In this document: positions 1 through 64,000 of the stretch, piece by piece | How the letters are laid out: each line of letters starts with the position of its first letter | Numbering within the stretch: position 1 is the first letter of the stretch | Assembly (NCBI GenBank): GCA_009691445.1 | Contig: SICL01000006.1 | Span: 2,486-66,485 of the forward strand | Source of the DNA: Candidatus Taenariivivens baikalensis | GTDB lineage: Bacteria > Omnitrophota > Omnitrophia > Omnitrophales > Aquincolibacteriaceae | Length of the DNA stretch: 64,000 nucleotides | Direction: 5' to 3' | Notes under the pieces: model-generated | The model's input: only the letters and a program-made list of their open reading frames with translations | Databases searched by the model: none | What the model was told of the DNA's origin: nothing | Made by a program: the position numbers and the translations under genes

Positions 1-3000
1 TCTGAAGGGAATCTGCCGCCTGCGTGATTTTTGGTCCTGCCTTTTTCTTCCAAAATGCAAACATCCGCAGCCACGCCCATTTTTGCTCATAGGGAACCAA
101 CGCAAGATAAGCGCAGGGGACAACAATGAGCGATAGGATCGTTGAGACGATCATCCCCCCAATCACTGCAATCGCCATCGGAATTCGAGTTTCAGCGCCG
201 GGTCCCAGAGCTAATGCCGGAGGAATTGCCGCGGCAATGGTTGAGACGGAGGTCATTAAAATCGGGCGAAGGCGGATCGGACAGGCTGAACGAACTGCTT
301 CCAGGGGTTTTAATCCTTGTTCCCGCAGCTGGTTTGAAAATTCGACAATCAAAATGGAGTTTTTCTTAACGACCCCCATTAAGAGCAAAAGGCCGATGAG
401 GCTAAAAATGTTCAAGGAATGTCCGGTGATGAGAAGGGCAATAATGGCGCCTGACACACTGAAAGGCATAGCAAGTAACACCGTAAAAGGATGAATGAGG
501 TGGTTGAATTGCGCGGCAAGCACCATGTAAGAAATTAAAATACCGAGCAAAAGAGCGAAGAGAAGACTTTGAAATGATTCGCGGAATGTTTCACTGGATC
601 CGCTCAAAACAAGATGATATCCCTCGGGTAAAATTTTGCGTCCCAGTTCTTCAGCCTTCTTCAAACAGTCCGCCTGGGATTTTTTAGGCGCAATATTGGC
701 AAAAACCCCAATCGATCTTTCCCGCCCTTTCCTTTTGATGGAAAGAAGGCTCATCCGTTCCTGGATTTTAACAAGGTCTGCCAACTGAACCATTTCTCCG
801 CGATTGTTTCTCACAAACAATTTTTTTAGTTGTTCGGCACTGGTTCGCTGCTCAGGAATAATTTTAATTCGGACATCATAGCGCCGGCCGCCCCGGTTAT
901 ATTTTGCGATGCGCTGTCCGGCAATCAAAGCATTGACGGTCTTTGCAATGGATTCAACGCTTACACCCTGCTGGAAGGCCTTATCCCGGTCAGGATAGAT
1001 TCTTACCTCGGGCATGCCCTCCAGGTAATCAGAATCCACATCCTGGAAGAGACCTGTTTTTATCATTGCCGTCTGGATCTTCTCTGAATATTCCACCAAT
1101 TTGTCATAATCAGGACCGCGAACGGAAAACTCGACCGGAAAACCTCTTTGAGCGGCAAATCCGCGCATTGACAGATCTTGAATCACCGTCTTGACGTTTG
1201 GTATTTTGTTAAATTCGTTGCGGAAGTAAGCCATCAAGTCTTCCTGAGTCGGGCGATGCGAAAAAAGTCCTTCCTTAGGACGTTCACCGGGTTTTTTTAG
1301 AGTGATGAATAGATTGCCAGTATTGACTTCTCCGCCTTCAAAACCTCCCACGGCTGACATGTAGCGCCGAATCGAGGGGTGCTCGGCTAAAAGCTTTTCG
1401 GCTTTTTTAAAGGTTTGGCTTGTGTTTTCAATGGAAGATCCAATCGGAAGCTTCAATCGTGCTAAAAACATACTTTGATCTTGTGCGGGGACAAACTCTT
1501 TTCGTACCAGGGGTAGTAAGAATAGCGATCCGATAAAAAACGCGGTGGACAGAAGAAGAACCTTGCCTTTGCGTTCAAGAAAATAATCGAGCCAGACAGA
1601 ATATTGAAGAGTCAGATTTTTTATTCCGGCATTGAATTTTCTAACCCAGGGATTTTTTGAATCTCCGGTCTCAAGAAATTGCGAGCATCGCATCGGAGCA
1701 AATGATAAAGCCTCGATCAAAGAAAGAAATACGGCAACCGCCATGGTGACGCCGAATTGGAAAAAGAATTTTCCAATAATGCCCTTCATGAATGCCACGG
1801 GAATAAAAATAGCCATAATGGCCGTGGTGGCAACTATGGCGGCCATGCTAATTTCCTCTGAGCCTTTAAGCGCTGCCGTTTGCTGAGAGGCCCCTTTTTC
1901 ACGATGACGGACAATATTTTCAAGGACCATAATGGCGTCGTCCACAACAATTCCAATCGCGAGGGTGAGTCCGAGCAGCGTGAAGGTGTTGAGCGTGAAA
2001 TTAGAGAATTTAAGCACGATAAAAGTTCCAAGGAGCGAAGTCGGAATGGCGAGAAGGATATTCATCGTCGAGCTCCAAGATCCTAAAAAGAACCAGCAGA
2101 CGAGAGAGGTGAGGAGCGAGGCGAGGATGAGAGAAAAAACAAGCTCTTCGACGGAGTCTCGGATAAACCGGGTGCTGTCAAAATTAACGCCAAGATCAAA
2201 ATCCTTTGGCAGGGTCTTTTTGATTTCATCAATACGCTTCCAGACTCGTTCAGCAATTGTGACGGAATTTGTTCCGCGTATTTTTTTGATACCGAGTCCG
2301 ACCGATGTTTTTCCCAGCGTGCGAAACATGCGACGGACATCGGCGAGGCCATCTTCAATGGTAGCCACTTCCTTCAACGGAATCGGACGGTACATGGGCT
2401 GACCGCCGCGGTAGTTGATCATGATTTTTTTAAATTCTTCAACGGTCTTGGCTTCACCCATCACGCGGACATTGGATTCGGTCGTTGGAGTTTCAAGTTT
2501 CCCCGCAGGCATCTCAACATGCTCTTTTTGAATGGCCTGGATAATGTCATCTACGGTCAATTCATAGGCTTTGAGTTTGCTGATGTTGATCCAAATGCGC
2601 AGATTTTGATCCACGTAACCGCCGAGAAAGACTTCTCCCACGCCGGGAACGGTTTTGAATTGATCTTTGAGCTGGCGCTCAACATAATCCATTAAGTCTT
2701 TCAGGGAGCGCGTTGTTCCCACGCTGATCCACATAATGGGTTGATCTTCAGGATTGATTTTATTAATGATGGGAGGATCAATCTCGTCAGGAAGACGGTA
2801 ACGTGCCGCGGCAAGTTTGCTCTGTACTTCCTGCATGGCCGCATCCAGATCCCTGCCCAGCTCAAATTCTAAATTAATATTGGCGGACCCTTGAACGCTG
2901 GTGGATGAAATATCCTTGAGCCCCTCAATGCCCATCACGGAATCTTCGATCACATCCACCACATCTGTTTCCATCACTTCCGGTGCGGCACCTTCCCACG

Positions 3001-3148
3001 TAATGCTGACGCTGAGCACCGGGAAATCAAAATCAGGCATCTGACCTATTCCCATCCCCTTGAATGAAATAAGGCCAAAGATCATGAGGGCCACCATCAT
3101 CATCCAGGCGAATACCGGGCGTTTTATTGAAATACTAGGCAGGCTCAC
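1..3148 (-). CDS. RND multidrug efflux transporter permease (AcrB/HAE1-like). Putative GTG start at 3148 overlaps the stop of the upstream tolC-like gene. The C-terminal end runs off the window edge, so the gene is partial.
   Basis: Manual reverse-complement translation gives MSLPSISIKRPVFAWMMMVALMIFG... and ...TLLGLTLAIGIVVDDAIMVLENIVRH..., which fit AcrB-family transmembrane motifs. Length is about 1049 codons. The ORF track does not report it, presumably because no stop falls inside the window. Confidence 0.8.
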   Translation of the reverse strand, partial: MSLPSISIKRPVFAWMMMVALMIFGLISFKGMGIGQMPDFDFPVLSVSITWEGAAPEVMETDVVDVIEDSVMGIEGLKDISSTSVQGSANINLEFELGRDLDAAMQEVQSKLAAARYRLPDEIDPPIINKINPEDQPIMWISVGTTRSLKDLMDYVERQLKDQFKTVPGVGEVFLGGYVDQNLRIWINISKLKAYELTVDDIIQAIQKEHVEMPAGKLETPTTESNVRVMGEAKTVEEFKKIMINYRGGQPMYRPIPLKEVATIEDGLADVRRMFRTLGKTSVGLGIKKIRGTNSVTIAERVWKRIDEIKKTLPKDFDLGVNFDSTRFIRDSVEELVFSLILASLLTSLVCWFFLGSWSSTMNILLAIPTSLLGTFIVLKFSNFTLNTFTLLGLTLAIGIVVDDAIMVLENIVRHREKGASQQTAALKGSEEISMAAIVATTAIMAIFIPVAFMKGIIGKFFFQFGVTMAVAVFLSLIEALSFAPMRCSQFLETGDSKNPWVRKFNAGIKNLTLQYSVWLDYFLERKGKVLLLSTAFFIGSLFLLPLVRKEFVPAQDQSMFLARLKLPIGSSIENTSQTFKKAEKLLAEHPSIRRYMSAVGGFEGGEVNTGNLFITLKKPGERPKEGLFSHRPTQEDLMAYFRNEFNKIPNVKTVIQDLSMRGFAAQRGFPVEFSVRGPDYDKLVEYSEKIQTAMIKTGLFQDVDSDYLEGMPEVRIYPDRDKAFQQGVSVESIAKTVNALIAGQRIAKYNRGGRRYDVRIKIIPEQRTSAEQLKKLFVRNNRGEMVQLADLVKIQERMSLLSIKRKGRERSIGVFANIAPKKSQADCLKKAEELGRKILPEGYHLVLSGSSETFRESFQSLLFALLLGILISYMVLAAQFNHLIHPFTVLLAMPFSVSGAIIALLITGHSLNIFSLIGLLLLMGVVKKNSILIVEFSNQLREQGLKPLEAVRSACPIRLRPILMTSVSTIAAAIPPALALGPGAETRIPMAIAVIGGMIVSTILSLIVVPCAYLALVPYEQKWAWLRMFAFWKKKAGPKITQAADSLQ

Positions 3149-4478
3149 AGCAGCTCCCGCGCGCGATTTGAAATTGCCAATAGTTTTCTTGAAGCTGATA
3201 AAAGATCTCATTGGCTCTTTGACGCGTCTGGTTCAGAGATTCAAGGGCGGAGAGCACATCAAGATTACTGACCAGACTTCGCGAGTAATCCTCCCGCTGG
3301 AGTCGGTAATTTTCCTCAGAAGTTTTAAGGGCTTCTTCCAAGGCCCTGAACTGTTTTTGCGTCGTGTTCCATGAAGAATAATTTTTTTTAAGATCCAGTT
3401 CAGCCTCTCGCTTTGTTTTTTCGTAAGTCAGCTTGGCTTTTTTCCAATCCGAATAAGCAGATTTTAGTTCACCGACCGCGCCGCCTCCCTGAAACAAGGG
3501 AACTTTGACGGTCAGAAGAAGATCCCAATCAACGCTCGCCAGAGAGCCTTCCCGCTGATCATAAGCATTATTATCCAAGGTGATTTTGGGCCATAGTTTG
3601 CTTTGGGTGACGATGGTATTTTGAAACGCAACTTTCATGGCCTGTTCCGCGACCTGAACATCAAAGCGATTTTTTACATCAGGAAGGTAACTCTCAAGGG
3701 GTTTTGGGGCTTCATGAAGATGAGCGATCTGCTCTAAAGCACGGTCCTCGAGCGAGATGCCGGTTAAAAATTCGAGAATACGCTTTTGGATCATGAGCGT
3801 TCCCTGAGCGGAAAGGAGATCGGACTCCAGGCTTTGCATCCGGCTCTTGGCTTCGGTGACTTCACTTAAACGTGAGCGTCCAATTTGTTCACGTTTTTGG
3901 AGGTCTCCAACACGGCCCTGAAGCAAATGATAAGTTTTCTCAAGAATTTGGACATCTTTTTCAGAACGTTGAACTGAAAGAAAAGCAGACGTGACATCCA
4001 TAAAGAGAAGCTGTACGGCACGTTTCTGATCGTAAAGGCGCTCTTTTCTGAGGCTTCCGGCTCCGGCTAAGGCGCCAAGAGATTTAAAACCCTGAAAAAC
4101 AGGCTGAGAAATGACAAATTTACGGGTACGTGTTTGATCGCGGATCAAACTGGATGTGTCATCGGACGAGGAGCTGCTTGAGGAAGCACGCTGGTGTTGT
4201 TGATAAGATTTTGTGATATCAAAATCAACCGTCCCCAGGGCTTGGCTTGTTGCCTGGAGAAAATCTCCCCAGGTGCTTTCTAGCTCAACGCCCTTGATGG
4301 CCAAATCCTCGCTGCGTTTAAGGGCAAGTTGATAAGCCTCTTCAATCGTAAGCGGAGGAAGGGAAATCGGGGCTGTCTCCAATTGTGCCGGAGGTTTTTT
4401 CGCCATGGCCCAGGCATGGGGGATCGGGGCCATGATGATTAGAATAAAAGCAAAGGGGAACCAATTATTTTTTTTCAT
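3135..4478 (-). CDS. Outer membrane efflux protein (TolC/OprM-like outer membrane factor).
   Basis: 447-aa ORF with an N-terminal signal peptide (MKKNNWFPFAFILIIMAPIPHAWA). Its coiled-coil-rich Q/L/E composition is typical of the OMF family. It lies between marR and the RND pump. Confidence 0.7.
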   Translation of the reverse strand: MKKNNWFPFAFILIIMAPIPHAWAMAKKPPAQLETAPISLPPLTIEEAYQLALKRSEDLAIKGVELESTWGDFLQATSQALGTVDFDITKSYQQHQRASSSSSSSDDTSSLIRDQTRTRKFVISQPVFQGFKSLGALAGAGSLRKERLYDQKRAVQLLFMDVTSAFLSVQRSEKDVQILEKTYHLLQGRVGDLQKREQIGRSRLSEVTEAKSRMQSLESDLLSAQGTLMIQKRILEFLTGISLEDRALEQIAHLHEAPKPLESYLPDVKNRFDVQVAEQAMKVAFQNTIVTQSKLWPKITLDNNAYDQREGSLASVDWDLLLTVKVPLFQGGGAVGELKSAYSDWKKAKLTYEKTKREAELDLKKNYSSWNTTQKQFRALEEALKTSEENYRLQREDYSRSLVSNLDVLSALESLNQTRQRANEIFYQLQENYWQFQIARGSCCEPA

Positions 4479-4939
4479 TAATTCTTTGAGCCTTTGGATT
4501 GGATCAGAGCCCCGTCCATAAAACCAGAAAGATGATTGAGGAATTTATCAATGATAACTTTTTCGTTTTCCGGTAGGGAGGTCAGAGCGCTCATCATAAA
4601 TTTCAAAATATTAATTTGAGCCTTAAGGACGGTCTTTTTTCCTTTGGGAAGAAGATAAAGTAGGGAGGAACGGTGATCTTCCGGATGTGCCACTTTTTTA
4701 AGAAGGTTCTCTTTCTCCATGCGTTTGACAAGATTTGTCATCGCAGGTTTTGAGATATACAGTTTTTCACTTGCTTCAGTCAGAGGGATTTTTCCGTAGC
4801 GCACAAGTTGGCTGAGAAGGGAATATTTCGGCATCGTCAGGCCGGTTTGCGTCAGGATGCGGTTATAAAGGCGGATCCACTTCAGATGAATTTCGCGTAG
4901 ATGAGCAAATGACGGTTTCGCTTTCGGCATAAGGTCCAT
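4478..4939 (-). CDS. MarR-family transcriptional regulator.
   Basis: 153 aa with a winged-helix region (PKYSLLSQLVRYGKIPLTEASEKLYISKPAMTNLVKRMEKENLL). It sits first in the efflux operon and is translationally coupled to tolC (start/stop overlap at 4478). Confidence 0.8.
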   Translation of the reverse strand: MDLMPKAKPSFAHLREIHLKWIRLYNRILTQTGLTMPKYSLLSQLVRYGKIPLTEASEKLYISKPAMTNLVKRMEKENLLKKVAHPEDHRSSLLYLLPKGKKTVLKAQINILKFMMSALTSLPENEKVIIDKFLNHLSGFMDGALIQSKGSKN

Positions 4940-4940
4940 T

Positions 4941-4959
4941 TAGTTAATGAGGTTAACTA
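4941..4959. promoter_or_regulatory. Perfect inverted repeat TAGTTAA-N5-TTAACTA directly upstream of the marR start, in the marR/rluA divergent region. Candidate MarR operator.
   Basis: Palindrome tagttaatgaggttaacta read directly. Its position abuts the marR ATG (4939). Confidence 0.35.
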
Positions 4960-5055
4960 TATTTGATCATAACGGATCAATAAAGAAATGGCAAGCCTGC
5001 TTTTTTCTTTAAAAGGAACTGGCTCCGGAGAGGAGAGCGTTGTATATTAACGCCC

Positions 5056-5979
5056 ATGAGAAAACTTGTGGTGAAAGAAAAGGCCCTGCTCTTAGAATAT
5101 CTTTATCGGACTTTATCGGATACCAAGCGGACCCGAATTAAGGATTACCTTCAAAAGAACGCTATTTCCGTGAATGGGGATAAGACGACCCGTTTTGATT
5201 ATCCTCTTACCCCCGGTAATGTGATCGAAATTGAAACGGACGCGCGAGTGTTGAAAAACGTTCAGCCAGAGTTCGGCGTTCAGGTCGTTTACGAAGATGA
5301 TGCCATGATGGTGATTTACAAACCCTCTGGACTTCTAACGATCGCCACGGAGCGAATTCAGGGCGTGAATGCATTTACGTCGGTTAATGAATACCTGAAT
5401 TTACGGGAGACACCCTCTTTATCGTTAAAACTTTCCGTGAAGAGAAAGGACAAGACGGATTTAGCGATCCGAAAAAAGCAGATTTTTTTAGTGCATCGTT
5501 TGGACCGGGACACATCGGGCCTCCTCATGTTTGCCAAGAACGAGTCGGTGAAATTTAAACTCCAGGGTACTTGGGAACAGGTTCAAAAGAAATATTGGGC
5601 CGTCGTTGAGGGCACTCCCAAGGAGGAGATGGGGACGATGCAGAGCTTTCTTACAGAAAATAAAATTCTCCGCGTTTACAGCGGACCTAAAGAAGCGGCA
5701 TCGAAATGGGCGGTCACTCATTATCGGGTGGTTCGTTCCAATGATCAATATGCGCTCCTTGATATTGATCTAGAAACGGGAAGAAAACATCAAATCCGTG
5801 TTCATCTCGCGGATCTCAAGCATCCGGTGGCCGGTGACAAGGATTACGGCGCTAAGACAAATCCGGCCGGACGGTTGTGTCTTCACGCGTATTCTTTGCA
5901 ATTCCCTCATCCGATTACGGAGAAGATGATGGCTTTGGAAACGAAAATGCCGACTGAGTTCGAGAAAATCTTTGCGTGA
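5056..5979 (+). CDS. RluA-family 23S rRNA/tRNA pseudouridine synthase with an N-terminal S4-like domain.
   Basis: HRLDRDTSGLLMFAKN catalytic motif (HRLD..TSG), 307 aa. Confidence 0.85.
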   Translation: MRKLVVKEKALLLEYLYRTLSDTKRTRIKDYLQKNAISVNGDKTTRFDYPLTPGNVIEIETDARVLKNVQPEFGVQVVYEDDAMMVIYKPSGLLTIATERIQGVNAFTSVNEYLNLRETPSLSLKLSVKRKDKTDLAIRKKQIFLVHRLDRDTSGLLMFAKNESVKFKLQGTWEQVQKKYWAVVEGTPKEEMGTMQSFLTENKILRVYSGPKEAASKWAVTHYRVVRSNDQYALLDIDLETGRKHQIRVHLADLKHPVAGDKDYGAKTNPAGRLCLHAYSLQFPHPITEKMMALETKMPTEFEKIFA

Positions 5980-6569
5980 AAAATTCAGGGCTTGGCGTTT
6001 TGTGTTTACTGTTTGTTGGTTGCGCGTCCATCTTTGGCTGGAATATCCACGCTCCCGGCGTGCTCTCCGAAAGTTTTTATCCAAAATTCCAAACGACCCA
6101 GAAACGAGTGGCGCTTTATCTGCCGGATCGAGTCCTTTCCTCGATTTCCAAAAACAGGGGTGGGAAATTTGCAGATCCTCAGACTTATTATCTGGGCGAA
6201 TCCTTTACCCCCATGGTGATTGAAGGATTCCAGCAGGTATTTGACGAGCTCTTATTTTTAGAAGCAGAACCCTCCCCGGCGATTCTCAAGAAGTACAGCA
6301 TCTCTTATCTGGTCATGATCAATATGAAAGATTTTGGAAATGATGTGACGATGAAGGGGCAGGCTGTTCGCCTCACAACGGAAGTCCAGATTTATGATCA
6401 GGAGGCAAAGCTGATCAAGCAGTATGAAGCCCTGGGATCAAGCGATGCACAGAAGATTTTCTCGAAGAAGGGGGGGCCTGAAGTGAATCTTAATGCCGCC
6501 ATTGAAAATAATATTGTTGTCACCCTTCAATTTTTACAGGATTTTATTCGCGGTGGAAATCATGAATAA
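5976..6569 (+). CDS. Hypothetical lipoprotein.
   Basis: N-terminus MKNSGLGVLCLLFVGCAS has a lipobox-like LFVGC. No other recognisable motifs. Confidence 0.4.
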   Translation: MKNSGLGVLCLLFVGCASIFGWNIHAPGVLSESFYPKFQTTQKRVALYLPDRVLSSISKNRGGKFADPQTYYLGESFTPMVIEGFQQVFDELLFLEAEPSPAILKKYSISYLVMINMKDFGNDVTMKGQAVRLTTEVQIYDQEAKLIKQYEALGSSDAQKIFSKKGGPEVNLNAAIENNIVVTLQFLQDFIRGGNHE

Positions 6570-7080
6570 AAATTCCAGTCTCAAAAAACTCGTCAGCCTG
6601 CTTGTGGCTTGTTTCTTTGTTCCTGTTGTTTTTGCTTCGGAAGTTCCCGATCTAACTCGAACGGACGTACGGATAAGGATGAATCCTAAAACGGGAAAGC
6701 CCTTTGTCAGTATCGTGAACGGGGATGCTCCCGACAGCCGCAGGATTTTTTACGGGAACATGAAAAAATACTCGCGCCCTGATTACCGGATGCTGGACTA
6801 TCACATGAAATCCGGACAGATTCCGTATGACGGCCCTTCCAGCAGTGCTAAAAAAGTTTATGCCTTTGCCGCCACGATGGCAACGGCCGGAGTTTTGGCC
6901 GGAACCCTGATTCCTGTCACCGCAGCTGCCGGCGCCGCGTCTGCTGGGTCAGCGGCCGGTTACGGGGCTGCCGGAACCGGGCTGACTGCGGGTGTTGTTT
7001 CCACGGCCTGGCTTAAGTCGCGGACGGACCCGCATCAGGATGATTTCAAGCACGATTCTGAAGCCGTAGTTAAAAAGTAA
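6562..7080 (+). CDS. Hypothetical secreted protein with a Gly/Ala-rich C-terminal region. Start adjusted to the internal ATG at 6562.
   Basis: MNKNSSLKKLVSLLVACFFVPVVFASE signal peptide after RBS-like ggtgga. The upstream part of track ORF 6493 overlaps the previous gene. Confidence 0.4.
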   Translation: MNKNSSLKKLVSLLVACFFVPVVFASEVPDLTRTDVRIRMNPKTGKPFVSIVNGDAPDSRRIFYGNMKKYSRPDYRMLDYHMKSGQIPYDGPSSSAKKVYAFAATMATAGVLAGTLIPVTAAAGAASAGSAAGYGAAGTGLTAGVVSTAWLKSRTDPHQDDFKHDSEAVVKK

Positions 7081-7168
7081 AGGAAAAGAGGGGAGAAGGA
7101 AGATGGAAGAGGGAAGAAAAAAAAGCGGTTTTAATCTTCCCTCTTCCATCTTCTTTCTTCCTTCTACA
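7081..7168. repeat. Intergenic hairpin element made of inverted arrays of the heptamer GGAAGAN around an A-rich loop. Member of the heptamer-array hairpin family; may also act as a terminator.
   Basis: aggaaaagaggggagaaggaagatggaagagggaag...cttccctcttccatcttctttcttccttct read directly. Confidence 0.6.
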
Positions 7169-7170
7169 TT

Positions 7171-8397
7171 ATGATTTGGGATATCACGATTATCGGAGCG
7201 GGAGCTGCGGGACTCATGACCGCCATTCATGCTACGGGAGGAAATCGCCGCGTATTGCTCCTGGACTCGAAAGAACGAATCGGTGCCAAGATCCTGATGT
7301 CGGGAGGAACGCGGTGCAATGTCACGAACCTTCAAGTTGACGTAAAGGATTTTCAAAGTGAGCATCCGCGCGTCGTTCGTAATATTTTGTCTGCCTATCC
7401 CAGTTCGAAGGCGGTCAATTTTTTTGAATCCATCGGAGTGATACTCGCCCTGGAAGAGGGAGGAAAATTTTTCCCTGAAACCCAAAGTGCAAAAACAGTT
7501 CTTGAAGGGCTCCTAAGTGAAGTAAAAAATCGCAATGTCGATTTGGTCACGGGCCGGCGTGTGGAATCGGTGGAGGTAGATCTTGCATCTTTCCATATTC
7601 GCGGCAAGGGATTTGAATATGAGTCCAAAACCGTTGTGATTTGTACGGGTGGACTTTCTTATCCGGGAACTGGAAGTGACGGGAAAGGGTATGAGATTGC
7701 CCGGCATTTCGGTCACTCGCTCATTGAGACAATGCCTGCATTGACCCCGCTTTCGACGAATGATCCCGATTGGAAAAGTCTTTCCGGTCTTTCGCTTTTT
7801 TGCCGTCTTGTTTTAAAAACAGGAGTTAAGGAAAGAGCTTCATACGAAGACTCGTTTCTTTTCACTCACTTCGGATTTAGCGGTCCTTCGGTTTTGGATA
7901 TCAGCCGCCATTGGCTTCACTGGAAAAAGGAGGAGCCGATTTTGACCGCTAACTTTCTTCCCAAGGAAACCGAAGAAACCCTGCGGGCCACACTTTTGGA
8001 AATGACCACCGAACATTTTGACTGGACGCTCAAGCGGTTTCTTTGCGAAAAACTTCCGGAAAGGCTTGTCGAGATCATTTTAAAAAAATCCTCTATCCCC
8101 AAAGATCAAAGATTGAAACAACTCAAAAAGGAAGCTCGGGAGGTCTTGATCCGGAACCTGTTTCGAATGCCTCTTTCGATCACGGGAGTTTTTGGGTATC
8201 AAAAAGCCGAGGTAACTGCGGGTGGGGTAACTCTGGACGATCTGGATCCTCGTACCTTAGAGTCCAAAAGGCAGCCAGGACTTTTTTTTGCCGGAGAAGT
8301 GGTGGATGTCGATGGCCGCATCGGTGGGTTTAACTTTCAATGGGCATGGGCAAGCGGGGTGGCGGCAGCACTGGGAGCCATTCAGAGATTAATTTGA
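7171..8397 (+). CDS. HI0933/YhiN-family FAD-dependent flavoprotein (aminoacetone-oxidase-family oxidoreductase).
   Basis: N-terminal dinucleotide-binding fingerprint DITIIGAGAAGLMTA and C-terminal GG...AGE motif (FFAGEVVDVDGRIGGFNFQWA). 408 aa. Confidence 0.8.
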   Translation: MIWDITIIGAGAAGLMTAIHATGGNRRVLLLDSKERIGAKILMSGGTRCNVTNLQVDVKDFQSEHPRVVRNILSAYPSSKAVNFFESIGVILALEEGGKFFPETQSAKTVLEGLLSEVKNRNVDLVTGRRVESVEVDLASFHIRGKGFEYESKTVVICTGGLSYPGTGSDGKGYEIARHFGHSLIETMPALTPLSTNDPDWKSLSGLSLFCRLVLKTGVKERASYEDSFLFTHFGFSGPSVLDISRHWLHWKKEEPILTANFLPKETEETLRATLLEMTTEHFDWTLKRFLCEKLPERLVEIILKKSSIPKDQRLKQLKKEAREVLIRNLFRMPLSITGVFGYQKAEVTAGGVTLDDLDPRTLESKRQPGLFFAGEVVDVDGRIGGFNFQWAWASGVAAALGAIQRLI

Positions 8398-8422
8398 CAC
8401 CCCAATTATTTTCACATACAAT
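8394..8422 (+). promoter_or_regulatory. Consensus sigma70-type promoter (TTGACA, 17-bp spacer, TACAAT) overlapping the stop codon of the flavoprotein gene. It would drive a roughly 300-nt leader ahead of the 8751 gene.
   Basis: ttgacaccccaattattttcacatacaat read directly. Confidence 0.4.
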
Positions 8423-8750
8423 TCCAGACGCAACTAGCGACCAATTTGGTTGTGGAGGATTAACCCGAAAGAAGCCCTCTCATTTTGAGAGAGCCGGGGT
8501 AGTAAACCGGCGGGGTAGCACGGCAGCGCAGGATAGCCGTGACGGGAAACTTTTGAAGACGCCTTGAAGGATTTTAGATTCTGACTTGATCAGTGTCTAA
8601 CTCTTTGAGGCGATTTTTTTAAGTGATCCAAGCCGCTCTGAATAAATCAAAAGCTGCAACGTCTATCTACAACAAGCAACCGAACCCCTCTATAGAGAGA
8701 GGTGAGGGGGTTTGTAAGACGTTTAACAATTCAATCAACAGGAGATTAAA

Positions 8751-9074
8751 ATGAAGAAGAATATGATCGTGGTATTTGGAGTGTTCATGGCTGTGGCTGT
8801 GCTTTTCAGCGGCGTTGCTTTTGCGGATGCAGTTTCCGGAAAAGTGAATGCGGTTGATGCAACGACCAGCACCATTGAAGTGTCTCAGCCTGCCGATGCG
8901 GTAACGGGCGTTGCTGTCGAGAGTGTGAAAGTTGCTTATGATGCGGCAACCACATTCACGGGAATTGCAGCGGCTGCCGAACTTAAAGCCGGCGATGATG
9001 TCAAGATTGAAGCTAGCAAAGATGAAGCCACCGGCAGCTGGAAAGCCGCTTCGGTTGAGGTTGTGAAGGCTTAA
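8751..9074 (+). CDS. Small secreted hypothetical protein (107 aa).
   Basis: Strong RBS (caggagattaaaATG) and a signal peptide (MKKNMIVVFGVFMAVAVLFSGVAFA). A rho-independent terminator follows. Confidence 0.5.
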   Translation: MKKNMIVVFGVFMAVAVLFSGVAFADAVSGKVNAVDATTSTIEVSQPADAVTGVAVESVKVAYDAATTFTGIAAAAELKAGDDVKIEASKDEATGSWKAASVEVVKA

Positions 9075-9274
9075 GCTGTTCTTTGAGAGGGTGCAAGATC
9101 GCCTAATTTCCTGACCTAGGAAAACGGGAGATGCGTTTTAAGGGTGAACCCCGCAGAAAGCCGAAGGGCTATTGTGGGAAGGGTTACTCTGCAACACTGA
9201 TTGAATGATCAGTACGTCCTTTTTAGTTTTTTGGATTGTCCGAACCCGTGAGCTCATCCCGCAGGCGTGGCAGA

Positions 9275-9327
9275 GAAGCCTTCTTTTATAGTCTCGTAAA
9301 GAGATCATAAAAGAAGGCTTTTTTTTG
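9275..9327 (+). terminator. Rho-independent terminator.
   Basis: agaagccttcttttat...ataaaagaaggct stem followed by a T8 run. Confidence 0.6.
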
Positions 9328-9339
9328 TAAACTTCACAC

Positions 9340-9600
9340 CTGCGTCATTGCGGGGTGTACGCTACTGTTCTTTGGTAAACCTCCACTCACCAGCGTCATT
9401 GCGAGCGTGGCGAAGCAATCCCGGGTTGTGCGCCCAGAGATTGCCGCGCCCGCCTGCCGGCGAGGCAGGTCGCCACCAAGGAGCGGGATTCCCAATGACA
9501 AAAACCGTCAGATTGCAGCGGTCGCTTTGCTCCTTCGTTCTTCGGCGAACGCCCTGCTCAGAATGACAACCTTGAAATAGTCCCTTGGTATTCACGGAGA
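9340..9600. repeat. Repeat-rich intergenic block. It holds a copy of the gtcattgcgagcg-N-gcgaagcaatc element (9395-9420) and several aatgac/gtcattg half-sites.
   Basis: The same 25-nt core recurs at 40497-40533. Only spurious short ORFs lie in this block. Confidence 0.4.
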
Positions 9601-9634
9601 GGTTTGATAAAATCCACTCAAATATGAGGGCCCT

Positions 9635-10342
9635 TTGATTACAATTCATCCCGCGGAACAACGTGGACATACTCAGTCTGACTGGCTCGACAGTTACCAC
9701 ACGTTTTCCTTTTCGGATTTCTATGATCCCAACCGTATGAGCTTTTGTTCTCTCCGCGTCATCAATGAAGATCGTATTTTACCCACGAAGGGATTTGGAA
9801 CGCATGCGCACAGGGATGTGGAGATTATCACCTACGTGCTTTCCGGATCGCTGGAGCATAAAGATAGCTTAGGGAATGGCTCGATGATTATTCCCGGAAA
9901 GATTCAAAAAATGAGCGCGGGGACCGGCATTCTTCACAGCGAGTGGAATCCTTCCAAGTCGGACCCGGTTCACCTTCTTCAAATTTGGATCGTTCCTGAT
10001 AAAAAAGGACTGAAACCAAGTTATGAAGAACATTCTTTTGATCGTGGTGCGCTCCAGGGTAAGTGGCAGCTCTTGGCATCCGGATCCAAAAATCAGAAAG
10101 TGATTCATATCCATCAGGATACAGACCTTAATGCAACCACCCTTGAAACCGGGCAGATGATCGACTATGCCTTCAAGCCGGGACGCTGCGGCTGGCTTCA
10201 GGTAGCTGGAGGAGACATTACGGTCAACGAAATGCACTTGAAGGCTGGAGACGGCGCCCAGATAAATCATGAAAAAGCTGTTTCGCTGAAAGGGATTTCA
10301 GGACCTGCGGAACTGGTTTTATTTGACCTTGGCATAGGTTAA
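9635..10342 (+). CDS. Pirin-family protein (cupin).
   Basis: GFGTHAHRDVEIITYVLSG corresponds to the pirin HPHRGFE..TY metal-binding motif. 235 aa. Confidence 0.8.
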   Translation: MITIHPAEQRGHTQSDWLDSYHTFSFSDFYDPNRMSFCSLRVINEDRILPTKGFGTHAHRDVEIITYVLSGSLEHKDSLGNGSMIIPGKIQKMSAGTGILHSEWNPSKSDPVHLLQIWIVPDKKGLKPSYEEHSFDRGALQGKWQLLASGSKNQKVIHIHQDTDLNATTLETGQMIDYAFKPGRCGWLQVAGGDITVNEMHLKAGDGAQINHEKAVSLKGISGPAELVLFDLGIG

Positions 10343-10441
10343 AGGGAATAAAATGGGGAACCACAGGGAATCATGGCGAAAAACAAGCAAACCCATTATG
10401 TTCTTCTCTCTTTACTTCCACCTTCTTCCGTTTGAAGCTTT

Positions 10442-11908
10442 ATGATCCTTCTGCGCCGTATTGTTTTATATCTATTCACCCTGATCTATCTCGTATTCTG
10501 CCCGCTCACCATTTTTTATGCGTTGGGATTTATGTATCAGCCCGGATCGGAACACGGCATTGTTAAAACGGGTCTTGTCTATGTTTCTACCGTCCCTTCT
10601 GGAGCCACCGTTTATTTGAACGACATGCGTTATGAGGGGACAACGCCTTCCGTAATTCGCAATCTAATCCCCGGCTCCTATCAGGTTCGGGTTGAGTTAA
10701 AAGGGCATCAGCTCTGGAATCAGGAAGTGCCGGTGGAAGCGGAACACGCCTCGGTATTGGAAAAAATGCTTCTTTTGCCTGAGAGCTTAAAAAAACATTC
10801 CCTGGGGGCGCAGTCCTTTGAACAAATGACAGTCATTCCTGGGACTCCCTTTCTTTTGCTTGCTCGCGGCAAAAAAATATCAGAGTGCTTTGTTTATGAT
10901 CTGAAAAAAAAACTGGAATATCCCCTGTCGGGTCCTTTGTTTGAATGGGAGGACGCCAAGGTTCTTCAAACGCACTTGGTTTCCCGCGCGAAAACGATCG
11001 TGGTGAAACTGGAGAGACAAAATGCCCGCCGATTTTACCAATTTGATTTGAGCCTGGAAAATACGCCTAAAGATCTAACCTCTCTGTTTCCCGAAGAACC
11101 GAAGAAGATCCTCTGGGATCCGTCTGCCGAAACTCATCTCCTCGTTTTTAAAGATAAGCATTTAAATTATCTGCGCTCCGATAAAAAAACAATTTATCCC
11201 AAAGTGGCTGGTAATGTGCAGGGATTTGGTGTGGAAAATAAAAATCTTTATCTGTTGCGAGACGATCATACGTTTGCAGTGATGACCCTGGATGGAAGAA
11301 ACGAAAAGGCCCTTTTGAAAGATGCTGTTCTGGGAGAATCCCTTTTTGAGGACAAGGGATTCTACGATATTGATGTGCTTTCTCCGGAGTTAATCTTATT
11401 TTTGGGTGAGAAAGGAGCATTGATTTCCAATCGATTGCCTTACCGTTTTGCTCACGCGGAGGTGAAGGGTTATGACTACGCTCCTCGACAAAAGAAACTC
11501 CTGGTCTGGACACGCTCAGAGATTGGGGTGATTGATTTTTCCAAAGCTGAGGAATCTGAAACGGATGTGTTCGAAAAAGGGCCGCGCCTGATCTGGATGT
11601 TTACCCGTGGGAAATCGATTCAAAAAGCAACCTGGATTTACGACGCGGCACACGTGATCTTTCAGGATCAGGACCATCTTGTTTTTCTCGACCTCGAGAC
11701 CTTTAACAAGGCCGAGACCCATGAACTTCTCCAAATGAAGGAAGACACGGCGTATCACTACACGGATCAGACCGGACTTCTTTATTTTCTGGACCGTGAA
11801 AGTGGAAAACTGACGGCTGCCGAACTTTTGCCCAAGAGGGAACTCATCTTGCTTCCTTTCCCCACGCGTCAGGAAAAAACCGTAAAACGAAGGCTGATGA
11901 TGTTATGA
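10442..11908 (+). CDS. Membrane-anchored PEGA-domain protein.
   Basis: N-terminal TM helix, then a PEGA-like segment (VPSGATVYLNDMRYEGTTPSVIRNLIPGSYQVRVELKGH). Confidence 0.45.
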   Translation: MILLRRIVLYLFTLIYLVFCPLTIFYALGFMYQPGSEHGIVKTGLVYVSTVPSGATVYLNDMRYEGTTPSVIRNLIPGSYQVRVELKGHQLWNQEVPVEAEHASVLEKMLLLPESLKKHSLGAQSFEQMTVIPGTPFLLLARGKKISECFVYDLKKKLEYPLSGPLFEWEDAKVLQTHLVSRAKTIVVKLERQNARRFYQFDLSLENTPKDLTSLFPEEPKKILWDPSAETHLLVFKDKHLNYLRSDKKTIYPKVAGNVQGFGVENKNLYLLRDDHTFAVMTLDGRNEKALLKDAVLGESLFEDKGFYDIDVLSPELILFLGEKGALISNRLPYRFAHAEVKGYDYAPRQKKLLVWTRSEIGVIDFSKAEESETDVFEKGPRLIWMFTRGKSIQKATWIYDAAHVIFQDQDHLVFLDLETFNKAETHELLQMKEDTAYHYTDQTGLLYFLDRESGKLTAAELLPKRELILLPFPTRQEKTVKRRLMML

Positions 11909-13578
11909 AATTCAATTTTAGCGGGAAAAAATTAACCGGATCAGAACGCGCTATCCAGCGTTTTTTTGAGATCTTGCCTGGGGCCACAAGCTGGTTTATT
12001 TTGATCGGGATGACACTGCTTAGTTTCTGGAACCCCATTTTGGCCGCGGTGTTGATTATTGCCTTTGATTTTTTCTGGATCCTCCGCCTTTTTTTCATGA
12101 CCCTCTTTTTGGTGATTTCCTATTTCCGACTTTCCCTGGAAAAGGAGACGGACTGGATGGCTCGACTTCACGGGCTTAATCATCTGACGGATGCTCTGAC
12201 GTTCCTGAATAAGGATTTTGGTACACGCAGTCTCCCTCAAAAAATTTCTTCCTGGATCCACCGGAAAGAAATGACGGAGCTTCAAAGAAGCGGCGCTTCC
12301 GTTCCTGATTTTAAAAAAATTATCCACTTGGTTCTGATTCCGATTGTGAGAGAGACGCCGGAAATTCTTCGCGACAGTATTTCCAGTTTTCTCAACGGCT
12401 ATTTTCCTTCCGAACAGATTCTCGTCGTGATCGCGCTTGAGGAACGCGCGACCGAGGACGTGAAAGCGGGTGCCCAGCAGATGGCCCGGGAATTCGAAGG
12501 CAAATTTTTTGACTTTAAAGTGATTTTGCATCCCAATCATATTCCGGGGGAGGCGCGTGTGAAGGGGGCTAATGTGACCTACGCGGCTCGGGAAATGACG
12601 CGATATTTTGAACAAAAGGAAATCTTGTTTGATCGCGTGATTGTTTCTTGCTTTGATGCGGATACGGTTGTGGACGCGCATTATTTCGGATGCTTGACCT
12701 ATCAATACATGGTTTGCCCCAAGCGCGAGCGCGCGAGCTTTCAGCCCATTCCGGTTTATCACAACAACATCTGGAAGGTTCCGGGATTTGTGCGCGTGCT
12801 GGAAACAGGGTCTTCCTTTTTCCAGCTTGTAGAATCCACGGACCCGGAAAAACTCGTGACCTTTTCCAGCCACAGTATGAGTTTCAGGGCGCTTGTGGAA
12901 GCGGATTATTGGCCGGTGGATATGATTTCGGATGACTCGGCGATTTTCTGGAAATGTTACATCCACTATGATGGCGATTACCGGGTTGTTCCTCTTTATG
13001 TCACGGTCTCGATGGATGTGGCTGACGCGGGGAATTGGTGGAAGACCATTGTGAATGTTTATCGGCAGAAACGTCGTTGGGCCTGGGGTGTGGAGAATTT
13101 TCCGATTGTGATGCGCGCCTTTCTTCAGGCGAAAAAGATCCCGTTTTCCGAAAAGATGGGCCACGGAGTCAAACTTTTTGAAATGCACGTGGCCTGGGCG
13201 ACTTGGGCGTTTCTGCTTTCTGTGATCGGCTGGCTTCCAGCCCTTTTTGCGGGCCGCGAATTTTCGCACTCCGTGCTTTATTACAGCACCCCCCGCATTA
13301 CCGCGATTATTTTTGGATTTTCCACCTGTGCGCTTGTCGTCACGATTATCATGAGCCTGTGGCTCCTTCCCAAGCGTGAAAAAAGAGATTCTGTATTCCG
13401 GCGACTTGGATTCGCTCTTCAGTGGGTGTTTGTTCCCGGTATTTTTACTTTTCTCAGCACTTTGCCGGCCCTCGAAGCCCAAACGCGTTTGATGCTCGGT
13501 GCCTATATGGAAAAATGGGGCACCGATACGATGCAGCGGCCTGCTGTATTTTCCAGTCCAGCGCCGGGAAAGCAGTAG
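11905..13578 (+). CDS. Integral-membrane family-2 glycosyltransferase, processive beta-glycan synthase-like.
   Basis: DxD (CFDADTV), an ISDDSAIF (TED-like) segment and a Q-x-x-R-W motif (QKRRWAWG) as in cellulose/chitin synthase-type GT2 enzymes. Several TM helices. Overlaps the PEGA gene stop. Confidence 0.6.
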   Translation: MKFNFSGKKLTGSERAIQRFFEILPGATSWFILIGMTLLSFWNPILAAVLIIAFDFFWILRLFFMTLFLVISYFRLSLEKETDWMARLHGLNHLTDALTFLNKDFGTRSLPQKISSWIHRKEMTELQRSGASVPDFKKIIHLVLIPIVRETPEILRDSISSFLNGYFPSEQILVVIALEERATEDVKAGAQQMAREFEGKFFDFKVILHPNHIPGEARVKGANVTYAAREMTRYFEQKEILFDRVIVSCFDADTVVDAHYFGCLTYQYMVCPKRERASFQPIPVYHNNIWKVPGFVRVLETGSSFFQLVESTDPEKLVTFSSHSMSFRALVEADYWPVDMISDDSAIFWKCYIHYDGDYRVVPLYVTVSMDVADAGNWWKTIVNVYRQKRRWAWGVENFPIVMRAFLQAKKIPFSEKMGHGVKLFEMHVAWATWAFLLSVIGWLPALFAGREFSHSVLYYSTPRITAIIFGFSTCALVVTIIMSLWLLPKREKRDSVFRRLGFALQWVFVPGIFTFLSTLPALEAQTRLMLGAYMEKWGTDTMQRPAVFSSPAPGKQ

Positions 13579-13745
13579 GCAGTCGGCAGTAAGCAGTAGC
13601 CAGAAAGCAGTCGGCAGTTAGCAGGAGGCAGTCTGCACTAAGAATATTTTTTGAGATTCGTCTTTTCGAATTAAGTTTTTAATCTTTGTTTTCTGCCTAC
13701 TGCCTCCCTGCCACCTGCCGACTGCTTTCTGCCTACTATTTCTCT
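13579..13745. repeat. Large imperfect hairpin of inverted GGCAGTN heptamer arrays around an AT-rich spacer, just downstream of the GT2 gene and upstream of the giant ORF.
   Basis: ggcagtcggcagtaagcagtagccagaaagcagtcggcagttagcaggaggcagt ... actgcctccctgccacctgccgactgctttctgcctact read directly. Confidence 0.6.
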
Positions 13746-13803
13746 TCCGTGATCACGAATGTTAGCGATTGCCACATTGCAATAAGAATCCCTTCATAAC
13801 ATC

Positions 13804-13832
13804 TTGAAACTCATGGCTTTGCGTGATATTTT
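13804..13832 (+). promoter_or_regulatory. Candidate promoter for the giant gene (TTGAAA, 17 bp, TATTTT).
   Basis: Sequence match only; weak -10 element. Confidence 0.25.
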
Positions 13833-13874
13833 GCCCTAGTTTTTATCGCTACCAATAAGGGAAGTATTATCGAA

Positions 13875-16800
13875 GTGACTTCTACACGCTCCTATTTTTA
13901 TTCACGGAAATTTCCAAGAAAATTAATTGCATTTCTGACTGCACTTTTCTTCGTCCTTGAAAGTTTTTTTGTAACCCCTCAGACTTGGGCCGCCGCTGTT
14001 CCTTTCGAAGTTCAAGTACCTGCTTCCCTCGATTTAAAACTTTCTCCTGAACTCGGGACAATTGAATCTCTCAAAACCGGTTCTGGACCGCTCATCATTC
14101 ATATCCAGGAAGCACACGGCAATTATGAAACTCAAAAAAAAATCCAGGGTATTTTGCACTCCCTTCACTCTCAGTACGGAATCGATCGCATTTTGCTGGA
14201 AGGCACTGCCTTTAAACTCCACCCAGAACTCGCCCGGTTTTATCCTGAAAATCCCGCACTGAATGAGAAAGTCCTTGAGGCGCTTGCCAAACAGGGAATC
14301 GCAATTGGTCCCGAACTTTTTCTAGCCAAAACTCCGGAGGCCGAGGCGTACGGGATTGAGGATGTTAAACCCTACGTTGCCAATGGCGTTGCCTTTAAAG
14401 AAGTCCTGATTCAAAAAGAGAAAACCAAAAAGTTCCTCTCACTTCTCGATCAGCAGATCAGAGCCTTCAGTGGAACCTACCTGAACGATCCCCTCCGGCG
14501 TTTTCTAGATCGCACGGCCTCGTTTGAGAATCATCCGGACACCTTGAATGATCCGCTGAATATTTTGAAGCTCCAAGCAAAGGAAAATTTGGCGCTTGAC
14601 CTCGAAAGTCCGCTTGCTCAGTTTGACTGGCCGCAGCTGGTGCGTTTGAATGTGCTCGCGGAGATGGAAGGGAAGTTTGAAGGGGGAGCATTTGCGAAAG
14701 AGAAGGAAGCATTTCTTAGAGCAATCAAGGCTTATACGTGGAAGGAAGAAGGAAGAGGGAAGAAGGAAGAAAAAGAGAGAAAGACTTCTCTTCCTTCTTC
14801 CATCTTCTCTCTTCTCTCTTCTGAATTTTCCACTCCCGCCCCCCCCAATCTCGAAACCCAAATGGAATCCCTTGTTTCTCAGCTTCCGAGCGATTTTGAT
14901 TACAAAGCTTATCCCAACGTCAATCGATTCATTGGTCACAAGCTATTAGCCGCAGAGTTAAAAGGAGATGCGCTGCTCAAGGAAATCGAAATACTCACGG
15001 CTAAGATCACGGACAAGCTCGCCAAGACGAAGGAAGAGAAGGAAATCGTTGAGCTTTTGAAATCGTACAAATTGCTGAAGAAGTTATTTGCGCTGGAGTT
15101 AACGGCGGAAGAATATGAGCAAGTGGTAAGCCGTCGGCAGAAGGCAGTCGGCAGTAAAGAGCCGGAGAAAGGCAGTTCTGCCTACTGCATACTGCCTACT
15201 GCTTTCTTGTCCCGATTCGCCGCTCTCAACCATGAAAATCGCATCAAGGACTTGAATTTTCGAGTGGGTTCAAAAATTGACGCTTTGTACGAAAAGGCGC
15301 TGGAGTTTTACCGTCTCGCCAAAGAGAGGGACGGAATCATGATTAAAAATATCGAGAAAATCCTTCGGTCTGAAACCCGAAATCCTAAACTCGAAACTCG
15401 AAACAAATCAAAAATTCAAAATCAAAAATTCGAAACGACACAGAAAAGCAGTTCCGTTTTAGATTTGAATCACTCGAATTTTGAATTTATTTCGGATTTC
15501 GGATTTAGAGTTTCGAGTTTGCCGAAGGCGGTGGTGGTGATTACTGGCGGTTTCCACTCCAAACCCTTTGCAACCTACTTCAAAGATCACGGCTACAGCT
15601 ACGCGCTCATTACTCCCAAAATGATTTCTACGGAAGGTCGCGAGACTTATGTGGATTTTATTCTTAAGAATTTTTCTCCAGCCCAGACTTCAAATTTTAA
15701 AATTGCACCTAGGGTCATGTCAACACCCTCCGAACTCCTCAGCCTTGGTTTCGGATCAAAAAATATTCAGAGAATGCGATCCGAGGTGAGAGGAATTTCC
15801 AAAAAAGACTACGAGAAATTGGCACACGATGCTCGAGATCCACGTGCGCGCCGAGGCTGGGTCCAGCCAAAGACTTCTGTAACGGGCAGACGGTATCACC
15901 GCCGGGGAATCGGCCAAGCGGCTTTCCGAGACCGCTCTCAAGTTCGCTCGGAGCTCAGGACTCAAGGATCTGAACATTTGCTGGCAGATCGAATGACCAA
16001 AGCTTTGCTTCAAGCCGATCCGGATATATCAGGTCAGGCTGGTTTAGATGTTGCTCATATCAGGGGATCAGCGTCTGCAGGTTCGATTCTGAAGGCTTTA
16101 GAAACTTTGAACACTGAAGAGTTTAAGGCCCTTCGATTGGACCTTAAAGAAAAGTTCGAGCAACAGCTTGCAACGTTTGTGGCTATCAAACCTCATGCGC
16201 TTAAGGAAGAGGCTGCCCTTATTGAGGGATTTGTCAAAGCAGGATTTACGGTTCACCTTGGACCCCAGGTTCAATTCGACGAAATCAAAGCCCGTAATTT
16301 TTACCGGGCGCACGCCTTTGAACCTTTTTTTATTTCGCAGCTGCTTCCCGAGATCACAAAAGGCCCTGCCCGCATTTTGATTCTCGAAAGGGCGTTAGGA
16401 AATGCCGTGGCGGAGGCCCGGAAGGTTGTGGATCAAATACGAAGTGACCGGGGAGTGACGAATAAAGATCCGCAAAATTATGTCCACGCCTCTGATGACG
16501 GCGAAGAGGGATCTGCCTGGCGTGAATCTGGAATCGCGGTTTCAACCTCGGAAGAAATTATGGAAAATATTTCTCAGGCTATTGAGGCGTCAGCTCATCC
16601 TTATGATCAATTAAAATCTGCCCAAAGTCTTGTTGCGATAGGTCAGGTTGACCCTCAAGGAAACGGGCGAAAACTTTTAGAAGGTTTGAAAGTTCCATTC
16701 GGTTTTGATTGGGAGCGCGATTCTGTAGCGGCTAAAAAAATCTTAGAACGTGCTCTCGTCATTCCACAAAAACGATCTGAATTAAGGAAACCAGAAGCAA

Positions 16801-19800
16801 GGCAGGTAAGAAAGAGTAATCTGCAGAGGGATCAGAGTCCAGCTTTGGCTTTGAGGCGGTTGACATCGGTAGGACGGAATATTTTATCTTTAGGATCTTT
16901 ATTCATTTGGATTCTCCGTCAAATTCCAACGTGGTTTTCAAGCCTTGTTACGCGGCGAAATAATTCCGGGACTGCAACTTTCACGGCATCTTCAACACCG
17001 ATTAACCTTGATTCAATCCGATCAAATCTTTCATCGGCCGCAGCTCTCCACTCGCAAAACCCGCGGACTTCACCGGCAATAACGCTTATACCCGATCTCA
17101 GTGATTCAAGTAAAGTTCCCACTTCTGTTGGTGTGTACATTTTATTTTCATCGTTGTTTAGCATGGTTCGATCCTCCCCTATTTTCAAATGGGGGCGTAG
17201 TCTACTTTCACTTCAAGGAGCTGTCAATATTAATTTTAGTCAATTTTTAATTCCTTATGAATTATATTTAAGAGCTGGTCGCTCCGAGGTGCGGCAGGGA
17301 TGGAAAGACACTTTGTTTCAGTTTGGACAAACCGTTGATTTATCATCCGTTTCAGGGGAACGGATTGCATCAGTTTGGAATCTGAGCACTCATTATGCAC
17401 TTAAGTTTAGCACGACCCTGAAGCAGCTTGGAGAAGGCGCGATTTTTCGACTATTCTTGGATGATCTGGATAGAACTGACGTTATCTTGGAGCAGGCTAG
17501 AGCTGGGGGAATTACGGACGCTGTTCATTTCAGAGAATTTCAGGATCCTGCCCTCCGCTTGGCTGCTATGTCCTATCTTGTTACCGGAACGGTGATGTCG
17601 CGAGAAGAAATGATCAGGCGGTTTGACAGTAAAAGGCGTACGAATCAGGATGAATATAACCTTGCAGGAGCACAAGTAGCCTTGGATACCATCCTGAACG
17701 CATACCGGGATGAAAATTCATTTGTATTTAATGACCATCAAGTAAGAGCTTTCGGATTGGAGTTGCATCAATTGAAAGGAACAGAGCTGAACCCCAGTTT
17801 CGCCAAAAGACTTCTTAGCCGCGCCCTGCATATCGTCCTTGATCCAATACCCCGCTCTGAACTTCGGATGACGGGAACGCCGAAGCTGAAGAACATTATT
17901 CCGACCCCGACTTTTTTCATGAAAGACGCAAAGGGAAAAATCATTGTGAAGGAAGCGGCGGTGAGGGCTCACATGAGATATCTCAAAGATACGTTGCACG
18001 GCGAATACATCCTCCCAGCCGGAGCGACGGGGGAATTCCAGAAAATGAATCCGGAGTTGAGACGCAGTGCGATTGAGATTACCACTCGCGAAGCCAAGGC
18101 CGTCGGACTTATCACCTTTACGAATGTGACGGGAGATGATGAAGAAGAAACCATCGGAAATGCGCTGGCCGCTCAAGCGGCAGGTGCGAATTTTCTTGTG
18201 ATTGCGGCGCTTTATTTTTTGGAGAAATCGTCGGACATCGAAGCCTTTATCCCGAAGATGAGAGAGCTCGGTGTCACGCTTCCACTCGCGCTGTACAATA
18301 ATCCCGGGCTTCCCAAGATTCAGGCTTATGACAGTACCCGCGAAAAGGAAATTACTTCCGATGCTGTAGGGGATTTATATCGAAAAGAATTGATCTTTGC
18401 CATCAAAAATTCCGGAAGCGCAAAACTGACCGAAGAATATATCAGGACCGGAACCCCGACCTATATTGGCGATGAAAGCGCGCTGGACACGGCTTCCAAA
18501 ATTAGAGGCGACAAAGGCGAATCGCTTTACGGCCTGGTCGGTTCCTCGGGAAATTTTATGGCAATTTTCCAGCGCATTGCGGAAACCAAAAACGACGAAG
18601 TTCGGGCCGCGCTCCAGGCAATCATCAATAAGATTCGGCCAACCCTGATTGCACTTAATTTAGATCCGACTCGCGGCCCTCCGCATAAAATTGCTCAAAT
18701 TATCAAATATCTGCTTTCAAAAAAAGATCCTGTGATGAGCGATGATGTTTCACTGGACGGCACCCCCGCGCTTACAGAAGAGGAAATTACGGCCATCAAT
18801 GCCATTCAGCCTCTTCTAATGACTTTTCCTGAGATTCAATTTCAGACGAATGTTGAGTCGCCGTTTATGAAGCTGGAAGGGGGCGATTCTATCGACTTAA
18901 GAGGATTGGTAGGACAGTTGACCGAGTTTCGGGATCGCTTGATAGAAGGTTTGGGGAAATGGGGGAATAAAAAATTATTTATTGGAGTCAGTTTTCAGAA
19001 AAAAGGCGACAGAGAAATCGAAATCTATGACACGACTTCTCAGGGCCTGATCGCGACGATCAACGCTACTCACTATAAAGTTGGGTTTAAACTTATCGCC
19101 GAAACACTGAATCCTTATCTTCTGCCGCAAAATTTCTCAGCGCCTTCTGCTCCAGCTCCCGCCACTCGTTTGGATTCCGCAGGCCCTTCAGTTCCGAACG
19201 CCGCCGTCACCGAATACCAAAAACTTTTTAATGACCTTACGGGGTCGCTTGGAAGCGGTTGGGATATTACAAGTGAGAATGGGCATTGGCTCAAAATTGC
19301 AGTTCCTCAGGGCGGGACGACGGATCCAGCGAATCCTGCCTTTGTCGGCTTTGCTTTGAATTTTGAGCGCGAGATCTTGTTTGGCTGGGGTACGTTTCGT
19401 GTCCACTTTTACCCTAAAGAGGGAAAACTTGCCGGTATTGTTTATCGCGAAGGAAAATTTTATGCCGTGGGAGATTTTGCTTCGCAGGATCAAAACCAGA
19501 TCTTTGCCTTTTTAAATATCGAGGAATATCGTGCAGCTTCTCATAGCTATACCGAACTTGCGTTCCTTTCATCCCGGCGCTCGGAATTGCGGATGAATCG
19601 ACATGCTTTTCTTAAAAAGGCTGCCGTGGTAGCGACGGGGATATTATTTCTACCAAAGACCCCATCATTGGCGGATTCTCCTCGTGTTTTACCTCCCATC
19701 CGGCTGATACCGAGTTTGAATCCTTTTCAGCCAGAACTTGATGGTTTGATTGACGCTGCCGAAAAAATAATTCCACGAAAGTTGGGTGCAGGTTTTCCGG

Positions 19801-22800
19801 TCATCAGGCGTATCCAAGAGGGCGAGTATCGTGCAAAAATTTTATTTTTGAGCGGAAATCTTTCTTGGGATCTTAAACACCTGAAGCAGATGCTGGCGGA
19901 CTTCTCCGGGCAAAGTCTTGCCAAACCCGAGGATTGGCTGATCCTGCCCGAATTTTTACGGCATTACCAGAATGTGACACTGGAAAACTTCCACGGACTT
20001 CCCCACGAGGTGGCTATTCTCTTGGCTCAAGCAAAAAGAATTCCTATGCAAGACCCCTTTGTCTCTATCCTGCAGCCAGAAACAGTCCGGAAAATCCTTG
20101 CCGAAGCCAAACGCCGGAAGCTGGACCTGAGCCGCGAAGAAATCCTCGCGTACCTTCTTATTTCCTGGACGCAGGGAATGCATCCTGTTTCCTTTGGGAA
20201 TAATTCTGTGGCTCTTGCCATCCAATTTTTAAGGGATGCCTGGAAGAAGGAAAACGATGCTCCCGGTGTTCAAGAGCTTTATGAGGCGGCGGTTTCGTTT
20301 GTGAAAAAAATGAATGATTCCGAATTTAGGGTAAAGATGAATCGGATTAATAAACTCAATGCCGAGTTTCTCCAAAAAAATCCCAAAGCCAAAGACAACC
20401 TCGCTTGGGAGTGGGGAAAGCATTACCTTGCACTGGGGGAAACTAAATCTTTCACGCGGGAGGAGCTTTTAGGGCATTGGGTGATTCATACGGCCCTGCA
20501 GCAATTTAACGGGAAAATTCCTGACTTTATGGAGGGGATGATCATTCTTATGGAGAAGGGCTGGAAGGCAGCTGGAGTTTCCTACGAAGAACTCCATCGA
20601 GGCTTCCTTGGGTGGATGCCCAAAATTGGCCAGAGAGATCTTTCCCTGAAATCTAAAGCAGCGGAAGAGCTTGTCCTGGAGACATACTCACGCTTGACCA
20701 AATCCAGCCTCGCAGCAACTTTATCCCGAAGCTCGGCGAAGAACGTTATTGCTCTGCTTCATGCCCCGCCGGAGGCACGTGAGGGCATTGAAAAAGTTTT
20801 TCAAGAGCATTTGCAGCGATTGTCTTCCCAGCGTCCGGAATTGCGTTTGGGGGCCCCACGTTCCGAATTACGACAAAACCGGCCGCCCTTTGGATCGTTT
20901 CACGAGTTTGTGGAAAAGCATGCGGTGAAAATAGAGACTCAAAACAGCTTGATGGTATATGTCGGGAAAGGAAAGGGGAAGGAAGATTCCAAAGAAATGA
21001 CGGAGTGGGCGGCGGCGCGTGCGCTGATTGACGCGAATATTGCTCACAATAAATTATTCGGTGTAGACGGTCAGAAAAAGCGCTTTGTCGCGGTGTTTGC
21101 AACGGGAAGTACCATGATCGGTATTTACAAAAAAGTAATTATTCTGGCCGATCAGCATGAAGAAAAAGAGGGGATTGATTTTTCTACCGCGCGTTCTTAC
21201 AACCTCGATGAAAATGGGGGGCTCGCCCCGGACCACCCGCAAAGCTACCGCTATTTCATGAACCACCACTTGTTTAACGGGTTAACCGAAAGAATAAAGG
21301 AGAAAGCGTTCAGCCTTGATCACACCTATGTTTTTCCCGGAAATTTACCGCCAGCGGAGTATCCCGCCGAGTTTGAGCGCGTTCATAAAGAAATCGAGAG
21401 TTATGGAGGAATTGATTTTCTTTATCTGGGAAGCGGAGAGAACGGCCATTTTGGATTTGTGGAACCGCCTTATTTGATTAACCTCGATTTTGCTGAGTTT
21501 CTTCTTAAAAATCCAAAGCAATCGCTCGATGCGCTTTTTACTGAGAAGCCGGATGAATACCGTTTTCTCCGGGATTCGAATGATTTCATCCTTGAGAAAA
21601 GTATTCAGGGCGACTCTCGTGCGCTTACCCAACGCATTTTGGATTTAAGAAACCAGATCCGGGGAGCCCTTCATGAAGGACTTGAAAAAGGAGGAAGAAA
21701 TGGCGATATGGCTCAGGATTTTCGGACTGCCCGCGGAAGATATTATGAGGAGGAAGCGTCGAAAAAAAGATTCAAACTTGCGGCCAAGTGGTATCACACC
21801 AATTCGTTTCCGGTTAAAATTAAAGCGGCTTTAAAAAAATACGGTCGCCGCCTTTTACACGAACAGATGACGACGATTTATTTTAAGGAGGGCTCTGTAT
21901 TGGAGAACCTTCGAGAGCCGATGGAACTACCAACCGTCCAGTTTAAGACATTGAAGGAGCTTTTTGCTACCCCGGCCAAGCTCTCCTTTCTGAATGCCAA
22001 GACGCCCATTGTGAATTCACGTCTGGTCGAAAATTTTGATACCGTTCCGCTTTGGGCTCCCACCATGGATGGCGGGCTTGTCTTCAGTGCCAAGAAAATT
22101 ATCCAAGTGATCACGGGGCCTATGAAAACGGATGCGGCCTTGAAGATTGTGACAGGACCGGTTTCTCATGATGTCCCCAGCTCCTATCTTCAATTAATGC
22201 AACCCGGATCTACAATAATCCTTCTCGATCAAGCCGCCGCGCAAAAAATCCTTCTCTACCAAGCGAGCCGTTCGGAAGTGAGAGGGGACGTATCCAAAGG
22301 GGCTTCCGAGGAAATAATAGCGAAAAGTGTTTCGGTGCTTGAAATGTTGGATGCTAATTTTCGCTTGGTCCAACGGGCGAATGAATGGCTGGTTCATAAT
22401 AACGAGCTGTTTCCAACGAAGTTGCTAAGATTCAAATACATGCATCCTATCAAGGGCGGAGTTAATATGGCTCAGCGTCAAAAAGGCAGATGGCTGGCCC
22501 CAGAAATTACTCAGGGATTCCGCCGTGCCAAAGCAGAATGGGAAGATGGAGTTCCGAAAGAAATTTTCGAAATCCTCCCCTCCCAAAAGCTCAATCTGGA
22601 TGCCTTGCTTGAAAATATCGAAGCGTTGTTTTCAAGGAGATTTTTGAGGAGTTCTTCCGCTCCAAAATGGTTCAAAGAATTCAGCGAAGTTGTCAAGGCG
22701 TCTGCAGACGAAAAGATTGTTGAGTTGGTTAGCGTTGAAAGATCGAGCGAGGATGAGGCTAAGAGAAAAGTGGCAGCTGTTCTGCTTAAAATCAAATTTG

Positions 22801-25800
22801 ATTTACTCGGAATTGCCCAAGAGAAAGCCATCCAGGCATATAGAGCTTTTATGATGAACGACTATGAAAATGCGGCTAAATTCATAAAGGAAGCTCAAGA
22901 AGCGAGCGATGAAGGACAAGCTAAACGCTTAAAGCGTCCTCCGCAGGAACCTCTTTATAATAAGGACGAGGCAATCAAAGAGGCTTTCAAGTCCGCTCTT
23001 AAAGCCCTCGAGAAACTCCAAACCCGTTCGGAAATGCGGAGCGTGTCGATTCCAGATGCGGTGGAGGGACTGAGGCCTGCGATTGCGGAAACGGAAGAGG
23101 TTTGGGGCGGGCCAATGTGGAAAAAAGACGAACTGTTTGATTTTCTAAAACAAAGTCTAGAGCCGGGCCGTAATCCCATTCAAAATAAAATAGTTTCGAT
23201 TTTTGTTCCCCGGGCCGTGGTTCCCAATGAAGCACGGATGGGTCTGACTCCGGCCGGCGTTAAAATCCTTCGAAAGCTTGAAGCCCTTCTGCGAAAAGTA
23301 GATCCTGAAATTCAAATTAAAATTTATGTGGAAGAAGGTTCGGGAGTTAACCGCGACACGGGTGAGACTTATTATTCTGATTTTAATTACAGCCTCGAAG
23401 GAGCTGTTGTGTTGCCTTATGGAGTGTTTGTTGACAAAGCGGGTGCAGTGGGGCCTCATAAAATCGTGGTCGATATTAAGGAGCCGCCGCCAAGCGCGTT
23501 TCCCTTTCTTAAAGACGCTGTTTTATTTACGTTCCTGCATCCTGCGAGTTCTAAAAAAATGACTCAAAAACTGCTTAAGACTGTGAGAGCCGGCTTTGCG
23601 TATGAGAGTATTTTTTTTAAAAACCAACGTCAAGTCGCCAAAGTTCCAATTTTGGATCCGGCCAGCCGCGCGGCAGGTAAGGCAACGGCGGTTCGTTATG
23701 CATCGCTTGTCAAATACCGAAAGGATCATCCAGCCAAGGAGCTCACGGGTTTGGCTTGGCTCGCGGATAAGATCAAATACCTGTTTCTTTTCGTTTTTAC
23801 TTTTGGAAGGGTGAGAATTTCAGAAAGTGATGAGGTTGAGATAATCTTCCGCGAAAATATGAATTTGAAATCGCTAGAGGAAATGAAAAACCTCCAAGGA
23901 ATTCTGGACGGAAAGACGGTCACCATCTTGGGCGGAGGAATTGTCGCTGAAGAAGCGATGCTTTATTTGTCTGGGTTCGGAGCGCGGGTTTATGTGACAG
24001 AGGTCGAAGAAGGACGCAGACAGGAATTAGCCGAACTCATTTCGGGCAAGGAATTGCAGGAAAAGATTACGGTTTTGACCCGGGGAAATCCTAAGCAGCC
24101 GATTGAATTCGAGACAAAAATTAGAGACGCTCTTGAAAACTCCAATGCAATCATTGGAACCATTTCCATTCCTGGTGCCCGCACGCCTATTGAAATCACG
24201 CGGGCTCTCTATAAGAAACTAGTGTCTAAAAAAACGCTGGCAGTGCGAGACGAGAGTAACCATCCCGGAGATGGTCAAGCTAATGCTGAGTTTGCTCGCA
24301 AATTGGAATTTGTCGGCGTGCCTTCGATCGATCAAGGCGGGGATATTGAGGGAGCGCGTCCCGCAAAATTTAAACACGGATGGCTGCGTGACTGGTTTGG
24401 AGTGATTTGGTTTGCGGTGACCAATATACCGTGCGCAGGAGATCCCAGAGAAACTTCTGAAAAAATGCAATTGGCCAAGATGACCTACCTGACACTGCTT
24501 ATTCTAACAGAATTGATGGGTGAGAAATTTTTGCTCCAGGTATTTCAGAAATTTCCGGAAATGAAACCGGGGATGGTGATGCTGCGCGGACATTTGACGA
24601 ATGCCAAGGTCGCTGCTGCTCTTCGTCTGCCGTTTGTCGCGCCGGAGCCCCTCATCGGCTCTCCGGTTCGCTCCGAAGTGCGGTCGTTGAATACCACGGG
24701 GGCGATTCCGGATGCCGTTCGATTTAGCGACTTCCTTCTAAGATTGTTGCCGGAAATCACGAAATCTTTTTCCCGCCGCTCGGAAGTACGTTCTACCGGA
24801 GTGACGAAGCAGGATATGGCTCCCCTGATTTTTTCCAAATTGCTTAAAGGATTTGTGCACAGAACCCAAGCCGAAGCGGGTGACGGAGCGGTTTCTTACT
24901 CGGTGATTCCGGAGAGGGCTGAATTTACGCGCTGGCTGAATATTCAGCAGGCACGAGCCAGTGAGGAATTGATTTTGAAGGGACTGCAAAGCATGGAACG
25001 GGCTGGGGTTTATCTTTATGATGGAATCACGTTGGAAGAGCTTGAGAATCAACACAAATATTATCTGGGTCATGCAACGTCGGTGATTCTTATGACTCTT
25101 GGAGCCGCACTCGGGTTCTGGCGCGTGTTAGAAAACCAGTCTCTCGAAAATGTTCAGCTTGAAAAGCTTGGTCTGGCTACAAACCAGCTTGATTCCTTCG
25201 CAGTTTTTTTAAGGTCTTTAGGGGAAATCTTTAATAAACAGATTTTGCCTACGGGAATTCAAGGGCGTGCATTAGCTGAACAAATGAATGAGATACTTGC
25301 GCGAATGGGGTCTCTGACGCGGTTTGATGTGAATGATCCCATTCACCCGCTTCCTTCTCCGCTGAAAAAAACCCCTATGCCAGAAACGGCGGCGGTTATT
25401 AGTCCTGTGATCCGCATTGAACTTAATGCTGAAAATTATCGCGGTAAAACGGTTCGAGAATTTCTGGATGCATATAGTCCGAAAATTATGTCACAGCTGC
25501 CCGAAGGTTCTGAGTTGTACGGATTTAATACTGTGAATATTGCAGGAAGGATCGTATCGGGTGCTAACAAGCTTGAGTACCAAATCACGGGAAAGAAATT
25601 GGTTTTTTCCTATCCAAATCAAAAGGCACGCTCCGAAGTGCGTAGCCTGTTAGCCCGCGAACCGGTGCACCCGTTAACCAGTATACCGGGCATGGACGAC
25701 GTGAGTTTTTTGACACTACTTAAAGGATTTGATCGCCTCACGCAAGCGGAAGCGGGTGAAGGAGCCGTTTCTTACTCTGTGATTCCGGAGAGTCCTGACC

Positions 25801-28800
25801 TTACGCGTTGGCTCAATATTCAGGAGGCGCGATCCAGCGAAGCTTTGATTTTACACGAACTGCAAATTATGGAGCGAGCCGGGGTTTATCTTTATGATGG
25901 AATAACACGTGAGGAGCTTAAGTATTATCTGGGGAATGAAACGGCGGTGATTCTTATGACTCTTGGAGCCGCGCTTGGGTTCTGGCGTGTTGCCAAAGGG
26001 TCGCGTTTGGAAGATATTCAGTTTAAAAAACTTGGTCTTACCACAGAATACATCAATGCCTTTGCACTTATTTTGCGGAGAGATTTGGCGCGTTTAATCT
26101 CTGATATTGGGATAAACAGGGACGACGGTCAGTACCAAGTGGGAGAATTTTTTTTATATACCAATACAAAAAAAATAAAAGGTGCGGCGATTCAGGACAT
26201 CATTAACCGATCTACGGGGTACTTATTTAGCGCGCTTTTGAAAAAAAGAATAAATCTCCATGAAGAGTTTTCGATGAGAGAGCTTGTCAATCTTCCGGAT
26301 TTTCCTCTGGGGCATTATTGTTTAATCCGTCTCCTTTTGGCGGGTCAAATTCTGGAATACTGGAAAGTAGAAGCGTCTTCGATAAACAATTTTTCAATCC
26401 GCCTTTTACCTGCGGGGCTTGAAATACTTGCTGAACAATCGTTCCAGCAATCTGCGCTGAGGGAGTCTGTCGCACGACCCGAGTCTCCTCAGTCGAGACC
26501 ATCTGAAATAACAACAGTGGCAACCCCGGCGCCTGTCTTTGCGTTTACGCCGCTTCCTCCTAAGCCTGTCCAAATACCTTCTGCGGCGAAACCGGCTGTT
26601 AGCAGCAATGTCATCCGCATTGAACTTAATGCTGAAAATTATCGCGGTAAAACGGTTAAAGAATTTCTGGATCAACATCGTCAAAAAATTATGTCACAGC
26701 TGCCCGCAGGTTCTGAGTTGTACGGATTTAATACTGTGAATATTGCCGGAACGATCGTATCGGGTCATCACAAGCTTGATTGCAAAATCACGGGAAAGAA
26801 CTTGGTTTTTTTCTATCCAAATCCAAAGGCACGCTCCGAAGTAAGAACGGTATTGTTTGATGATAATTTTCAATTTTCCAAGAGGCCTGAGGCGGATGTC
26901 GCTGCAGAAAAGCAGTATGCCGACGCCAAGATCGAAGAATTTAAGACTGTGGTTCAAGCTCAGTTTGGTCAATCGGGTGCAGCCGTGCATGCTAAAGTCA
27001 AGGAAGCCACTGACGCTTGGCTTAACTTGATCAATGAATTTGTGAAGGACCTCGAACCCATATCCGTTGATGATGAAGGAGATCCTCTCTATAAGCGTAA
27101 TGGCACTTATTTACGGATTATCACCTTTGACATTCGCCCGAAGAAACTGTATCAGTTTTATTGGGAAAGATCCAACCCTGAGGGCGAAGCAGACCCTTAT
27201 GAGAGATTTGATTTTTTTGATGTTGCTATTCAAAACGGAGTTATCATTGATTTTTTTCCGTTCACTGATGTGGAGATTATCCGTGGTGAGGGGGGGAGAG
27301 CATCGCGCCAGGACCTAGCTATTTTAGGACAGGGAATTAGTTTTATTGATTTTGAGAATGAAAAGCGAAAAGAGGGGCTTTTTTCTGATCTCCACGCGAA
27401 ATTGGTGGATGAATTTCAGAGAATAAAGAGCCTGCGGGATGATCGGGGACTAGATGTTACCTCGTGGCCAACAGGAAGGGAACCAGATGCTAAGCTCACT
27501 CAAATTCGAAGTCGAATCATAAATTTAAAAAACCAACTCGTTGAAAGGATTGTTTTTCAGGAGGTAGAAAGTGCTGGGCGTATTTTATCCGCATCCGATC
27601 GAGAATTTAATTCAGCGGTTGATATTGCGGTTCTGATGGGCACGATCATCAATCGCTTTCGAAAACTCGTGATGCAAGCACAAGTTCAATCTCTAGATGA
27701 CTTAAGAAAATTAGCCTTTGATATTGCCCCCGAACTTGCGCGTTCGGAAGTGCAAAAAGGGTTAGCCGGTGAACAAGTGCGCGAGTCAACGGGTTTAAAT
27801 CCCGGGCACGCGATTACCCGGTCACCGGCTAAGCCGGACCGTCGCTCGGAATTGCGGAATAATCTGGTGCAGGAATTTCAGGTTATTTACAAGGGGCAAA
27901 ACACAGCAGTGACGGTTCGGGAGATGAATCTTGAAGATCTGGAATCAGGTGAGCATCCGCATTTTGAAAGCGCTCCGCTCTCACAATTACTTAAAACCAC
28001 CTGGATGAGTCGAGGGAAAGACGGTAGAGATCAAACGCAGGAAGCGTACGTGAATCGAAACGGCCAAGTGTTTTTGGAAAACGAATACGGTCTCCAGTTA
28101 TTGGCAGAAAAGGAAAGAGGCGGGAATAAGGGGGATAGTAATTTTGGCAGTATGAGGCAAGATAGGGAACAAGGATTTTTTCAGAGTATTTTGATTCGTG
28201 AAGCCATTATCCTTCTCACCAATCTCCGGGAACCTCCGAAGCCAAAACAGGTTGCTTCTGCCCCTGAAGTTGTCCATCGGAAGTATTCGCCTTTTGGTTA
28301 TCGTGGAGGAAGCGCTCCGAAAGTTCAGCGAAATTTACCTCAGCCGCAAAAACCAGAACCTGTCATTCAAGCTCAAGCGGCAATGCTGGAATGGTTTGAC
28401 GAAGCAGAGAATCGGCACCGGCGTGTCGTGCTCATCACAGACCGCGGCAAGTACCCGGTTGCTCGTGAAGGAGTTTTTGGAGAATCCTCTCCGCGTCCGA
28501 AAGTTGAAACAAATTTTGTGTTTGACCAGGATCGGATGAATCAGCCGGACGATCTTGAAATGCTTCGGGCCCTTGATCTCCAAACGTCAATTATCAAAAA
28601 ATATATTGCCCCGAAAGTATTTGCGGCTGCTCCGCCAGCTCCGAGTCTCGCAGCTGTGGCCGCGGCTCCACCCACAAACCCGAAGCCCTGGCAGACACGT
28701 TTAGCTGCAACTTATGTATCCCAACGCGAGATGGAGGCAGAGCTTTCTGAAGAAGGGCGTTTCTCAGGAGCTTATACGAAAGAGGGAATGTTCAGGTCGT

Positions 28801-31800
28801 CAATTTTTCATGGGAAAGATTTCCAGGAGGGAGTGTTTGTTGAGGGACGCATGAGAGAGGGAAGGCGCGGCGCATTAAAAGAAGCCGGCTTCAACGGAGT
28901 CTTCCACCGGGAAGGCGAATTTTATGTGGGAATTGAAATGCAAATTGATTCAAAGACGGCGCTCATAAAACCAGAAAAGATTCGTGCCATTATTCAAAAG
29001 AAGGATGGCTGGTTTGTTGCCTGTGAAATTCCCTTGATGCTTTATTCTGACGCCGCCAATTCCAAATTTTTTTCTGATTGGGCGGATATTATGGCGAAGG
29101 CGCTTCGCAAACTCGTGCGTGAACATCCACTGGAAAATCAGCCTTATTTTGAGGGCAAGTTACAAGAAATCTTTCCTCCGGCAGTGATGCTGCCCTTTCC
29201 GGAGAGTATGTCTGCCCGCCCGCAGACTTTTCCGGAACAAGTTGTGAGCGACGCGTCTACGATCGAAATTGCTCCCGGATTTTTTGCATTCATCCACGCC
29301 GAACCTCAGGGAGGAGAATACGATCCTTGGACTAGAAGGAGAATTCGGCCAACCCATTATGAATATTCTGTCCGATTCAAGGATCATTTGTCTCGCGCGG
29401 TAGAAAAAAAAGGTTACAACATAAGAGACCGCAGGGAAACGGTTTTGGGTTATCAAGTCACAATAAAGCCGGGAGATAATAATTCTTCTGCCAAAGTCTC
29501 AGCAGTCAAAACTGTGGGACCGGTCGAGGTTCAGCTTTTGGTGGATGGCTCAGAGAAACAGCCAAAGAGGGAAATTCCACCCATAAAGATTAGTTCCCTT
29601 CAAGTGAATCGGTCCAATCCCCAGGATGCTTCCATTTCTTTGGAAGGGAAAAGCATCGCAATAGGCGAGACACAACAAATTGGGCGTTTTGACATTTATT
29701 TTAAAGGCTATGCCCAATCAACTATCGAAGGCGTGCCGCCCGCCGTGATTTTGATCATCCTTCCGCGTTCGGAAGTGCGAAAAGGGTTAGCCGGTCAGCG
29801 AGTGAACCTGCCAACGGATTTAAATCCCGGGCACGCGATTACCCGGTCACTCGTTAAACCGGATCGGCGGTCGGAAGTGCGATCCACTCCGCTGGTTTCA
29901 GATCAAAGCAGGGATGTCTCCAAGGCTTTTATTCCTCAAGCCTTTAAACCCTTTTATTTTTATGATCGGGAAAGAAGACCCTCCGTGGAGTCTCAAGTCC
30001 CTGCTTCAGTTTTTCTTTTGGATCCCAGGGTTGATGCCTCGTTAAATAAAAACGAAGCCCACGGTGTTTTTCTCAAGCTAAAATCAAAGGGAGACCGAGT
30101 TTTGATTTATGATTATCACGTCACGCCAAATCCCTATGGCCAAACGGCTGAAGAAATTTCAAATCGTAGTGCTTATATCAACCATCTGGAAGTGAACCTG
30201 GATGAACATGGTCACTTGGAATCATTTATGATCCACAAGGGAGACCTGAGCCGCCACAGGCGTCATCCCTGGATTTTTGGAGATGTGGAAGCGTGGTTAA
30301 GTGCCCAGAAAGGAAAGCCATTCAATATTTCGAATCCTGAATTTCCGAAACAGATTCAACCCGGTGCAAGGAGATTGCCCGCAGTTCCGCAAGCGGGCAG
30401 GGTCAGGACGATGGACGCTAAAAATCCTAACTGGGTTACTCCTGAAGATAGTGGACTTGAGCTTCTCGTCAGCCGATTGGGAGATCCCGCGCAGCCTGTT
30501 GTTTTCAATCGTCTGCAGCAAATGCAGGAAAAGATTCTTGAAATGGGACCCGTGGCCTGGTCGTTTTTACTGGATCTTTATCCCTCGTTTACTCGCCAGC
30601 CCAAAATCCAGCAGGAAATCAAAATGATTCTTCTTCAGGCCGGACCCGCGGTTATTCCGGTGCTGCAAGGCTATATTGATCACCGCAGAGAACCCCAGGC
30701 AGTTTTGGCAACGGAACTCTTGCATCAGATCAATCCATTTATTGTCGACGATCACGCCGAATCGCCCATTGCACATATTTCTGAAATGAATTTGCCTCTT
30801 CCCTCGAATCTGGAACCCGCGAATTTGATTGTACTCGGAGGAATGGGAGCTGTTGCCCAAGTGTTTTATGAAACGCACATGAAAGCGTTGGCCCAGCGTT
30901 ACGGAGTGACATTGACGGCGGTGGACCTGATGCCGCAGGATGCTGCGCTCGCAAGAATCAAGGCTGAAAACCTTCCTTATCAAACTTACATCCAGGTACC
31001 GAATCGTCCATTGAACGGGCCGGAAACAGATTTTATGAAACAACTTCTAGCTCAGAATCCCAAAGGGGTTTTGATCCTGACCCGTCCCAACTCTCATCTG
31101 GATTTTACAAGATGGGCACTGAATAACGGGATCAAAGCTTACGTGGAAAAACCTTTTTCTCTTCCCGAGGACACTGTTACGATGGCAAAGCTTCACGAAC
31201 GGTTTGAACGGGCTATTTTTGCCATCGATTTTTTCTTTGATAATGAATCGGCCTTGAAAGGTTTTGAAATGTTGCAATCCAATTTCTTCGGAGATCTTGT
31301 TTCTATCAAAGGCAGCATGATCGAAAGCAATCTCATTGAAAACGGCAGAGGCTGGCTTGTGGACCGAAAAATCAATGGCGGAGGAATGGGGCCGGACATG
31401 CTGGTCCATTTGGTCGCGTTAGCGGAACTTCTTTTGACCAAATTCAAGCCATCTTCCGATCCTTCCCGGCATTTAAGTCTTGAGCAGTTTAAACTGGATT
31501 ATCAAAAGAGCAAACAGTGGCGTTACCGCGGAGCACCGAAAGGCCAGGAGACTTACCTTCATGCCATCGGAAATCTTGGACATGTTCCCGTGGATTTAGA
31601 TGCCGGCAAAGGCCTTCATGAGTGTGCGTATTTTATGATCCTTCAAGGAACCAAAGGAACGCTTGAGATTAATCTTGGAAATCACAAGAAAAATCAAAAA
31701 CCTTTCTTGGAACTTCGCTCGCGCAGCGGAGAAATTGTCTATCACGAAGATTTTGGAGCGGATATCGGTTACGCGGGTGCGGTCCGGAAAATTTTTGAAC

Positions 31801-34800
31801 ATCTTCAAGACCAAAAAAGGCCAGATGGAAAGCCGGCGGTCTCAGATCGGGAGCTTGATTTCCGGGTGCGTGCGGTCAAAACCTCCGTGGATTTGGTAGA
31901 TAAAGTAAACGGCGCGCTCGGCGGCGAATTTTTTTATCATAATGCCGGGCAGAATCCCGCGGAACTTTCGGTGCCTGAAAGAGTGGGGGAACGGGCAAAC
32001 CGTCTGATGCCTCTGCAATCGAATCTGATCAATCCCGTGACCCGCGAAAAAATGCAGATTCGCCGCCAACCCGGAGGAGACGCCTACCGTCATTATTATG
32101 ATTTGTACCGATCTTCGCAAGGCGATCTGCGATTCGAGGGAGTGACGATACAGCTGCTTGCCGACTCGTTACTGGTTGATAACTTAAAAATTCCTGCGAT
32201 TCAAGGATATCGGGAAGACGGTTATGCCATTCCCATTTTAAAGTGGGCGCTCGAGCTTGCCCAAAAAATTTATCCGGATTCAGAGTATCCTTTACTGATT
32301 TCTCAAGACGACGTGACGATGCTGCCGGTGCTTGACGGTATTTTTGACCCGGCGTCGATTGAGCTCCGAAATAATATGGATGGAACCTGGGGGCATCTCA
32401 AAGATCCAGCCTTCAATTTGTATCATATTTTCGGAGGTTCTTACAGCCGTGAGCCCAAAGACGAGGGCGCGATTATTCTTGCCGACCCTCAGTCTTATTT
32501 CCCTTTGGGAACGGCCCAAATCCGTAAGCAGGGTGAAAATTATTTGCTTGTTTCTTCAAGTCTTCCCGCCGCCTCCATAAAATTTCAAGGGCCTTTGATC
32601 CGGGCTTCTTATCGAGGAAAGCCGCTGCGCATTATTTTCCCTCATCAAACGATGGCGATTCGCGGTCTCCCTAAAAAGTGGGATGCCGACGCGGCCGCGG
32701 TCACACGCCGTTTGGAATTGCCGGCAACACTTGCTGAGATTAATATACTTATTGACGGAGGGAACATCGTCGATGCCATTCGATCATTTACGCGCAGTAG
32801 AGCCTCTTTAGATTCTCAATCTGTGAACATGATTGCCGAGCGTCTCAGGCAATCTTATTTGGATCCGCTTGTCGTTGTAGGGAAACTGGGAGGCACTTCG
32901 ATGGCTTTTGAGACTGCGTCTCCCTACGGACTTCTTGGATACCGCAATTCATCCCCGACAATCACGAAACCGGACAAAGCGGATACAGCCGTAGAAGTGG
33001 TTGAACGGATCGTGAAAACGATTTTGGATGTGATGAAGCCTTATGTTGAAGAAGATCCCTCAGCAATCAATCGATTTATGGCGATTCGTTTTAGCGCACC
33101 CGGTTATTTTGATTCGGAAGGAAACCTGATCGAGGATGAAGAAAATATCCCAAAAATCAAGGCCGGATTTAATTTCAGCAAGGAAGTTTTTCAAGCCTTA
33201 ACGAGCGCGCTTCAAAGGAAGGGATGGACCCGCCACGAGTCTCTTCCTCCGATCGAAGTCACTGTCGAACATGACGGGACAGCCGGAGCACGTGGGGAAA
33301 TCTCCGAGTTTGGGACTTTTCCAGGTGACGGCGATCTTTTTTTTCTGATCGCAGGCACAGGCATCGGAAGCAGGCGCTTTAAGGATGGAAAACCTTTTTT
33401 TGGGGATAAGCGCGTTCAGGGGCTGGCGAATGAAGGTCCTCATCACCTCCAGTTTAATGAAAGCAAGGAGCATCCGGATTTTGCTTACCGCGCTCTTCAA
33501 ACCCAAGGCTTTCCTATTAAACGGTTCAAACCGGGGCATGCCCGGCAAATCCGGGTTCCAAACCTTGAGGAAATTTTGCAGTACGGGCCTCATTTGATTG
33601 ATCTTGAGGATTTAACTTCCGGACCCAATATTGAAAAATATGCCGCGGAAGTTTTGAGAAAATTTAATCAGCATAGCGAGCATAACGCTGAAAAAGCTGA
33701 GCAACGAAAACTCGCTTTCGATATTTTAAACGAAGTCGGCTTCAATTTTGAAAGTGTTTCCACAAAACTGCTTGGAGAAAAAGCCAGAGCCGGAAATACA
33801 CTTGCCCAGAGAATCATTCGGCAAAGGGCGCGTTTGCTTGGGATTGGTTTAGCGGTTATGTTGGTTGAACAATATAAAGTCTTTGGAGCGGAAGAATTCG
33901 GAATTCCGAAGCATGTGATTCTTGGGTCCGGAGTTTCCCAGCTTGGTTCTGTTTTTCTGGATGCGGTCCGGGAAGGTTTTAAAGAAAGGCTGGATAAATA
34001 TTATACTGCCCGTCAGGAATATACCTTTGACCCCCATAGGCAGATTGTTCTTTCCAAAGTGATGGACGACACCGGCCGTGAATTTTACGGATTTCTTCCC
34101 ACCCCAACCGAAGCAGCGGCCTACAAACAAAAACTCGGATCTCTCTCACGTTCTGAAGCGCGGATGGATCGACGCGATTTTATACAATCCTTTATCGCTT
34201 TGACTGAAAGTGCTGTCTCTTTGGGCGCGGCCTTGGGTATTAGTTATTTGATCATCCTTCCGCGTTCGGAAATGCGAAAAAGGTTAGCCGGTCAGCGAGT
34301 GAACCTGCCAACGGATTTAAATCCCGGGCACGCGATTACCCGCTCACCGGCTAACCCTGACAGACGCTCGGAAGTGCGGGCGGTCAATACGGAGGGAGCG
34401 ATTCCGGTCAGGTCGTTTGATCTTTCTGCAAACCCCTCCAGAACAACCGAGGCAGGACTTTATCTGATCCGGCGTTTAGGATTACTCCAGACTTCAGTGG
34501 TGCCGCTTTTCCAAGCTATTCTAAAGAAAGAGGATCCCGATCCAGCCGTGGAACTGCTTGTGACAAGCCGGGAAGGTCTTTTCTTACAACCTCCCTCTGA
34601 TGAATTTATGACGGTGAGAAGGTTGAGTGGGCGCGATTCGCTTTACCGTCTGGATCTGAAAGATAAAACCATCACGCCTTTGACCTTTCCCGGCGTGTTA
34701 AATCCTTTCTCTGACGGAAACGGAAAACCCTTTGCACCGCTTACGCCTTTTCCTGCGGAACAAGGGGCTGTGCATTTTGCCCTTGTGGATAGAGATCTCA

Positions 34801-37800
34801 AACTCTGGATTTTGAATCCTTATACCGCGGCAGTCGTCAATCACGATTTAAAACTTCTTGCCGAACAACGGCACAAAGTTGTTTTGGATCCTACAAATCT
34901 GGATTCCATAAGTATCCGCCAGGCTTCAAGTGAAAATCTGATGGTGGTGATTCGCCCGACAGTCAAGTTGTGGGACACTGCCCCAAAATGGCCGATTCCG
35001 CTTTATTTTTCCGCAAGGGATGGAAGTGAATTACCGAGAGATTCTGGATATAGCCCTGACGGTGTTGACAGGATTTATTTATGGAGACCTTTGTACGACC
35101 AAGCGCGTCACGATCTTCGATCCCGTTTTGATTCCGGGAAAAAGGATATTTCCGTGACCGTCCAGGTTTCTGCGCTCACGAGTTCTGCCTTAGCAAATCA
35201 TCTTTCTGTGGAATGGCGTGCCCCAAACGGCGTGTGGGTGGAGGGATTTCTTCCGACTGCGTCCATTCCCGGAGCCTCAAAGGCTCATGAAAATCTTCTT
35301 TATCAGAATCTGAAGGTTTATCCAGGTAAAATTCATAGCGACCATTTTGTTTTTTTTACCGAAGGGCCTAAATCCGAAATTGCGAGTGAATTGGAAGCGC
35401 TATCGTCAGGTCAAAGGACGGCACCCGCCATTCCACCGCGCGTTTCTCCTTTTTATGAAAGTGAACCGGATTTTAGCGTCCACTCTTTTTCCAGAGAAGG
35501 TTATGAATCGGCAGCCGCTTCTCAAACCAACGAAGGGGTTTTAGCGGAATTGACAGATGCGCTCAATCAATTTTCGAACCGGGTGATTCTTGTCGAAGTT
35601 ATCGGAGCTTCGTTTAAAGGAAATGGTTTGAATGTGATTTATCAGGGTGTGCAGGGATTTATTCATAAAAATCATTTAAGGGGATCAGTAAGTGACTACC
35701 CGCGTGGAAATCATATTTCTGTTTGGGTCATGACGGTTGACCGGACTCGGAATCCGTCCCGGCCGTTCGTGCAGTTTTGTGAAGTCCACCCCCGTTCTGA
35801 AGTGCGGAATTCAGGGGTATCACCGCAGTCCGATAGTGATGGAGTTTACCGGGAATTACAAGCAATGGATGCTTTGGGTCTGGATGACCGGCCATACCTG
35901 AGTGTGCAAGTCCTTGGAGTGAGTCGAAGGGGTACGGGTGTAAATGTTGAATATAAGGGAGTACCAGGATTTATTTTATACAACCTTCTTAAGAAACCTG
36001 TGCGTGAGTATCATCCTGGAGATTTCATTGATGTAATTTTTCACAGTATGAAACAGTTGCGGAATTCTTCGCGTCCATTTGTAGAATTTTGGGAACGCCA
36101 GCAGGAAGGAGGATATCGTTCCGAAGTACGCTCCGAAGTGCGCAGCCTGTCAGCCCGTGAACTGGTGCACCCGTTAATCGGTACACCGGAAACCGGCGCA
36201 CAGGCTAACCGGAATACGCGTTCAGAAGCGCGGATGGATCGACGCGATTTTATACAATCCTTTTTCGCTTTGGCTGAAAGTGCGGTCTCTTTGGGCGCGG
36301 TCTTGGGTATTAGTTATTTGATGATCCTTCCGCGTTCGGAAGTGCGAAAAGGGTTTTCGGGACAGCGAGTGAACCTGCCAACGGATTTAAATCCAGGGCA
36401 CGCGATTACCCGGTCACCCGTTAAACCGGATCGCCGATCGGAAGTGCGTTCTGCTTCACCAAAGCCTCGCATCCTTGTCATTGAAGTGAATGCTGCCTTG
36501 TATCGAGTGGCGGAGAAAAGCTTCGGCGAAGTGTTTGAGGCTTTAAAGTCAGAAATTGAAAAAAAGCTGCCACTTGGCGTGAATGTTGGGAATTTCGTTT
36601 CGATGACAGACGGTAATGTCGTTGTGATGGGTAGCAATGATTTGCTTGTGCGTCAAAGAAATTTTTCTAATCCATTTGGGGGCGCCAAACTGACAGTTCG
36701 CTACGCAGATCTTCGCTCGGAAGTCAGGAGCTTAGGAATCCATTCGGCAACGCAGATTGTTCCTCATCTTGGAAAGTTTGATGGAGCTTTGACGGCAAAC
36801 GTTAACCACCACTCTCATCGGCACTCTGATGATCATATCGCTCTGAAAGACGGCCGGTTGATCACCGTTCTGGTCGATGATGAGCCGTATAAAAGATCCA
36901 TTGATTTGACTTTGACGGACCCTGACGACTTAAGCAAACTCTACGTTAAGGTTCGCAAGGTTGAACAGGCGGGTACGTGGGATGTGTTATTAGCTGACTT
37001 ACGGGAAAATGTCACTTCGATGATTAACAAGTCTGATTCGCTGGGTGAGGTTGCGAAGAGCCTGACGGCACTTAATCTCGCACGTTATCAATCCAAGCAG
37101 AAGTCTATTCTCTATGTGGGGACGTTTTATCAAATAGATGAAACCCTCCGGCCATTTGCCTTAATGATTAAGGATGGTTTGACAGAAAATCAACTGAGGT
37201 TCAATTTTAATTTTTCGAATCGAATGATTGCCGATGAAAATGTTTCGAATCCCTTAAAGATTCCATCGATGTGGAGTACGGAGAGTGTTTTCAAGATCAA
37301 GTTGAAGGTCAGGGAAGAAAAGATTTCGTCGGGTAAAATGCCGGTACTGGCTATTATGCGATTAAAAGCACCCTCTTCTCATTTGTCAGATATCCGGGCA
37401 CATTTACAGCAGCTGGGAATTCAGTATTTGATGCGGGCCGAAGTTTCTTATGCCGACGGCACTAAAATAGATCTGGAGCCTCAGGTAAGGGTGGCCAGCC
37501 TGGAAGCCTTGCGGAATTCTCCTTTTGATTCAAGTGTCCGTAAAGTGCTGGGGCAGTTGAAAGGGTTGCGAAGTCTAGCGCTTGCGGCAAGAAGCGGCAG
37601 AACTGACGGATCACTTTTGGATGGATTGGAACGTTCTGAAATTCGGACGGACTTGCCCGTTCAAGAATTTGAGGATCAGGGGCAGTTGATCAGCCGGATT
37701 TTCCGGCAGGGGATTGTACCGCTGGTGAAGATGGGCGAGGCCGCCCGTGCGTGGGTGGTAGCTGTTTACGGAAAAACGAAGACGACAGCGAGGGAATCGT

Positions 37801-38423
37801 CTGCAACACTTCAGGATTTGAGGCAGGCGGCACAGAATCAGCTTGCGCGTTTTTCTGCACTCAACCGGGTTTTGAATCAAACCCATCCAAGATCTTCGTC
37901 GCAGCCGATCATTTCAAAGATTTCCGGAACGCCGGGTTTAGCGTCGGCGGCTTCCATCATTCCCTTTTTACTCAGCCGTCCGGATCAACGATATATTATT
38001 TCGACAGATCTTTCAGTGTCCGATCGCAATCGTTTTTATCTGGAATTTGATGCCTACGTTCAAAACCATCTTGGCGTAAAACTTCAGCAGGTTCCGAATC
38101 TTCAGATTTTGTCACAAGGCTCTGTGGAGGCTTTGGCGAGTGAGTATCCGCAAGGAGTGGTCGTGCTTTCGTCGGAGGAAGCTTCTCTGGATTCTCTGAA
38201 AAGTTTATCTGTCCCGGCGCTGAAGATTCTTCTCCCGGATGCGAATCACAGCCCGTACGTTGTGGGTATGTCGGATCTTCTCAGCCGCAACACGCTTGCT
38301 CAGCTCTTGGGCAATTCCAGCCGTCGAATGCTCCCAGCCGCCAGTCTCTTTTCTTCCGAGCGCTTAAGCCGGATCTTAAGTGATATGCGCCTCTATCAGC
38401 AGTCCTTCCAAGTCGCCGCCTAA
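13875..38423 (+). CDS. Giant multidomain protein (8182 aa, 24.5 kb, GTG start). Signal-peptide/TM-like N-terminus. Tiki/TraB/GumN-like split-motif domain at about nt 14060-15700. DapA/NAL-type class I aldolase domain at about nt 17880-18760. Internal tandem duplication 24778-26845. Gfo/Idh/MocA oxidoreductase domain at about nt 30820-31890. ROK-like domain at about nt 32870-33900. At least 28 in-frame R-S-E-[VLMIA]-R motifs.
   Basis: Single uninterrupted ORF in the track. Motifs read directly: HIQEAHGN...VVVITGGFH (Tiki/TraB-like); AGATGEF...GANFLVIAALYF...LALYNNPG...AIKNSGS (DapA-like, including a Schiff-base Lys motif); VLGGMGAVA...AYVEKP (Gfo/Idh/MocA); VVGKLGGT...HDGTAGARGE...AGTGIGS (ROK-like). 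Confidence 0.75.
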   Translation: MTSTRSYFYSRKFPRKLIAFLTALFFVLESFFVTPQTWAAAVPFEVQVPASLDLKLSPELGTIESLKTGSGPLIIHIQEAHGNYETQKKIQGILHSLHSQYGIDRILLEGTAFKLHPELARFYPENPALNEKVLEALAKQGIAIGPELFLAKTPEAEAYGIEDVKPYVANGVAFKEVLIQKEKTKKFLSLLDQQIRAFSGTYLNDPLRRFLDRTASFENHPDTLNDPLNILKLQAKENLALDLESPLAQFDWPQLVRLNVLAEMEGKFEGGAFAKEKEAFLRAIKAYTWKEEGRGKKEEKERKTSLPSSIFSLLSSEFSTPAPPNLETQMESLVSQLPSDFDYKAYPNVNRFIGHKLLAAELKGDALLKEIEILTAKITDKLAKTKEEKEIVELLKSYKLLKKLFALELTAEEYEQVVSRRQKAVGSKEPEKGSSAYCILPTAFLSRFAALNHENRIKDLNFRVGSKIDALYEKALEFYRLAKERDGIMIKNIEKILRSETRNPKLETRNKSKIQNQKFETTQKSSSVLDLNHSNFEFISDFGFRVSSLPKAVVVITGGFHSKPFATYFKDHGYSYALITPKMISTEGRETYVDFILKNFSPAQTSNFKIAPRVMSTPSELLSLGFGSKNIQRMRSEVRGISKKDYEKLAHDARDPRARRGWVQPKTSVTGRRYHRRGIGQAAFRDRSQVRSELRTQGSEHLLADRMTKALLQADPDISGQAGLDVAHIRGSASAGSILKALETLNTEEFKALRLDLKEKFEQQLATFVAIKPHALKEEAALIEGFVKAGFTVHLGPQVQFDEIKARNFYRAHAFEPFFISQLLPEITKGPARILILERALGNAVAEARKVVDQIRSDRGVTNKDPQNYVHASDDGEEGSAWRESGIAVSTSEEIMENISQAIEASAHPYDQLKSAQSLVAIGQVDPQGNGRKLLEGLKVPFGFDWERDSVAAKKILERALVIPQKRSELRKPEARQVRKSNLQRDQSPALALRRLTSVGRNILSLGSLFIWILRQIPTWFSSLVTRRNNSGTATFTASSTPINLDSIRSNLSSAAALHSQNPRTSPAITLIPDLSDSSKVPTSVGVYILFSSLFSMVRSSPIFKWGRSLLSLQGAVNINFSQFLIPYELYLRAGRSEVRQGWKDTLFQFGQTVDLSSVSGERIASVWNLSTHYALKFSTTLKQLGEGAIFRLFLDDLDRTDVILEQARAGGITDAVHFREFQDPALRLAAMSYLVTGTVMSREEMIRRFDSKRRTNQDEYNLAGAQVALDTILNAYRDENSFVFNDHQVRAFGLELHQLKGTELNPSFAKRLLSRALHIVLDPIPRSELRMTGTPKLKNIIPTPTFFMKDAKGKIIVKEAAVRAHMRYLKDTLHGEYILPAGATGEFQKMNPELRRSAIEITTREAKAVGLITFTNVTGDDEEETIGNALAAQAAGANFLVIAALYFLEKSSDIEAFIPKMRELGVTLPLALYNNPGLPKIQAYDSTREKEITSDAVGDLYRKELIFAIKNSGSAKLTEEYIRTGTPTYIGDESALDTASKIRGDKGESLYGLVGSSGNFMAIFQRIAETKNDEVRAALQAIINKIRPTLIALNLDPTRGPPHKIAQIIKYLLSKKDPVMSDDVSLDGTPALTEEEITAINAIQPLLMTFPEIQFQTNVESPFMKLEGGDSIDLRGLVGQLTEFRDRLIEGLGKWGNKKLFIGVSFQKKGDREIEIYDTTSQGLIATINATHYKVGFKLIAETLNPYLLPQNFSAPSAPAPATRLDSAGPSVPNAAVTEYQKLFNDLTGSLGSGWDITSENGHWLKIAVPQGGTTDPANPAFVGFALNFEREILFGWGTFRVHFYPKEGKLAGIVYREGKFYAVGDFASQDQNQIFAFLNIEEYRAASHSYTELAFLSSRRSELRMNRHAFLKKAAVVATGILFLPKTPSLADSPRVLPPIRLIPSLNPFQPELDGLIDAAEKIIPRKLGAGFPVIRRIQEGEYRAKILFLSGNLSWDLKHLKQMLADFSGQSLAKPEDWLILPEFLRHYQNVTLENFHGLPHEVAILLAQAKRIPMQDPFVSILQPETVRKILAEAKRRKLDLSREEILAYLLISWTQGMHPVSFGNNSVALAIQFLRDAWKKENDAPGVQELYEAAVSFVKKMNDSEFRVKMNRINKLNAEFLQKNPKAKDNLAWEWGKHYLALGETKSFTREELLGHWVIHTALQQFNGKIPDFMEGMIILMEKGWKAAGVSYEELHRGFLGWMPKIGQRDLSLKSKAAEELVLETYSRLTKSSLAATLSRSSAKNVIALLHAPPEAREGIEKVFQEHLQRLSSQRPELRLGAPRSELRQNRPPFGSFHEFVEKHAVKIETQNSLMVYVGKGKGKEDSKEMTEWAAARALIDANIAHNKLFGVDGQKKRFVAVFATGSTMIGIYKKVIILADQHEEKEGIDFSTARSYNLDENGGLAPDHPQSYRYFMNHHLFNGLTERIKEKAFSLDHTYVFPGNLPPAEYPAEFERVHKEIESYGGIDFLYLGSGENGHFGFVEPPYLINLDFAEFLLKNPKQSLDALFTEKPDEYRFLRDSNDFILEKSIQGDSRALTQRILDLRNQIRGALHEGLEKGGRNGDMAQDFRTARGRYYEEEASKKRFKLAAKWYHTNSFPVKIKAALKKYGRRLLHEQMTTIYFKEGSVLENLREPMELPTVQFKTLKELFATPAKLSFLNAKTPIVNSRLVENFDTVPLWAPTMDGGLVFSAKKIIQVITGPMKTDAALKIVTGPVSHDVPSSYLQLMQPGSTIILLDQAAAQKILLYQASRSEVRGDVSKGASEEIIAKSVSVLEMLDANFRLVQRANEWLVHNNELFPTKLLRFKYMHPIKGGVNMAQRQKGRWLAPEITQGFRRAKAEWEDGVPKEIFEILPSQKLNLDALLENIEALFSRRFLRSSSAPKWFKEFSEVVKASADEKIVELVSVERSSEDEAKRKVAAVLLKIKFDLLGIAQEKAIQAYRAFMMNDYENAAKFIKEAQEASDEGQAKRLKRPPQEPLYNKDEAIKEAFKSALKALEKLQTRSEMRSVSIPDAVEGLRPAIAETEEVWGGPMWKKDELFDFLKQSLEPGRNPIQNKIVSIFVPRAVVPNEARMGLTPAGVKILRKLEALLRKVDPEIQIKIYVEEGSGVNRDTGETYYSDFNYSLEGAVVLPYGVFVDKAGAVGPHKIVVDIKEPPPSAFPFLKDAVLFTFLHPASSKKMTQKLLKTVRAGFAYESIFFKNQRQVAKVPILDPASRAAGKATAVRYASLVKYRKDHPAKELTGLAWLADKIKYLFLFVFTFGRVRISESDEVEIIFRENMNLKSLEEMKNLQGILDGKTVTILGGGIVAEEAMLYLSGFGARVYVTEVEEGRRQELAELISGKELQEKITVLTRGNPKQPIEFETKIRDALENSNAIIGTISIPGARTPIEITRALYKKLVSKKTLAVRDESNHPGDGQANAEFARKLEFVGVPSIDQGGDIEGARPAKFKHGWLRDWFGVIWFAVTNIPCAGDPRETSEKMQLAKMTYLTLLILTELMGEKFLLQVFQKFPEMKPGMVMLRGHLTNAKVAAALRLPFVAPEPLIGSPVRSEVRSLNTTGAIPDAVRFSDFLLRLLPEITKSFSRRSEVRSTGVTKQDMAPLIFSKLLKGFVHRTQAEAGDGAVSYSVIPERAEFTRWLNIQQARASEELILKGLQSMERAGVYLYDGITLEELENQHKYYLGHATSVILMTLGAALGFWRVLENQSLENVQLEKLGLATNQLDSFAVFLRSLGEIFNKQILPTGIQGRALAEQMNEILARMGSLTRFDVNDPIHPLPSPLKKTPMPETAAVISPVIRIELNAENYRGKTVREFLDAYSPKIMSQLPEGSELYGFNTVNIAGRIVSGANKLEYQITGKKLVFSYPNQKARSEVRSLLAREPVHPLTSIPGMDDVSFLTLLKGFDRLTQAEAGEGAVSYSVIPESPDLTRWLNIQEARSSEALILHELQIMERAGVYLYDGITREELKYYLGNETAVILMTLGAALGFWRVAKGSRLEDIQFKKLGLTTEYINAFALILRRDLARLISDIGINRDDGQYQVGEFFLYTNTKKIKGAAIQDIINRSTGYLFSALLKKRINLHEEFSMRELVNLPDFPLGHYCLIRLLLAGQILEYWKVEASSINNFSIRLLPAGLEILAEQSFQQSALRESVARPESPQSRPSEITTVATPAPVFAFTPLPPKPVQIPSAAKPAVSSNVIRIELNAENYRGKTVKEFLDQHRQKIMSQLPAGSELYGFNTVNIAGTIVSGHHKLDCKITGKNLVFFYPNPKARSEVRTVLFDDNFQFSKRPEADVAAEKQYADAKIEEFKTVVQAQFGQSGAAVHAKVKEATDAWLNLINEFVKDLEPISVDDEGDPLYKRNGTYLRIITFDIRPKKLYQFYWERSNPEGEADPYERFDFFDVAIQNGVIIDFFPFTDVEIIRGEGGRASRQDLAILGQGISFIDFENEKRKEGLFSDLHAKLVDEFQRIKSLRDDRGLDVTSWPTGREPDAKLTQIRSRIINLKNQLVERIVFQEVESAGRILSASDREFNSAVDIAVLMGTIINRFRKLVMQAQVQSLDDLRKLAFDIAPELARSEVQKGLAGEQVRESTGLNPGHAITRSPAKPDRRSELRNNLVQEFQVIYKGQNTAVTVREMNLEDLESGEHPHFESAPLSQLLKTTWMSRGKDGRDQTQEAYVNRNGQVFLENEYGLQLLAEKERGGNKGDSNFGSMRQDREQGFFQSILIREAIILLTNLREPPKPKQVASAPEVVHRKYSPFGYRGGSAPKVQRNLPQPQKPEPVIQAQAAMLEWFDEAENRHRRVVLITDRGKYPVAREGVFGESSPRPKVETNFVFDQDRMNQPDDLEMLRALDLQTSIIKKYIAPKVFAAAPPAPSLAAVAAAPPTNPKPWQTRLAATYVSQREMEAELSEEGRFSGAYTKEGMFRSSIFHGKDFQEGVFVEGRMREGRRGALKEAGFNGVFHREGEFYVGIEMQIDSKTALIKPEKIRAIIQKKDGWFVACEIPLMLYSDAANSKFFSDWADIMAKALRKLVREHPLENQPYFEGKLQEIFPPAVMLPFPESMSARPQTFPEQVVSDASTIEIAPGFFAFIHAEPQGGEYDPWTRRRIRPTHYEYSVRFKDHLSRAVEKKGYNIRDRRETVLGYQVTIKPGDNNSSAKVSAVKTVGPVEVQLLVDGSEKQPKREIPPIKISSLQVNRSNPQDASISLEGKSIAIGETQQIGRFDIYFKGYAQSTIEGVPPAVILIILPRSEVRKGLAGQRVNLPTDLNPGHAITRSLVKPDRRSEVRSTPLVSDQSRDVSKAFIPQAFKPFYFYDRERRPSVESQVPASVFLLDPRVDASLNKNEAHGVFLKLKSKGDRVLIYDYHVTPNPYGQTAEEISNRSAYINHLEVNLDEHGHLESFMIHKGDLSRHRRHPWIFGDVEAWLSAQKGKPFNISNPEFPKQIQPGARRLPAVPQAGRVRTMDAKNPNWVTPEDSGLELLVSRLGDPAQPVVFNRLQQMQEKILEMGPVAWSFLLDLYPSFTRQPKIQQEIKMILLQAGPAVIPVLQGYIDHRREPQAVLATELLHQINPFIVDDHAESPIAHISEMNLPLPSNLEPANLIVLGGMGAVAQVFYETHMKALAQRYGVTLTAVDLMPQDAALARIKAENLPYQTYIQVPNRPLNGPETDFMKQLLAQNPKGVLILTRPNSHLDFTRWALNNGIKAYVEKPFSLPEDTVTMAKLHERFERAIFAIDFFFDNESALKGFEMLQSNFFGDLVSIKGSMIESNLIENGRGWLVDRKINGGGMGPDMLVHLVALAELLLTKFKPSSDPSRHLSLEQFKLDYQKSKQWRYRGAPKGQETYLHAIGNLGHVPVDLDAGKGLHECAYFMILQGTKGTLEINLGNHKKNQKPFLELRSRSGEIVYHEDFGADIGYAGAVRKIFEHLQDQKRPDGKPAVSDRELDFRVRAVKTSVDLVDKVNGALGGEFFYHNAGQNPAELSVPERVGERANRLMPLQSNLINPVTREKMQIRRQPGGDAYRHYYDLYRSSQGDLRFEGVTIQLLADSLLVDNLKIPAIQGYREDGYAIPILKWALELAQKIYPDSEYPLLISQDDVTMLPVLDGIFDPASIELRNNMDGTWGHLKDPAFNLYHIFGGSYSREPKDEGAIILADPQSYFPLGTAQIRKQGENYLLVSSSLPAASIKFQGPLIRASYRGKPLRIIFPHQTMAIRGLPKKWDADAAAVTRRLELPATLAEINILIDGGNIVDAIRSFTRSRASLDSQSVNMIAERLRQSYLDPLVVVGKLGGTSMAFETASPYGLLGYRNSSPTITKPDKADTAVEVVERIVKTILDVMKPYVEEDPSAINRFMAIRFSAPGYFDSEGNLIEDEENIPKIKAGFNFSKEVFQALTSALQRKGWTRHESLPPIEVTVEHDGTAGARGEISEFGTFPGDGDLFFLIAGTGIGSRRFKDGKPFFGDKRVQGLANEGPHHLQFNESKEHPDFAYRALQTQGFPIKRFKPGHARQIRVPNLEEILQYGPHLIDLEDLTSGPNIEKYAAEVLRKFNQHSEHNAEKAEQRKLAFDILNEVGFNFESVSTKLLGEKARAGNTLAQRIIRQRARLLGIGLAVMLVEQYKVFGAEEFGIPKHVILGSGVSQLGSVFLDAVREGFKERLDKYYTARQEYTFDPHRQIVLSKVMDDTGREFYGFLPTPTEAAAYKQKLGSLSRSEARMDRRDFIQSFIALTESAVSLGAALGISYLIILPRSEMRKRLAGQRVNLPTDLNPGHAITRSPANPDRRSEVRAVNTEGAIPVRSFDLSANPSRTTEAGLYLIRRLGLLQTSVVPLFQAILKKEDPDPAVELLVTSREGLFLQPPSDEFMTVRRLSGRDSLYRLDLKDKTITPLTFPGVLNPFSDGNGKPFAPLTPFPAEQGAVHFALVDRDLKLWILNPYTAAVVNHDLKLLAEQRHKVVLDPTNLDSISIRQASSENLMVVIRPTVKLWDTAPKWPIPLYFSARDGSELPRDSGYSPDGVDRIYLWRPLYDQARHDLRSRFDSGKKDISVTVQVSALTSSALANHLSVEWRAPNGVWVEGFLPTASIPGASKAHENLLYQNLKVYPGKIHSDHFVFFTEGPKSEIASELEALSSGQRTAPAIPPRVSPFYESEPDFSVHSFSREGYESAAASQTNEGVLAELTDALNQFSNRVILVEVIGASFKGNGLNVIYQGVQGFIHKNHLRGSVSDYPRGNHISVWVMTVDRTRNPSRPFVQFCEVHPRSEVRNSGVSPQSDSDGVYRELQAMDALGLDDRPYLSVQVLGVSRRGTGVNVEYKGVPGFILYNLLKKPVREYHPGDFIDVIFHSMKQLRNSSRPFVEFWERQQEGGYRSEVRSEVRSLSARELVHPLIGTPETGAQANRNTRSEARMDRRDFIQSFFALAESAVSLGAVLGISYLMILPRSEVRKGFSGQRVNLPTDLNPGHAITRSPVKPDRRSEVRSASPKPRILVIEVNAALYRVAEKSFGEVFEALKSEIEKKLPLGVNVGNFVSMTDGNVVVMGSNDLLVRQRNFSNPFGGAKLTVRYADLRSEVRSLGIHSATQIVPHLGKFDGALTANVNHHSHRHSDDHIALKDGRLITVLVDDEPYKRSIDLTLTDPDDLSKLYVKVRKVEQAGTWDVLLADLRENVTSMINKSDSLGEVAKSLTALNLARYQSKQKSILYVGTFYQIDETLRPFALMIKDGLTENQLRFNFNFSNRMIADENVSNPLKIPSMWSTESVFKIKLKVREEKISSGKMPVLAIMRLKAPSSHLSDIRAHLQQLGIQYLMRAEVSYADGTKIDLEPQVRVASLEALRNSPFDSSVRKVLGQLKGLRSLALAARSGRTDGSLLDGLERSEIRTDLPVQEFEDQGQLISRIFRQGIVPLVKMGEAARAWVVAVYGKTKTTARESSATLQDLRQAAQNQLARFSALNRVLNQTHPRSSSQPIISKISGTPGLASAASIIPFLLSRPDQRYIISTDLSVSDRNRFYLEFDAYVQNHLGVKLQQVPNLQILSQGSVEALASEYPQGVVVLSSEEASLDSLKSLSVPALKILLPDANHSPYVVGMSDLLSRNTLAQLLGNSSRRMLPAASLFSSERLSRILSDMRLYQQSFQVAA
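14739..14822. repeat. In-frame heptamer-array hairpin (GGAAGAN arrays inverted) inside the giant ORF. Encodes WKEEGRGKKEEKERKTSLPSSIFSLLSS.
   Basis: ggaaggaagaaggaagagggaagaaggaagaaaaag ... cttctcttccttcttccatcttctctcttctctcttc. Same heptamer as the intergenic element at 7081-7168. Confidence 0.55.
15130..15208. repeat. In-frame heptamer-array hairpin (GGCAGTN) inside the giant ORF. Same family as the intergenic element at 13579-13745.
   Basis: ccgtcggcagaaggcagtcggcagtaaag ... ggcagttctgcctactgcatactgcctactgctttc. Confidence 0.55.
15372..15521. repeat. In-frame heptamer-array hairpin (GAAACTC / GAGTTTC arms) inside the giant ORF. Encodes a 7-aa-periodic peptide LETRNPK LETRNKS ...
   Basis: gaaacccgaaatcctaaactcgaaactcgaaac ... 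tttcggatttcggatttagagtttcgagttt read directly. Confidence 0.55.
24778..26845 (+). repeat. Internal tandem duplication of a module of about 290-400 aa (24778-25642 and 25629-26845). Each copy is bounded by CGCTC[CG]GAAGT (RSEVR) motifs, and the second copy carries an extra insert.
   Basis: Repeated peptide blocks LLKGF..RxTQAEAG[DE]GAVSYSVIPE...MERAGVYLYDGIT...AVILMTLGAALGFWRV and VIRIELNAENYRGKTV[RK]EFLD...GSELYGFNTVNIAG..VSG..KL...ITGK.LVF.YPN.KARSEVR appear in both copies. Confidence 0.6.
27741..27857 (+). repeat. In-frame ~115-bp module Y, copy A. Flanked by RSEVR-coding direct repeats and has internal dyad symmetry (ttagccggtga / tcaccggctaa). Encodes KGLAG.QVR..TGLNPGHAITRSPAKPDR.
   Basis: Near-identical at nucleotide level to the copies at 29767, 34263 and 36333. 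Confidence 0.6.
29767..29881 (+). repeat. In-frame ~115-bp module Y, copy B.
   Basis: cgttcggaagtgcgaaaagggttagccggtcagcgagtgaacctgccaacggatttaaatcccgggcacgcgattacccggtcactcgttaaaccggatcggcggtcggaagtgcg. Confidence 0.6.
34149..34378 (+). repeat. Composite in-frame repeat: module X (RSEARMDRRDFIQSF.AL.ESAVSLGA.LGISYL.ILP, about 115 bp) followed by module Y copy C. The same X+Y composite recurs at 36219-36448.
   Basis: Two stretches of about 230 bp with roughly 90% nucleotide identity, read directly. Confidence 0.6.
36219..36448 (+). repeat. Second copy of the X+Y composite in-frame repeat (module Y copy D).
   Basis: See 34149-34378. Directly preceded by a tandem RSEVRSEVRS at 36115-36140. 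Confidence 0.6.
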
Positions 38424-39589
38424 GAAGAAACAAAATTTTTAATTAAATCTTTCAGAGAAAGTAAATGGATGGACATCACACCGTGCTTCTGGATATAAGA
38501 ACGATCAATATTTGAGCAGACAACAAAGTTTTTCCCGTGAGGATACTGACGTCGGAAAATAAGGATATTCTTCGGATCAAGCCCGTTTGAATTCCATTTA
38601 CACTCAATCACTGTCGGGGGTTGGTGCCGGCTGGCCAGAATGAAGTCGATTTCGTGACCCTGCTTATCTCTCCAATAGCGAATGTCTCGAGTTTGAAGAT
38701 GGGCTTGAAGTTCATTAAGGACATAATGTTCCCAAAGCAGTCCCAGATCTTCATTTCGGAGATCATTCCAGCCCTTGTGATAAGAAACGAATCCGGTGTC
38801 GAAGGCGTACACTTTGGGTGCGGCAATAATCTCATTCGATTTATGAGAGTTAAAGGGGCGGATCACATGAGCGATCAGGGTTTCTTCCAGAACTCGAAGA
38901 TAATTTCGGATGGTCACACGGCTTACTTCACATTCTGCCGTAAAACGGGTGGCTTCAAAAATTCCACCGCTTCTTGCCATCACTAATTCCGCGAATCGCT
39001 GAAAAGAGTCTCTTCGATTGAGACGGAAGAGATCCTGAATATCTTTCGCCCAATAATCATCAAGCCATTCCTGAAAGTCTTTTTCCGGAATCTTGGTGTT
39101 GAGAAAGAAGGGCGGTAAACCTCCGAAGCGCAAACGATGCGTTAAGTCTGATTGAGGGAAATGAGCCAGATCTTCCTGGATCATCGGAGTTAACCATAAG
39201 TTTGTCTTCCGGCCTGTCAAGGTATCACGGAATTTTCGTGAAGCCCCTAAGGTGGAAGATCCCGTGGCGAGGACTTTTATTTTTGGGAAATGATCGGCGG
39301 CGATTTTGAGTAATTCAGCGGGAGCCCGGAGGCGGTGAATTTCATCCAAAATAATCCGGTGTCCGTCAAGAGAAGTGAGAAAACCTTCAGGCTCGGCCAT
39401 CATTTGGCGGGTACGGGGAAGTTCACAATCGAAGTACTCGATTTGATCAAGGGTTTGAGTCAGGGAAGTTTTGCCTGATCTTCTCACTCCCGAAAGCCAG
39501 GTGATGGAACGGTGTTCCCAGGATTTTTCAATTAAATTGATCCAAAAATTTCTTTTGACCAAGGGTTCCATACGATTGAACACTAGCAT
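38420..39589 (-). CDS. AAA+ ATPase with a DUF4143 C-terminal domain (AAA_14 family). Convergent with the giant ORF and overlapping it by 4 nt.
   Basis: Walker A LSGVRRSGKTSL near the N-terminus and a Walker B-like RIILDEIH. Size (389 aa) and overall pattern are typical of the PF13173/PF13635 family. Confidence 0.7.
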   Translation of the reverse strand: MLVFNRMEPLVKRNFWINLIEKSWEHRSITWLSGVRRSGKTSLTQTLDQIEYFDCELPRTRQMMAEPEGFLTSLDGHRIILDEIHRLRAPAELLKIAADHFPKIKVLATGSSTLGASRKFRDTLTGRKTNLWLTPMIQEDLAHFPQSDLTHRLRFGGLPPFFLNTKIPEKDFQEWLDDYWAKDIQDLFRLNRRDSFQRFAELVMARSGGIFEATRFTAECEVSRVTIRNYLRVLEETLIAHVIRPFNSHKSNEIIAAPKVYAFDTGFVSYHKGWNDLRNEDLGLLWEHYVLNELQAHLQTRDIRYWRDKQGHEIDFILASRHQPPTVIECKWNSNGLDPKNILIFRRQYPHGKNFVVCSNIDRSYIQKHGVMSIHLLSLKDLIKNFVSS

Positions 39590-39764
39590 AAAGTTAAACT
39601 TTATGCAACAGTACTATCGTTTAGTTATTTTTGTTTGGTGAACCCAGGATTACCAAGATTTACGATTGCGGGAAGGCTATCTGGCAATGGCAGAAGAAGC
39701 ACGGAAGCTGCTTGAGGAATTTAAATATGCGGATGAGGAATCTTTGAAGTCTATAGATTTGCAA

Positions 39765-39890
39765 TGACCAAGAAACAAGATCCAAGAAACAAACAAAGAG
39801 CCAATCTTTCAATTTTAAAATTTCAATAAATTGTTTTAGATATTGGAATTTGAAGATTCCTTGGTTATTGTATCTTGGTGTTTGGTCATT
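39765..39890. repeat. Intergenic heptamer-array hairpin element (CAAGAWA/CCAAGAW arrays inverted around an AT-rich spacer), copy 1 of 4.
   Basis: tgaccaagaaacaagatccaagaaacaaacaaagag ... cttggttattgtatcttggtgtttggtca. Confidence 0.6.
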
Positions 39891-39960
39891 CTAGTTTGGC
39901 TTTTAAAATCTCAGTTGCTTGGGGTGATCTTCAGTGGTATTCTTCCTAGTGGAGGAAGTG

Positions 39961-40401
39961 ATGCGGAACTTTACCCAAAGAACAAGTGTGAGAATCCTGA
40001 CTCAGGTCGTTCTGGTTTCACTCTTTGTGATCCAGAATCATTGCGGCCTTCTAGCTGCAAGCTCTCTCATCCAAAAAGCCGCCTCCATTTCCTCCTTGTC
40101 TTCTTCTTCGCATCAGCAAGTTCCGCCCTGTCACGCTAAAGCGTCTTCTAAGGATTCCAAATCATGCGGTCAGGATTGTTGCACCCGGCTTCAAGCGGTT
40201 TCTCAGAATCAAGAAATAAAGATTTTTCTCAAGCAAGCTCTGAATTTGTCCTCGGAAGCTGTGGATTCTCTGCCGATTCTTCAGCCTGTTTTTACAGTCC
40301 CCAAATTTTCCGCTGAAACACCTCCGCATTTATCTTTCCAGCGGAGTTTTTATCAGGAAGCCTTTCCCTCCCACGCTCCTCCTCTCTCGATTCTGGCCTG
40401 A
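39961..40401 (+). CDS. Small Cys-rich secreted hypothetical protein upstream of the cus-like operon. Start chosen at the ATG with a GGAGG RBS.
   Basis: Hydrophobic N-terminus. C-x11-C-x3-CC cluster (CHAKASSKDSKSCGQDCC). Context suggests a metal-binding role; this is inference only. Confidence 0.4.
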   Translation: MRNFTQRTSVRILTQVVLVSLFVIQNHCGLLAASSLIQKAASISSLSSSSHQQVPPCHAKASSKDSKSCGQDCCTRLQAVSQNQEIKIFLKQALNLSSEAVDSLPILQPVFTVPKFSAETPPHLSFQRSFYQEAFPSHAPPLSILA

Positions 40402-40496
40402 GTAACATCCGGAATCGAAATCCTTTTTTTCTTTCCCGGCTAGTCCTATTGGGCGCTCAGGTTATCCTTTGAGATTGCTTCGTCGGCTGCGGCCTT

Positions 40497-40533
40497 CTCG
40501 CAATGACGTCATTGCGAGCGGAGCGAAGCAATC
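40497..40533. repeat. Palindromic dispersed repeat ctcgcaatgac|gtcattgcgag followed by cggagcgaagcaatc. Second copy of the element seen at 9395-9420.
   Basis: Read directly; 22-nt perfect palindrome. Confidence 0.5.
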
Positions 40534-40573
40534 TCATCCAAACGCGAAAATTTTAGATCCGTAGGAGATCACG

Positions 40574-41629
40574 ATGAATACCAAAAAAATTCAATCCTTA
40601 ATCATTGTTGTAGGGCTTATCACAATTTCTGTGATGACCGGTATTTTGTTTATTGCCAAGCCTCATTTTCACAAATACTTTGTAGCAAAATCTGGAGTAA
40701 AAGAACTCTGGTACTGTCCGATGCATCCGAGCTATACGTCGGACCGTGTGGGGGAATGCCCAATCTGTCATATGAGGCTTGTGAAGTTTGAAGGCGATTC
40801 CGAGAATTATTTGATTCCTGGCAATTCAACCTCAAAAAAGGAGTTCACCATCGATCAAATTCTTAAAATGAAACCCGGAGAGATCTGCCTGCTTCATAAA
40901 TGCAAACATGGCCAATGCAAAATCACGATGAATGAAGAAATCGCACGCGCGGGAAAATGCCCGCATTGCGGCGAGGATTTTGGAATCCTCATCAAGAAGA
41001 ATTTCCCTCAGGGCTATAGCGGCGTTAAGCTTACTCCTGAAAATCAAACGCTGATTGGGATCAAGACGGAACCCGTTCAGATTTATCCGTTGACCAAGAC
41101 GGTTCGGGCCGAAGGGATGGTGCCGATGGATTCTCCTTGGTATATCACGGCGTTTGTTTTTGAAAATGATCTTTCGGTTTTGAAACAGGGTCAGGAGCTT
41201 ACAATTGAACTGCTGTTTAAAATTCCGCTGCAGATGAAGGGAAAAATCCGGGGAATTAGTCCGCTTAATTTGAAAAATCGAACTTCCCGGGTTCGGGTGA
41301 GTTTGGAAAAGGCGCTTAACCTTGCCAGATCCGGGGAAGAAGTTCAGGTGGTGATGAGTCTTGAACTTGGACGTGCGCTCGGAATTCCGAAAACCGCGCT
41401 GCTGGATGCGGGGGACAGGAAGATTGTTTTCGTTTCTCTTTCTCAAGGTGACTTTGATCCGCGTGAAATCAGTGTGGGGCGCCGGGGTGAGGATTTTGTG
41501 GAGGTTACTTCCGGGCTGGCTGCCGGTGATCAGGTGGTCACAAGCGGTAATTTTCTCATCGATTCGGAAAGCCGTTTAAAAGCAAATCTGCAGAATATTG
41601 CCAATGAAGGACACCAACATGGAGCTTAA
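40574..41629 (+). CDS. Efflux RND periplasmic adaptor subunit, CusB/CzcB-like, with an N-terminal heavy-metal-binding head.
   Basis: N-terminal TM anchor, then WYCPMHPSY...CPICHM (CPMHP/CPxC metal-binding domain seen in Cu/Ag efflux adaptors and P1B-ATPases). The rest is HlyD-like. Lies immediately upstream of CusA. Confidence 0.7.
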   Translation: MNTKKIQSLIIVVGLITISVMTGILFIAKPHFHKYFVAKSGVKELWYCPMHPSYTSDRVGECPICHMRLVKFEGDSENYLIPGNSTSKKEFTIDQILKMKPGEICLLHKCKHGQCKITMNEEIARAGKCPHCGEDFGILIKKNFPQGYSGVKLTPENQTLIGIKTEPVQIYPLTKTVRAEGMVPMDSPWYITAFVFENDLSVLKQGQELTIELLFKIPLQMKGKIRGISPLNLKNRTSRVRVSLEKALNLARSGEEVQVVMSLELGRALGIPKTALLDAGDRKIVFVSLSQGDFDPREISVGRRGEDFVEVTSGLAAGDQVVTSGNFLIDSESRLKANLQNIANEGHQHGA

Positions 41630-41643
41630 ATACCAAAAATGTA

Positions 41644-41760
41644 ATAACCAAGATACAAGAAACAAGATACAAATAAAGATACAAAAAAACAATAAACCAA
41701 TCTTTGAATTTTTGAAATCTTGTTATTTATTTGGACACTTGTATCTTGTCTCTTGGTTAT
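41644..41760. repeat. Intergenic heptamer-array hairpin element, copy 2 of 4, between cusB-like and cusA-like genes.
   Basis: ccaagatacaagaaacaagatacaaataaagatac ... tttggacacttgtatcttgtctcttgg. Confidence 0.6.
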
Positions 41761-41773
41761 TCAGGACGTGGTT

Positions 41774-44700
41774 ATGATTGAAAAAATAATTGAATTCTCT
41801 GCTAAAAATAAATTTTTGATCTTTACGCTCACGGCCGTGGCGATTGCCGCAGCGATTTGGTCACTTAAGACTATTCCGCTCGACGCGATTCCGGATCTTT
41901 CTGATACCCAAGTCATTATTTATTCCAAATGGGACCGGAGTCCGGATCTGGTAGAAGCTCAAGTCACTTATCCGATTGTGACATCGCTTTTGGGAGCGCC
42001 GAAAGTCAAAGCGGTGCGGGGGTTCTCGGATTTTGGATTTTCCTATGTCTATGTTATTTTTGACGAGGGAACCGATCTTTACTGGGCGCGCAGCCGCACT
42101 CTGGAATATTTAAGCAAAATCACCTCAAAACTTCCCCAAGGAGTGCAGACGGAACTGGGTCCGGATGCGACGGGTGTGGGCTGGGTCCTGCAATATGCGC
42201 TTTATGATCCCTCCGGAAAACACAGCCTTCAGGAGATCCGGGCGTTTCAGGATTGGAATCTCCGTTATCACCTTCAAAGTGTGCAGGGTGTCGCCGAAGT
42301 TTCTCCGCTCGGAGGTTTTGTGAAGCAGTATCAGGTGGTGGTGGATCCCAGCCGTCTGGCTTTTTATCAGCTCTCGGTGATGGATGTCGTGTCCACGGTC
42401 CGGAAAAGCAATCAGGAAACCGGCGGCGGTTTGCTGGAATTTTCCGGTGCCGAATATATGATCCGCGGCCGAGGTCTGGTGAAGACGATTCCCGACATTG
42501 AAAATAGCGCGATTAAAATGGATACCCGGGGACGGCCCATTTTAGTGAAGCATGTTGCCAAGGTCTCTGCCGGTTCTGAAGTCCGCAGAGGAATCGCGGA
42601 TATGGATGGAAAGGGAGACGTCGTGACCGGGACCGTGGTGATGCGCTCCGGAGAAAACGCGCTCAATGTGATTCGGCGTGTCAAAGAGAGGATCAGGGAG
42701 CTCGAGCCTTCGTTTCCATCGGGAGTGAAATTGAAGATTTTGTATGACCGTTCCGACTTGATTGTCCGGGCGATTGACACGCTGAAGCATCAATTAATCG
42801 AGGAGATGATGATTGTCAGTTTTGTGATTTTAATTTTCCTTTGGCATATTCCATCAGCGATTGTTCCGATTGTGACGATTCCAGTTTCCGTGCTTCTTTC
42901 CTTTATCCTTCTTCATCAGATGAAACTGACATCCAATGTGATGTCGCTTGCCGGGATCGCGATTTCTATCGGTGTATTAGTCGACGGTGCGATTGTAGAA
43001 GTAGAAAATGCGTACAAGCGTTTGGAGGAATGGGAGCATGGAGGCCGCAAAGGAGATTTTCACGAGATCCGCTTGAAGGCGCTCAAAGAAGTCGGGCCGT
43101 CGGTTTTCTTCTCCTTGATCGTGATCGCCGTCGCGTTTATGCCGATTTTCACGCTTGTTGATCAGGCTGGGCGTTTGTTCAAGCCGCTTGCCTGGTCCAA
43201 GAACCTTGCGATGTTCATTGCGGCGATTCTTGCGATTACGCTGGACCCAGCCCTGCGGATGCTTTTTGCGCGCATGGATCCTATCAAGACCCGATGGAGC
43301 TGGCTTTCAAAAACCCTCACGACTCTTTTAGTCGGAAAATATTATCCCGAAGAACAGCATCCAATTAGTAAGCGCCTTTTTCGAATTTATGAACCCGTTT
43401 GCCGCTGGGTGCTTCGTCACCGGAAAACCACGATTGCCGGCGCGCTTCTTTTGATGCTTTCCACGATTCCGGTTTATTTTCGCCTCGGCTCGGAATTCAT
43501 GCCTCCGCTTTATGAAGGAACCATTCTTTACATGCCGACGACGCTTCCGGGAATGTCGGTGACCGAGGCTGGAAAACTTCTTCAAACGCAGGACCGGATC
43601 CTGAAGCAATTTCCGGAAGTGGAAAGTGTTTTTGGGAAAGCGGGACGTATTGACAGCTCAACCGATCCCGCGCCGTTTTCAATGATGGAAACGGTCGTCA
43701 ATCTGAAGCCTGAAAGTGAATGGCGGAAGATTCCCCGCTGGTATTCTTCCATGCCGGAATTCACAAAACCGGTGTTCCGAAAATTCTGGCCGGAACATCT
43801 TGGCTATGAAGCCTTGATTGAAGAGATGAACCAAAAACTTCAGATTCCGGGAACCAGCAATGCCTGGACGATGCCCATCAAAAACCGCCTTGATATGCTG
43901 AGTACCGGCATTCGAACGCCTGTGGGGATCAAGATACTCGGTGCCGACCTCGGCGAAATAGAAAAAATAGGCGCTCACCTGGAAATGATTTTAAAGGATG
44001 TGCCGGGAACACGGAGCGCGTTTGCGGAAAGATCCGCAGGAGGTTATTTCCTCGACTTTGATTTGAAGCGGGATGAGATCGCGCGGTACGGACTTTCCGT
44101 GGAAGAAGTTCAGTCGACGATTATGTCCGCCATTGGCGGCGAAGTGGTCAGTCAAACGCTTGAAGGCCGAGAGCGCTACACGATCAATGTCCGCTATCCC
44201 TTCGAATTGCGGAATGATTTGGAAAAATTAAAGCAGGTTTCAGTGATGTCGTCGCTTGGCTCGATGGTGCCTCTTGGAACTCTTGCGGATCTCCGTCTTA
44301 CCTCGGGGCCTTCCATGATTCGTAATGAGAACGGAATGCTGGCCGGTTATGTATTTGTCGATGTGGCGGGCCGTGATATCGGGCGTTATGTCCGGGATGC
44401 CAGGGACAAAGTGGCTCGTGAACTTAAGCTCCCGGAAAATTATTCCCTGATCTGGAGCGGGCAGTATGAAAATATGCTCAAGGTCCGTGAACGCCTCAAG
44501 GTGATTGTGCCGCTCACGCTTTTTTTGATCGCGCTCATTCTTTATATGAACACCAAGTCCAAGGTTAAAACGGCGATCATTCTTCTGGCGGTTCCGTTTT
44601 CACTCATCGGAGCGGTTTGGCTGCTTTGGATTTTGGGCTACAATATTTCCACCGCGGTCTGGGTGGGGATGATTGCCTTGATGGGCCTTGACGCCGAGAC

Positions 44701-45049
44701 CGGAGTTTTTATGATGCTTTTTCTTGATCTTTCCTATCAGGATGCCGTCCGTAAGGGGCAAATGAAAAATGAAAAGGACCTGGAAGAAGCCGTGATTCAC
44801 GGAGCCGTCAAAAGGATCCGCCCCAAGCTAATGACCGTGATGGCCGCATTTATGGGACTACTTCCCATCATGTGGTCATCAGGCGCCGGAGCGGATATGA
44901 TGAAGCGGATCGCAGCTCCCATGATCGGCGGGCTTATAAGCTCCTTTTTGCTGGAGCTTTTGATCTATCCGGTTTTGTATTCGATGTGGAAATCAAGAGA
45001 ACTAAACCAAGTACCAAATTCCAAACAAATCCCAATCATCGCACCGTAA
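41774..45049 (+). CDS. cusA: CusA/CzcA-family heavy-metal efflux RND transporter. Start moved to the ATG at 41774, downstream of the repeat element.
   Basis: N-terminus MIEKIIEFSAKNKFLIF...IPLDAIPDLSDTQVIIYSKWDRSPDLVEAQVTYPIV and ...ELGPDATGVGWVLQYAL closely follow E. coli CusA. About 1091 aa. Confidence 0.9.
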   Translation: MIEKIIEFSAKNKFLIFTLTAVAIAAAIWSLKTIPLDAIPDLSDTQVIIYSKWDRSPDLVEAQVTYPIVTSLLGAPKVKAVRGFSDFGFSYVYVIFDEGTDLYWARSRTLEYLSKITSKLPQGVQTELGPDATGVGWVLQYALYDPSGKHSLQEIRAFQDWNLRYHLQSVQGVAEVSPLGGFVKQYQVVVDPSRLAFYQLSVMDVVSTVRKSNQETGGGLLEFSGAEYMIRGRGLVKTIPDIENSAIKMDTRGRPILVKHVAKVSAGSEVRRGIADMDGKGDVVTGTVVMRSGENALNVIRRVKERIRELEPSFPSGVKLKILYDRSDLIVRAIDTLKHQLIEEMMIVSFVILIFLWHIPSAIVPIVTIPVSVLLSFILLHQMKLTSNVMSLAGIAISIGVLVDGAIVEVENAYKRLEEWEHGGRKGDFHEIRLKALKEVGPSVFFSLIVIAVAFMPIFTLVDQAGRLFKPLAWSKNLAMFIAAILAITLDPALRMLFARMDPIKTRWSWLSKTLTTLLVGKYYPEEQHPISKRLFRIYEPVCRWVLRHRKTTIAGALLLMLSTIPVYFRLGSEFMPPLYEGTILYMPTTLPGMSVTEAGKLLQTQDRILKQFPEVESVFGKAGRIDSSTDPAPFSMMETVVNLKPESEWRKIPRWYSSMPEFTKPVFRKFWPEHLGYEALIEEMNQKLQIPGTSNAWTMPIKNRLDMLSTGIRTPVGIKILGADLGEIEKIGAHLEMILKDVPGTRSAFAERSAGGYFLDFDLKRDEIARYGLSVEEVQSTIMSAIGGEVVSQTLEGRERYTINVRYPFELRNDLEKLKQVSVMSSLGSMVPLGTLADLRLTSGPSMIRNENGMLAGYVFVDVAGRDIGRYVRDARDKVARELKLPENYSLIWSGQYENMLKVRERLKVIVPLTLFLIALILYMNTKSKVKTAIILLAVPFSLIGAVWLLWILGYNISTAVWVGMIALMGLDAETGVFMMLFLDLSYQDAVRKGQMKNEKDLEEAVIHGAVKRIRPKLMTVMAAFMGLLPIMWSSGAGADMMKRIAAPMIGGLISSFLLELLIYPVLYSMWKSRELNQVPNSKQIPIIAP

Positions 45050-45066
45050 CCAACAAGGAGATAAAC

Positions 45067-45330
45067 ATGAAGAAAACGGTTCTGCTTTTAATGGGTGTGA
45101 TTTTAATGAGTGCCCTGGCCTTTGCAGAAGTTACTGCAGCGGGAAATAAACTTTGTCCCGTCAGTGCTGATCCGGTTGATAAGAATATTTCGGCTGAATA
45201 TAACGAAAAGAGTTACGGTCTTTGCTGCAAGATGTGCATCAATAAGTTCAAGAAGAATCCTGAAAAGTATCTTCAAGAAATGAATGGGGCAGCCGCCGCC
45301 AAGGATGACCACAGCGCTCATCAGCATTAA
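45067..45330 (+). CDS. YHS-domain (TRASH-like) small secreted metal-binding protein.
   Basis: RBS aaggag; signal peptide. CPVS...YNEKSYGLCCKMCINKFKKNPEKY matches the YHS domain pattern. Follows cusA. Confidence 0.6.
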   Translation: MKKTVLLLMGVILMSALAFAEVTAAGNKLCPVSADPVDKNISAEYNEKSYGLCCKMCINKFKKNPEKYLQEMNGAAAAKDDHSAHQH

Positions 45331-45366
45331 AGATAGTGTTGTCTCCGCACTGGAAGCGAGCAACTT

Positions 45367-45418
45367 TAGGGACAGGTCCAAGACGGCGAAACGAACGGAC
45401 CTGTCCCTAGTGTTTATG
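45367..45418 (+). terminator. Candidate rho-independent terminator after the cus-like operon.
   Basis: agggacaggtcc ... ggacctgtccct 12-bp stem followed by a weak U tract (gtgtttat). Confidence 0.4.
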
Positions 45419-45483
45419 GCTCCAGTAACTGGTTTCCGGTATCTGGTTACTCTTCGTGTTATACTTCCTAAACGGGGTCATCT

Positions 45484-46521
45484 ATGTCTAAAAAGGATCA
45501 GAAATCTAAGAGTAAATATATTGTTGGGGTGGATCTCGGGGGAACCAAGATCCTGATCGGTTTGATGAATTCCAGTTTTGGATTGATGGGTTCTCACAAA
45601 ACAGCGGTTGAGCCTCAGCGGGGAGAAAAGGTTTTTTTAAAAAGTATCCAGAACGGCATCGAAACTGTTCTTGATGAAGCCCGCGTCTCGATCAAAGAAA
45701 TTAGCTGTATCGGTGTTGGATGCCCTGGGATGATTCAATTTCCTCAAGGAACAATCAAGCTCTCGCCCAATATTGCTTTCCTCAAAAATTATCCTCTTCA
45801 GCGTCGTTTGTCGAAAATGTTTAAGGTTCCCGTTCTGGTCGAAAATGATGTCAATGCGGGACTCTATGGGGAACAGCAGTTTGGATCGGCGCGTGGACAC
45901 CGCCACGTGATTGGGATTTTCCTAGGAACTGGAGTCGGGGGTGCCATGATTTTAGACGGACGGTTATACCGCGGTGCTTCAGGAGCCGCCGGAGAAATTG
46001 GCCACACCTTTTTGGCGCCGCCGTCGATGCTTTCCAGTTTCGAAAAAAGTACAACCTTGGAAGGCCTGGTCGGACGTTTAGCGATTTCCTCAGAAGCAGC
46101 CCTACTTGTGATGAAGCAAAAGGCAAACCACCTTTATGAGGACGTTCAATACGATGTGAGGAGGATTAAAAGTAAGATGCTCCTTAATTCGATTCAGTCC
46201 GGCGATTCATCCGTGAAGGAACTCGTTTTGCAAAAGGGGAGAATTTTGGGACTCGCGATGGCCAATGCGGTGAATCTTCTGAATCCGGAAATGATTGTCC
46301 TTGGCGGCGGAGTGATTGAGGCGATGGGGCATTTAATCATTCCTGTCGCTCGCGAAGTGATGCATCGTTATGCGATGGCACCCATTGTGAAAAACGTCAA
46401 GGTGGCACAGGCCAAACTTGGGGATTACTCAATTGTGAAAGGCGCCGCCAAGCTTGCTTGGGATGTGCATTTTAATTCATGGGAAGAACAAGGAAGAAAA
46501 CGGAAGAAAGGGGAAGAATAA
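45484..46521 (+). CDS. ROK-family sugar kinase / regulator (glucokinase-like).
   Basis: VGVDLGGTKI, ENDVNAGLYGE and LGTGVGGAMI...GEIGH ROK signatures. The C-terminal tail (EEQGRKRKKGEE) is encoded by a one-armed GGAAGAA heptamer array (46480-46520). Confidence 0.8.
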   Translation: MSKKDQKSKSKYIVGVDLGGTKILIGLMNSSFGLMGSHKTAVEPQRGEKVFLKSIQNGIETVLDEARVSIKEISCIGVGCPGMIQFPQGTIKLSPNIAFLKNYPLQRRLSKMFKVPVLVENDVNAGLYGEQQFGSARGHRHVIGIFLGTGVGGAMILDGRLYRGASGAAGEIGHTFLAPPSMLSSFEKSTTLEGLVGRLAISSEAALLVMKQKANHLYEDVQYDVRRIKSKMLLNSIQSGDSSVKELVLQKGRILGLAMANAVNLLNPEMIVLGGGVIEAMGHLIIPVAREVMHRYAMAPIVKNVKVAQAKLGDYSIVKGAAKLAWDVHFNSWEEQGRKRKKGEE

Positions 46522-46573
46522 GGTGAAAGGATTTTATCCTGTTTTACCCTATGCTTCCGTTTAAAGAGGTTTT

Positions 46574-48136
46574 ATGAAAGATTCAGAGGTTCAGAAACAA
46601 ACCATTGCGGTGATTGATATCGGCGCCAGTGCGATTCGAATGATTATTGCTGAAGTGGGGCAAAAGGGCGAAATCAATTACCTGGAAAATCTCCACAAGC
46701 CCGTCCGGTTTGGGAAGGAAGTGTTCACCCACGGAATGATTTCGAGTGCGTCGATGCGTGAGGGGATCGGGATTTTGAAAGATTTCAAATCCGTGATCGA
46801 TACTTATGGGGTTAAAACAATTCAAGCGATTGCTACGAGCGCGGTGCGTGAAGCGATGAACCGGGATAACTTTATTGATCAGGTTTATGTGCGTACCGGC
46901 ATTGATGTCGAAGTGATCGAGGGACCGGAAGAAAATCGCCTGGAGTTGATTGCCGTGGAGCATGCGCTCGGAGGCAAGGTCGACCTAGAAAAGAAAAATT
47001 GTCTGATTATCGAAGTCGGGTCCGGCAGTACGGAAATGATTATCCTGAATCAGGGACAGGTGGAGATTACCCGGACGTTGTCGCTTGGATCCATTCGTCT
47101 TCCGGAACAGGCTGTTGCGGGTAAAACCGATCCGGCCGTGATGCAGCGCGTTTTAAAACGCAATGTGCATGAAGTCGTGACGTACGCGGCCAAGGAATAT
47201 AACTTTGATCAGGTGGATACGTTTATCGCGCTTGGCGCAGACATGCGTTTTACGTCTCATCAACTTGTGGAAGGAATTAAAGACAGTTTTGTCATTCTCG
47301 ACAAGAAAGCGTTTGTTGGTTTTCTGAATAAAATTTCCAAGATGACACCGGAAGAAATCGCGACTCAGTACGGAATTTCCTATACCCAGGCGGAAACACT
47401 TTTTCCATCCCTGCTGGTTTATTCCAATTTCATGAATGAGACTAAGACCGAAAGTATTATTGTGCCCATGACAAGCATTCGCGATGGGCTTCTGATTGAA
47501 ATGGCACAAATGCTTTCTGGGAATAAACGGACGGATGTCTCCAAGCAGGTTGTGAATTCTACGCGGCATTTGGGAGAAAAATACAAATATGATAAAGCGC
47601 ATGCGCTTCATGTCGCCTCAACATCTCTCAAGCTTTTTGATGCACTGAAGCAGGATCACGGGATGGGGTCCCGCGAGCGGCTACTCCTGGAAGTTTCAGC
47701 GATCGTGCATGACATCGGCTCTTACATTGCTCCGACAAGTCACCATAAGCATTCTAGCTATCTCGTGGAAGCGGCTGAAATTTTCGGGCTTCGGAAATCC
47801 GACAAAAATATTGTCGCCAATGTTGTTCGCTATCACCGCGGCACGAGTCCGCGCGCCACGCACGTTCCCTATATGTCGCTTCCAAAATCCGACCGGGCAG
47901 TGGTCTCAAAGCTTGCGGCAATTCTTCGGGTAGCGGATGCCCTGGATCATACGCATCAACAGAAAATTAGGAATTTTACGATGGACCGCCAGGAAGATGC
48001 GTACACTCTCTGGGTGCCTGAAGAGACCGGGGATATTACCGTAGAGCGGGATAGTTTGCAGGAAAAGGGTGGCATGTTTTCAGATGTGTACGGCGCTCCA
48101 ATTCAATTGAAGCAGGGGAATCCGATAGCGAAATAG
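46574..48136 (+). CDS. ppx: Ppx/GppA-family exopolyphosphatase with a C-terminal HD domain.
   Basis: VIDIGASAIRMIIAEV and EVGSGSTEMII actin-fold motifs, plus HDIGS HD motif. Adjacent to ppk1. Confidence 0.8.
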   Translation: MKDSEVQKQTIAVIDIGASAIRMIIAEVGQKGEINYLENLHKPVRFGKEVFTHGMISSASMREGIGILKDFKSVIDTYGVKTIQAIATSAVREAMNRDNFIDQVYVRTGIDVEVIEGPEENRLELIAVEHALGGKVDLEKKNCLIIEVGSGSTEMIILNQGQVEITRTLSLGSIRLPEQAVAGKTDPAVMQRVLKRNVHEVVTYAAKEYNFDQVDTFIALGADMRFTSHQLVEGIKDSFVILDKKAFVGFLNKISKMTPEEIATQYGISYTQAETLFPSLLVYSNFMNETKTESIIVPMTSIRDGLLIEMAQMLSGNKRTDVSKQVVNSTRHLGEKYKYDKAHALHVASTSLKLFDALKQDHGMGSRERLLLEVSAIVHDIGSYIAPTSHHKHSSYLVEAAEIFGLRKSDKNIVANVVRYHRGTSPRATHVPYMSLPKSDRAVVSKLAAILRVADALDHTHQQKIRNFTMDRQEDAYTLWVPEETGDITVERDSLQEKGGMFSDVYGAPIQLKQGNPIAK

Positions 48137-48246
48137 GGATGGTTCTCAGGCACGGCCTTAGCAAAGAAAAAGTGGTTTGAACATTTTCAATTATTCTTTC
48201 TTGTTTCAATGGCGGGTGATGCGAACCGTCCCGGGCAGAAAAACTT

Positions 48247-50322
48247 ATGAACGATAAATATTTTGACCGGGAACTCTCCTGGATTGATTTCAATGCCCGT
48301 GTCCTTGGCGAGGCCAGGGATGAGAGTAATCCTCTGCTCGAACGTCTCAAATTCATCGGAATTGTGAGCTCGAACCTGGATGAGTTTTTTATGGTGCGCG
48401 TGGCGAGTCTGAGTGCCACGGATCCCATCTTTAAGGATGTTTATCGACACGCCTTTGATCTCATGGACAGGCAGAATCATTATTTCCAGGAATCCCTGGT
48501 TCCCCAGCTTGAGCATGCGGGGATACGGCGCCTGCTTCCTCAGGGGCTCACGGATAAACAGCGGGACTATCTCGCTGCGCTGTTCCATCATGAAATTTTC
48601 CCGCTCTTGACGCCGGTTGCCATCCGTCCTGAAAATCCTGTACCGGTTTTTGTCAACCAGAGCTTGTACCGAATGGTCGCGCTAGCGGATCCGGTGCGTC
48701 TTAAAGTTAGGCATTATGCGGTGGTGGAGGTTCCTAAAAATTATCCTCGTATGATTGCGCTTCTTAGCGATTCTGGCTATTCCTTTATCACGCTTGAGGA
48801 CGTGATCTCTATGTTTGCAGGGGATCTTTTTACAGGTTATGAAATTCTGGAACAGGGGACTTTCAGAATTACACGTGCATCGGAGCTGAGTGTTGATGAG
48901 GAAAAGGATGAGGACTTTTCAAAGGTTTTAAGTGCAGCCTTATCGCTTCGTCAGCGCAGCCGGATCGTCCGTCTTGAGTACAGCGGGTATGACTTGATGA
49001 GGGATTTTCTGAAAGCCCAGCTCGAGATTTCTGATTTTAAAATTTACGAGGTGAGATCTTGGATGGATCTTAAAACGATTGCCCAGCTTGCTTATCAACC
49101 AACCTTTCCCGAACTTAAGCGGCCTCAGTGGGTGCCCAAGCCCTCGCCTGACTTTGAAAAAGCGGATGATGTCTGGAAGCTGCTTAAGGAAAAAGATGTG
49201 ATGGTTCTTCATCCTTATGAATCTTTTGACGTCTTTTTGCGTTTTTTGGCACAGGCAGCACGTGATCCGGATGTGCTTGCGATCAAACAGACTCTTTACC
49301 GCGCCAGTGAATCTTCCCGTGTGATTCATCTCCTGGAGGAAGCCGCCAACAAAGGTAAGCAGGTGACCGTCCTTGTGGAACTTAAGGCCCGCTTCGATGA
49401 AGAGCGGAATATTGAATGGGCGCACCGGCTTGTGAATGCCGGAGCCAGCGTTCTCTACGGCGTTGCGGGTTTAAAGACCCATGCGAAGGCCTGTCTTGTC
49501 GTGCGCCGGGAACCGGAAGGTATCAAACGTTATCTCCATCTTTCCACCGGAAATTACAACGAAAAAACCGCTTTGATTTATTCCGATATCGGACTTTTTA
49601 CTTCTAAGGAAGATATGACCCGGGACGTGAATGTGTTTTTCAATCTGATCACGGGTCTTTCTCAGCCCACTGGATTTTCCGCCATTGAAATTTCCCCCTT
49701 TGGACTTCGCCGGAAACTCGAAAAACTGATTATGCGCGAGACGCTGCGCGGCACGAAGGAAGCACCCGGACTGATGATGGTTAAGATGAATGCTCTCGTG
49801 GACCCTGACATGATCGACGCGCTTTATAAAGCATCGCAAAAAGGCGTGCAGATCAAACTCAATGTGCGGGGAGTTTGCTGTCTTAAGCCGGGCGTCAAGG
49901 GACTCAGCGATAACATTGAAGTCGTGAGTATTGTGGATACTTTTCTAGAACATAGCCGCGTGTTTTACTTCCATAACGGTGGGGATGAGGAGATTTATCT
50001 TTCCAGTGCAGACTGGATGCCGCGCAATCTGGATCGGCGCCTTGAGATTATGTTCCCCGTGATGGAGGAAAAAAATAAGCGATTTTTGATCGATTTGTTG
50101 AAGCACTACTTTAAGGATAATCAGCGTTCCTGGCAGTTGAATGCGCAGGGCCAGTACAAGAAAAAAGATCCGGGAAGCGAAAAAAAATTTCGCGTTCAGG
50201 AATTCTTGTGTAAGAAGGCCGCGGACAATGCTGCAGCATTATCGGTCGGAGGCAAAGAACTCAAGCCCCAGAAGCCCAAGCTTGAGTCTCCGAAGGATTT
50301 AAAAGAAGAGGTATCGGGTTAA
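48247..50322 (+). CDS. ppk1: Polyphosphate kinase 1.
   Basis: NRELSWIDFNARVL...LERLKFIGIVSSNLDEFF N-terminal signature. 691 aa. Confidence 0.9.
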   Translation: MNDKYFDRELSWIDFNARVLGEARDESNPLLERLKFIGIVSSNLDEFFMVRVASLSATDPIFKDVYRHAFDLMDRQNHYFQESLVPQLEHAGIRRLLPQGLTDKQRDYLAALFHHEIFPLLTPVAIRPENPVPVFVNQSLYRMVALADPVRLKVRHYAVVEVPKNYPRMIALLSDSGYSFITLEDVISMFAGDLFTGYEILEQGTFRITRASELSVDEEKDEDFSKVLSAALSLRQRSRIVRLEYSGYDLMRDFLKAQLEISDFKIYEVRSWMDLKTIAQLAYQPTFPELKRPQWVPKPSPDFEKADDVWKLLKEKDVMVLHPYESFDVFLRFLAQAARDPDVLAIKQTLYRASESSRVIHLLEEAANKGKQVTVLVELKARFDEERNIEWAHRLVNAGASVLYGVAGLKTHAKACLVVRREPEGIKRYLHLSTGNYNEKTALIYSDIGLFTSKEDMTRDVNVFFNLITGLSQPTGFSAIEISPFGLRRKLEKLIMRETLRGTKEAPGLMMVKMNALVDPDMIDALYKASQKGVQIKLNVRGVCCLKPGVKGLSDNIEVVSIVDTFLEHSRVFYFHNGGDEEIYLSSADWMPRNLDRRLEIMFPVMEEKNKRFLIDLLKHYFKDNQRSWQLNAQGQYKKKDPGSEKKFRVQEFLCKKAADNAAALSVGGKELKPQKPKLESPKDLKEEVSG

Positions 50323-50966
50323 TCCCACGCTTCGCGGCGTTTCCGGTAAACCATAGCCGCTTTCACGCTTACAATTTTTCGGCTTGGAAGAATCAGGGCG
50401 CTTAGCCTCCCTCCGTAGACACAGCCAGTATCCAGCCCGATAACATTTTTTCTCACCAAGGGTTTACGGCGGACCCAGTGTCCAAAAACAACGGTTTTTC
50501 TCCCGTGATAAAAATGGTACCAGGGTTTTTCTTCTATCCCAAGGGTTCGAAGCGTAGCCAGATCGATCCGAGTTTGCTTTTTTAAAGCCACACGAGGTTT
50601 AAGACCCGCATGGACCACAATCCAGTTTGGGCCTTGAACATAGAGCGGGCATCGGGAAATCCATTTCATATATGTTTTGAATCGCCGTCCCATTTCCCGG
50701 ACCGTGGCGCGGTCATGCGATTTGATGTCAGGTTTTTTTCCGGCTTTCCAGCACAAAAGAAAACGAAGTTCATGATTGCCCAGAATACAGGTGAGATTGG
50801 GAAGACTCATGGCCAGATCCAGTACTTTAGAGCTGGAAGGGCCTTTTGCGATAAGATCGCCTACACAGATCAGGCGATCCTGATCCGTGACCTTGAGTTT
50901 TCGTAAAAGTCTTTTCCACTCACGGATGCATCCGTGAATGTCGCCAAAAATAATGGTTCGCTTCAT
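50319..50966 (-). CDS. Calcineurin-like metallophosphoesterase (ApaH/PrpE-type Ser/Thr phosphatase or diadenosine tetraphosphatase-like).
   Basis: GDIHGC...GDLIAKGP...GNHE metallophosphatase motifs. 215 aa. Confidence 0.7.
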   Translation of the reverse strand: MKRTIIFGDIHGCIREWKRLLRKLKVTDQDRLICVGDLIAKGPSSSKVLDLAMSLPNLTCILGNHELRFLLCWKAGKKPDIKSHDRATVREMGRRFKTYMKWISRCPLYVQGPNWIVVHAGLKPRVALKKQTRIDLATLRTLGIEEKPWYHFYHGRKTVVFGHWVRRKPLVRKNVIGLDTGCVYGGRLSALILPSRKIVSVKAAMVYRKRREAWD

Positions 50967-51007
50967 AGAGTTATTTTTTTTACGTTAGCGATAAGAGTTA
51001 AGCCGGC

Positions 51008-52351
51008 TTACTTTCTTTTCATCCACGAAATATTTTGCGCGCCTTCATTCCTTCCTAATATCGGTTTAATGCCTGCCACGCTGAAAAAAAGATCCAGGCT
51101 TGATATCTTGCGGTGAGTTTTCCGTACTTCCTGAAATTTCCCGGAAAGAAATGAATGAGAAATAAACCGGAGCAAGGTTGAAAGCGCAAATAAGCTGTAG
51201 AATCTCGATCCCCAAAGGGGCGGCAAATGTTCGGCAAGGAAACCTCCTAAAGAGGCCCCGATAAAGATAGCCGCTCCATTGATCAGATTGAAGTAACTCA
51301 GGCAACGGGTGCGTTTACCGGGCGTGACGGCATCAAAAATAAAGTTAACGGAACAAAGATTGAATCCTGCCCAGATAAATCCCGCATAAATTTCCACGGC
51401 AATCAGATAGTAAAAATTTTTTGAAAATAACCATAAAAATGGTACGAGGGGAATCAAAAGGCTTGTGATGTGAAGGATTTTTGCATTTCCCACATGATCC
51501 GCATGCCGGCCCCAGATAGGAAACGCGATCCAGCCGACCAAGGTGGTCAGCAGCATCACGATCATGTATTGAAGATAGCTGAAGTTCAGTTCTTTAAGAA
51601 TGTAGACATTAAAATAGGGGGATGCAAGATTGGTGGTCAAAGAAATCGAGGCCACGAACAAGACAAATTTCACAAAATTACTTTCCCGAATGCGCATGAT
51701 AAACATCCAGAAGGTGAAATCGTGAGTTCGATCATGAGGGATAGTGACATCCTCCATTTTGGACATGAGATAGGAGGAAATTAAACGGCAGACGGTGGCG
51801 GATACAAAAAGGAGAATAAAGCCTAGCTTTTTGGAACTGCCTGAGCGGTCAAAGAAATAAAGAAGAAGACCTCCGCCGGCCACTCCGAGGACGCTGGCGA
51901 GAGTGGAAACTTGAGACCTCCAGCCAAAATAGTTTCCGCGTCCTTCAGGCGGGAGGTAATGACTTATCAAACTTTGCCACACGGTTGAGATGAGATTTCC
52001 TGTCATCCGAAAAATCGTAATCAATAAGATCAAAAAGGAGATTGCCAGAGCCCCTGAAGGCATCAGGGGGAGAAAACACACGGGAATAAGAATAAGCGCT
52101 TGAAGAAGTGTGGCGAAAATCAAAAAGCGAAGCTGGCTTCCTGCTCGTTTGACCGCATGGATTGCAAATAGAAGCACTATGGATGAGAGGAGGTTAGGAA
52201 AGGCGACCAAAAGCCCTATTTGCTTGGGCGAGGCCCCGAGGAAAAGTCCAAGGGGGATTAAATAATTATCCATGACCGCAAGCATGACGGCAGCGGGGAT
52301 GCCTTCTTGCCAGGAAATAGCGAGACTTTTTTGGTAAGGATTAGACATCAA
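51008..52351 (-). CDS. MFS-family transporter.
   Basis: About 12 predicted hydrophobic helices; 447 aa; typical MFS composition. Substrate unknown. Confidence 0.65.
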   Translation of the reverse strand: MMSNPYQKSLAISWQEGIPAAVMLAVMDNYLIPLGLFLGASPKQIGLLVAFPNLLSSIVLLFAIHAVKRAGSQLRFLIFATLLQALILIPVCFLPLMPSGALAISFLILLITIFRMTGNLISTVWQSLISHYLPPEGRGNYFGWRSQVSTLASVLGVAGGGLLLYFFDRSGSSKKLGFILLFVSATVCRLISSYLMSKMEDVTIPHDRTHDFTFWMFIMRIRESNFVKFVLFVASISLTTNLASPYFNVYILKELNFSYLQYMIVMLLTTLVGWIAFPIWGRHADHVGNAKILHITSLLIPLVPFLWLFSKNFYYLIAVEIYAGFIWAGFNLCSVNFIFDAVTPGKRTRCLSYFNLINGAAIFIGASLGGFLAEHLPPLWGSRFYSLFALSTLLRFISHSFLSGKFQEVRKTHRKISSLDLFFSVAGIKPILGRNEGAQNISWMKRK

Positions 52352-52399
52352 ACAATCTCAAATTCCAAATACTAAATCCGAAATTCAGATTTAATATCT

Positions 52400-53140
52400 T
52401 TAGGTTTTAAACCTTGATCTTGCCAGCTTAATGAAATGCCTAAACAAACGGGATTGAACCGGATCCTTAGGCTGACGCTCGGGATGCCACTGAACCGCAA
52501 GAGTCCGGGGCGGCCCCTGAATCGCTTCCGGAATTCCGTCCTCAGAAAAGGCAATAATGTTCATCCAGCGTCCGGGTGTTTTGATCGCCTGATGATGCTC
52601 GCTGTGTACCAGGAATGATTCGTGGCGCGTAATTCGGCGAAGCAAGGAGCCCGGCATGACTTTGATACGATGAAGGGGATTTTTCTTAGAGCGATGATTC
52701 TTGGCGCCCTTGATTTCAGTCTGGATATCTTGGCAGAGCGTCCCTCCGTGCAGGACATTGAGAAGCTGCATACCGTAGCAAATGGCAAAGACGGGGATTT
52801 TACGCCGTTGGGCGGCCTGGAAAAGTGATTTCTCAAAATAAATTCTTCCGCGGTACATCGGATCGACTTTGCGCGTTGCTTTCTCACCATAAAATGCGGG
52901 AGGAATGTCCGCACCTCCTGTAATGACAATTCCATCGATGTGATGAAGCAGCTGTCCGATGTCGTGGGGAAAGGGGATAATCGGAATCAGGACTGGAATT
53001 CCTCCGGCGCGCAGGATGGCCCGCACATAACGGTAATCACAAAGAAGGTCAAACTCTGAGAAATAGGGTTTGAGTTTTTTGACCTCGCAAGTAATGCCGA
53101 TGACCGGTTTGCGGCGCCGCACGACTTTCTTTCGTTTCAT
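52400..53140 (-). CDS. Class I glutamine-amidotransferase-like hydrolase (peptidase C26 / gamma-glutamyl-GABA hydrolase family).
   Basis: AICYGMQLLNV (catalytic Cys), HHQAI and AVQWHPE motifs. Confidence 0.75.
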   Translation of the reverse strand: MKRKKVVRRRKPVIGITCEVKKLKPYFSEFDLLCDYRYVRAILRAGGIPVLIPIIPFPHDIGQLLHHIDGIVITGGADIPPAFYGEKATRKVDPMYRGRIYFEKSLFQAAQRRKIPVFAICYGMQLLNVLHGGTLCQDIQTEIKGAKNHRSKKNPLHRIKVMPGSLLRRITRHESFLVHSEHHQAIKTPGRWMNIIAFSEDGIPEAIQGPPRTLAVQWHPERQPKDPVQSRLFRHFIKLARSRFKT

Positions 53141-53191
53141 AATGAATGGATCTCCGACACAGGATTACGTCAGAATGGGTAAGAGACTTAA

Positions 53192-53322
53192 ATAACCAAG
53201 ATCCAAGAAACAAGTATCCAAATAATAATCAAGCGACAAGATGCAAGTGTCCAAACAGTTTGTCATTTGTAGCTTGCTTCTTGGAGATTTGGTTATTATT
53301 TGGTGTTTGTATCTTGGATCTT
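53192..53322. repeat. Intergenic heptamer-array hairpin element, copy 3 of 4.
   Basis: aaccaagatccaagaaacaagtatccaaataataatcaagcgacaagatgcaag ... cttgcttcttggagatttggttattatttggtgtttgtatcttggatcttg. Confidence 0.6.
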
Positions 53323-53349
53323 GCAAAAGAGAGTCCTCTCTTTATGCCC

Positions 53350-53709
53350 TTACCAATTTGCTTCTTTGCGCCCAAGCCAGGTGCGGTCGATCTTGGGGAG
53401 CTTAACTCCCAGACGCAGCGCAAATTTTTCAAACGAATTGCCGTCCAGAAGTTCTTCAAGGGCAAGGGCGTATTTTTTAGCAAACTGGATCTGCCAAGTG
53501 GGGTGATGGCGGTGCTGGCAAATTTCTGCAGCCTTCCGGATAACATCAGCCTGGTTCCATCCTTTTTTAAAATATTTAAAAATCCGAAGCACTTCATCCG
53601 GAATATCGATTTCACGCAGTTCCTCTTCATACTTGCGAAAAAAAAGATCCACGTAGCGACTTGCTGGAACCCAGTGATTGGCCCAGGCCAGTTTGGATTG
53701 CGTTCCCAA
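53350..53709 (-). CDS. Hypothetical protein (119 aa) downstream of the amidoligase-like gene.
   Basis: ORF only, with coding-like composition. It competes with overlapping alternative frames, so the call is uncertain. Confidence 0.3.
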   Translation of the reverse strand: MGTQSKLAWANHWVPASRYVDLFFRKYEEELREIDIPDEVLRIFKYFKKGWNQADVIRKAAEICQHRHHPTWQIQFAKKYALALEELLDGNSFEKFALRLGVKLPKIDRTWLGRKEANW

Positions 53710-53732
53710 CCTAGCGGCCTGGTCGCGGGCCT

Positions 53733-54527
53733 TCAGATAATTAACGTGAGTGGATTGATTGAGCGGTGTTTAAGCCATCGCAAGGTGACGGCGTGGCAAA
53801 CGACGAGGCAGGCGACAATGTATTCTGGAATGGAACTGTCCAGGATTCTTAGTTCCAGGGTGGGCGGTTTTCTGGTATTTCCCCGATTAAAGTTTATTTC
53901 CCGGAAATGATCCTTAAAAAAGCGTTCCCGTTTGGTGATCTTGAAATATTTCTTGGTTCCCCGGAGAAGACGGCTTGAAGGGGGTTTGGTAATCTGCTCA
54001 CGCCAGACCGTTGAATTTGCTGAGAGTGCAATTAGAAAAGGAATATGACCGTGCAAGCACTGAGCGAGTTTTTTTGCGTCGTCATAGGGGATGCCGTCTT
54101 TTCCTAATCCCAAATGAATGTGGCATCCGGAAAATCGGTCAATCCAACCGCCAACGGGGAAGATCGTTAATCGGTGAGTTTCTCCGTTTGATTCGCGGAA
54201 CTTGGCGTATTTGCGGAGGCTGTTTTTGAGTAGAAAAAAGGCCTCGCGAAGGGTGAGGAAGGCTTTGCTGTTAAATTCAGAGCCGATGCTCCAGTCGCGG
54301 GTGAATTGTTCTCCCTTTTCGACGGCGGAACGCTTGGAAAAGTGGAGTTCCCGTGAGATGCGGTTTTCAGCCACATCGATCGAGTAGCTTTCAAGCTCAA
54401 CGCCCATCGTCACGGCAGGTTTTTTCTTGCGGGACTTAACGGTCTTCATGGAACAACGCTGCGCATTGAATGATTCCAGTTTGAACGCGAAATCATAGCA
54501 GAATGCCTCTAGAATAAAAGAACCCAA
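53733..54527 (-). CDS. Putative amidoligase-family enzyme (GCS2 / glutamine-synthetase-like fold). Low-confidence family assignment.
   Basis: N-terminal MGVELESYS resembles the amidoligase G-x-E-x-E motif. 264 aa. Co-directional with, and upstream of, the C26 hydrolase gene. Confidence 0.35.
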   Translation of the reverse strand: MGSFILEAFCYDFAFKLESFNAQRCSMKTVKSRKKKPAVTMGVELESYSIDVAENRISRELHFSKRSAVEKGEQFTRDWSIGSEFNSKAFLTLREAFFLLKNSLRKYAKFRESNGETHRLTIFPVGGWIDRFSGCHIHLGLGKDGIPYDDAKKLAQCLHGHIPFLIALSANSTVWREQITKPPSSRLLRGTKKYFKITKRERFFKDHFREINFNRGNTRKPPTLELRILDSSIPEYIVACLVVCHAVTLRWLKHRSINPLTLII

Positions 54528-54603
54528 AAAAGCTGTGTCATTCGTTGAATTAGGGATTGATCGCCCCTATAATGACGCAACTCATTGAAAGGTCACAGTC
54601 GTT

Positions 54604-55911
54604 ATGGCGGAAGAATCGTTTGTTCCTCTGATTCAAAAGTATTTTGAAAGTGATCCGGTTACGGCCGCTCATCATCTGGAAACTCTGGATGAGGATCAGG
54701 CTGTGGATGTCCTCAAATCCCTCAGCCCTTCCCTTTGTGCGCGCGTCGTGTTGTATCTTCCGGATGCCTTCGCGGCTTCCTTGCTGCAGAAAGTCCCCAC
54801 GGAATTTTTTAAAGAAATTGTGGATCATCTGGAATCTCAGGACGGGGCGAGTTTGTTCCTGCATCTTCCTCCGGAAACGCGCTCGCTGTTTCTGGAGTAT
54901 CTTTCAGATCAGAAAAAGAAAGAGATCTCCGAATTTTTGACCTATCCAGAAAATAGCGCCGGGCGGATTATGTCGACAGACTTTTTAGCGTTTCACGGCG
55001 ATCTAAAAATCAAGGATGTTGTCCACAAACTCCGCCAAATGATTCAAAAAGGCAGCCGCGCGTCTTATGTCTATGTGGTGGACTCTCAAAACCAGCTTGT
55101 GGGCGTGATGAATATGCGTGATATGTTGATCGCTGATGATGATGCAGCCCTTGATTCCGTGATGCGGCGGGAAGTTTTCACGGTGAATTGCTTCATGGAC
55201 CGGGAACAGGTGGCGAATGAACTTTCAAATCGGCATTACATTTCCGCTCCTGTCGTGGATCATGAAAATCGTCTACTTGGAATTGTGAAAGCGGACCAAT
55301 TAATTGAAGATGTTCAGGAGGAGGCCACGGAAGATTTACAGAAGATGTTCGGTGCTGGAGGGGACGAGCGAGTTTTTTCTCCGATTCGTTTTTCGCTGAA
55401 GACGCGTCTTCCCTGGCTTCATATCAATCTTGCCACGGCGTTTCTTGCGGGATCTGTGGTGGCATTTTTCCAGGATTTTATCGGGAAATTCCCCGTACTT
55501 GCTGTTTATTTGCCGGTGGTTGCCGGTCAAGGGGGTAACACGGGAGCTCAGTCTCTCGCGGTGGTGATTCGCGGAATTGTCCTGCGGGAAATCCCCGCTA
55601 AAAAAGTTTCCCGGCTTATTTTTAAAGAGGCATGGATTGGTGCGGTGAACGGTTTTGTGATCGGCATTGTCACGGCCCTGGCGGCTTGGCTTTGGCAGGG
55701 TAATCCTTTTCTGGGTTTGGTGGTGGGGCTTGCCATGTTCTGTAATATGATGCTGGCTGGACTTTTTGGAGCGGCCATCCCGATTACGATGAAAGCCATT
55801 GGCCTTGATCCGGCGCAATGTTCGAATATTATCCTGACGACCATCACCGATGTGATAGGGTTTTTATGCTTCCTCGGTTTCGCTTATTTATTTCAAAACT
55901 ATCTTCACTAA
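54604..55911 (+). CDS. mgtE: Magnesium transporter MgtE.
   Basis: CBS-pair region plus C-terminal TM domain with VAGQGGNTGAQSLAVVIRG. 435 aa. Confidence 0.85.
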   Translation: MAEESFVPLIQKYFESDPVTAAHHLETLDEDQAVDVLKSLSPSLCARVVLYLPDAFAASLLQKVPTEFFKEIVDHLESQDGASLFLHLPPETRSLFLEYLSDQKKKEISEFLTYPENSAGRIMSTDFLAFHGDLKIKDVVHKLRQMIQKGSRASYVYVVDSQNQLVGVMNMRDMLIADDDAALDSVMRREVFTVNCFMDREQVANELSNRHYISAPVVDHENRLLGIVKADQLIEDVQEEATEDLQKMFGAGGDERVFSPIRFSLKTRLPWLHINLATAFLAGSVVAFFQDFIGKFPVLAVYLPVVAGQGGNTGAQSLAVVIRGIVLREIPAKKVSRLIFKEAWIGAVNGFVIGIVTALAAWLWQGNPFLGLVVGLAMFCNMMLAGLFGAAIPITMKAIGLDPAQCSNIILTTITDVIGFLCFLGFAYLFQNYLH

Positions 55912-55920
55912 GGATTATTT

Positions 55921-56838
55921 ATGCCTGAATGCTGGCTGTGGATTGGCTTTAATGTCTTAATTTTTTTTCTGCTTTATCTCGATCTGTTTGTTTTTAATCG
56001 TAACGCTCATGAAATTAAAATTAAGGAAGCCCTGGTCTCGAGTTTAATCTGGATTATCGTCGCCTTAATTTTTAATGCCGGGGTATTTTGGTTTTCAGGA
56101 AAAGAGCACGGTTTTAATTTTTTAACGGGGTACGTGCTAGAACGGTCTTTGAGCATTGACAATCTTTTCGTGTTTTTACTGATTTTTACTTATTTTCAGG
56201 TTCCGGCCCAATATCAGCATAAAATTCTATTCTGGGGAATTTTGGGGACAGTGGTCACTCGAGCTGCTTTCATTCTGGGCGGCATCGCAATCATTGAGCG
56301 TTTTCAGTGGATACTTTATCTTCTTGGTGTTGTTTTAATTTTTTCAGGATTTAAATTACTTAAAGGTGAAGACAAAGAGATGGATCCTGGGAAAAATCCC
56401 GTCTTGAAAGTATTTAAACGGTTTTTTCCAGTGACCACTCAACTGCATGGAGGGAAATTTTTTGTCAGGGAGGAAGGGCGCCTTATGGCGACGCCCCTTT
56501 TTGTGGTGTTACTGGTGATGGAAACAACCGATGTTGTTTTTGCTGTGGACTCGATTCCTGCCATTTTATCCATTACGCGGGATCCGTTTATCGTTTATAG
56601 CTCGAATGTGTTTGCCATTTTGGGGCTTCGGGCCCTTTATTTTGCACTGGCGGGTCTGATGCAGCTTTTTCAGTATTTGAACTACGGACTCGGTGTTATT
56701 TTGATGTTTGTCGGCGTAAAAATGCTGGTTCAGCCTTTTTACCACATCTCTGTTCTTTTTTCACTCGGGGTGATTGTTTCGGTGCTCACTCTTTCGATTA
56801 TTTTTTCTCTCATTTTCCCTAAAAACAAGCAGCATTAA
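55921..56838 (+). CDS. TerC/Alx-family integral membrane protein.
   Basis: Repeated SIDNLFVFLLIF / AVDSIPAI motifs typical of the TerC family. 305 aa. Confidence 0.8.
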   Translation: MPECWLWIGFNVLIFFLLYLDLFVFNRNAHEIKIKEALVSSLIWIIVALIFNAGVFWFSGKEHGFNFLTGYVLERSLSIDNLFVFLLIFTYFQVPAQYQHKILFWGILGTVVTRAAFILGGIAIIERFQWILYLLGVVLIFSGFKLLKGEDKEMDPGKNPVLKVFKRFFPVTTQLHGGKFFVREEGRLMATPLFVVLLVMETTDVVFAVDSIPAILSITRDPFIVYSSNVFAILGLRALYFALAGLMQLFQYLNYGLGVILMFVGVKMLVQPFYHISVLFSLGVIVSVLTLSIIFSLIFPKNKQH

Positions 56839-56851
56839 TCCGGAGATTTTT

Positions 56852-57607
56852 ATGAAATCAAATTTTGCGGCCTCCGCTTTTTTAATGATGTTTCTTTTCT
56901 CCTCAACCTTGAGGGCGGAAGCGCCGGAGCATTTTTATAATGCCAACGAAAATCTGAATCCGGATCCCAAGTACACGCCGGGGGATGTGCCACTGGAAGA
57001 TACCAATAAGGCCCGTTCTTTTTACACCGCGGAACAGCAGGAACTTGCGGCTTCAGGCGACACCGCTTCCGAAGTGCTCTACACACTTGGACACGGCGAG
57101 ATTTCTTTCAGCGCCGTAAAAAATGAAACCGCGAATGTGCTCGGTTTTTTCCGGAATTATTTTGGCGTGGTTAAGATCAAAGACGGAATTCCTGTGGGTT
57201 TGACCATGGTCATTGATATTAATTCCCTGGACACGGCTGTGCCGGGAAGAAATAACCGGATCCTCAATTTGCTTTTCCGGAGTATGACGCCCGAGCTTGG
57301 AACCGCGCGAGTGGAATTTCAGGAGCTGGATTGGGGCGGAAAAAGTTTTGCTGAGGCGGGTGACGGGGCCGTTCACGGGATCAAAGCTTCCGGGACTTTG
57401 GATTTGAACGGTGTCCAAAAACCAATCACGGCCTCTTTGAATCTTCAAAAACAGAAGGGAATCTGGGCGGTTGAAACCGCATCTCCGATTTCCATTCTCA
57501 TTTCCGATTATCAGTTTGAGAACCGGGTGTATGAGCTGATGAAATCTTGTAATCATAAGTCCATCGGTAATCAGGTGGATGTGAAAGTGGAATTGTTCTT
57601 TAAATAA
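56852..57607 (+). CDS. YceI-like domain secreted protein (divergent). Start moved to the internal ATG with a signal peptide.
   Basis: Signal peptide MKSNFAASAFLMMFLFSSTLRA. GTLDLNGVQKPITASLNLQ resembles the YceI G.LT.HGVTKPV segment. Confidence 0.5.
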   Translation: MKSNFAASAFLMMFLFSSTLRAEAPEHFYNANENLNPDPKYTPGDVPLEDTNKARSFYTAEQQELAASGDTASEVLYTLGHGEISFSAVKNETANVLGFFRNYFGVVKIKDGIPVGLTMVIDINSLDTAVPGRNNRILNLLFRSMTPELGTARVEFQELDWGGKSFAEAGDGAVHGIKASGTLDLNGVQKPITASLNLQKQKGIWAVETASPISILISDYQFENRVYELMKSCNHKSIGNQVDVKVELFFK

Positions 57608-57652
57608 AAATGCCTTTCGATCCAACTAATTCTTGATAGAATCGGCCCCATT

Positions 57653-58573
57653 ATGATCAATGACATTACGGATTTTTTGCGCGCCACCGAAGCCGCGGCC
57701 ATTGCCGCCTCAGAGTGGGTAGGAACCGGCGACAAACTCAATGCGGATAAGGCGGCTACCGATGCAATGCGAGAGCGTCTGAACCGGATTGAATTTGCTG
57801 GCAAGGTCGTTATTGGTGAGGGAAAGAAAGACGAAAGCGCGGGGCTTTTTAATAATGACTGGGTTGGACGGTTTGCTAATCAGAAAATGTCGGATTACTA
57901 CGAGCTTGCTGTTGATCCGATTGATGGAACCCGCCCGACCGTAACTTCCGGCCCGGAAGCTCTGAGCGTTCTTGCCGCTGCCAATGCCGGCTGTATGTTT
58001 ACGACCGAGGAATTTTATATGCACAAGCTTGCCTACGGTCCCTTGATTGCCCATAAAGTAAAACTGAACATCCACGATTCGATCGAAACGATTGTGGAAA
58101 AAGTTTCTAAAGCAACGGGTAAGGCTCCTCATCGAATAGTTGTCTGTCTGCTCGATCGTCCCCGCCACGAAAAATATGTGGCCGTCCTCAGAAAAATGAG
58201 TGTCCGGACAAAATTGATTCAAGACTGCGATATATCAGGCGCGATTGCAACCTGCCTTCCGGAAAGCGGCATTGATCTTCTTTACGGCATTGGCGGAGCT
58301 CCGGAGGCGGTGATTACTGCGGCCGCGATGAAATGTCTTGGCGGTGGATTTCAAGCGCAGATCGTCAATAAAGAGTGCGCGATTTTTCAACCCAAAGTTT
58401 ATGACATTGAAGATTTGGTGAAGGGCGAATGCGCGTTTGCTGCGACAGGGATCACGAATGGCAGTCTCCTCAAAGGTGTCCGTTTTACCAGCCGCGGACC
58501 GGTGACGCACAGTGTGATGATGCGCTCTAAAAGTGGTACCGTTCGGTGGATAACGGCTTATCACGGAAATTAA
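57653..58573 (+). CDS. glpX: Class II fructose-1,6-bisphosphatase (GlpX).
   Basis: ATEAAAIAASEWVGTGDKLNADKAATDAMRERLN, DPIDGTRP and GIGGAPE follow GlpX closely. Confidence 0.85.
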   Translation: MINDITDFLRATEAAAIAASEWVGTGDKLNADKAATDAMRERLNRIEFAGKVVIGEGKKDESAGLFNNDWVGRFANQKMSDYYELAVDPIDGTRPTVTSGPEALSVLAAANAGCMFTTEEFYMHKLAYGPLIAHKVKLNIHDSIETIVEKVSKATGKAPHRIVVCLLDRPRHEKYVAVLRKMSVRTKLIQDCDISGAIATCLPESGIDLLYGIGGAPEAVITAAAMKCLGGGFQAQIVNKECAIFQPKVYDIEDLVKGECAFAATGITNGSLLKGVRFTSRGPVTHSVMMRSKSGTVRWITAYHGN

Positions 58574-58620
58574 TCTGAAATTTTAAAGCGAAACTATAAA
58601 ATTGAAGGCGGAGCATAAAA

Positions 58621-59214
58621 ATGAAATCACGTCTAAGCCTATTGCTGGTAATCGGTTTGCTTTTCTCTCAGCCGGCCTGGGCTGCGGAATATAAACTGGG
58701 CAAGGAACACACGACGGTCGGATTCAAAATTCGTCACTTATTCTCCTGGGTTCAGGGAACGTTTAATGAGTTTGACGGTCAGTTTACCTATGATCCTGAC
58801 AAGCCGGAAACCTGGAAAGTAGATGCTGTGATTCAGGCGAAGAGCATTGATACGCACAATGAAAAACGCGATACGCATTTGAGTTCTGCGGATTTCTTTG
58901 ACGTTGAAAAATTTCCGACGCTGAGTTTTAAAAGTACGGGAGTCCACGATGCGACAAAATCAAATGCCAAACTGGACGGGATTTTAACGCTGCACGGAGT
59001 TGAAAAGCCTGTGACACTGGATCTGGAAATTCACGGAGCCGGTAAAGATCCGTGGGGAAATATGCTTTCGGGATTTACGGCAACCACGAAGATCAATCGC
59101 AAGGATTTCGGACTTTCCTGGAATCAGTCTGTGGAAACTGGACAGCTTTTGGTTGGAGAAGAAGTTTTGATCACGATTGAAGTCGAAGGAGTTTTGCTGG
59201 AAGAAACTAAGTAA
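58621..59214 (+). CDS. YceI-family periplasmic protein.
   Basis: Signal peptide plus LDGILTLHGVEKPVTLDLE and NRKDFGL YceI motifs. Confidence 0.8.
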   Translation: MKSRLSLLLVIGLLFSQPAWAAEYKLGKEHTTVGFKIRHLFSWVQGTFNEFDGQFTYDPDKPETWKVDAVIQAKSIDTHNEKRDTHLSSADFFDVEKFPTLSFKSTGVHDATKSNAKLDGILTLHGVEKPVTLDLEIHGAGKDPWGNMLSGFTATTKINRKDFGLSWNQSVETGQLLVGEEVLITIEVEGVLLEETK

Positions 59215-59254
59215 CCTGAAACTTAAAATTTTAAACGAGTAAAAGGAGAATCTA

Positions 59255-59554
59255 ATGTCGGAATCTCAAAAGACAAAGAAATATGCAATGCTGGCCGCTT
59301 CGATCGCCGGAATTATGGCGGTTTGCGGAACCGTCTCTTTAGCGTATGCGGATGATATGGCGATGGACAGCAAAGACGGAGTGTCCTGCTACGGGGTCAA
59401 TGCCTGCAAAGGTCAGGGCGCTTGCGGCGGCAAAGGTCACGGCTGCGCGGGTGAAAACAGCTGTAAAGGAAAAGGCTGGATCAAAGCGGAAAATAAAGAA
59501 GCTTGCCTGAAAATGGAAGGCGGAAGTTTGAAGCCAACGGCCATCACGGACTAA
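59255..59554 (+). CDS. DUF2282-family Cys-rich precursor peptide (bufferin BufA-like).
   Basis: Signal peptide, then VSCYGVNACKGQGACGGKGHGCAGENSCKG (the CYGV..C..G..C pattern of DUF2282). Immediately upstream of a DUF692 gene. Confidence 0.6.
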   Translation: MSESQKTKKYAMLAASIAGIMAVCGTVSLAYADDMAMDSKDGVSCYGVNACKGQGACGGKGHGCAGENSCKGKGWIKAENKEACLKMEGGSLKPTAITD

Positions 59555-59555
59555 T

Positions 59556-59672
59556 AACCAAACACCAAGAAACAAGATCCAAATAATTCCAAAATTTCAA
59601 TTTTCAATAGGAGTGGGAATTGGATATTGATTATTGGATTTTATTTGGAGCTTGTAACTTGTATCTTGGTTA
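59556..59672. repeat. Intergenic heptamer-array hairpin element, copy 4 of 4, between the precursor peptide gene and the DUF692 gene.
   Basis: aaccaaacaccaagaaacaagatccaaataattccaa ... ttggattttatttggagcttgtaacttgtatcttggtt. Confidence 0.6.
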
Positions 59673-59679
59673 TTAAATT

Positions 59680-61383
59680 ATGTCATTTCCTCTCCTCGGC
59701 TGCGGCATCGGTCTTCGCGCTCCTCACTATGCTGAAATTCTAGGGCCGGCCCGAAAATTGGACTGGTTCGAAGCCATCTCTGAAAATTATATGGATACCG
59801 GAGGGCGTCCCCTCCAGATCCTCGAAAAAATCCGCAAGAACTATCCGGTTGGACTTCACGGGGTTGCACTTTCCGTGGGTTCAACGGATCCGATCCATCT
59901 TCCTTATCTTGAAAAATTAAAAACCTTGATCGACCGCATTGATCCTGCGATTGTCTCCGATCACATTTGCTGGTCGGGCGTGGCCGGTGAACATTTACAC
60001 GACCTCTTGCCCCTTCCTTTCACGGAAGAATCCATCCGCCTGATCGTTGAAAAAACGGACCAGATTCAGAATTTTCTTGGACGTCAGATCCTGCTTGAAA
60101 ATGTTTCGACTTATGTCACGTTCAAACATTCCGAAATGCAGGAATGGGATTTTGTGCGGGAGATCGCAAGGCGGTCCGGCTGTGGACTTCTTCTGGATAT
60201 CAACAATGTTTATGTCAATGCTCGTAATCACGGCTTTGATGCCCAGGAATATCTCCGGAATATTCCCGGAGAGTTTGTGGGACAGATCCATCTTGCTGGG
60301 CACACGGACAAGGGTAAATTTCTTTTTGATACACACAGCTCTCCGGTGATCGATGAGGTTTGGGAACTTTACCGCCAGGCGCTGGAATTGTGGGGAAGCA
60401 AGACGACTCTGATTGAGTGGGATGAGGATATCCCTGAGCTTGAGCGCCTGATTGACGAGTGTGATAAAGCGAGAAAGATTTATCAAAGTGTTCGTGTTGA
60501 ACGTCATTGCGAGGAGTCCCTCAGGGACGACGCGGGAATCTCTGTCAGAAAAGGCGGGATTGCTTCGCTTGCGGCTCGCAATGACATCAAGGTAGAAACA
60601 TCTTTAAAAAACATCCAGCTCTGGATGCAATCTCAAATCAGGGACGGTTCTTCCCAACTTCTGGAAGCGCAACAAGTTACAGAAGAACCGTCCCTGAATC
60701 CCCAGGCCGGGGACCCGGGAGTAGAACGTCTTGACGTTTACCGCGAAGGTTATTTGGCCCGCACCGAAGAATCCCTCAAAGAAGTTTACGAAGCGGTTCG
60801 CCACGTGCTGGGCGACGGCGTGTTTCATGATCTTGCGCATCAGTACGCGCAAAGTTTTTCTTCTCCGGATTTTAATCTTAATCTGAAAGGCCGCAGTCTT
60901 CCGGATTTTTTAAAGCAAACCTCTTGGACTGAAAAGCTTCCATTTCTTCCGGATCTGGCCTGTCTCGAATGGAAAATTGCGGAAGCATTTCATGGTTTTG
61001 ACAAACCTGCTTTTGATCCTTCTTTCCTTTTTCAGTTAAATTCGGAAGATTGGAAAAATCTCCGGATTCTTTTTCAGCCGTCCGTATCGCTTCTGGAATC
61101 TTCCTGGCCCATCCTGGATCTCTGGCAGAGTCGAAAAACTCCTGTGGAGGAAATTAGAATGGATCTTGTGAACCGTCCTCAAAAAGTGTTAGTGGCCCGC
61201 CGCCCCAGCAAAGAAGTTTTTTGCCGTCTTCTTACTGAGCGGGAATTCCGGGTTTTGATTCTTCTGAAGCAGGGTAAATCCCTGGGTGAAATGTTTGAAT
61301 TTTTTGATGAAGAGGAAGCCGATCTTCCTCTGACGGATTGGTTTTCTGCCTGGACGCGGGAAGGCTTGATCGCTTCTTCTTAA
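59680..61383 (+). CDS. Fused DUF692 (MNIO/MbnB-like multinuclear iron oxidase, BufB-like) and DUF2063 (BufC/MbnC-like partner) protein.
   Basis: N-terminal half (LGCGIGLRAPHY...SDHICWSG...HLAGH...IEWDEDIP) matches the DUF692 TIM-barrel family. C-terminal half (LDVYREGYLART...DFNLNLKGRSLPDFL) matches DUF2063. 567 aa. Confidence 0.7.
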   Translation: MSFPLLGCGIGLRAPHYAEILGPARKLDWFEAISENYMDTGGRPLQILEKIRKNYPVGLHGVALSVGSTDPIHLPYLEKLKTLIDRIDPAIVSDHICWSGVAGEHLHDLLPLPFTEESIRLIVEKTDQIQNFLGRQILLENVSTYVTFKHSEMQEWDFVREIARRSGCGLLLDINNVYVNARNHGFDAQEYLRNIPGEFVGQIHLAGHTDKGKFLFDTHSSPVIDEVWELYRQALELWGSKTTLIEWDEDIPELERLIDECDKARKIYQSVRVERHCEESLRDDAGISVRKGGIASLAARNDIKVETSLKNIQLWMQSQIRDGSSQLLEAQQVTEEPSLNPQAGDPGVERLDVYREGYLARTEESLKEVYEAVRHVLGDGVFHDLAHQYAQSFSSPDFNLNLKGRSLPDFLKQTSWTEKLPFLPDLACLEWKIAEAFHGFDKPAFDPSFLFQLNSEDWKNLRILFQPSVSLLESSWPILDLWQSRKTPVEEIRMDLVNRPQKVLVARRPSKEVFCRLLTEREFRVLILLKQGKSLGEMFEFFDEEEADLPLTDWFSAWTREGLIASS

Positions 61384-61587
61384 GTCTCTTCCACTACTTA
61401 CTTCCTAAATCGTTTTACCTGCTCCTGATTTCTGCCTAGGTTTAGCTATCTAATGCTATAAATTGATAGTCAAAACAATACAAAGTTCTATGTTAGTTGA
61501 AATAGTATAAAGCTGAGGGTAACTTTTAATAGGACAGCTGTGCCTAGCCAATAAATAAGTACGCACGTAACCTGAGTTGGAGGAAGT

Positions 61588-64000
61588 TTGAACAGGCTTA
61601 AAACCTATTCAAAAGTGAATCGTCTGACAGCAGCATTCACGGCCGTCATTTTTTTGATCACAAGCTATCCATCGCCGCAGGCACAGGGGATGGAACCTTC
61701 CGCTTCCTTGCCTGCTCCCTCACTCCGAAATATCCTCGAAGACCTAAGCGCGATTCAGCTTCCCAAAGATTTTGGAAAAATTCAGGAAAGCTACCGCGGA
61801 AGCTCCGATAAAGTCGCGGTGCTTGTCCAGGACGCGCACTCCATTCCCGATGCGCAGAGAAACATTCAAAACATCATTGGCTTTTTCCAAAAGGAGTATG
61901 ACGTCTCCTTGGTCGGAGTCGAAGGAACCGCCGCCCAATTGGATCCTCAGATTTTCCACAGTTTCCCGGACCGGAAGAAACTTCGGGAAGTGTTTGAGGA
62001 ATATTACGAGCGCGGGGAATTGACAGGGGGAACCGCGGCTGCGATCTTTAGTCGACAGTCCACAGTCGACAGTCCACAGAAAGAGCACGAGGGTTTAAAC
62101 CGTGGACCGTGGACTATGGACCGTGGACTCGCCTTTGAAGGTCTCGAAGACTGGCCTCTTTACGAGCGCGGTGTTTCCGAATTTTTAAAAGCCCTTAAGG
62201 AGCAAAAAAAACTGAGTGAAGTGTTGGACGGGAAACGTGAAGCGCTCAAGAAAGAAAAGGAGAAATTCTACAGCAAGGAACTTCTGGAAATTGACACAGT
62301 CCTTAATCAGTTTCACAAGAATCAGGGGGATTTGGTTGAGACTGTTAAAGTTCTGGCAAAGTACAAGAAGCCGGAAGGGGAGTTGGGGCTCATTCTGAAG
62401 AAGACAGAAGGCAGTAAGCAGGAGGCAGGAAAGATCGAGTTTGAGGTGAAGAGAATTGCCAGGGAAGTGGAAAAAGCTCTCAAAACATTAAAGTTAGAAG
62501 GGGAAAAAGAAAATTCAAAAACTTCCAACCTCGAATTTCAAGCGAAGAAGCAGCTCTACCAAACCTCTCAATTATCCACCGACGACTATGGACTTTATCT
62601 CAGAGAGACCATCGAGAAGAACCACTTGCCCATCAAGTTATCTCTCCATCTTCACCGAGAAGCGGAAGAAGCCCAGAGACTGAGAGATTTAGAAGGCACC
62701 CGTCTCTTCAAGGATTTTGAACGTTACGGGCAATCGGTCAAAGCCAAGCTTTTCCGAAATGAAAAGGAGAGGATTCTGGATCAGGAAAATCATGAGATGG
62801 AGCTGCTCACTCGCTTTGCGAGTCTGGAGCTGAGCCAGGAGGATTGGGAGGAGGTTAAAAGGTTAAAAAGTGAAAAAGTTAAAAAGTTGGGAGACGAAAA
62901 CTTTTTGACCTTTAAACTTTTGAACTTTTCAACGCATTTTAACTTTTATGAAATCGCCGAACAGCGCGACACCAGCCTTTTTAAAAATACGCTCGCGCTA
63001 ATGAAATCCCATCAAGTCAAAAGCTCTTTAGTGATTGCCGGAGGATTTCACGCCGAAGGACTGACGCAAAAACTCAAGGCCAACGGCATTTCCTATGTGC
63101 TGGTGATGCCGGAAATTAAAACTATGCCGGAGCATTCTCTTTATTTGGAGCACATGAAGGGGAATGTGTCGTGGAAGAATTATTTTGAGGTGAAGGATGG
63201 GAAAGTAAATCTTTATGAGGCGTTTGTGAGAAGCAGCCGCGACCGACTGCTGAAGTTAGAAGCTAGAAGTGGGAAGTTGGAAGAACGAAATCAAAAAGCA
63301 TCTCCCTTCGAACTTCAAACTTTGAACTTCCAACTCGCGAAGCTGTGGAGAGACCAAATCATCCGTGACCTCGCTGCGAAGAATGAACTCACCAAAGCCC
63401 ACGATTACACAAGATTCATTGATGAACTTAGCAAAGAGCATAGCGCAGACCTGCCCGCCGAAGCGAAGCGGCAGGCGGGGAGCAAAGGGTCTGAAAACTC
63501 TATGCCCTATGCTCTTAGCTCACTGCTTCGTCAGCAGTGGCTCTCAAACATTCACCGCTTCATCGACGGCCTGAAAAATCTAAAATCCCGCGGTGAAATG
63601 GATATCCCGAACGTCACACAGCTTCTCAACTCTTTTTCCACCGCCGCGCCCGCTCTCGCCGGAGCACTTTCGAATCAATGGGTTGCTGGGTGGATTTTAG
63701 GTTTTGAAGAAAAACGTTCCGAAGTAAGAACGAACCCCTCCGAACCGGACGGCGCGCGGTCAGTGTCCAAGCTTCACTCTTCAACCTTCACTCCTAACTC
63801 ATCTTCCCGCTCCGAAGCGCGCTCGCAGAATGCTGAACCCAGTCAGGGGACGATCCCTGCCGGGGACAGACCCCGGGATCTCACGGAGATTAATGCGAGG
63901 TACGGAAGCAAAGGGTTGGATAAAATCCTGGCCGCCATCCGGAAGATCTATCTTTCAAATGGTTATTCCGATACTGAATTTAACCCGTATCTTGCCTTGA
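61588..64000 (+). CDS. Start of a second large secreted protein, truncated by the window edge and paralogous to the N-terminal Tiki/TraB-like region of the giant ORF. Putative TTG start at 61588; exact start is uncertain.
   Basis: Manual translation gives a signal-peptide-like N-terminus, VLVQDAHS...VGVEGTA and SLVIAGGFHAEG (matching IIHIQEAHGN...LLEGTA and VVVITGGFHSKP in the giant ORF). It has RSEVR and RSEAR motifs near 63715 and 63805. No stop is seen before the window end. Confidence 0.6.
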   Translation, partial: MNRLKTYSKVNRLTAAFTAVIFLITSYPSPQAQGMEPSASLPAPSLRNILEDLSAIQLPKDFGKIQESYRGSSDKVAVLVQDAHSIPDAQRNIQNIIGFFQKEYDVSLVGVEGTAAQLDPQIFHSFPDRKKLREVFEEYYERGELTGGTAAAIFSRQSTVDSPQKEHEGLNRGPWTMDRGLAFEGLEDWPLYERGVSEFLKALKEQKKLSEVLDGKREALKKEKEKFYSKELLEIDTVLNQFHKNQGDLVETVKVLAKYKKPEGELGLILKKTEGSKQEAGKIEFEVKRIAREVEKALKTLKLEGEKENSKTSNLEFQAKKQLYQTSQLSTDDYGLYLRETIEKNHLPIKLSLHLHREAEEAQRLRDLEGTRLFKDFERYGQSVKAKLFRNEKERILDQENHEMELLTRFASLELSQEDWEEVKRLKSEKVKKLGDENFLTFKLLNFSTHFNFYEIAEQRDTSLFKNTLALMKSHQVKSSLVIAGGFHAEGLTQKLKANGISYVLVMPEIKTMPEHSLYLEHMKGNVSWKNYFEVKDGKVNLYEAFVRSSRDRLLKLEARSGKLEERNQKASPFELQTLNFQLAKLWRDQIIRDLAAKNELTKAHDYTRFIDELSKEHSADLPAEAKRQAGSKGSENSMPYALSSLLRQQWLSNIHRFIDGLKNLKSRGEMDIPNVTQLLNSFSTAAPALAGALSNQWVAGWILGFEEKRSEVRTNPSEPDGARSVSKLHSSTFTPNSSSRSEARSQNAEPSQGTIPAGDRPRDLTEINARYGSKGLDKILAAIRKIYLSNGYSDTEFNPYLAL
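62050..62130. repeat. In-frame heptamer-array hairpin (AGTCSAC arrays inverted) inside the second large gene.
   Basis: agtcgacagtccacagtcgacagtccacag ... ccgtggaccgtggactatggaccgtggactc. Confidence 0.5.
62854..62935. repeat. In-frame heptamer-array hairpin-like element (AAAAGTT / AACTTTT) inside the second large gene.
   Basis: ggttaaaaagtgaaaaagttaaaaagttggg ... cctttaaacttttgaacttttcaacg. Arms are imperfectly complementary. Confidence 0.4.
63251..63340. repeat. In-frame heptamer-array hairpin-like element (GAAGTNN / NNACTTC) inside the second large gene.
   Basis: gaagttagaagctagaagtgggaagttggaagaacg ... cccttcgaacttcaaactttgaacttccaactcgcg. Confidence 0.45.

Follow-up and report, generated by a model that had tools for sequence, protein, structure and literature searches.

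A candidate TIKI-like leader domain and a recurrent R-[S/A]-E-x-R junction motif in a giant multi-module protein of an Omnitrophota bacterium

Introduction

Some viral polyproteins, for example those of picornaviruses and potyviruses with an L/P1-type leader, begin with a protease. Many products, separated by a short consensus site, come after this leader protease, and the first of these sites lies directly past it. The giant ORF described here differs from these systems by its location on a cellular chromosome and by the fold of its N-terminal domain, and its processing is a prediction. MARTX toxins, like this ORF, are single giant bacterial reading frames with several unrelated effector or enzyme domains. 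In MARTX toxins, an internal cysteine protease domain, accompanied by flanking repeat regions, cuts after Leu and frees the effectors of the same chain at short inter-domain sites; the corresponding activity is putative in the present case. In the giant ORF, a TIKI-like domain at the N-terminus is the candidate protease, the junctions carry an R[SA]ExR motif, the modules are metabolic-enzyme-like and cleavage is predicted only.

The TIKI superfamily comprises Tiki1/2, TraB/PrgY/GumN (PF01963), ChaN (PF04187), the erythromycin esterases EreA/B/C and Bcr135/136, HopBA1 and the RRSP and PMT C2 domains. The domain described here, as modelled, resembles its members in several features: parallel strands in an alpha/beta core, a His that follows the first strand of this core, a Glu 28 residues further on that follows the next strand, a helix with Arg-[Asp/Asn] and a subsequent strand ending in GxxH, as well as variable appended or inserted domains. 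Some members, such as Tiki and RRSP, are sequence-specific endopeptidases.

The giant multi-enzyme ORFs found in Omnitrophota have been recognised as puzzling. Two preprints on this phylum described very long multi-enzyme ORFs as "Archaeovorins" and "multi-enzyme metabolic clusters", hypothesised post-translational cleavage and proposed C39 or S8 peptidase domains in these giant proteins (10.1101/2023.11.21.568195; 10.64898/2026.06.07.730766). Lacking information on the cleavage points blocked the analysis of the products in the 2023 study (10.1101/2023.11.21.568195), and the longest Omnitrophota proteins were described as membrane proteins with a signal peptide plus TM segments (10.64898/2026.06.07.730766). 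Neither TraB or Tiki nor a domain like the one analysed here is mentioned in 10.1101/2023.11.21.568195 and 10.64898/2026.06.07.730766, and nothing relevant on RSEVR or RSELR was found in the literature searched.

Results

The window, a stretch of 64,000 nucleotides from Candidatus Taenariivivens baikalensis (contig SICL01000006.1), contains a giant ORF on the forward strand (13875-38423) that starts with GTG and encodes 8,182 amino acids, comprising an N-terminal domain, hereafter called the head, and approximately 26 modules delimited by a short motif. Each Pfam match in this ORF is confined to one motif-delimited segment. NDK, DHDPS, a glucosamine-6-P isomerase-like (NagB-like) domain and the N- and C-terminal domains of AlaDH pass the Pfam cut-off, and GFO/IDH/MocA domains were detected below it (E = 1.7e-4 to 7e-3). 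The giant ORF is a series of several unrelated functional modules in one reading frame, and these modules resemble metabolic enzymes. No protease family was found in the tail by the Pfam scan, and a homologue search with the module that starts with a signal peptide (residues 1907-2333) gave no matches. Stop-codon reassignment or an assembly artefact as the source of the long ORF was rejected, because the genes next to it are ORFs of ordinary kind that match Pfam families strongly and because the architecture recurs in thousands of clusters. A second head-bearing polyprotein gene lies on the same strand (61576-63999) and runs past the end of the window. Its head (61741-63165) matches the head profile with E = 1e-133 at 24% identity to the first head, and an RSEVR (63715) and an RSEAR (63808) lie downstream of it.

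The span 13875-15700 (residues 1-608) encodes the N-terminal hydrophobic segment and the entire head domain. A basic stretch precedes the hydrophobic segment (13875-14010, forward strand; residues 1-45, LIAFLTALFFVLESFFV...WAAA), which reaches a Kyte-Doolittle peak of 2.02 at residue 17, and comparable segments are present in those aligned homologues whose N-terminus is intact. We read residues 1-45 as a putative signal peptide or signal-anchor, the topology of which we infer from the sequence. In the head domain itself (14025-15671, forward strand; residues 51-599), a helical insertion some 280 residues long interrupts an alpha/beta core. The motifs quoted in the original prediction are found in the ORF at residues 73-84, 105-110 and 552-563. 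HIQEAHGN (14100-14123; residues 76-83) contains H81, the first catalytic-type His, which lies two residues past a beta-strand (core positions 22-28 in the core-only model described below, with H81 at core position 30). In ILLEGT (14187-14204; residues 105-110), E109 follows exactly 28 residues past H81, and YGIED (14349-14363; residues 159-163) holds a second invariant Glu, E162, past the third parallel strand (core positions 106-109). R485 and D486 of ERDGIM (15324-15341; residues 484-489) are located in a helix ahead of the last motif, VVVITGGFHSKP (15528-15563; residues 552-563), which is the second GxxH motif and includes H561; all five motifs are on the forward strand. Over 155 family members, the conservation was 0.97 for H81, 0.98 for E109, 0.99 for E162 and 0.97 for both R485 and G558-G559-F560-H561. 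Of the two-motif pattern GxxH...E plus GxxH that had been proposed for this protein, the second motif occurs as G-G-F-H (97% conserved), and the first motif family-wide reads Q-[T/E/D/S]-A-H with the His kept and the Gly absent.

The three hairpin-encoded inserts noted earlier are real and all fall at gap positions of the homologue alignment. The first in-frame insert (14745-14814, forward strand) has purine/pyrimidine-rich arms and a folding z of -3.8, and homologues have a gap or variable sequence in its place. The second (in frame, approximately 15130-15205, forward strand; z = -2.95) consists of GGCAGT-type repeats, which are of the same kind as those of an intergenic hairpin at 13601-13731. 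The third (in frame, 15373-15520, forward strand; z = -4.0) spans about 150 nt, encodes RNPKLETRNKS...FEFISDFGFRV, is found in none of the homologues and separates the RD helix from the GGFH strand.

Assignment of the head to the Tiki/TraB/GumN superfamily, as suggested by the original prediction, fared differently in different searches. Single-sequence scans against Pfam and NCBIfam, including the family models PF01963, PF04187 and PF05139, gave no match at E ≤ 0.01 for the head, its paralogue and seven homologues, and scans of ten insert-deleted cores and two naturally compact paralogues were equally negative at this threshold. The best score of a curated model was obtained with ChaN (PF04187; E = 0.066) for homologue P0007 at model positions 164-204 of 213, which covers the region equivalent to the C-terminal RD..M/GGFH motif. 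A profile search against PDB sequences yielded a chance match to MukF only. When a profile of the head core (102 sequences) was compared by hhalign with a diverse TraB/GumN profile, the members of which were taken from plasmids, the whole core gave P = 0.003 and a probability of 10.5%, with RD..M/GGFH as the only aligned part. The C-terminal half gave P = 0.0014, the reversed-sequence control 0.099, and the N-terminal half remained unaligned (P = 0.31). In this alignment, RD..M...GGFH of the head is placed opposite RN..W...GALH of TraB/GumN, with R485-D486 on the R-N pair and the GGFH segment opposite VVAVGALH of YbaP; a narrow profile of E. coli YbaP gave no match.

An AF2 model of the full head had a pLDDT of 76.5, and a Foldseek search with it returned coiled-coil and axoneme matches from the helical insertion. 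Because the insertion swamped this search, a core-only model was built by aligning the core of the window protein, with the insertions deleted, to full-length homologues (pLDDT 92.4, pTM 0.88). The PDB matches to this model included TIKI-superfamily structures at five of the first 11 and nine of the first 50 ranks, namely HopBA1 (5t09), Bcr135 (3b55, 2rad), RRSP (6a7h, 5w6l) and EreC (6xcs, 6xcq), which have been grouped in one superfamily (PMC6254334). For the insertion-deleted construct, these matches had E values of 0.026-0.3, TM-scores of 0.33-0.42 and probabilities of 0.41-0.85; a cyclodipeptide synthase equalled them in score, and Rossmann-like and RecA-like folds appeared in the same range. 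The 28-residue distance between H81 and E109 is the spacing of the corresponding pairs in Bcr135 (H85/E113) and RRSP (H3902/E3930) (PMC6254334). The His and Glu residues that the original prediction implied are present and near-invariant, and H81, E109, E162 and H561 each lie 1-3 residues beyond the end of a separate strand in the core-only model. As modelled, they fit a 2His/2Glu pattern at the C-terminal strand ends, and from the strand positions only we infer that they may cluster in one site. The term metalloprotease, as used at first, is not supported as it stands: metal dependence varies among members of the superfamily, RRSP is metal-independent and Ere enzymes are active without need of metal (PMC6254334).

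These data have to be weighed against the possibility that the head represents a new alpha/beta family unrelated to TIKI, TraB and EreA, in which the His/Glu/Arg/His motifs arose by convergence. The lack of Pfam and NCBIfam matches, the Foldseek values (E ≥ 0.026, TM ≤ 0.42) shared with Rossmann-like and RecA-like folds and the missing profile-profile signal in the N-terminal half are in line with this explanation. On the other hand, a single, very small superfamily supplies nine of the 50 best PDB matches, motif order and His-Glu spacing agree with TIKI members, and two independent methods, the PF04187 match and hhalign, aligned the C-terminal motif in register, so that we consider an unrelated origin doubtful. 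TIKI membership is the best available reading of the head, although it stays below database significance in sequence as well as in structure. Probably, the head core belongs, with strong divergence, to the TIKI / EreA / ChaN / TraB-GumN hydrolase superfamily and would have a water-activating His-Glu pair. It differs from known members by the absence of a significant family-model match, the first motif Q-x-A-H without Gly, an extra invariant Glu, E162, which is located in a G-I-E-[D/N] strand, and the approximately 280-residue helical insertion in the core. A further difference is its location near the N-terminus in all of the 150 best listed matches, which are mostly kiloresidue multi-module proteins.

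The head defines a very large protein family with at least 9,115 clusters at 50% identity. Among the best 150 listed matches, it begins at around residue 45 of host proteins that are mostly 1-8 kaa long. Thirty genomic loci were recovered, all from Omnitrophota MAGs, of which one is labelled Planctomycetales, and no conserved neighbour gene, including protease or secretion genes, was found to be common to them. Compact paralogues with motif-free tails also occur (L029 200-5101; L025 12654-14816).

The repeated motif punctuation that had been noted for the giant ORF was confirmed: RSE[VLMAI]R occurs in 26 copies, where 2,000 residue shuffles gave 0.065 copies on average and never more than 2, and the first RSEVR at residue 635 lies just outside the span flagged initially. 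Among the real ORFs of the window, the motif is confined to the giant ORF and the second head-bearing gene. The first junction (15777-15791, forward strand) is located 36 residues past the end of the head, and the subsequent junctions on this strand start at nucleotides 15945, 16773, 17280, 17853, 19578, 20859, 22269, 23025, 24669, 24777, 25629, 26832 and 27843 (junctions 2-14) and at 29766, 29868, 34149, 34263, 34365, 35793, 36117, 36219, 36333, 36435, 36714 and 37632 (junctions 15-26). In the tails of 151 family members, the top five 5-mers were all of the form R[SA]ExR, the density of which in the family was 2.15 per 1,000 aa versus 0.055 expected, and the first motif followed the head at a median distance of 78 aa. 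At least three motifs were present in 94 of 117 long members (80%). Twelve of the 117 (about 10%) had at most one motif and kept all catalytic-type residues, indicating that the head is not strictly dependent on the motif. In the 30 genomic loci, motif density was 2.87 per 1,000 aa in the tails of head ORFs versus 0.25 in other frames, and every motif-rich ORF with a visible N-terminus had its own head. The head is the only component that is genetically linked to the junction motif.

R[SA]ExR bounds shuffled module cassettes, and homologous cassettes occur in different proteins: a 641-aa module with a motif at both ends is found at position 4662 of the giant protein and at position 622 of P0044 with 42% identity. 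The motif flanks are rich in S/P/T/A, tandem motifs are separated by spacers of just 4-60 aa, and mini-peptides of 29 and 33 aa recur between motifs. Signal-peptide-like or lipobox-like sequences were enriched after the motif relative to random positions (odds ratio 4.1, p = 1.2e-5). Several downstream modules start with Met or a signal-peptide-like sequence right after the motif. We regard the junction motif as a putative processing site, where the cut would probably fall behind the last Arg, a proposal to which we give an even chance. A competing explanation for the junctions is that R[SA]ExR stays uncleaved and serves as a linker or docking motif between the modules of an intact multi-enzyme scaffold with the head at its membrane-proximal end. 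The linker-like flanks would suit such a scaffold, cleavage in the family is predicted only, and giant ORFs were treated as single products in 10.64898/2026.06.07.730766. A charged pentapeptide with such strict conservation would nevertheless be odd for a passive linker, and the short tandem spacers, the repeated mini-peptides and the enrichment of Met, signal- or lipobox-like sequences directly past the motif speak for processing, which renders an uncleaved scaffold unlikely in our view.

The codon usage within the motif was also unusual. Across diverse genomes, the first Arg was encoded by CGY in 87% of the cases (background 47%) and by AGR in 4% (background 21%), and AGY codons accounted for 9.5% of the motif Ser (background 33%). 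This bias hints at a constraint beyond the amino acid sequence and, together with the shuffling of modules among proteins while junctions are preserved, could point to an additional or alternative function of the junction on the nucleic-acid level, for example by offering microhomology at which cassettes are shuffled or by marking a site of RNA processing. Yet the third positions and the x codon are free to vary, and all six codons are in use for the last Arg. A conserved RNA hairpin at the junction, judged from the sequence alone, was rejected, as L, M and I codons at x would break the pairing; L, V, A and M alternate at this position, and this destroys any such hairpin. Switching of Ser from TCN to AGY is slow anyway under purifying selection. 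We regard a nucleic-acid function as very unlikely.

Discussion

Taken as a whole, the window region 13875-15700 is best explained as encoding the leader or head module of a bacterial polyprotein, a proposal that we put forward tentatively. The head most resembles hydrolases of the TIKI/erythromycin-esterase type, and this makes it the foremost, though putative, candidate for an enzyme that would cleave the polyprotein chain. Via its basic-then-hydrophobic N-terminus, the head may be exported or anchored in the envelope. As a cognate endopeptidase, it would release itself first, by a cut at the motif approximately 25-125 residues downstream, and would then act in cis or in trans to set free the remaining modules. 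The self-processing secreted polyprotein that the original prediction had put forward would be in line with the coupling of head and motif throughout the family. Export of the head would part it from any module staying in the cytoplasm, which counts against this mechanism.

It is conceivable that the head, as a TIKI-like hydrolase or binding domain, serves another purpose: it could anchor the protein in the envelope, for example, or hydrolyse a substrate of prey, host or cell surface. An unlinked protease, either a housekeeping enzyme or one of a host, would then cleave R[SA]ExR. The superfamily includes non-proteases such as the esterase EreA and the haem-binding ChaN (PMC6254334), the N-terminal export signal may keep the head apart from cytoplasmic modules, and catalytic-type residues are kept in those long proteins, about 10% of the total, that have motif-poor tails, to which the motif-free tails of the compact paralogues at L029 200-5101 and L025 12654-14816 can be added. 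In contrast, the tight co-occurrence of head and motif, the position of the motif shortly past the head and the failure to find any other conserved linked gene across the loci argue against this explanation, and we consider it possible but rather improbable. If cleavage takes place, the chances that the head is the cognate endopeptidase are about balanced.

Neither the five-residue junction motif, which partitions the proteins into modules, nor the N-terminal domain with its hydrolase-type invariant residues is mentioned in the Omnitrophota giant-gene papers that we found. The motif can be used at once to split giant proteins for annotation and structure prediction. If the proposed processing is true, it would constitute a widespread bacterial polyprotein system and the head would add to the TIKI superfamily a new branch of very large size, for which the substrate motif is defined. 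In its most general form, which we consider speculative and at present rather unlikely, the proposal states that Omnitrophota express a substantial share of their proteome as leader-protease polyproteins, in which the TIKI-like head recognises R-[S/A]-E-x-R and thereby turns single ORFs of 1-8 kaa or more into dozens of separate products, namely enzymes, exported proteins and short peptides. This would represent a virus-like strategy of gene expression in a cellular organism, with modules that are traded as junction-bounded cassettes.

The head domain and its family

The span at 13875-15700, for which a Tiki/TraB/GumN-like domain had been predicted, is the 5' end of an ORF of 8,182 aa with a GTG start (13875-38423, + strand). 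The motifs behind this prediction, HIQEAHGN (residues 76-83), ILLEGT (residues 105-110) and VVVITGGFHSKP (residues 552-563), are present in the conserved N-terminal domain (the head, residues 51-599), together with YGIED (residues 159-163) and ERDGIM (residues 484-489), which it had not quoted. The three hairpin-encoded inserts were also confirmed at 14745-14814, ~15130-15205 and 15373-15520 (all + strand); their folding z-scores are -3.8, -2.95 and -4.0, respectively, and their positions match gaps in the aligned homologues. The N-terminus of the ORF is basic and then strongly hydrophobic at residues 17-35 (Kyte-Doolittle 2.0), ending in ...WAAA, and may constitute a signal peptide or signal-anchor.

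The hairpin-forming repeats sit in frame inside coding sequence, and the insert at 15130-15205 shares its GGCAGT-type repeats with a hairpin in the intergenic region 5' of the giant gene (13601-13731). Comparable inserts occur in the homologue P0007 and in the paralogous head of the second polyprotein gene at 61576 (…RGPWSVALG…, …HEPRTTNHE…), and these elements look like mobile palindromes tolerated in protein loops. A 513-aa frame at 11941-13482 (-), antisense to a GT2 glycosyltransferase gene (11905-13578), is Arg/Lys/His-rich and of low complexity, a composition which suggests that it is spurious.

A paralogous head with 24% identity to the first opens a second ORF at 61576-63999 (+), which leaves the window and contains RSEVR and then RSEAR downstream of the head. 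This second polyprotein gene has its own GC-rich in-frame insert (…TVDSPQKEHEGLNRGPWTMDRG…). Immediately 5' of it lies a RiPP-modification-type gene with MbnB/TglH/ChrH (DUF692) and DUF2063 (59680-61383, +), a proximity that may be coincidence. A word-indexed protein search retrieved only 7 relatives of the head, both source-named ones from Omnitrophica MAGs, whereas a profile search covering all of 1.84 billion representatives yielded 9,115 clusters at E <= 1e-3, 5,468 of them at E <= 1e-30. Nearly all of the best 150 matches listed have a head starting near residue 45, in proteins mostly 1-8 kaa in length. Scanning one genome per species gave 30 head loci; where a record has a title, it is that of an Omnitrophota MAG, with one labelled Planctomycetales. 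Several genomes contributed two or more loci, indicating that one genome can carry several family members, and tandem head-bearing polyprotein genes were seen at L026 (9806-13561 and 14178-20528) and L010 (3-9368 and 9854-21409).

Superfamily affiliation of the head

Polar positions that hardly vary among 155 heads are H81, E109, E162, R485, D/E486 and H561; Q78, Y167, P581 and Y592 are likewise highly conserved. In the model of the full head (pLDDT 76.5), a helical insertion predominates, and the structure matches of this model were meaningless. With insertions removed, the core was modelled with a pLDDT of 92.4 and a pTM of 0.88 as six strands alternating with helices, and H81, E109, E162 and H561 follow the ends of four different strands by 1-3 residues, a pattern of catalytic-type residues that fits the TIKI superfamily. 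The best Foldseek matches of the core model in the PDB were HopBA1 (5t09, E = 0.026, prob 0.72), Bcr135 (3b55 and 2rad, prob 0.85 and 0.80), RRSP (6a7h and 5w6l, prob 0.80 and 0.47) and EreC (6xcs and 6xcq, prob 0.66 and 0.41), all listed as TIKI superfamily (PMC6254334) and together accounting for 9 of the top 50. The structural comparison is suggestive, but no E-value fell below 1e-3, TM-scores were 0.33-0.42 and a cyclodipeptide synthase scored equally.

Pfam and NCBIfam searches with the head, its paralogue, homologues, two compact paralogues and ten cores from which the inserts had been deleted gave no match of useful E-value to PF01963, PF04187 or PF05139. The only trace in a curated model was residues 518-559 of P0007 (RD..M and TGGFH) against positions 164-204/213 of the ChaN model (E = 0.066). 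Comparison by hhalign with a diverse TraB/GumN profile, comprising E. coli YbaP and plasmid homologues from Rhizobium, Aeromonas, Aureibacter, Lysinibacillus, Sphingomonas and Proteus, was weakly positive: AKERD..M...KAVVITGGFH of the head paired with HQRN..W...RYVVAVGALH (P = 0.003), the C-terminal half alone giving P = 0.0014 and the N-terminal half P = 0.31, against P = 0.099 for the reversed-sequence control. Overall, the predicted observation stands and its interpretation has partial support. We consider it likely that the head belongs to the TIKI/EreA/ChaN superfamily, probably as a novel branch that is both very large and very divergent. The term metalloprotease is unjustified, since RRSP does not depend on metal and Ere enzymes catalyse without need of one (PMC6254334).

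Junction motifs and module boundaries

The proposed RSEVR punctuation is borne out by 26 occurrences of RSE[VLMAI]R in the giant ORF versus 0.065 expected. Its Pfam domains are each confined to a single motif-delimited segment; NDK, DHDPS, glucosamine-6-P isomerase-like and both the N- and C-terminal AlaDH domains reached the Pfam cut-off, and a GFO/IDH/MocA match remained below it. The enzyme-like modules match Pfam weakly (E = 1e-5 to 1e-16) and stand-alone genes of the window strongly (e.g. ROK at 45484-46521, E = 1.6e-55), indicating that the modules are highly divergent paralogues and not housekeeping copies.

S, P, T and A are over-represented in the flanks of the junction motif. A 641-aa module (residues 4662-5302) recurs with 42% identity in the homologue P0044 (residues 622-1234), and in each protein a junction motif flanks it on either side; in the homologue P0116 a DHDPS-like module begins exactly after a junction motif. 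Tandem motifs enclose spacers of 4-60 aa and repeated mini-modules of 29 and 33 aa. The latter form mini-cassettes at 29766-29882, 34149-34379 and 36219-36449 (+; residues 5298-5336, 6759-6835 and 7449-7525), with a degenerate copy near residues 4623-4661, in which junction motifs flank each of two peptides, a hydrophobic, TAT-signal-like one of 33 aa (MDRRDFIQSF…ILP) and the 29-aa KGLAGQRVNLPTDLNPGHAITRSPVKPDR; none of 152 other family proteins contained the 29-aa peptide. Of the 26 downstream segments, four begin with Met and two of these with the TAT-like MDRRDF..., and across the family signal-peptide-like or lipobox-like sequences are 4.1 times commoner after a motif than at random tail positions (p = 1.2e-5). 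Flanks, shared bounded modules, mini-modules and Met or signal-like starts together show that the junctions mark former or actual protein N-termini; cleavage at them is putative. Codon usage at the junctions (15777-37646 and the 30 loci) is biased: CGY codons make up 87% of first-Arg positions (background 47%) and AGR codons only 4% (background 21%), AGY accounts for 9.5% of Ser (background 33%), and all six codons occur at the last Arg. The bias may reflect a common origin of the junctions or a constraint at the nucleotide or translation level.

Coupling of head and junction motif

The head is statistically tied to R[SA]ExR. In the tails of 151 family representatives, the top five 5-mers are RSELR, RSEVR, RSEAR, RSEMR and RAEVR, and the remainder of the list likewise consists mostly of R[SA]ExR words; their density is 2.15 per 1,000 aa versus 0.055 expected, and 94 of 117 head proteins of >= 1,500 aa contain at least 3. 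At the 30 genomic loci, the tails of head ORFs carry 2.87 motifs per 1,000 aa, compared to 0.25 in all other open frames. Outside these tails, motif-rich frames were limited to frameshifted continuations, a truncated polyprotein located upstream and a tandem gene with its own head. The first motif follows the head after a median of 78 aa (interquartile range 57-121), compared to a general spacing of 220 aa.

Several observations call for caution over a model in which the head itself cuts the motif. Of 117 long head-bearing proteins, 12 have <= 1 junction motif and intact catalytic-type residues, some with RP/RN/HA-ExR variants and others with nothing recognisable. In two divergent compact heads, L029 (200-5101, +) and L025 (12654-14816, -), the helical insertion is shorter and the set of catalytic-type motifs complete, and their tails (1,634 and 721 aa) contain zero junction motifs; these may serve as bridging sequences or natural controls. 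Were the head exported, as predicted, it would be kept apart from modules of cytoplasmic type. Among conserved neighbour genes of the head loci compared, no alternative protease was found; an unlinked protease may nevertheless cut the junctions.

Giant Omnitrophota ORFs and the idea of their cleavage have been published (West-Roberts et al., bioRxiv 10.1101/2023.11.21.568195; see also PMC10066038): C39 and S8 domains were proposed by West-Roberts et al., in whose preprint cleavage points were called unknown, and 'multi-enzyme metabolic clusters' were defined in a 2026 preprint (10.64898/2026.06.07.730766). Term searches of both preprints found no mention of TraB or Tiki, and RSEVR/RSELR in the sense of a junction motif was not found in the literature searched. 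Polyproteins punctuated by R[SA]ExR share the head as their conserved leader, and a role of the head as their processing protease is a tentative hypothesis, though the most economical one.

Follow-up and report, generated by a model that had tools for sequence, protein, structure and literature searches.

The junctions of polymorphic toxins are marked by short motifs, VENN in CdiA and DPxGL in Rhs, and proteolytically processed polyproteins are found among viruses and in the MARTX toxins, which carry an autoprocessing cysteine protease domain (CPD). The attC sites of integrons have an imperfectly palindromic consensus with core sites in the order RYYYAAC ... GTTRRRY, and an IntI integrase nearby. 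Rickettsia palindromic elements (RPEs) are defined as palindromic units of approximately 100-150 bp that lie in frame in ORFs and add peptide to the product (PMC10969869). 'Multi-enzyme metabolic clusters' are a class of giant proteins in Omnitrophota (Nielsen & Lui 2026, bioRxiv 10.64898/2026.06.07.730766; West-Roberts et al. 2023, bioRxiv 10.1101/2023.11.21.568195), and the retrieved passages on Omnitrophota giant proteins contain no description of a conserved N-terminal domain or of hairpin spacers. Here we describe a repeated palindromic module, M, in a giant gene within a 64-kb window, which is the whole stretch of DNA analysed. Our principal contention, to which we assign a probability of about 0.6, is that M belongs to a modular Omnitrophota giant protein as a short junction or spacer module, made up of 29 residues and a trailing separator.

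A giant gene composed of unrelated modules

The giant ORF (13875-38423, forward strand; 24.5 kb, 8,182 aa), taken from the ORF list and its translation, houses all four copies of M. It opens with a hydrophobic helix (hydropathy maximum at aa 17-35), followed by a domain conserved throughout the family (13875-15776, forward strand) with an EreA/ChaN/TraB/TIKI-like fold, which is a candidate processing hydrolase, and then by a chain of about 27 mutually unrelated modules, whole enzyme-like units among them (NDK-, DapA-, NagB- and AlaDH-like). The Pfam matches, NDK, DHDPS, Glucosamine_iso, AlaDh_PNT and GFO_IDH_MocA, occupy one segment each and are all different, with no dominant one along the polypeptide, and no Pfam domain crosses a separator. 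Some modules retain their own initiator Met; the DHDPS segment starts with Met, and position 20 of the DHDPS profile falls at segment residue 28. A second, paralogous giant ORF (61576-64000, forward strand), which continues beyond the window, likewise carries the N-terminal domain, with RSEVR (63715) and RSEAR (63808) after it.

The separators take the form RSE[VLMAI]R and, in the motif list from the translation, there are 27 in frame on the forward strand between 15777 and 37646, with first bases at 15777, 15945, 16773, 17280, 17853, 19578, 20859, 22269, 23025, 24669, 24777, 25629, 26832, 27843, 29766, 29868, 34149, 34263, 34365, 35793, 36117, 36129, 36219, 36333, 36435, 36714 and 37632. Non-overlapping matches number 26, all in the frame of the gene, where composition predicts 0.06. 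The RSETR at 15366, situated in a palindromic insertion, is unlikely to be a separator. The stretch directly before the first separator is predicted to be disordered (pLDDT 26-29), and the residues flanking separators are linker-like, being A/S/T/P upstream and S/T/A then E/D downstream. Ser is encoded by TCN and the first Arg by CGN in all 27. For separators as a class, the codon bias exceeds what the peptide needs, with CGY for the first Arg in 82% (background 45%), TCN for Ser in 95% (background 68%) and mostly GTG for Val; this could indicate a role at the RNA or DNA level. Judged from sequence, the RSExR pentapeptide may be a cut mark in such giant bacterial proteins. Cleavage after Arg would resemble the tryptic cut of standard digests, and no Arg-specific protease was identified.

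The conserved N-terminal domain defines a large family in Omnitrophota, and this separator recurs across the family. There are 204 relatives, Omnitrophota without exception. RSExR follows the domain in 80 related Omnitrophota loci, with 495 motifs against approximately 5 expected (82 family ORFs, 220,000 aa), and its density is 2.25 per 1000 aa in family ORFs compared with 0.13 per 1000 aa in neighbouring ORFs. In one locus (L052) the separator-bounded segments are filled by NagB and 2-Hacid_dh domains, and complete small proteins with their own Met are found downstream of the motif, for example CsrA in L004. The syntenic orthologue (L066), a locus that stops at aa 3,916, has only the NDK-like module in common with the giant ORF; because these two genes have almost no modules in common, the turnover of module content is taken to be fast. 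In assemblies with an identical downstream gene, contigs break within the giant gene.

Module M is duplicated within a single gene

The four copies of M lie on the forward strand at 27741-27857 (copy A), 29766-29882 (B), 34263-34379 (C) and 36333-36449 (D). A repeat finder recovered them as a four-copy family (27735, 29760, 34257 and 36327; 123 nt; 80-85% identity to the reference copy), which confirms the copies reported in a first-pass annotation of this DNA; they are roughly 117 nt long. Their identity, given there as 85-95%, is slightly lower when computed over 117 nt with both flanking motifs included, at 0.80-0.92 (A-B 0.84, A-C 0.85, A-D 0.80, B-C 0.89, B-D 0.92, C-D 0.86), and downstream of the 3' motif the copies do not align at all. 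The peptide pattern proposed at the same time holds for C and D, and for B (RSEVR-KGLAGQRVNLPTDLNPGHAITRSLVKPDR-RSEVR) except that Leu replaces the Pro of RSP (RSLVKPDR); it does not hold for copy A, a diverged copy (KGLAGEQVRESTGLNPGHAITRSPAKPDR) with a degenerate 5' motif, RSEVQ.

A second module, X, had been reported upstream of two copies, and this too is borne out. X occupies 34149-34262 before copy C and 36219-36332 before copy D (both forward strand), so that the repeat finder returned 230-nt composites at 34149 and 36219 with 90% identity, X itself being 94.6% identical between the two. The former (segment S19) reads RSEAR, then MDRRDFIQSFIALTESAVSLGAALGISYLIILP, and has a hydrophobic segment; the latter has a hydropathy peak of 1.68. 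The RRDFIQSF of X resembles a Tat signal, by eye only, and a search of NCBIfam gave no match at E <= 1 to a curated family model naming a Tat signal, in a library that may not include such a model.

The four copies of M reflect segmental duplication inside the gene, the unit being M with either the tail of X or the whole of X. The copied unit in B, C and D continues upstream of the 5' repeat into TTTGATCATCCTTCCG, which is the tail of X, and in copy B this upstream homology is to the tail of X. Synonymous divergence (dS 0.2-0.4 for M, 0.07 for X) identifies the copies as recent paralogues, as had been suspected.

The first-pass annotation likened M to an in-frame palindromic element of the RPE kind, and the alternative that follows is that a mobile RPE- or MITE-like element inserted four times at RSExR-coding targets, duplicating the target on each occasion. 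M is indeed in frame, palindromic, about 115 nt long and bounded by 14-nt direct repeats (CGYTCGGAARTGCG, 0-1 mismatches). Since M stands between two separators, however, these repeats are the separators themselves and not insertion scars or target-site duplications; the flanks of M comprise 8 of the 27 in-frame RSE[VLMAI]R sites, and the family-wide motif is equally present at some 19 other junctions of the gene that lack M. The 5' motifs differ from one another by 0-2 mismatches and from their own 3' partners by 1-4, the opposite of what target-site duplication predicts, while the homology of B, C and D passes through the 5' repeat, as described above. All four copies share one gene, one strand and one frame, and evidence of mobility was sought in vain: there is no further copy in the 64-kb window outside the giant ORF, in the 80 Omnitrophota loci or in JGI metagenome contigs, and the M peptide has no homologue in collections of 5.8 billion and 1.84 billion proteins. 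Nor is there a transposase or integrase among the ORFs of the window. We consider it quite unlikely that M is itself a mobile element.

Copies B, C and D have diverged mostly synonymously (dN/dS approximately 0.2, from only 9-17 differences per pair and pairs with shared branches), which indicates constraint on the peptide. This is a further point against mobile insertion, and it lends support to another view, that M is a conventional peptide repeat with a role in the protein itself, its palindrome being incidental and RSExR an uncleaved linker or docking motif. That role could be that of a positively charged, Pro/Gly-rich loop fixing the topology of the preceding X, given that M has a net charge of +3 and that three of four copies are preceded by a hydrophobic ...(I/M)ILP stretch; the peptide has also been kept in B and D while the hairpin decayed. 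Yet the palindrome has strong statistical support and predates the copies, and an incidental origin fails to explain why hairpins turn up again in other genomes, in unrelated short stretches between separators; the want of any M homologue in the two protein collections is also against it. It had been proposed that a plain protein repeat would be recognised by confinement to this gene, protein-type divergence and loss of the dyad symmetry. Both of the former are observed and the latter is seen in half of the copies, and we regard an exclusively peptide-level account as unlikely, preferring to see M as a junction spacer.

The palindrome of M is strong in two copies and eroded in two

M is an imperfect palindrome of approximately 75 nt. 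In copy A the hairpin arms are TTAGCCGGTGA (27762-27772) and TCACCGGCTAA (27822-27832), and copy C has the best palindrome, with arms of 19 nt at 34282-34300 and 34338-34356 that are 89% complementary; in B and D the hairpin is eroded. The dyad symmetry first noticed by inspection is therefore unequal among the copies, but it exceeds chance: a DNA profile of M matches the reverse strand of all four (E = 1.5e-6, 9.4e-5, 1.2e-4 and 0.013), and when the 117-nt windows of the gene (n=627) are ranked by stability, four of the top five overlap copies A, B and C, that at 34272 in copy C being the most stable of all 627. RNA folding, proposed as a check for conserved structure, gives z = -2.5 and -3.9 for A and C and z = +0.6 and 0.0 for B and D. 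Copy C folds at -47.3 kcal/mol (z = -3.0 against synonymous resampling), and few structures in the gene are more stable than those of A and C, which stand out against synonymous resampling too (p = 0.005 and 0.04). The predicted hairpin centre is the GGATTTAAATCC palindrome, and the CCCGGG...CCCGG mini-hairpin described previously does not stand as a separate feature.

An integron cassette array, with M as attC, was considered and rejected; the RYYYAAC ... GTTRRRY order is absent, M having GTTAGCC ... GGCTAAC, which is the inverse, and no tyrosine recombinase occurs among the ORFs of the window.

The stability of A and C invites the suggestion that the RNA or DNA hairpin is the functional object, as a ribosome pause, as an RNase or stability element of a 24.5-kb mRNA, or as a junction at which modules are shuffled by recombination; the peptide would be carried along, with a processing site on either side to insulate it. 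The codon bias of separators, which suggests a nucleotide-level constraint, would fit, as would the hairpin enrichment of short inter-separator segments (see below) and the fast turnover of modules evident from the syntenic orthologue. Against this, M shows no covariation (a single compensatory pair, equalled in 256 of 500 shuffles) and matches no Rfam family, and shuffled sequence folds as well as B and D do. Synonymous changes also outnumber replacements, which places the constraint on the peptide and not on the structure. We find this explanation very unlikely.

Other palindromic elements do behave like RPEs

RPE-like behaviour is present in this genome for elements other than M. One is a palindromic sequence inserted in frame within the N-terminal domain (14741-14814, forward strand; KEEGRGKKEEK.../...SLPSSIFSLLSS; inverted-repeat pairs I6 and I18), which is missing from homologues and coincides with low pLDDT at aa 294-305. 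It is kin to an intergenic hairpin at 7087-7165, whose in-frame copy (14735-14825) is approximately 78% identical over 74 nt. Another lies just upstream of the TGGFH motif (15360-15535, forward strand; ILRSETRNPKLETRNK...FISDFGFRVSS; pairs I20 and I24), with pLDDT <50 at aa 501-550, and related sequences exist in another Omnitrophota genome, one of them non-coding (L045, 8765-8900) and the other in frame but at another site (L069, 10845-10990). Across the family, 24% of short inter-separator segments have a hairpin z < -3 compared with 1% of controls (p = 0.0017), and hairpin pieces are common to distant genomes in different reading frames. Such intergenic and in-frame copies, the spread of hairpin pieces and the hairpin enrichment count in favour of the mobile-element alternative; the earlier comparison with RPEs is apt for these elements, but not for M, which is confined to a single gene in the data searched.

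A model for module junctions

Our best reading is that M, a palindromic spacer at module junctions, has been duplicated and lies between candidate processing sites in a polyprotein of bacterial origin, the cleavage of which we infer. Separators would be sites of proteolytic processing, at which the polyprotein would be split into its modules by the EreA/ChaN/TraB/TIKI-like N-terminal domain or by a different protease. In that event M would either be released as a small, basic peptide rich in Pro and Gly or be left as a linker behind the hydrophobic X. The palindrome of M may be left over from, or characteristic of, the hairpin-forming DNA found at the module junctions of these genes, acting perhaps as an mRNA hairpin (in ribosome pausing or mRNA protection) or persisting as selfish DNA that the junctions tolerate; it would no longer be maintained in copies B and D.

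A bolder proposal, which we offer tentatively and think doubtful as it stands, is that Omnitrophota encode true polyproteins, in which giant ORFs capture whole genes in frame at the fixed 15-nt, five-residue RSExR junction and the product is cut by the N-terminal TIKI/TraB-like hydrolase, while palindromic elements (M and other hairpin spacers) populate the junctions and aid shuffling. If true, this would explain why syntenic orthologues differ in nearly all of their modules.

Comparison with known systems

By description, M resembles RPEs and intragenic MITEs in being palindromic and in frame, in the possibility of a long hairpin and in leaving the host ORF intact, and the same likeness extends to the 7087-7165/14735-14825 and 15360-15535/L069/L045 elements. 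RPEs, however, are dispersed over many unrelated genes and intergenic DNA, whereas M has four copies in one gene, restricted to equivalent separator-bounded junctions, and its duplication unit overruns the 'repeat'.

In common with the 'multi-enzyme metabolic cluster' giants, as the retrieved passages describe them, the giant ORF belongs to Omnitrophota, is tiled by distinct enzyme Pfams and has the internal repeats that are frequent in that class; at 8,182 aa it falls short of the 10,000-aa cut-off of the class survey, which is a size threshold only. With processed polyproteins it shares several independent units in one ORF, a short conserved site at each junction and a hydrolase-like domain within the same polypeptide. 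It departs from viral and MARTX polyproteins in that its candidate protease is EreA/ChaN/TraB/TIKI-like and not a CPD or 3C-like, its modules are enzymes of housekeeping type, its host is a free-living or episymbiotic bacterium, and its cleavage is putative.

The RSExR separator is, finally, reminiscent of VENN and DPxGL, since in each case a short conserved peptide and its coding DNA bound swappable modules, and may serve both recombination and cleavage. CdiA and Rhs, however, have a single junction per protein, placed before the C-terminal toxin, while the giant ORF has dozens, placed between enzyme-like modules.

The RSExR separator and the N-terminal domain

The giant gene (window 13875-38423, forward strand, 8,182 amino acids) consists of modules joined by a pentapeptide of the form RSExR, and we consider this separator, together with the hydrolase-like domain at the N-terminus, to be a more important result than the palindromic module M that lies further downstream. 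RSE[VLMAI]R is found at 27 in-frame sites, with 26 non-overlapping occurrences against 0.06 expected from composition, and splits the chain into some 27 segments whose lengths range from 34 to 1,427 amino acids. Each of the Pfam matches (NDK, DHDPS, Glucosamine_iso, AlaDh_PNT and GFO/IDH/MocA) falls within one segment; in the DapA-like segment, position 20 of the profile corresponds to residue 28 of the segment, and in four segments a methionine directly follows the motif. When segments were compared with each other by BLASTP, internal paralogy was seen in the S13/S14 modules (24792-26846; 44-66% protein identity) and in an S1-like pair at 35508-36131 (the tail of S21, and S22; 41% identical), while a stretch of 58 nt that opens S14 and S23 (25632-25689 and 36132-36189) is 88% identical.

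The separator is a property of the family. Across 82 ORFs (220,000 amino acids), R[SA]E[VLMAIT]R occurs 495 times against about 5 expected, at a density of 2.25 per 1000 amino acids compared with 0.13 per 1000 in other ORFs of the same loci. Its flanks are linker-like, with A/S/T/P upstream and S/T/A followed by E/D downstream. Among the 80 related Omnitrophota loci (L001-L080) that share the N-terminal domain, the giant ORF of L004 carries a complete CsrA-like protein with its own methionine (MLVLSRKVSETIVIGGGEIKLTVVEIRGDRVRLGI...) directly after a RAEVR separator (amino acids 728-800), and in L052 the separator-bounded segments are filled by full-length NagB and 2-hydroxyacid-dehydrogenase domains; L052 also has repeated acyl-carrier-protein-like modules.

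The DNA of the separator is more uniform than the peptide needs. In the window and the 80 loci combined, CGY codes for the first arginine in 82% of cases (background 45%), AGR in 3% (background 23%), and the serine is TCN in 95% (background 68%); valine is mostly GTG and the last arginine is unbiased. This uniformity could possibly come from the copying of junctions by recombination or from a constraint at the level of RNA; the CGC that starts the motif is complementary to the GCG that ends it, and flanking motifs pair with one another in many predicted folds. An internal start codon or Shine-Dalgarno function was also considered, but was rejected because only about 40% of the fourth codons are ATG, GTG or TTG, and Ala, Ile, Thr and CTN-Leu occur there too.

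Homologues of the N-terminal 634 amino acids come from Omnitrophota only, and RSEVR or RSELR stands immediately after the domain. With one genome taken per GTDB species there are 204 relatives (best identity 43%), all of them labelled Omnitrophota or unnamed uncultured MAGs. The AlphaFold model of the domain has a pLDDT of 70.5, with residues 605-634 disordered ahead of the first true separator at 635. [IL]Q[TED]AHG is present in 66/66 of the domain sequences matched by the search pattern, followed at a fixed spacing by [LVIM]EG, and TGGFH is present in 82/82. These motifs resemble the catalytic pattern of the EreA/ChaN/TraB/TIKI-like superfamily, GxxH / Glu / GxxH. No named family was matched in Pfam, NCBIfam or the PDB sequences, and since the motifs are superfamily-like but lack a supporting sequence profile, the domain is a hydrolase candidate only and not an identified protease.

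The family has another member in the window, a giant ORF that starts near 61576 on the forward strand and runs past the end of the window (61576-64000). It is paralogous to the first: its N-terminal domain is the same (VLVQDAH...IAGGFH), RSEVR (63715) and RSEAR (63808) stand after this domain, and in-frame palindromes lie at 62854-62933 and 63421-63529. Directly upstream lies a fusion of an MbnB/TglH/ChrH-type RiPP-modification enzyme with DUF2063 (59680-61383, forward strand).

The pentapeptide, present at every module junction, provides throughout a phylum-wide family concrete and testable candidate cut sites for giant proteins, and as these are accompanied by a conserved hydrolase-like N-terminal domain, the question of processing is directly testable. 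The RSExR sites are also rational split points for structure prediction and annotation. Neither a junction motif nor cleavage sites are mentioned in the two surveys of Omnitrophota giant genes by West-Roberts et al. and by Nielsen & Lui, the latter with 5,761 proteins of at least 10,000 amino acids, or in the phylum-wide study of Seymour et al., and a full-text literature search for RSEVR or RSELR gave unrelated papers only.

Turnover of modules

A positional orthologue of the giant gene is found in locus L066 (CAYWRU010000006.1), where the upstream pirin, PEGA and GT2 genes are 40-67% identical to those of the window (GT2 67%). Over the 3,916 amino acids that the L066 locus covers, the giant ORFs themselves have in common only the N-terminal domain (33-41%) and an NDK-like module (26%). 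The set of modules is therefore replaced much more rapidly than the genes next to it, with the separator being kept. The window's pirin-family gene (9635-10342) is preceded by a c-di-AMP riboswitch (RF00379, 54 bits) at 9090-9282 on the forward strand.

Modules M and X

The first-pass annotation had described four copies of M, two of them fused to a module X, and all were recovered by a repeat finder on the forward strand: M at 27735, 29760, 34257 and 36327 (copies A to D; 123 nt each), and the 230-nt X+M composite at 34149 and 36219. All four copies of M and both of X lie inside the single giant ORF. Pairwise identity among the M copies is 0.80-0.92 over 117 nt, both flanking motifs counted, while the two X copies are 94.6% identical; nothing aligns among the M copies past the 3' motif. 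Copy A is the outlier, with RSEVQ as its 5' motif, EQVRESTG at its centre where QRVNLPTD is expected, and a dN of 0.16-0.18; comparisons among B, C and D give dS of 0.21-0.41 and dN of 0.04-0.09, a ratio of about 0.2. X was also considered as a Tat signal, for which no match was found in Pfam, NCBIfam or the PDB sequences.

M had been proposed as a mobile element, inserted in frame and marked by flanking direct repeats. This reading is not supported. Outside the four sites, nothing like M or X was found in the remainder of the window on both strands or in the 80 family loci (tblastn and blastn); a codon-degenerate pattern scan of JGI metagenome contigs gave only 2 chance matches, 5.8 billion proteins searched by word index gave no homologue, and 1.84 billion representatives searched exhaustively with a HMMER profile gave only 2 spurious tandem-repeat proteins. 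There is no transposase or integrase within the window. The supposed insertion marks are instead the RSExR separator, which is gene-wide and family-wide. The 5' motifs of different copies show 0-2 mismatches to each other and 1-4 to the 3' motif of the same copy, and B, C and D have in common about 20 further bases on the 5' side (TTTGATCATCCTTCCG, coding for ...LIILP) that are the tail of X. The near-identity of the 5' motifs and the shared tail of X agree with an X+M unit having been duplicated within the giant gene, and not with four independent insertions accompanied by target duplications. An attC/integron reading fails on the order of the core sites, which is wrong, and on the lack of an integrase; a CRISPR-like array was rejected because the repeat is 15 nt long, in frame, and spaced at anything from 12 nt to 4.3 kb.

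Three public contigs carry the gene downstream of the giant gene and all of them break inside the giant gene. Public short-read assemblies with an identical downstream gene end near the repeated X+M modules, at about 35870-36680 of the window; the X+M repeats probably fragment short-read assemblies of this gene.

The dyad symmetry that had been attributed to M is real, and strong in copies C and A, but the folds of B and D are no more stable than those of shuffled sequences. The folding energy is -47.3 kcal/mol for copy C (z = -3.9) and -47.8 for copy A (z = -2.5), and when synonymous codons were resampled with the peptide kept, the result was significant for C (p = 0.005) and A (p = 0.04) and not for B and D. 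All four copies are also hit on their reverse strand by a DNA profile of M (E 1.5e-6 to 0.013). When 627 windows along the giant gene are ranked by stability, four of the top five overlap copies A, B and C, and the C hairpin, mapped on the four copies, keeps 88% of pair cells compared with 16-47% in slid controls. No covariation was detected among the four sequences, the one two-sided compensatory pair being no better than shuffles, and at gathering thresholds Rfam has no known RNA family at M, its sole match in the window being the riboswitch. From the reverse-strand matches and the fold statistics, therefore, the ancestor of M was a strong palindrome whose upkeep has been lost in some copies.

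Hairpin spacers and in-frame palindromes

M is one case of a wider hairpin-spacer pattern in the family. We set 42 short inter-separator segments (18-60 amino acids) against 76 control windows of matching length, taken from long segments within those ORFs; a fold z below -3 was seen in 24% of the former and 1% of the latter (Mann-Whitney p for z = 0.0017), and the minimum free energy per nucleotide was -0.316 and -0.247 respectively (Mann-Whitney p = 1.6e-5). Several of the short segments are near-perfect long stems, for instance in L052, L004, L005, L009 and L039. The spacer sequences are lineage-specific and often repeated within one gene. The short peptides repeated between separators in L052 are SSLRTESTTGAV (four times) and I(T/I)GSKPGFESRGPEAENRVLDS (twice, with an 18-bp perfect stem); two segment starts in the window, RSEVR-SLNTTGAIP and AVNTEGAIP, resemble SSLRTESTTGAV.

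GC-rich hairpin cores are common to distant genomes at 93-97% nucleotide identity, with differing frames or protein positions. Window 63450-63483 and L035 15161-15194 are 97% identical in different reading frames, and a (GGGGAAC)x3 hairpin is found in an inter-separator segment of L039 (7238), within the N-terminal domain in L031 (10460) and L078 (5532), and in reverse orientation in L034 (1874).

The analogy with Rickettsia palindromic elements (RPEs) that had been drawn for M is unsupported there but apt genome-wide. Strong inverted repeats number 12 in the window, where shuffled sequences give about 1.7. The N-terminal domain holds an in-frame insertion (14735-14825) that is a copy, at about 78% identity, of an intergenic hairpin of the GAAGGAAGA type (7087-7165). 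A second in-frame palindromic insertion (15360-15535; peptide ...RNPK.E.RNK...SNFGFR.S) has relatives in another Omnitrophota MAG, one in frame at another site of the same domain (L069 10845-10990) and one in DNA with stops in all six frames (L045 8765-8900). Both insertions are missing from homologues and have low pLDDT; the RSETR at 15366 is part of the second and probably not a true separator. A further family of hairpin repeats, TAATAACCAAGAWMCAAGAAACAAG..., has four mostly intergenic copies (59545-59680, 41640-41760, 39755-39895 and 53180-53310), and L040 holds a related piece. Among the ten best matches of a literature search for Omnitrophota together with palindromic, hairpin or MITE terms there was no Omnitrophota paper.

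The hairpin spacers and in-frame palindromic insertions may have a part in the fast exchange of modules. The two in-frame insertions and their relatives agree with the published definition of RPEs (PMC10969869), and the spacers and insertions together point to RPE-type 'selfish DNA in coding sequence' outside Rickettsia as well.

Follow-up and report, generated by a model that had tools for sequence, protein, structure and literature searches.

The stretch of DNA at 59255–61383 carries a gene for a cysteine-rich precursor followed by one for a large enzyme, with a long hairpin between them, and it raises the question of what peptide is made here, by what kind of enzyme, and whether the hairpin has a part in it. 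The reading that best accounts for the whole, and in which we have good confidence, is a Buf2 module with a single-chain maturase and a dispersed hairpin element in its spacer. The bufferin system itself and the MNIO–DUF2063 architecture are already known; the natural single-chain variant in Omnitrophota is new. The features are itemized in Table 1, with positions referring to the window, i.e. the whole 64,000-nt stretch analysed.

Table 1. Positions of the module, its parts and the copies of the hairpin element in the window
Feature	Position	Strand	Basis
yceI (YceI family, periplasmic lipocalin-like), next gene upstream of precursor	58621–59214	+	PF04264
Shine-Dalgarno-like AAGGAG, 6 nt before precursor ATG	59243–59248	+	read from sequence
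bufA2 precursor, 99 aa	59255–59554	+	NCBIfam NF050166 BufA2
Hairpin element, 124 nt, dispersed palindromic repeat	59552–59675		inverted repeat, fold
bufBC, putative single-chain bufferin maturase, 567 aa	59680–61383	+	NF050167, PF05114, PF09836
MNIO (BufB) TIM-barrel domain, residues 8–268	59701–60483	+	PF05114, Foldseek
Linker part (about residues 275–302), GTCATTGCGAG ... CTCGCAATGAC	60503–60585	+	short palindromic repeat
PME-type-1 partner part: DUF2063 (312–411) and RRE-like C-terminal domain (412–567)	60613–61380	+	PF09836, Foldseek
Second hairpin element copy, upstream of ORF 39934–40401	39768–39878
Third hairpin element copy, between adaptor and CusA/CzcA RND genes	41648–41756		z = -6.2
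Fourth hairpin element copy, in 592-nt spacer between minus-strand genes	53196–53317		z = -12.9

The yceI–bufA2–bufBC module

The three genes yceI, bufA2 and bufBC very probably form a module of a Candidatus Omnitrophota genome, the product of which would be a bufferin of the Buf2 type, one of the ribosomal peptides that act as periplasmic copper binders (PMC11626156). The order bufA–bufB–bufC is present, with B and C fused. A preliminary description had recognized a bufferin-type RiPP cluster in which an MNIO (DUF692) gene directly follows the precursor gene; both ORFs lie where it had placed them, and the family HMM matches of precursor and MNIO protein agree with the assignment.

The precursor matches the BufA2 model NF050166 with 61.4 bits against a cutoff of 60, a margin of only 1.4 bits. 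It had been described as DUF2282-type, and this has been replaced by BufA2/Buf2. The Pfam family DUF2282 (PF10048) gives no match to it even at E ≤ 10, nor does any other Pfam family, and the core has six cysteines rather than four; DUF2282/BufA1 (Buf1) identity was rejected on these grounds. A precomputed PF10048 mark is carried by about half of the precursor homologues (170 were found), and where it is graded it is weak for P0122 but at E ≤ 1e-5, with no weak flag, for P0124. The description of the precursor as cysteine-rich with a signal peptide agrees with what was found. Six of its seven cysteines lie in the predicted core (Cys45, 51, 57, 64, 70 and 84). Residues 1–32 are a predicted Sec signal peptide (KTKK, hydrophobic core, AYA↓DD), leaving residues 33–99 as the core; by inspection K6, K8 and K9 are followed by hydrophobic residues 11–29 and then by A30-Y31-A32↓D33. 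This AxA signal peptidase I site is kept in aligned relatives, and it is conserved together with the motif C.G.NACKG.G.CGG.G..CAG.N.CKG in the precursors of loci L002–L012, which have the same six-cysteine pattern. Every fused enzyme of the Omnitrophota type has a BufA2 precursor encoded upstream of it. A lipoprotein signal at Cys24 was considered and dropped, because there is no lipobox and Cys24 is not conserved. A PDB sequence search with the precursor gave nothing meaningful.

The protein encoded by yceI matches PF04264 with 172.7 bits and the NCBIfam YceI model with 177 bits, below the equivalog cutoff of 232. The gene immediately before bufA2 encodes a YceI homologue in all of L001–L013 and in most fused metagenome loci, or in nearly all Omnitrophota-type loci overall; yceI is the conserved first gene of the module. 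YceI genes and a cus cluster had been proposed as nearby copper context. Two YceI genes are indeed present in the window (56774–57607 and 58621–59214), the latter adjoining the module, but the cus/czc cluster is not adjacent. Its CusA/CzcA-type RND pump and CusB/CzcB-like adaptor, the adaptor with a heavy-metal-binding domain, are at 40574–45049, and at a distance of about 14 kb the cluster is only weak context.

Specificity of the matured peptide for copper is inferred, being carried over from Caulobacter. An alternative is that the module does not serve primarily in copper defence, the peptide acting on another metal or having a redox or lipid-peroxidation role in the periplasm. The conserved neighbour here is yceI, where the core accessory gene of the surveyed bufferin clusters is doxX, and PMC9113575 links YceI/BcnA lipocalins with the detoxification of lipid peroxyl radicals. 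Fusions of MerC with bufferins suggest other metals for some of these peptides, the distant RND pump is matched to CusA/CzcA at the level of the family only, and neither DoxX, a sigma/anti-sigma pair nor a copper sensor adjoins the cluster. Against this, the MNIO domain scores above the BufB equivalog cutoff, the Buf2 cysteine pattern is kept, and in Caulobacter copper induces both Buf1 and Buf2, which are protective (PMC11626156). A role other than copper defence is considered unlikely.

Comparison with Buf2 of Caulobacter vibrioides (bufA2-bufB2-bufC2, CCNA_03001-02999; PMC11626156, PMC12452194) reveals the same A-B-C order without doxX, a precursor with a Sec signal peptide and six cysteines, and a BufB-type MNIO followed by a DUF2063 and RRE partner. 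Unlike in C. vibrioides, B and C are here one polypeptide with a disordered linker, there is a conserved upstream yceI with no SigF/NrsF-type regulator nearby, and between A and BC stands a palindromic repeat of 124 nt.

BufBC, probable maturase and partner in one chain

The start codon at 59680 is the first ATG after the in-frame TAA at 59674–59676, and on reading the sequence no purine-rich motif comparable to the AAGGAG of bufA2 precedes it. BufBC matches the MNIO_BufB model NF050167 with 374.6 bits (cutoff 310), PF05114 MNIO over residues 8–268 with 360.5 bits (cutoff 25) and PF09836 DUF2063 over residues 312–411 with 51.5 bits (cutoff 27.2). The Pfam scan proposed as a check is therefore positive for both halves of the enzyme ORF. 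The HvfC model aligns over residues 340–537 with a score of 25.9, below its cutoff of 142. The protein is 100% identical to one from an NCBI Omnitrophica MAG.

The AlphaFold (AF2) model of BufBC has pLDDT 92 and pTM 0.90, with two confident domains joined by a disordered linker. In Foldseek comparisons the MNIO half aligns with 3bww (TM 0.90), MbnB (7dz9, TM 0.85) and TglH (8hi7_B, TM 0.76). Residues H60, D94, H95, E140, D173, N176, H204, D217, H219 and E246 do not vary among 108 fused homologues; these predicted iron ligands fall on motifs conserved in MbnB and 3bww. The C-terminal half matches the partner chain TglI (8hi7_A, E = 1e-5), and the tail from 412 to 567 is well folded in the model; a PDB sequence search with this half gave nothing meaningful. 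The modelled partner half would thus comprise DUF2063 followed by a full RRE-type domain, with the total of about 250–260 residues expected.

The linker is about 40 residues long, with pLDDT of 49–73 over residues 271–310 and below 50 at residues 288–296, and it differs in length from one homologue to the next, the alignment taking 771 columns for about 570 residues. At the DNA level part of it is bounded by an 11-nt perfect inverted repeat. This linker repeat aligns with the intergenic repeat 40466–40540, and its motif is found also at 40498–40517 and 9395–9404.

DUF692 and DUF2063 had been described as fused in one 567-aa ORF, and the same single ORF is found in >100 database homologues and in about 40 Omnitrophota-type loci (L001–L012 and about 30 metagenome loci). 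Among the best 120 protein homologues (512–625 aa) all 120 have both Pfam domains. An assembly or sequencing error that hides a stop or frameshift between bufB and bufC is extremely improbable. The window does come from a metagenome-assembled genome, and in the unfused relatives L013 and L037 bufB and bufC share a few bases, so that a single indel could join them. Against this, the linker is some 40 residues rather than a short overlap, and the same ORF has been recovered in independent assemblies of many samples at 47–57% protein identity with linkers of variable length. The hidden stop that the preliminary description had named as its own possible undoing is contradicted by these comparative data, and the artefact was ruled out on the single ORF in independent homologues.

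On the MNIO-domain tree the fused loci form one clade, beside unfused YceI-linked relatives. Three unfused loci (L013, L109 and L111) are placed within it, so the history of the fusion is not one clean event. The closest relatives L081 and L083 (78–81% identity over the MNIO part) are on contigs that end before the junction and were left out of the fusion scoring. The fused form is thus the rule across a large Omnitrophota clade and not a one-off. The PME-type-1 partner is in this clade not a separate polypeptide. A second fused clade, arisen independently, occurs in Alphaproteobacteria.

Pfam has listed the MNIO–DUF2063 architecture since 2009 (PMC2954202). That architecture note, the fusions of MovX and ChrH (which have fused RRE or extra domains) and the engineered HvfBC are all that literature searches for a natural MNIO–DUF2063 fusion yielded, and Omnitrophota are not mentioned in the text or the examined supplements of the 2025 survey. 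In the engineered HvfB–HvfC protein (bioRxiv 10.64898/2026.07.17.739211) the C terminus of the MNIO is joined to the N terminus of the PME-type-1 partner, as here; 1:1 by design, it was more active than the co-expressed pair. This artificial protein joins its halves without a linker, and its substrate is an oxazolin precursor with EGKCG repeats, whereas BufBC is a natural protein with a linker between its halves, encoded next to a BufA2 precursor. The structures of MbnBC and TglHI (PDB 7dz9, 7fc0, 7tcr, 8hi7) share the TIM-barrel MNIO fold of the N-terminal half of BufBC (TM 0.76–0.85), and TglI matches its C-terminal half. They are, unlike BufBC, two-chain complexes with leader-peptide substrates that have no signal peptide, and identity to BufBC is about 20%.

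By analogy with Caulobacter Buf2 and HvfBC, the partner half of BufBC would dock the precursor and enable the active iron state; HvfC is required for the active mixed-valent iron state of its enzyme (bioRxiv 10.64898/2026.07.17.739211). The MNIO half would then turn the four central cysteines (51, 57, 64 and 70) into thiooxazoles in the cytoplasm, and, once the peptide has been exported by Sec and cut at AYA↓DD, a disulfide would link Cys45 with Cys84. The matured peptide would bind copper 1:1, as has been described for bufferins together with their chemistry and signal-peptide cleavage (PMC11626156). The fusion sets enzyme and partner at 1:1 and makes their complex permanent.

The palindromic element in the bufA2–bufBC spacer

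A repeat hairpin had been noted between the genes, over the ribosome-binding region of the enzyme, and its measured limits of 59552 and 59675 place it there. It takes in the TAA stop codon of the precursor and ends 4 nt short of the enzyme ATG. The arms (59552–59608 and 59619–59675) are 57 nt each and 72% complementary, and both are 7-nt periodic, with a lag-7 identity of 0.52 compared with 0.31 at other lags. The fold has an energy of -42.5 kcal/mol (z = -5.6; none of 200 shuffles was as good). The stem has 28% GC, many mismatches and about 45 paired positions, and is followed by AAATTATG. An intrinsic (rho-independent) terminator was rejected since there is neither a GC-rich stem nor a T-run, and the terminator scan calls no site at 59552–59679. 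A promoter and terminator scan of 58500–61700 gave counts at chance level and nothing at the hairpin. Rfam over the whole window has no match at the hairpin, the sole match being a c-di-AMP riboswitch at 9090–9282.

The hairpin is a copy of a dispersed element and is not particular to this operon. The pattern of the element has five matches at four sites in the window where none is expected, and the four copies share conserved termini of roughly 25 nt, the terminal ~25 pairs being kept. No target-site duplication is visible at them. Many further heptamer hairpins occur in the window, and about half of its longer intergenic regions are structured. An ungapped inverted-repeat scan missed most of the heptamer hairpins because they contain indels.

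In the sister loci L081 and L083 the same spacer is filled by heptamer-array hairpins with unrelated heptamers, which are found in the window at chance level only. Many orthologous fused loci have spacers of 7–56 nt and no hairpin, so the system does not need one. Across phyla, 37 of the 62 loci with a bufA–bufB spacer of at least 40 nt have a structured spacer there, compared with 6 of 22 control spacers (p = 0.013). Within the Omnitrophota clade the proportion is 9/19 against 6/22, which is not significant (p = 0.21); the junction is here not significantly richer in hairpins than the yceI–bufA2 spacer. In other phyla the junction often has perfect GC-rich stems of 12–18 bp, some followed by T-runs (e.g. 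L154, L077 and L001).

REP/BIME, ERIC and Correia elements are dispersed palindromic intergenic repeats. Like these (Correia being from Neisseria), the element here is about 110–140 nt long, is present in several copies with conserved inverted termini and a variable interior, occupies intra-operon spacers and should adopt a hairpin fold in the mRNA. Unlike them, its arms are tandem heptamers, no target-site duplication was seen with it, and orthologous sites of sister genomes share the architecture with unrelated heptamers. A 7-nt unit is found also in the TAACTGA repeats of marine Beggiatoaceae (PMC4679880) and the four-heptamer elements of Geobacter metallireducens (PMC2700814). There, as here, arrays of 2–8 copies are intergenic, sometimes intragenic, and often end just before a start codon. 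Those arrays are mostly direct, with one fixed heptamer per genome, whereas the hairpin here is built from a pair of arrays in inverted orientation, with a heptamer that changes between sites.

Possible roles of the hairpin and significance

In the preferred reading the spacer RNA would form one long hairpin, the base of which puts the bufA2 stop codon opposite the start region of bufBC and buries the latter. Translation of bufBC may then be low and dependent on ribosomes that end bufA2 or on RNase III-type processing; this is the most probable consequence, though held at somewhat less than even odds. Precursor would then be abundant and the enzyme scarce. The frequency of stable hairpins at this junction across phyla makes a role in the precursor-to-enzyme ratio plausible, if unproven. 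The same reading also has room for the element as a tolerated insertion of a selfish kind.

That the hairpin is nothing but a selfish or neutral palindromic element (MITE- or REP-like) in a permissive spacer, with no role in bufferin expression, is possible though somewhat doubtful. Its four copies with conserved termini lie within 64 kb in unrelated contexts, including a pair of minus-strand genes where the element has the same orientation, as expected of spread regardless of function. Its pattern is not matched in 80 related genome loci, most orthologous loci have short spacers free of hairpins, the neighbouring yceI–bufA2 spacers of L081 and L083 often contain hairpins too, and the window has the numerous others mentioned above. 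Yet the element fills the gap precisely, from the stop codon to within 4 nt of the ATG, and no Shine-Dalgarno motif lies outside the stem, so that some effect on bufBC translation is hard to avoid. Three sister genomes, moreover, have the spacer filled by hairpins of different sequence, and the enrichment of stable stems at the junction across phyla likewise speaks against neutrality.

The hairpin might instead act mainly on the transcript, as a leaky terminator or as a barrier to RNase III or a 3′ exonuclease, such that the bufA2 message is stable and that of bufBC short-lived. Effects of this kind are known from REP, ERIC and Correia elements, as they are from hairpins that follow the precursor gene in other RiPP operons. 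The length of the nearly continuous stem and the GC-rich stems and T-runs at the junction in other phyla are consistent with it, and the precursor of a bufferin, which chelates its metal 1:1, should be needed in excess over the enzyme. The AU-rich and much mismatched stem, the missing T-run and the empty terminator scan make it rather unlikely here. Less probable again, and frankly speculative, is that the spacer of this Omnitrophota lineage is conserved as a structural slot and not as a sequence. A hairpin of two inverted heptamer arrays would always span stop to start and tie the initiation of bufBC translation to the end of that of bufA2, at a ratio both low and fixed, while the heptamers would be replaced wholesale between sister genomes by a copying or homogenising process that also seeds hairpins in other spacers and, in frame, in coding regions, those for protein linkers among them.

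The heptamer-array hairpins are an unexplained feature of this genome that is worth its own study. The recurrence of a hairpin after the precursor gene suggests a route to much chelator peptide and little enzyme, and the conserved partnership with yceI suggests a connection, as yet unexplored, between bufferins and periplasmic lipocalins. Bufferins are the largest group of MNIO-made peptides, and their enzymology is hampered by the weak complexes of BufB or HvfB with their partners; the 2026 study needed an engineered fusion for an active 1:1 enzyme. Natural single-chain BufBC proteins have at least two independent origins. They are an independent 'Rosetta stone' argument for the two proteins working as a unit, and ready-made, evolution-tested material for structural and mechanistic work.

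A Buf2-type precursor and a single-chain maturase

The locus is a variant of a known system, a Buf2 bufferin cluster whose maturase is naturally a single chain, whose yceI partner is conserved and whose spacer is filled by a repeat. The gene coordinates are itemized in the table. The precursor gene bufA2 encodes a 99-aa protein whose N-terminus, by inspection, has basic residues (K6, K8 and K9), a hydrophobic core at residues 11-29 and a standard signal-peptidase I site, A30-Y31-A32 followed by D33. The precursors encoded ahead of all related enzymes share its AxA motif and the pattern C.G.NACKG.G.CGG.G..CAG.N.CKG. The core contains six cysteines (45, 51, 57, 64, 70 and 84); a seventh (Cys24) lies inside the signal peptide, without a lipobox, and is not conserved. 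The preliminary description took this protein to be of DUF2282 type, a label that has to be dropped. The precursor has no match to Pfam DUF2282 at any threshold but reaches the NCBIfam BufA2 model (61.4 bits, cutoff 60), so by its sequence the cluster is assigned to the Buf2 and not the Buf1/DUF2282 type. These are clearly neighbouring families, since about half of the precursor homologues carry a precomputed PF10048 mark, which where graded is weak for one homologue (P0122) and unmarked for another (P0124). In Caulobacter Buf2 the four central cysteines lose 4 Da each while the outermost two are unmodified, and bufferin 1 binds copper 1:1 (PMC11626156). That chemistry would carry over to the present bufferin by homology only.

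The 567-aa product of bufBC carries both domains on one ORF, as proposed earlier. It and the precursor both have 100% identical NCBI entries on a 77-kb contig, and the window matches a Candidatus Omnitrophica metagenome-assembled genome. Pfam places PF05114 (MNIO, MbnB/TglH/ChrH) on residues 8-268 (360.5 bits) and PF09836 (DUF2063) on residues 312-411 (51.5 bits, cutoff 27.2). The NCBIfam model for the MNIO family bufferin maturase BufB matches the N-terminal half (374.6 bits, cutoff 310), and residues 340-537 align with the model of the HvfC partner at a score under its cutoff. The ATG at 59680 is the earliest start codon past an in-frame TAA (59674-59676), and there is no alternative start before the conserved GCG.GLR motif. 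An AlphaFold2 model built with 108 homologues has a mean pLDDT of 92 and a pTM of 0.90. In Foldseek the N-terminal half matches the DUF692 structure 3bww (TM 0.90), MbnB (0.85) and TglH (0.76), and the C-terminal half matches the TglI partner chain. Ten His/Asp/Glu/Asn residues of the kind found at MNIO metal sites align with the MbnB motifs and are invariant in 108/108 fused proteins.

The sole poorly defined stretch of the model is the linker, with pLDDT values of 49-73 over residues 271-310 and below 50 at residues 288-296. The DNA encoding its disordered part (residues 275-302) has an 11-nt perfect inverted repeat, GTCATTGCGAG ... CTCGCAATGAC, at its ends. This motif recurs between genes at 40498-40517 and 9395-9404, and the palindromic repeat around the former can be aligned with the linker DNA. 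Homologue linkers are highly variable in length and sequence, and peptide motifs within them (RND, IAS and SRFRGND) presumably resemble translations of similar repeats. Repeats inserted in frame seem to be accommodated by this flexible linker.

Coordinates of features in the window and in related loci
Feature	Position	Strand or setting
yceI	58621-59214	+
bufA2	59255-59554	+
bufBC	59680-61383	+
Spacer inverted repeat	59552-59675	between bufA2 and bufBC
Hairpin element copies (termini pattern)	39768-39878, 41648-41756, 53196-53317, 59565-59669	
Further 7-nt-unit hairpins	7086-7165, 13572-13737, 14741-14822, 15133-15202, 15372-15506	
ORF without family match, >808 aa	61576 to beyond 64000	+
Heptamer/octamer hairpin arrays	62050-62128, 62854-62933, 63306-63335	within ORF from 61576
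Short palindromic repeat, core GTCATTGCGAG...GCGAAGCAATC / GATTGCTTCGC...CTCGCAATGAC	40466-40540, 9340-9430, 60503-60585	intergenic; in frame in BufBC linker at 60503-60585
Giant ORF, up to 8182 aa	13875-38423	+
RND pump and adaptor	40574-45049	
Exopolyphosphatase (Ppx/GppA + HD) and polyphosphate kinase	46574-50322	just 3' of RND pump
c-di-AMP riboswitch RF00379	9090-9282	
Alphaproteobacterial fused MNIO-DUF2063 loci	~4001-5650 in each	L014, L017-L027, L034, L035, L040, L113-L116, L123

Distribution of the fusion

The fusion is genuine and not a missed stop. The enzyme is a single ORF of 560-617 aa, counted from the earliest possible start, in the one-genome-per-species contigs L001-L010 and L012 (that of L011 runs off the contig), and each of the top 120 protein homologues (512-625 aa, 48-57% identical) has both Pfam domains. 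In Acidobacteriota, Nitrospirales, Binatia and others the two are unfused, with a BufB of ~285 aa and then, usually overlapping it, bufC as a gene of its own. By neighbour-joining on the MNIO domain, ~45 Omnitrophota-type sequences, nearly all fused, form one clade; its sister group is unfused, with yceI linked in part of it. The unfused loci L013, L109 and L111 are nested within the fused clade, so fissions or more than one fusion figure in its history. A further clade, of ~22 alphaproteobacterial sequences (Micavibrio, Rickettsiales MAGs; ~35% identical), is fused throughout and lies elsewhere in the tree, and L129 is a third, lone fused case; the MNIO-DUF2063 fusion therefore has at least two origins. 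The alphaproteobacterial fused enzyme also passes the BufB cutoff. The candidate precursor in 12/13 of these loci examined is a different signal-peptide protein with Cys/Lys repeats (6-11 Cys in SCKGK/SCKD-type repeats), in most of them ahead of the enzyme, and it matches no NCBIfam model.

Databases already contain the fusion. A 2009 structure paper (PMC2954202) listed a single DUF692-DUF2063 architecture from Pfam, and NCBI names the fused proteins 'MNIO family bufferin maturase'; among the searchable papers, bufferin surveys and MNIO work contain no discussion of natural B-C fusions. In a preprint of July 2026 HvfB and HvfC were fused by engineering because the two proteins bind weakly, giving a more active enzyme, and HvfC is required for the active mixed-valent iron state (bioRxiv 10.64898/2026.07.17.739211). 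That fusion is man-made, whereas the one in bufBC is natural.

The spacer hairpin and related repeats

The hairpin described earlier between the precursor stop and the enzyme start, covering the ribosome-binding region, is an inverted repeat with 57-nt arms and a 7-nt period. The spacer RNA folds as a single hairpin (-42.5 kcal/mol, z = -5.6) with the bufA2 stop codon paired at the foot of the stem; its 3' arm stops 4 nt short of the bufBC ATG. AAGGAG lies 6 nt 5' of the bufA2 ATG; no comparable motif for bufBC lies outside the stem. The spacer has no T-run, no terminator call and no Rfam match; the sole Rfam match within the window is a c-di-AMP riboswitch (54.2 bits, gathering score 38).

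The element is a dispersed one: its termini pattern matches five times, at four window sites (0 expected), and has no match among 80 related loci. Copies agree in their terminal ~25 pairs and vary in the interior; one separates the adaptor gene from the RND pump gene and another is flanked by minus-strand genes. Each of the further hairpins comprises two inverted tandem heptamer arrays, with a different heptamer at each site (AAGAGGG/TCTTCCT, GCAGTAG/CTGCCTA and others) and z-scores down to -15.6. Four of them sit together in a stretch of ~2 kb 5' of the giant ORF, the true start of which probably follows the hairpins clustered around 15.5 kb. The ORF that follows bufBC stays open across its three arrays, for example as the peptide insert SRQSTVDSPQKEHEGLNRGPWTMDRGL.

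Omnitrophota-type spacers are often short (7-56 nt) and unstructured, so the hairpin is not required. L081 and L083 are the nearest relatives, with precursors 73% and 66% identical and enzymes at 78-81%; their spacers of 87 and 132 nt are a heptamer-array hairpin from end to end, built from unrelated heptamers (TTCGTAT and CTAAATC, versus ACCAAGA in the window). Other strong spacer hairpins occur in L008 and L010 (z = -6.5 and -7.7), and L001 has a GC-rich stem-loop. The heptamer architecture extends beyond Omnitrophota, since the unfused Binatia-type L029 and L125 carry GGTGACT-type heptamer-periodic hairpins between precursor and maturase genes. Across all phyla 37/62 bufA-bufB spacers of >=40 nt have z <= -3, compared with 6/22 matched yceI-bufA2 controls (Fisher p = 0.013), on mononucleotide shuffles, with some loci present in more than one collection and roughly half of the longer intergenic stretches of the window structured in any case. 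Many of the structured spacers are perfect GC stems of 12-18 bp straight after the stop codon, some with T-runs. For Omnitrophota-type loci alone the comparison is 9/19 versus 6/22 (p = 0.21).

Genomic context and proposed function

Immediately 5' of bufA2 there is a YceI gene in each of L001-L013 and in the majority of fused metagenome loci. The usual bufferin companions in a 2025 survey are doxX, sigma and anti-sigma genes, and YceI has a single mention there, in a supplementary legend. There is no doxX after bufBC. The proposed cus cluster does contain a CusA/CzcA-family RND pump (1049.7 bits, cutoff 701) and an adaptor with a heavy-metal-binding domain, but these are only loose context because they are 14 kb away and the pump match is at family level. 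Adjacent exopolyphosphatase and polyphosphate kinase genes come just 3' of the pump; as polyphosphate is a metal buffer, they may be related context. Overall the earlier observation holds, and its interpretation does so in part, for the fusion and the spacer repeat but not for the DUF2282 label.

The anatomy of the locus is established; how it works is inferred. The partner half of the maturase would bind the precursor and the MNIO half would oxidise the four central cysteines, the fusion ensuring a 1:1 complex; the peptide would then leave via Sec and bind copper. An effect of the spacer on bufBC translation is the favoured reading, though rather less than an even bet. The bufBC start region would be sequestered and opened mainly by a ribosome terminating at the bufA2 stop and melting the stem base, the hairpin holding stop and start codons side by side across 125 nt. 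REP, ERIC and Correia elements have known roles in transcript processing or stabilisation, and such a role for the spacer remains an alternative to translational control, as does neutral, selfish insertion.

The fusion is valuable without being much of a surprise; the greatest puzzle is the family of heptamer-array hairpins, which extends past the bufferin locus. A stoichiometric chelator requires precursor in large excess of enzyme, and any non-neutral reading of the spacer would meet that need.
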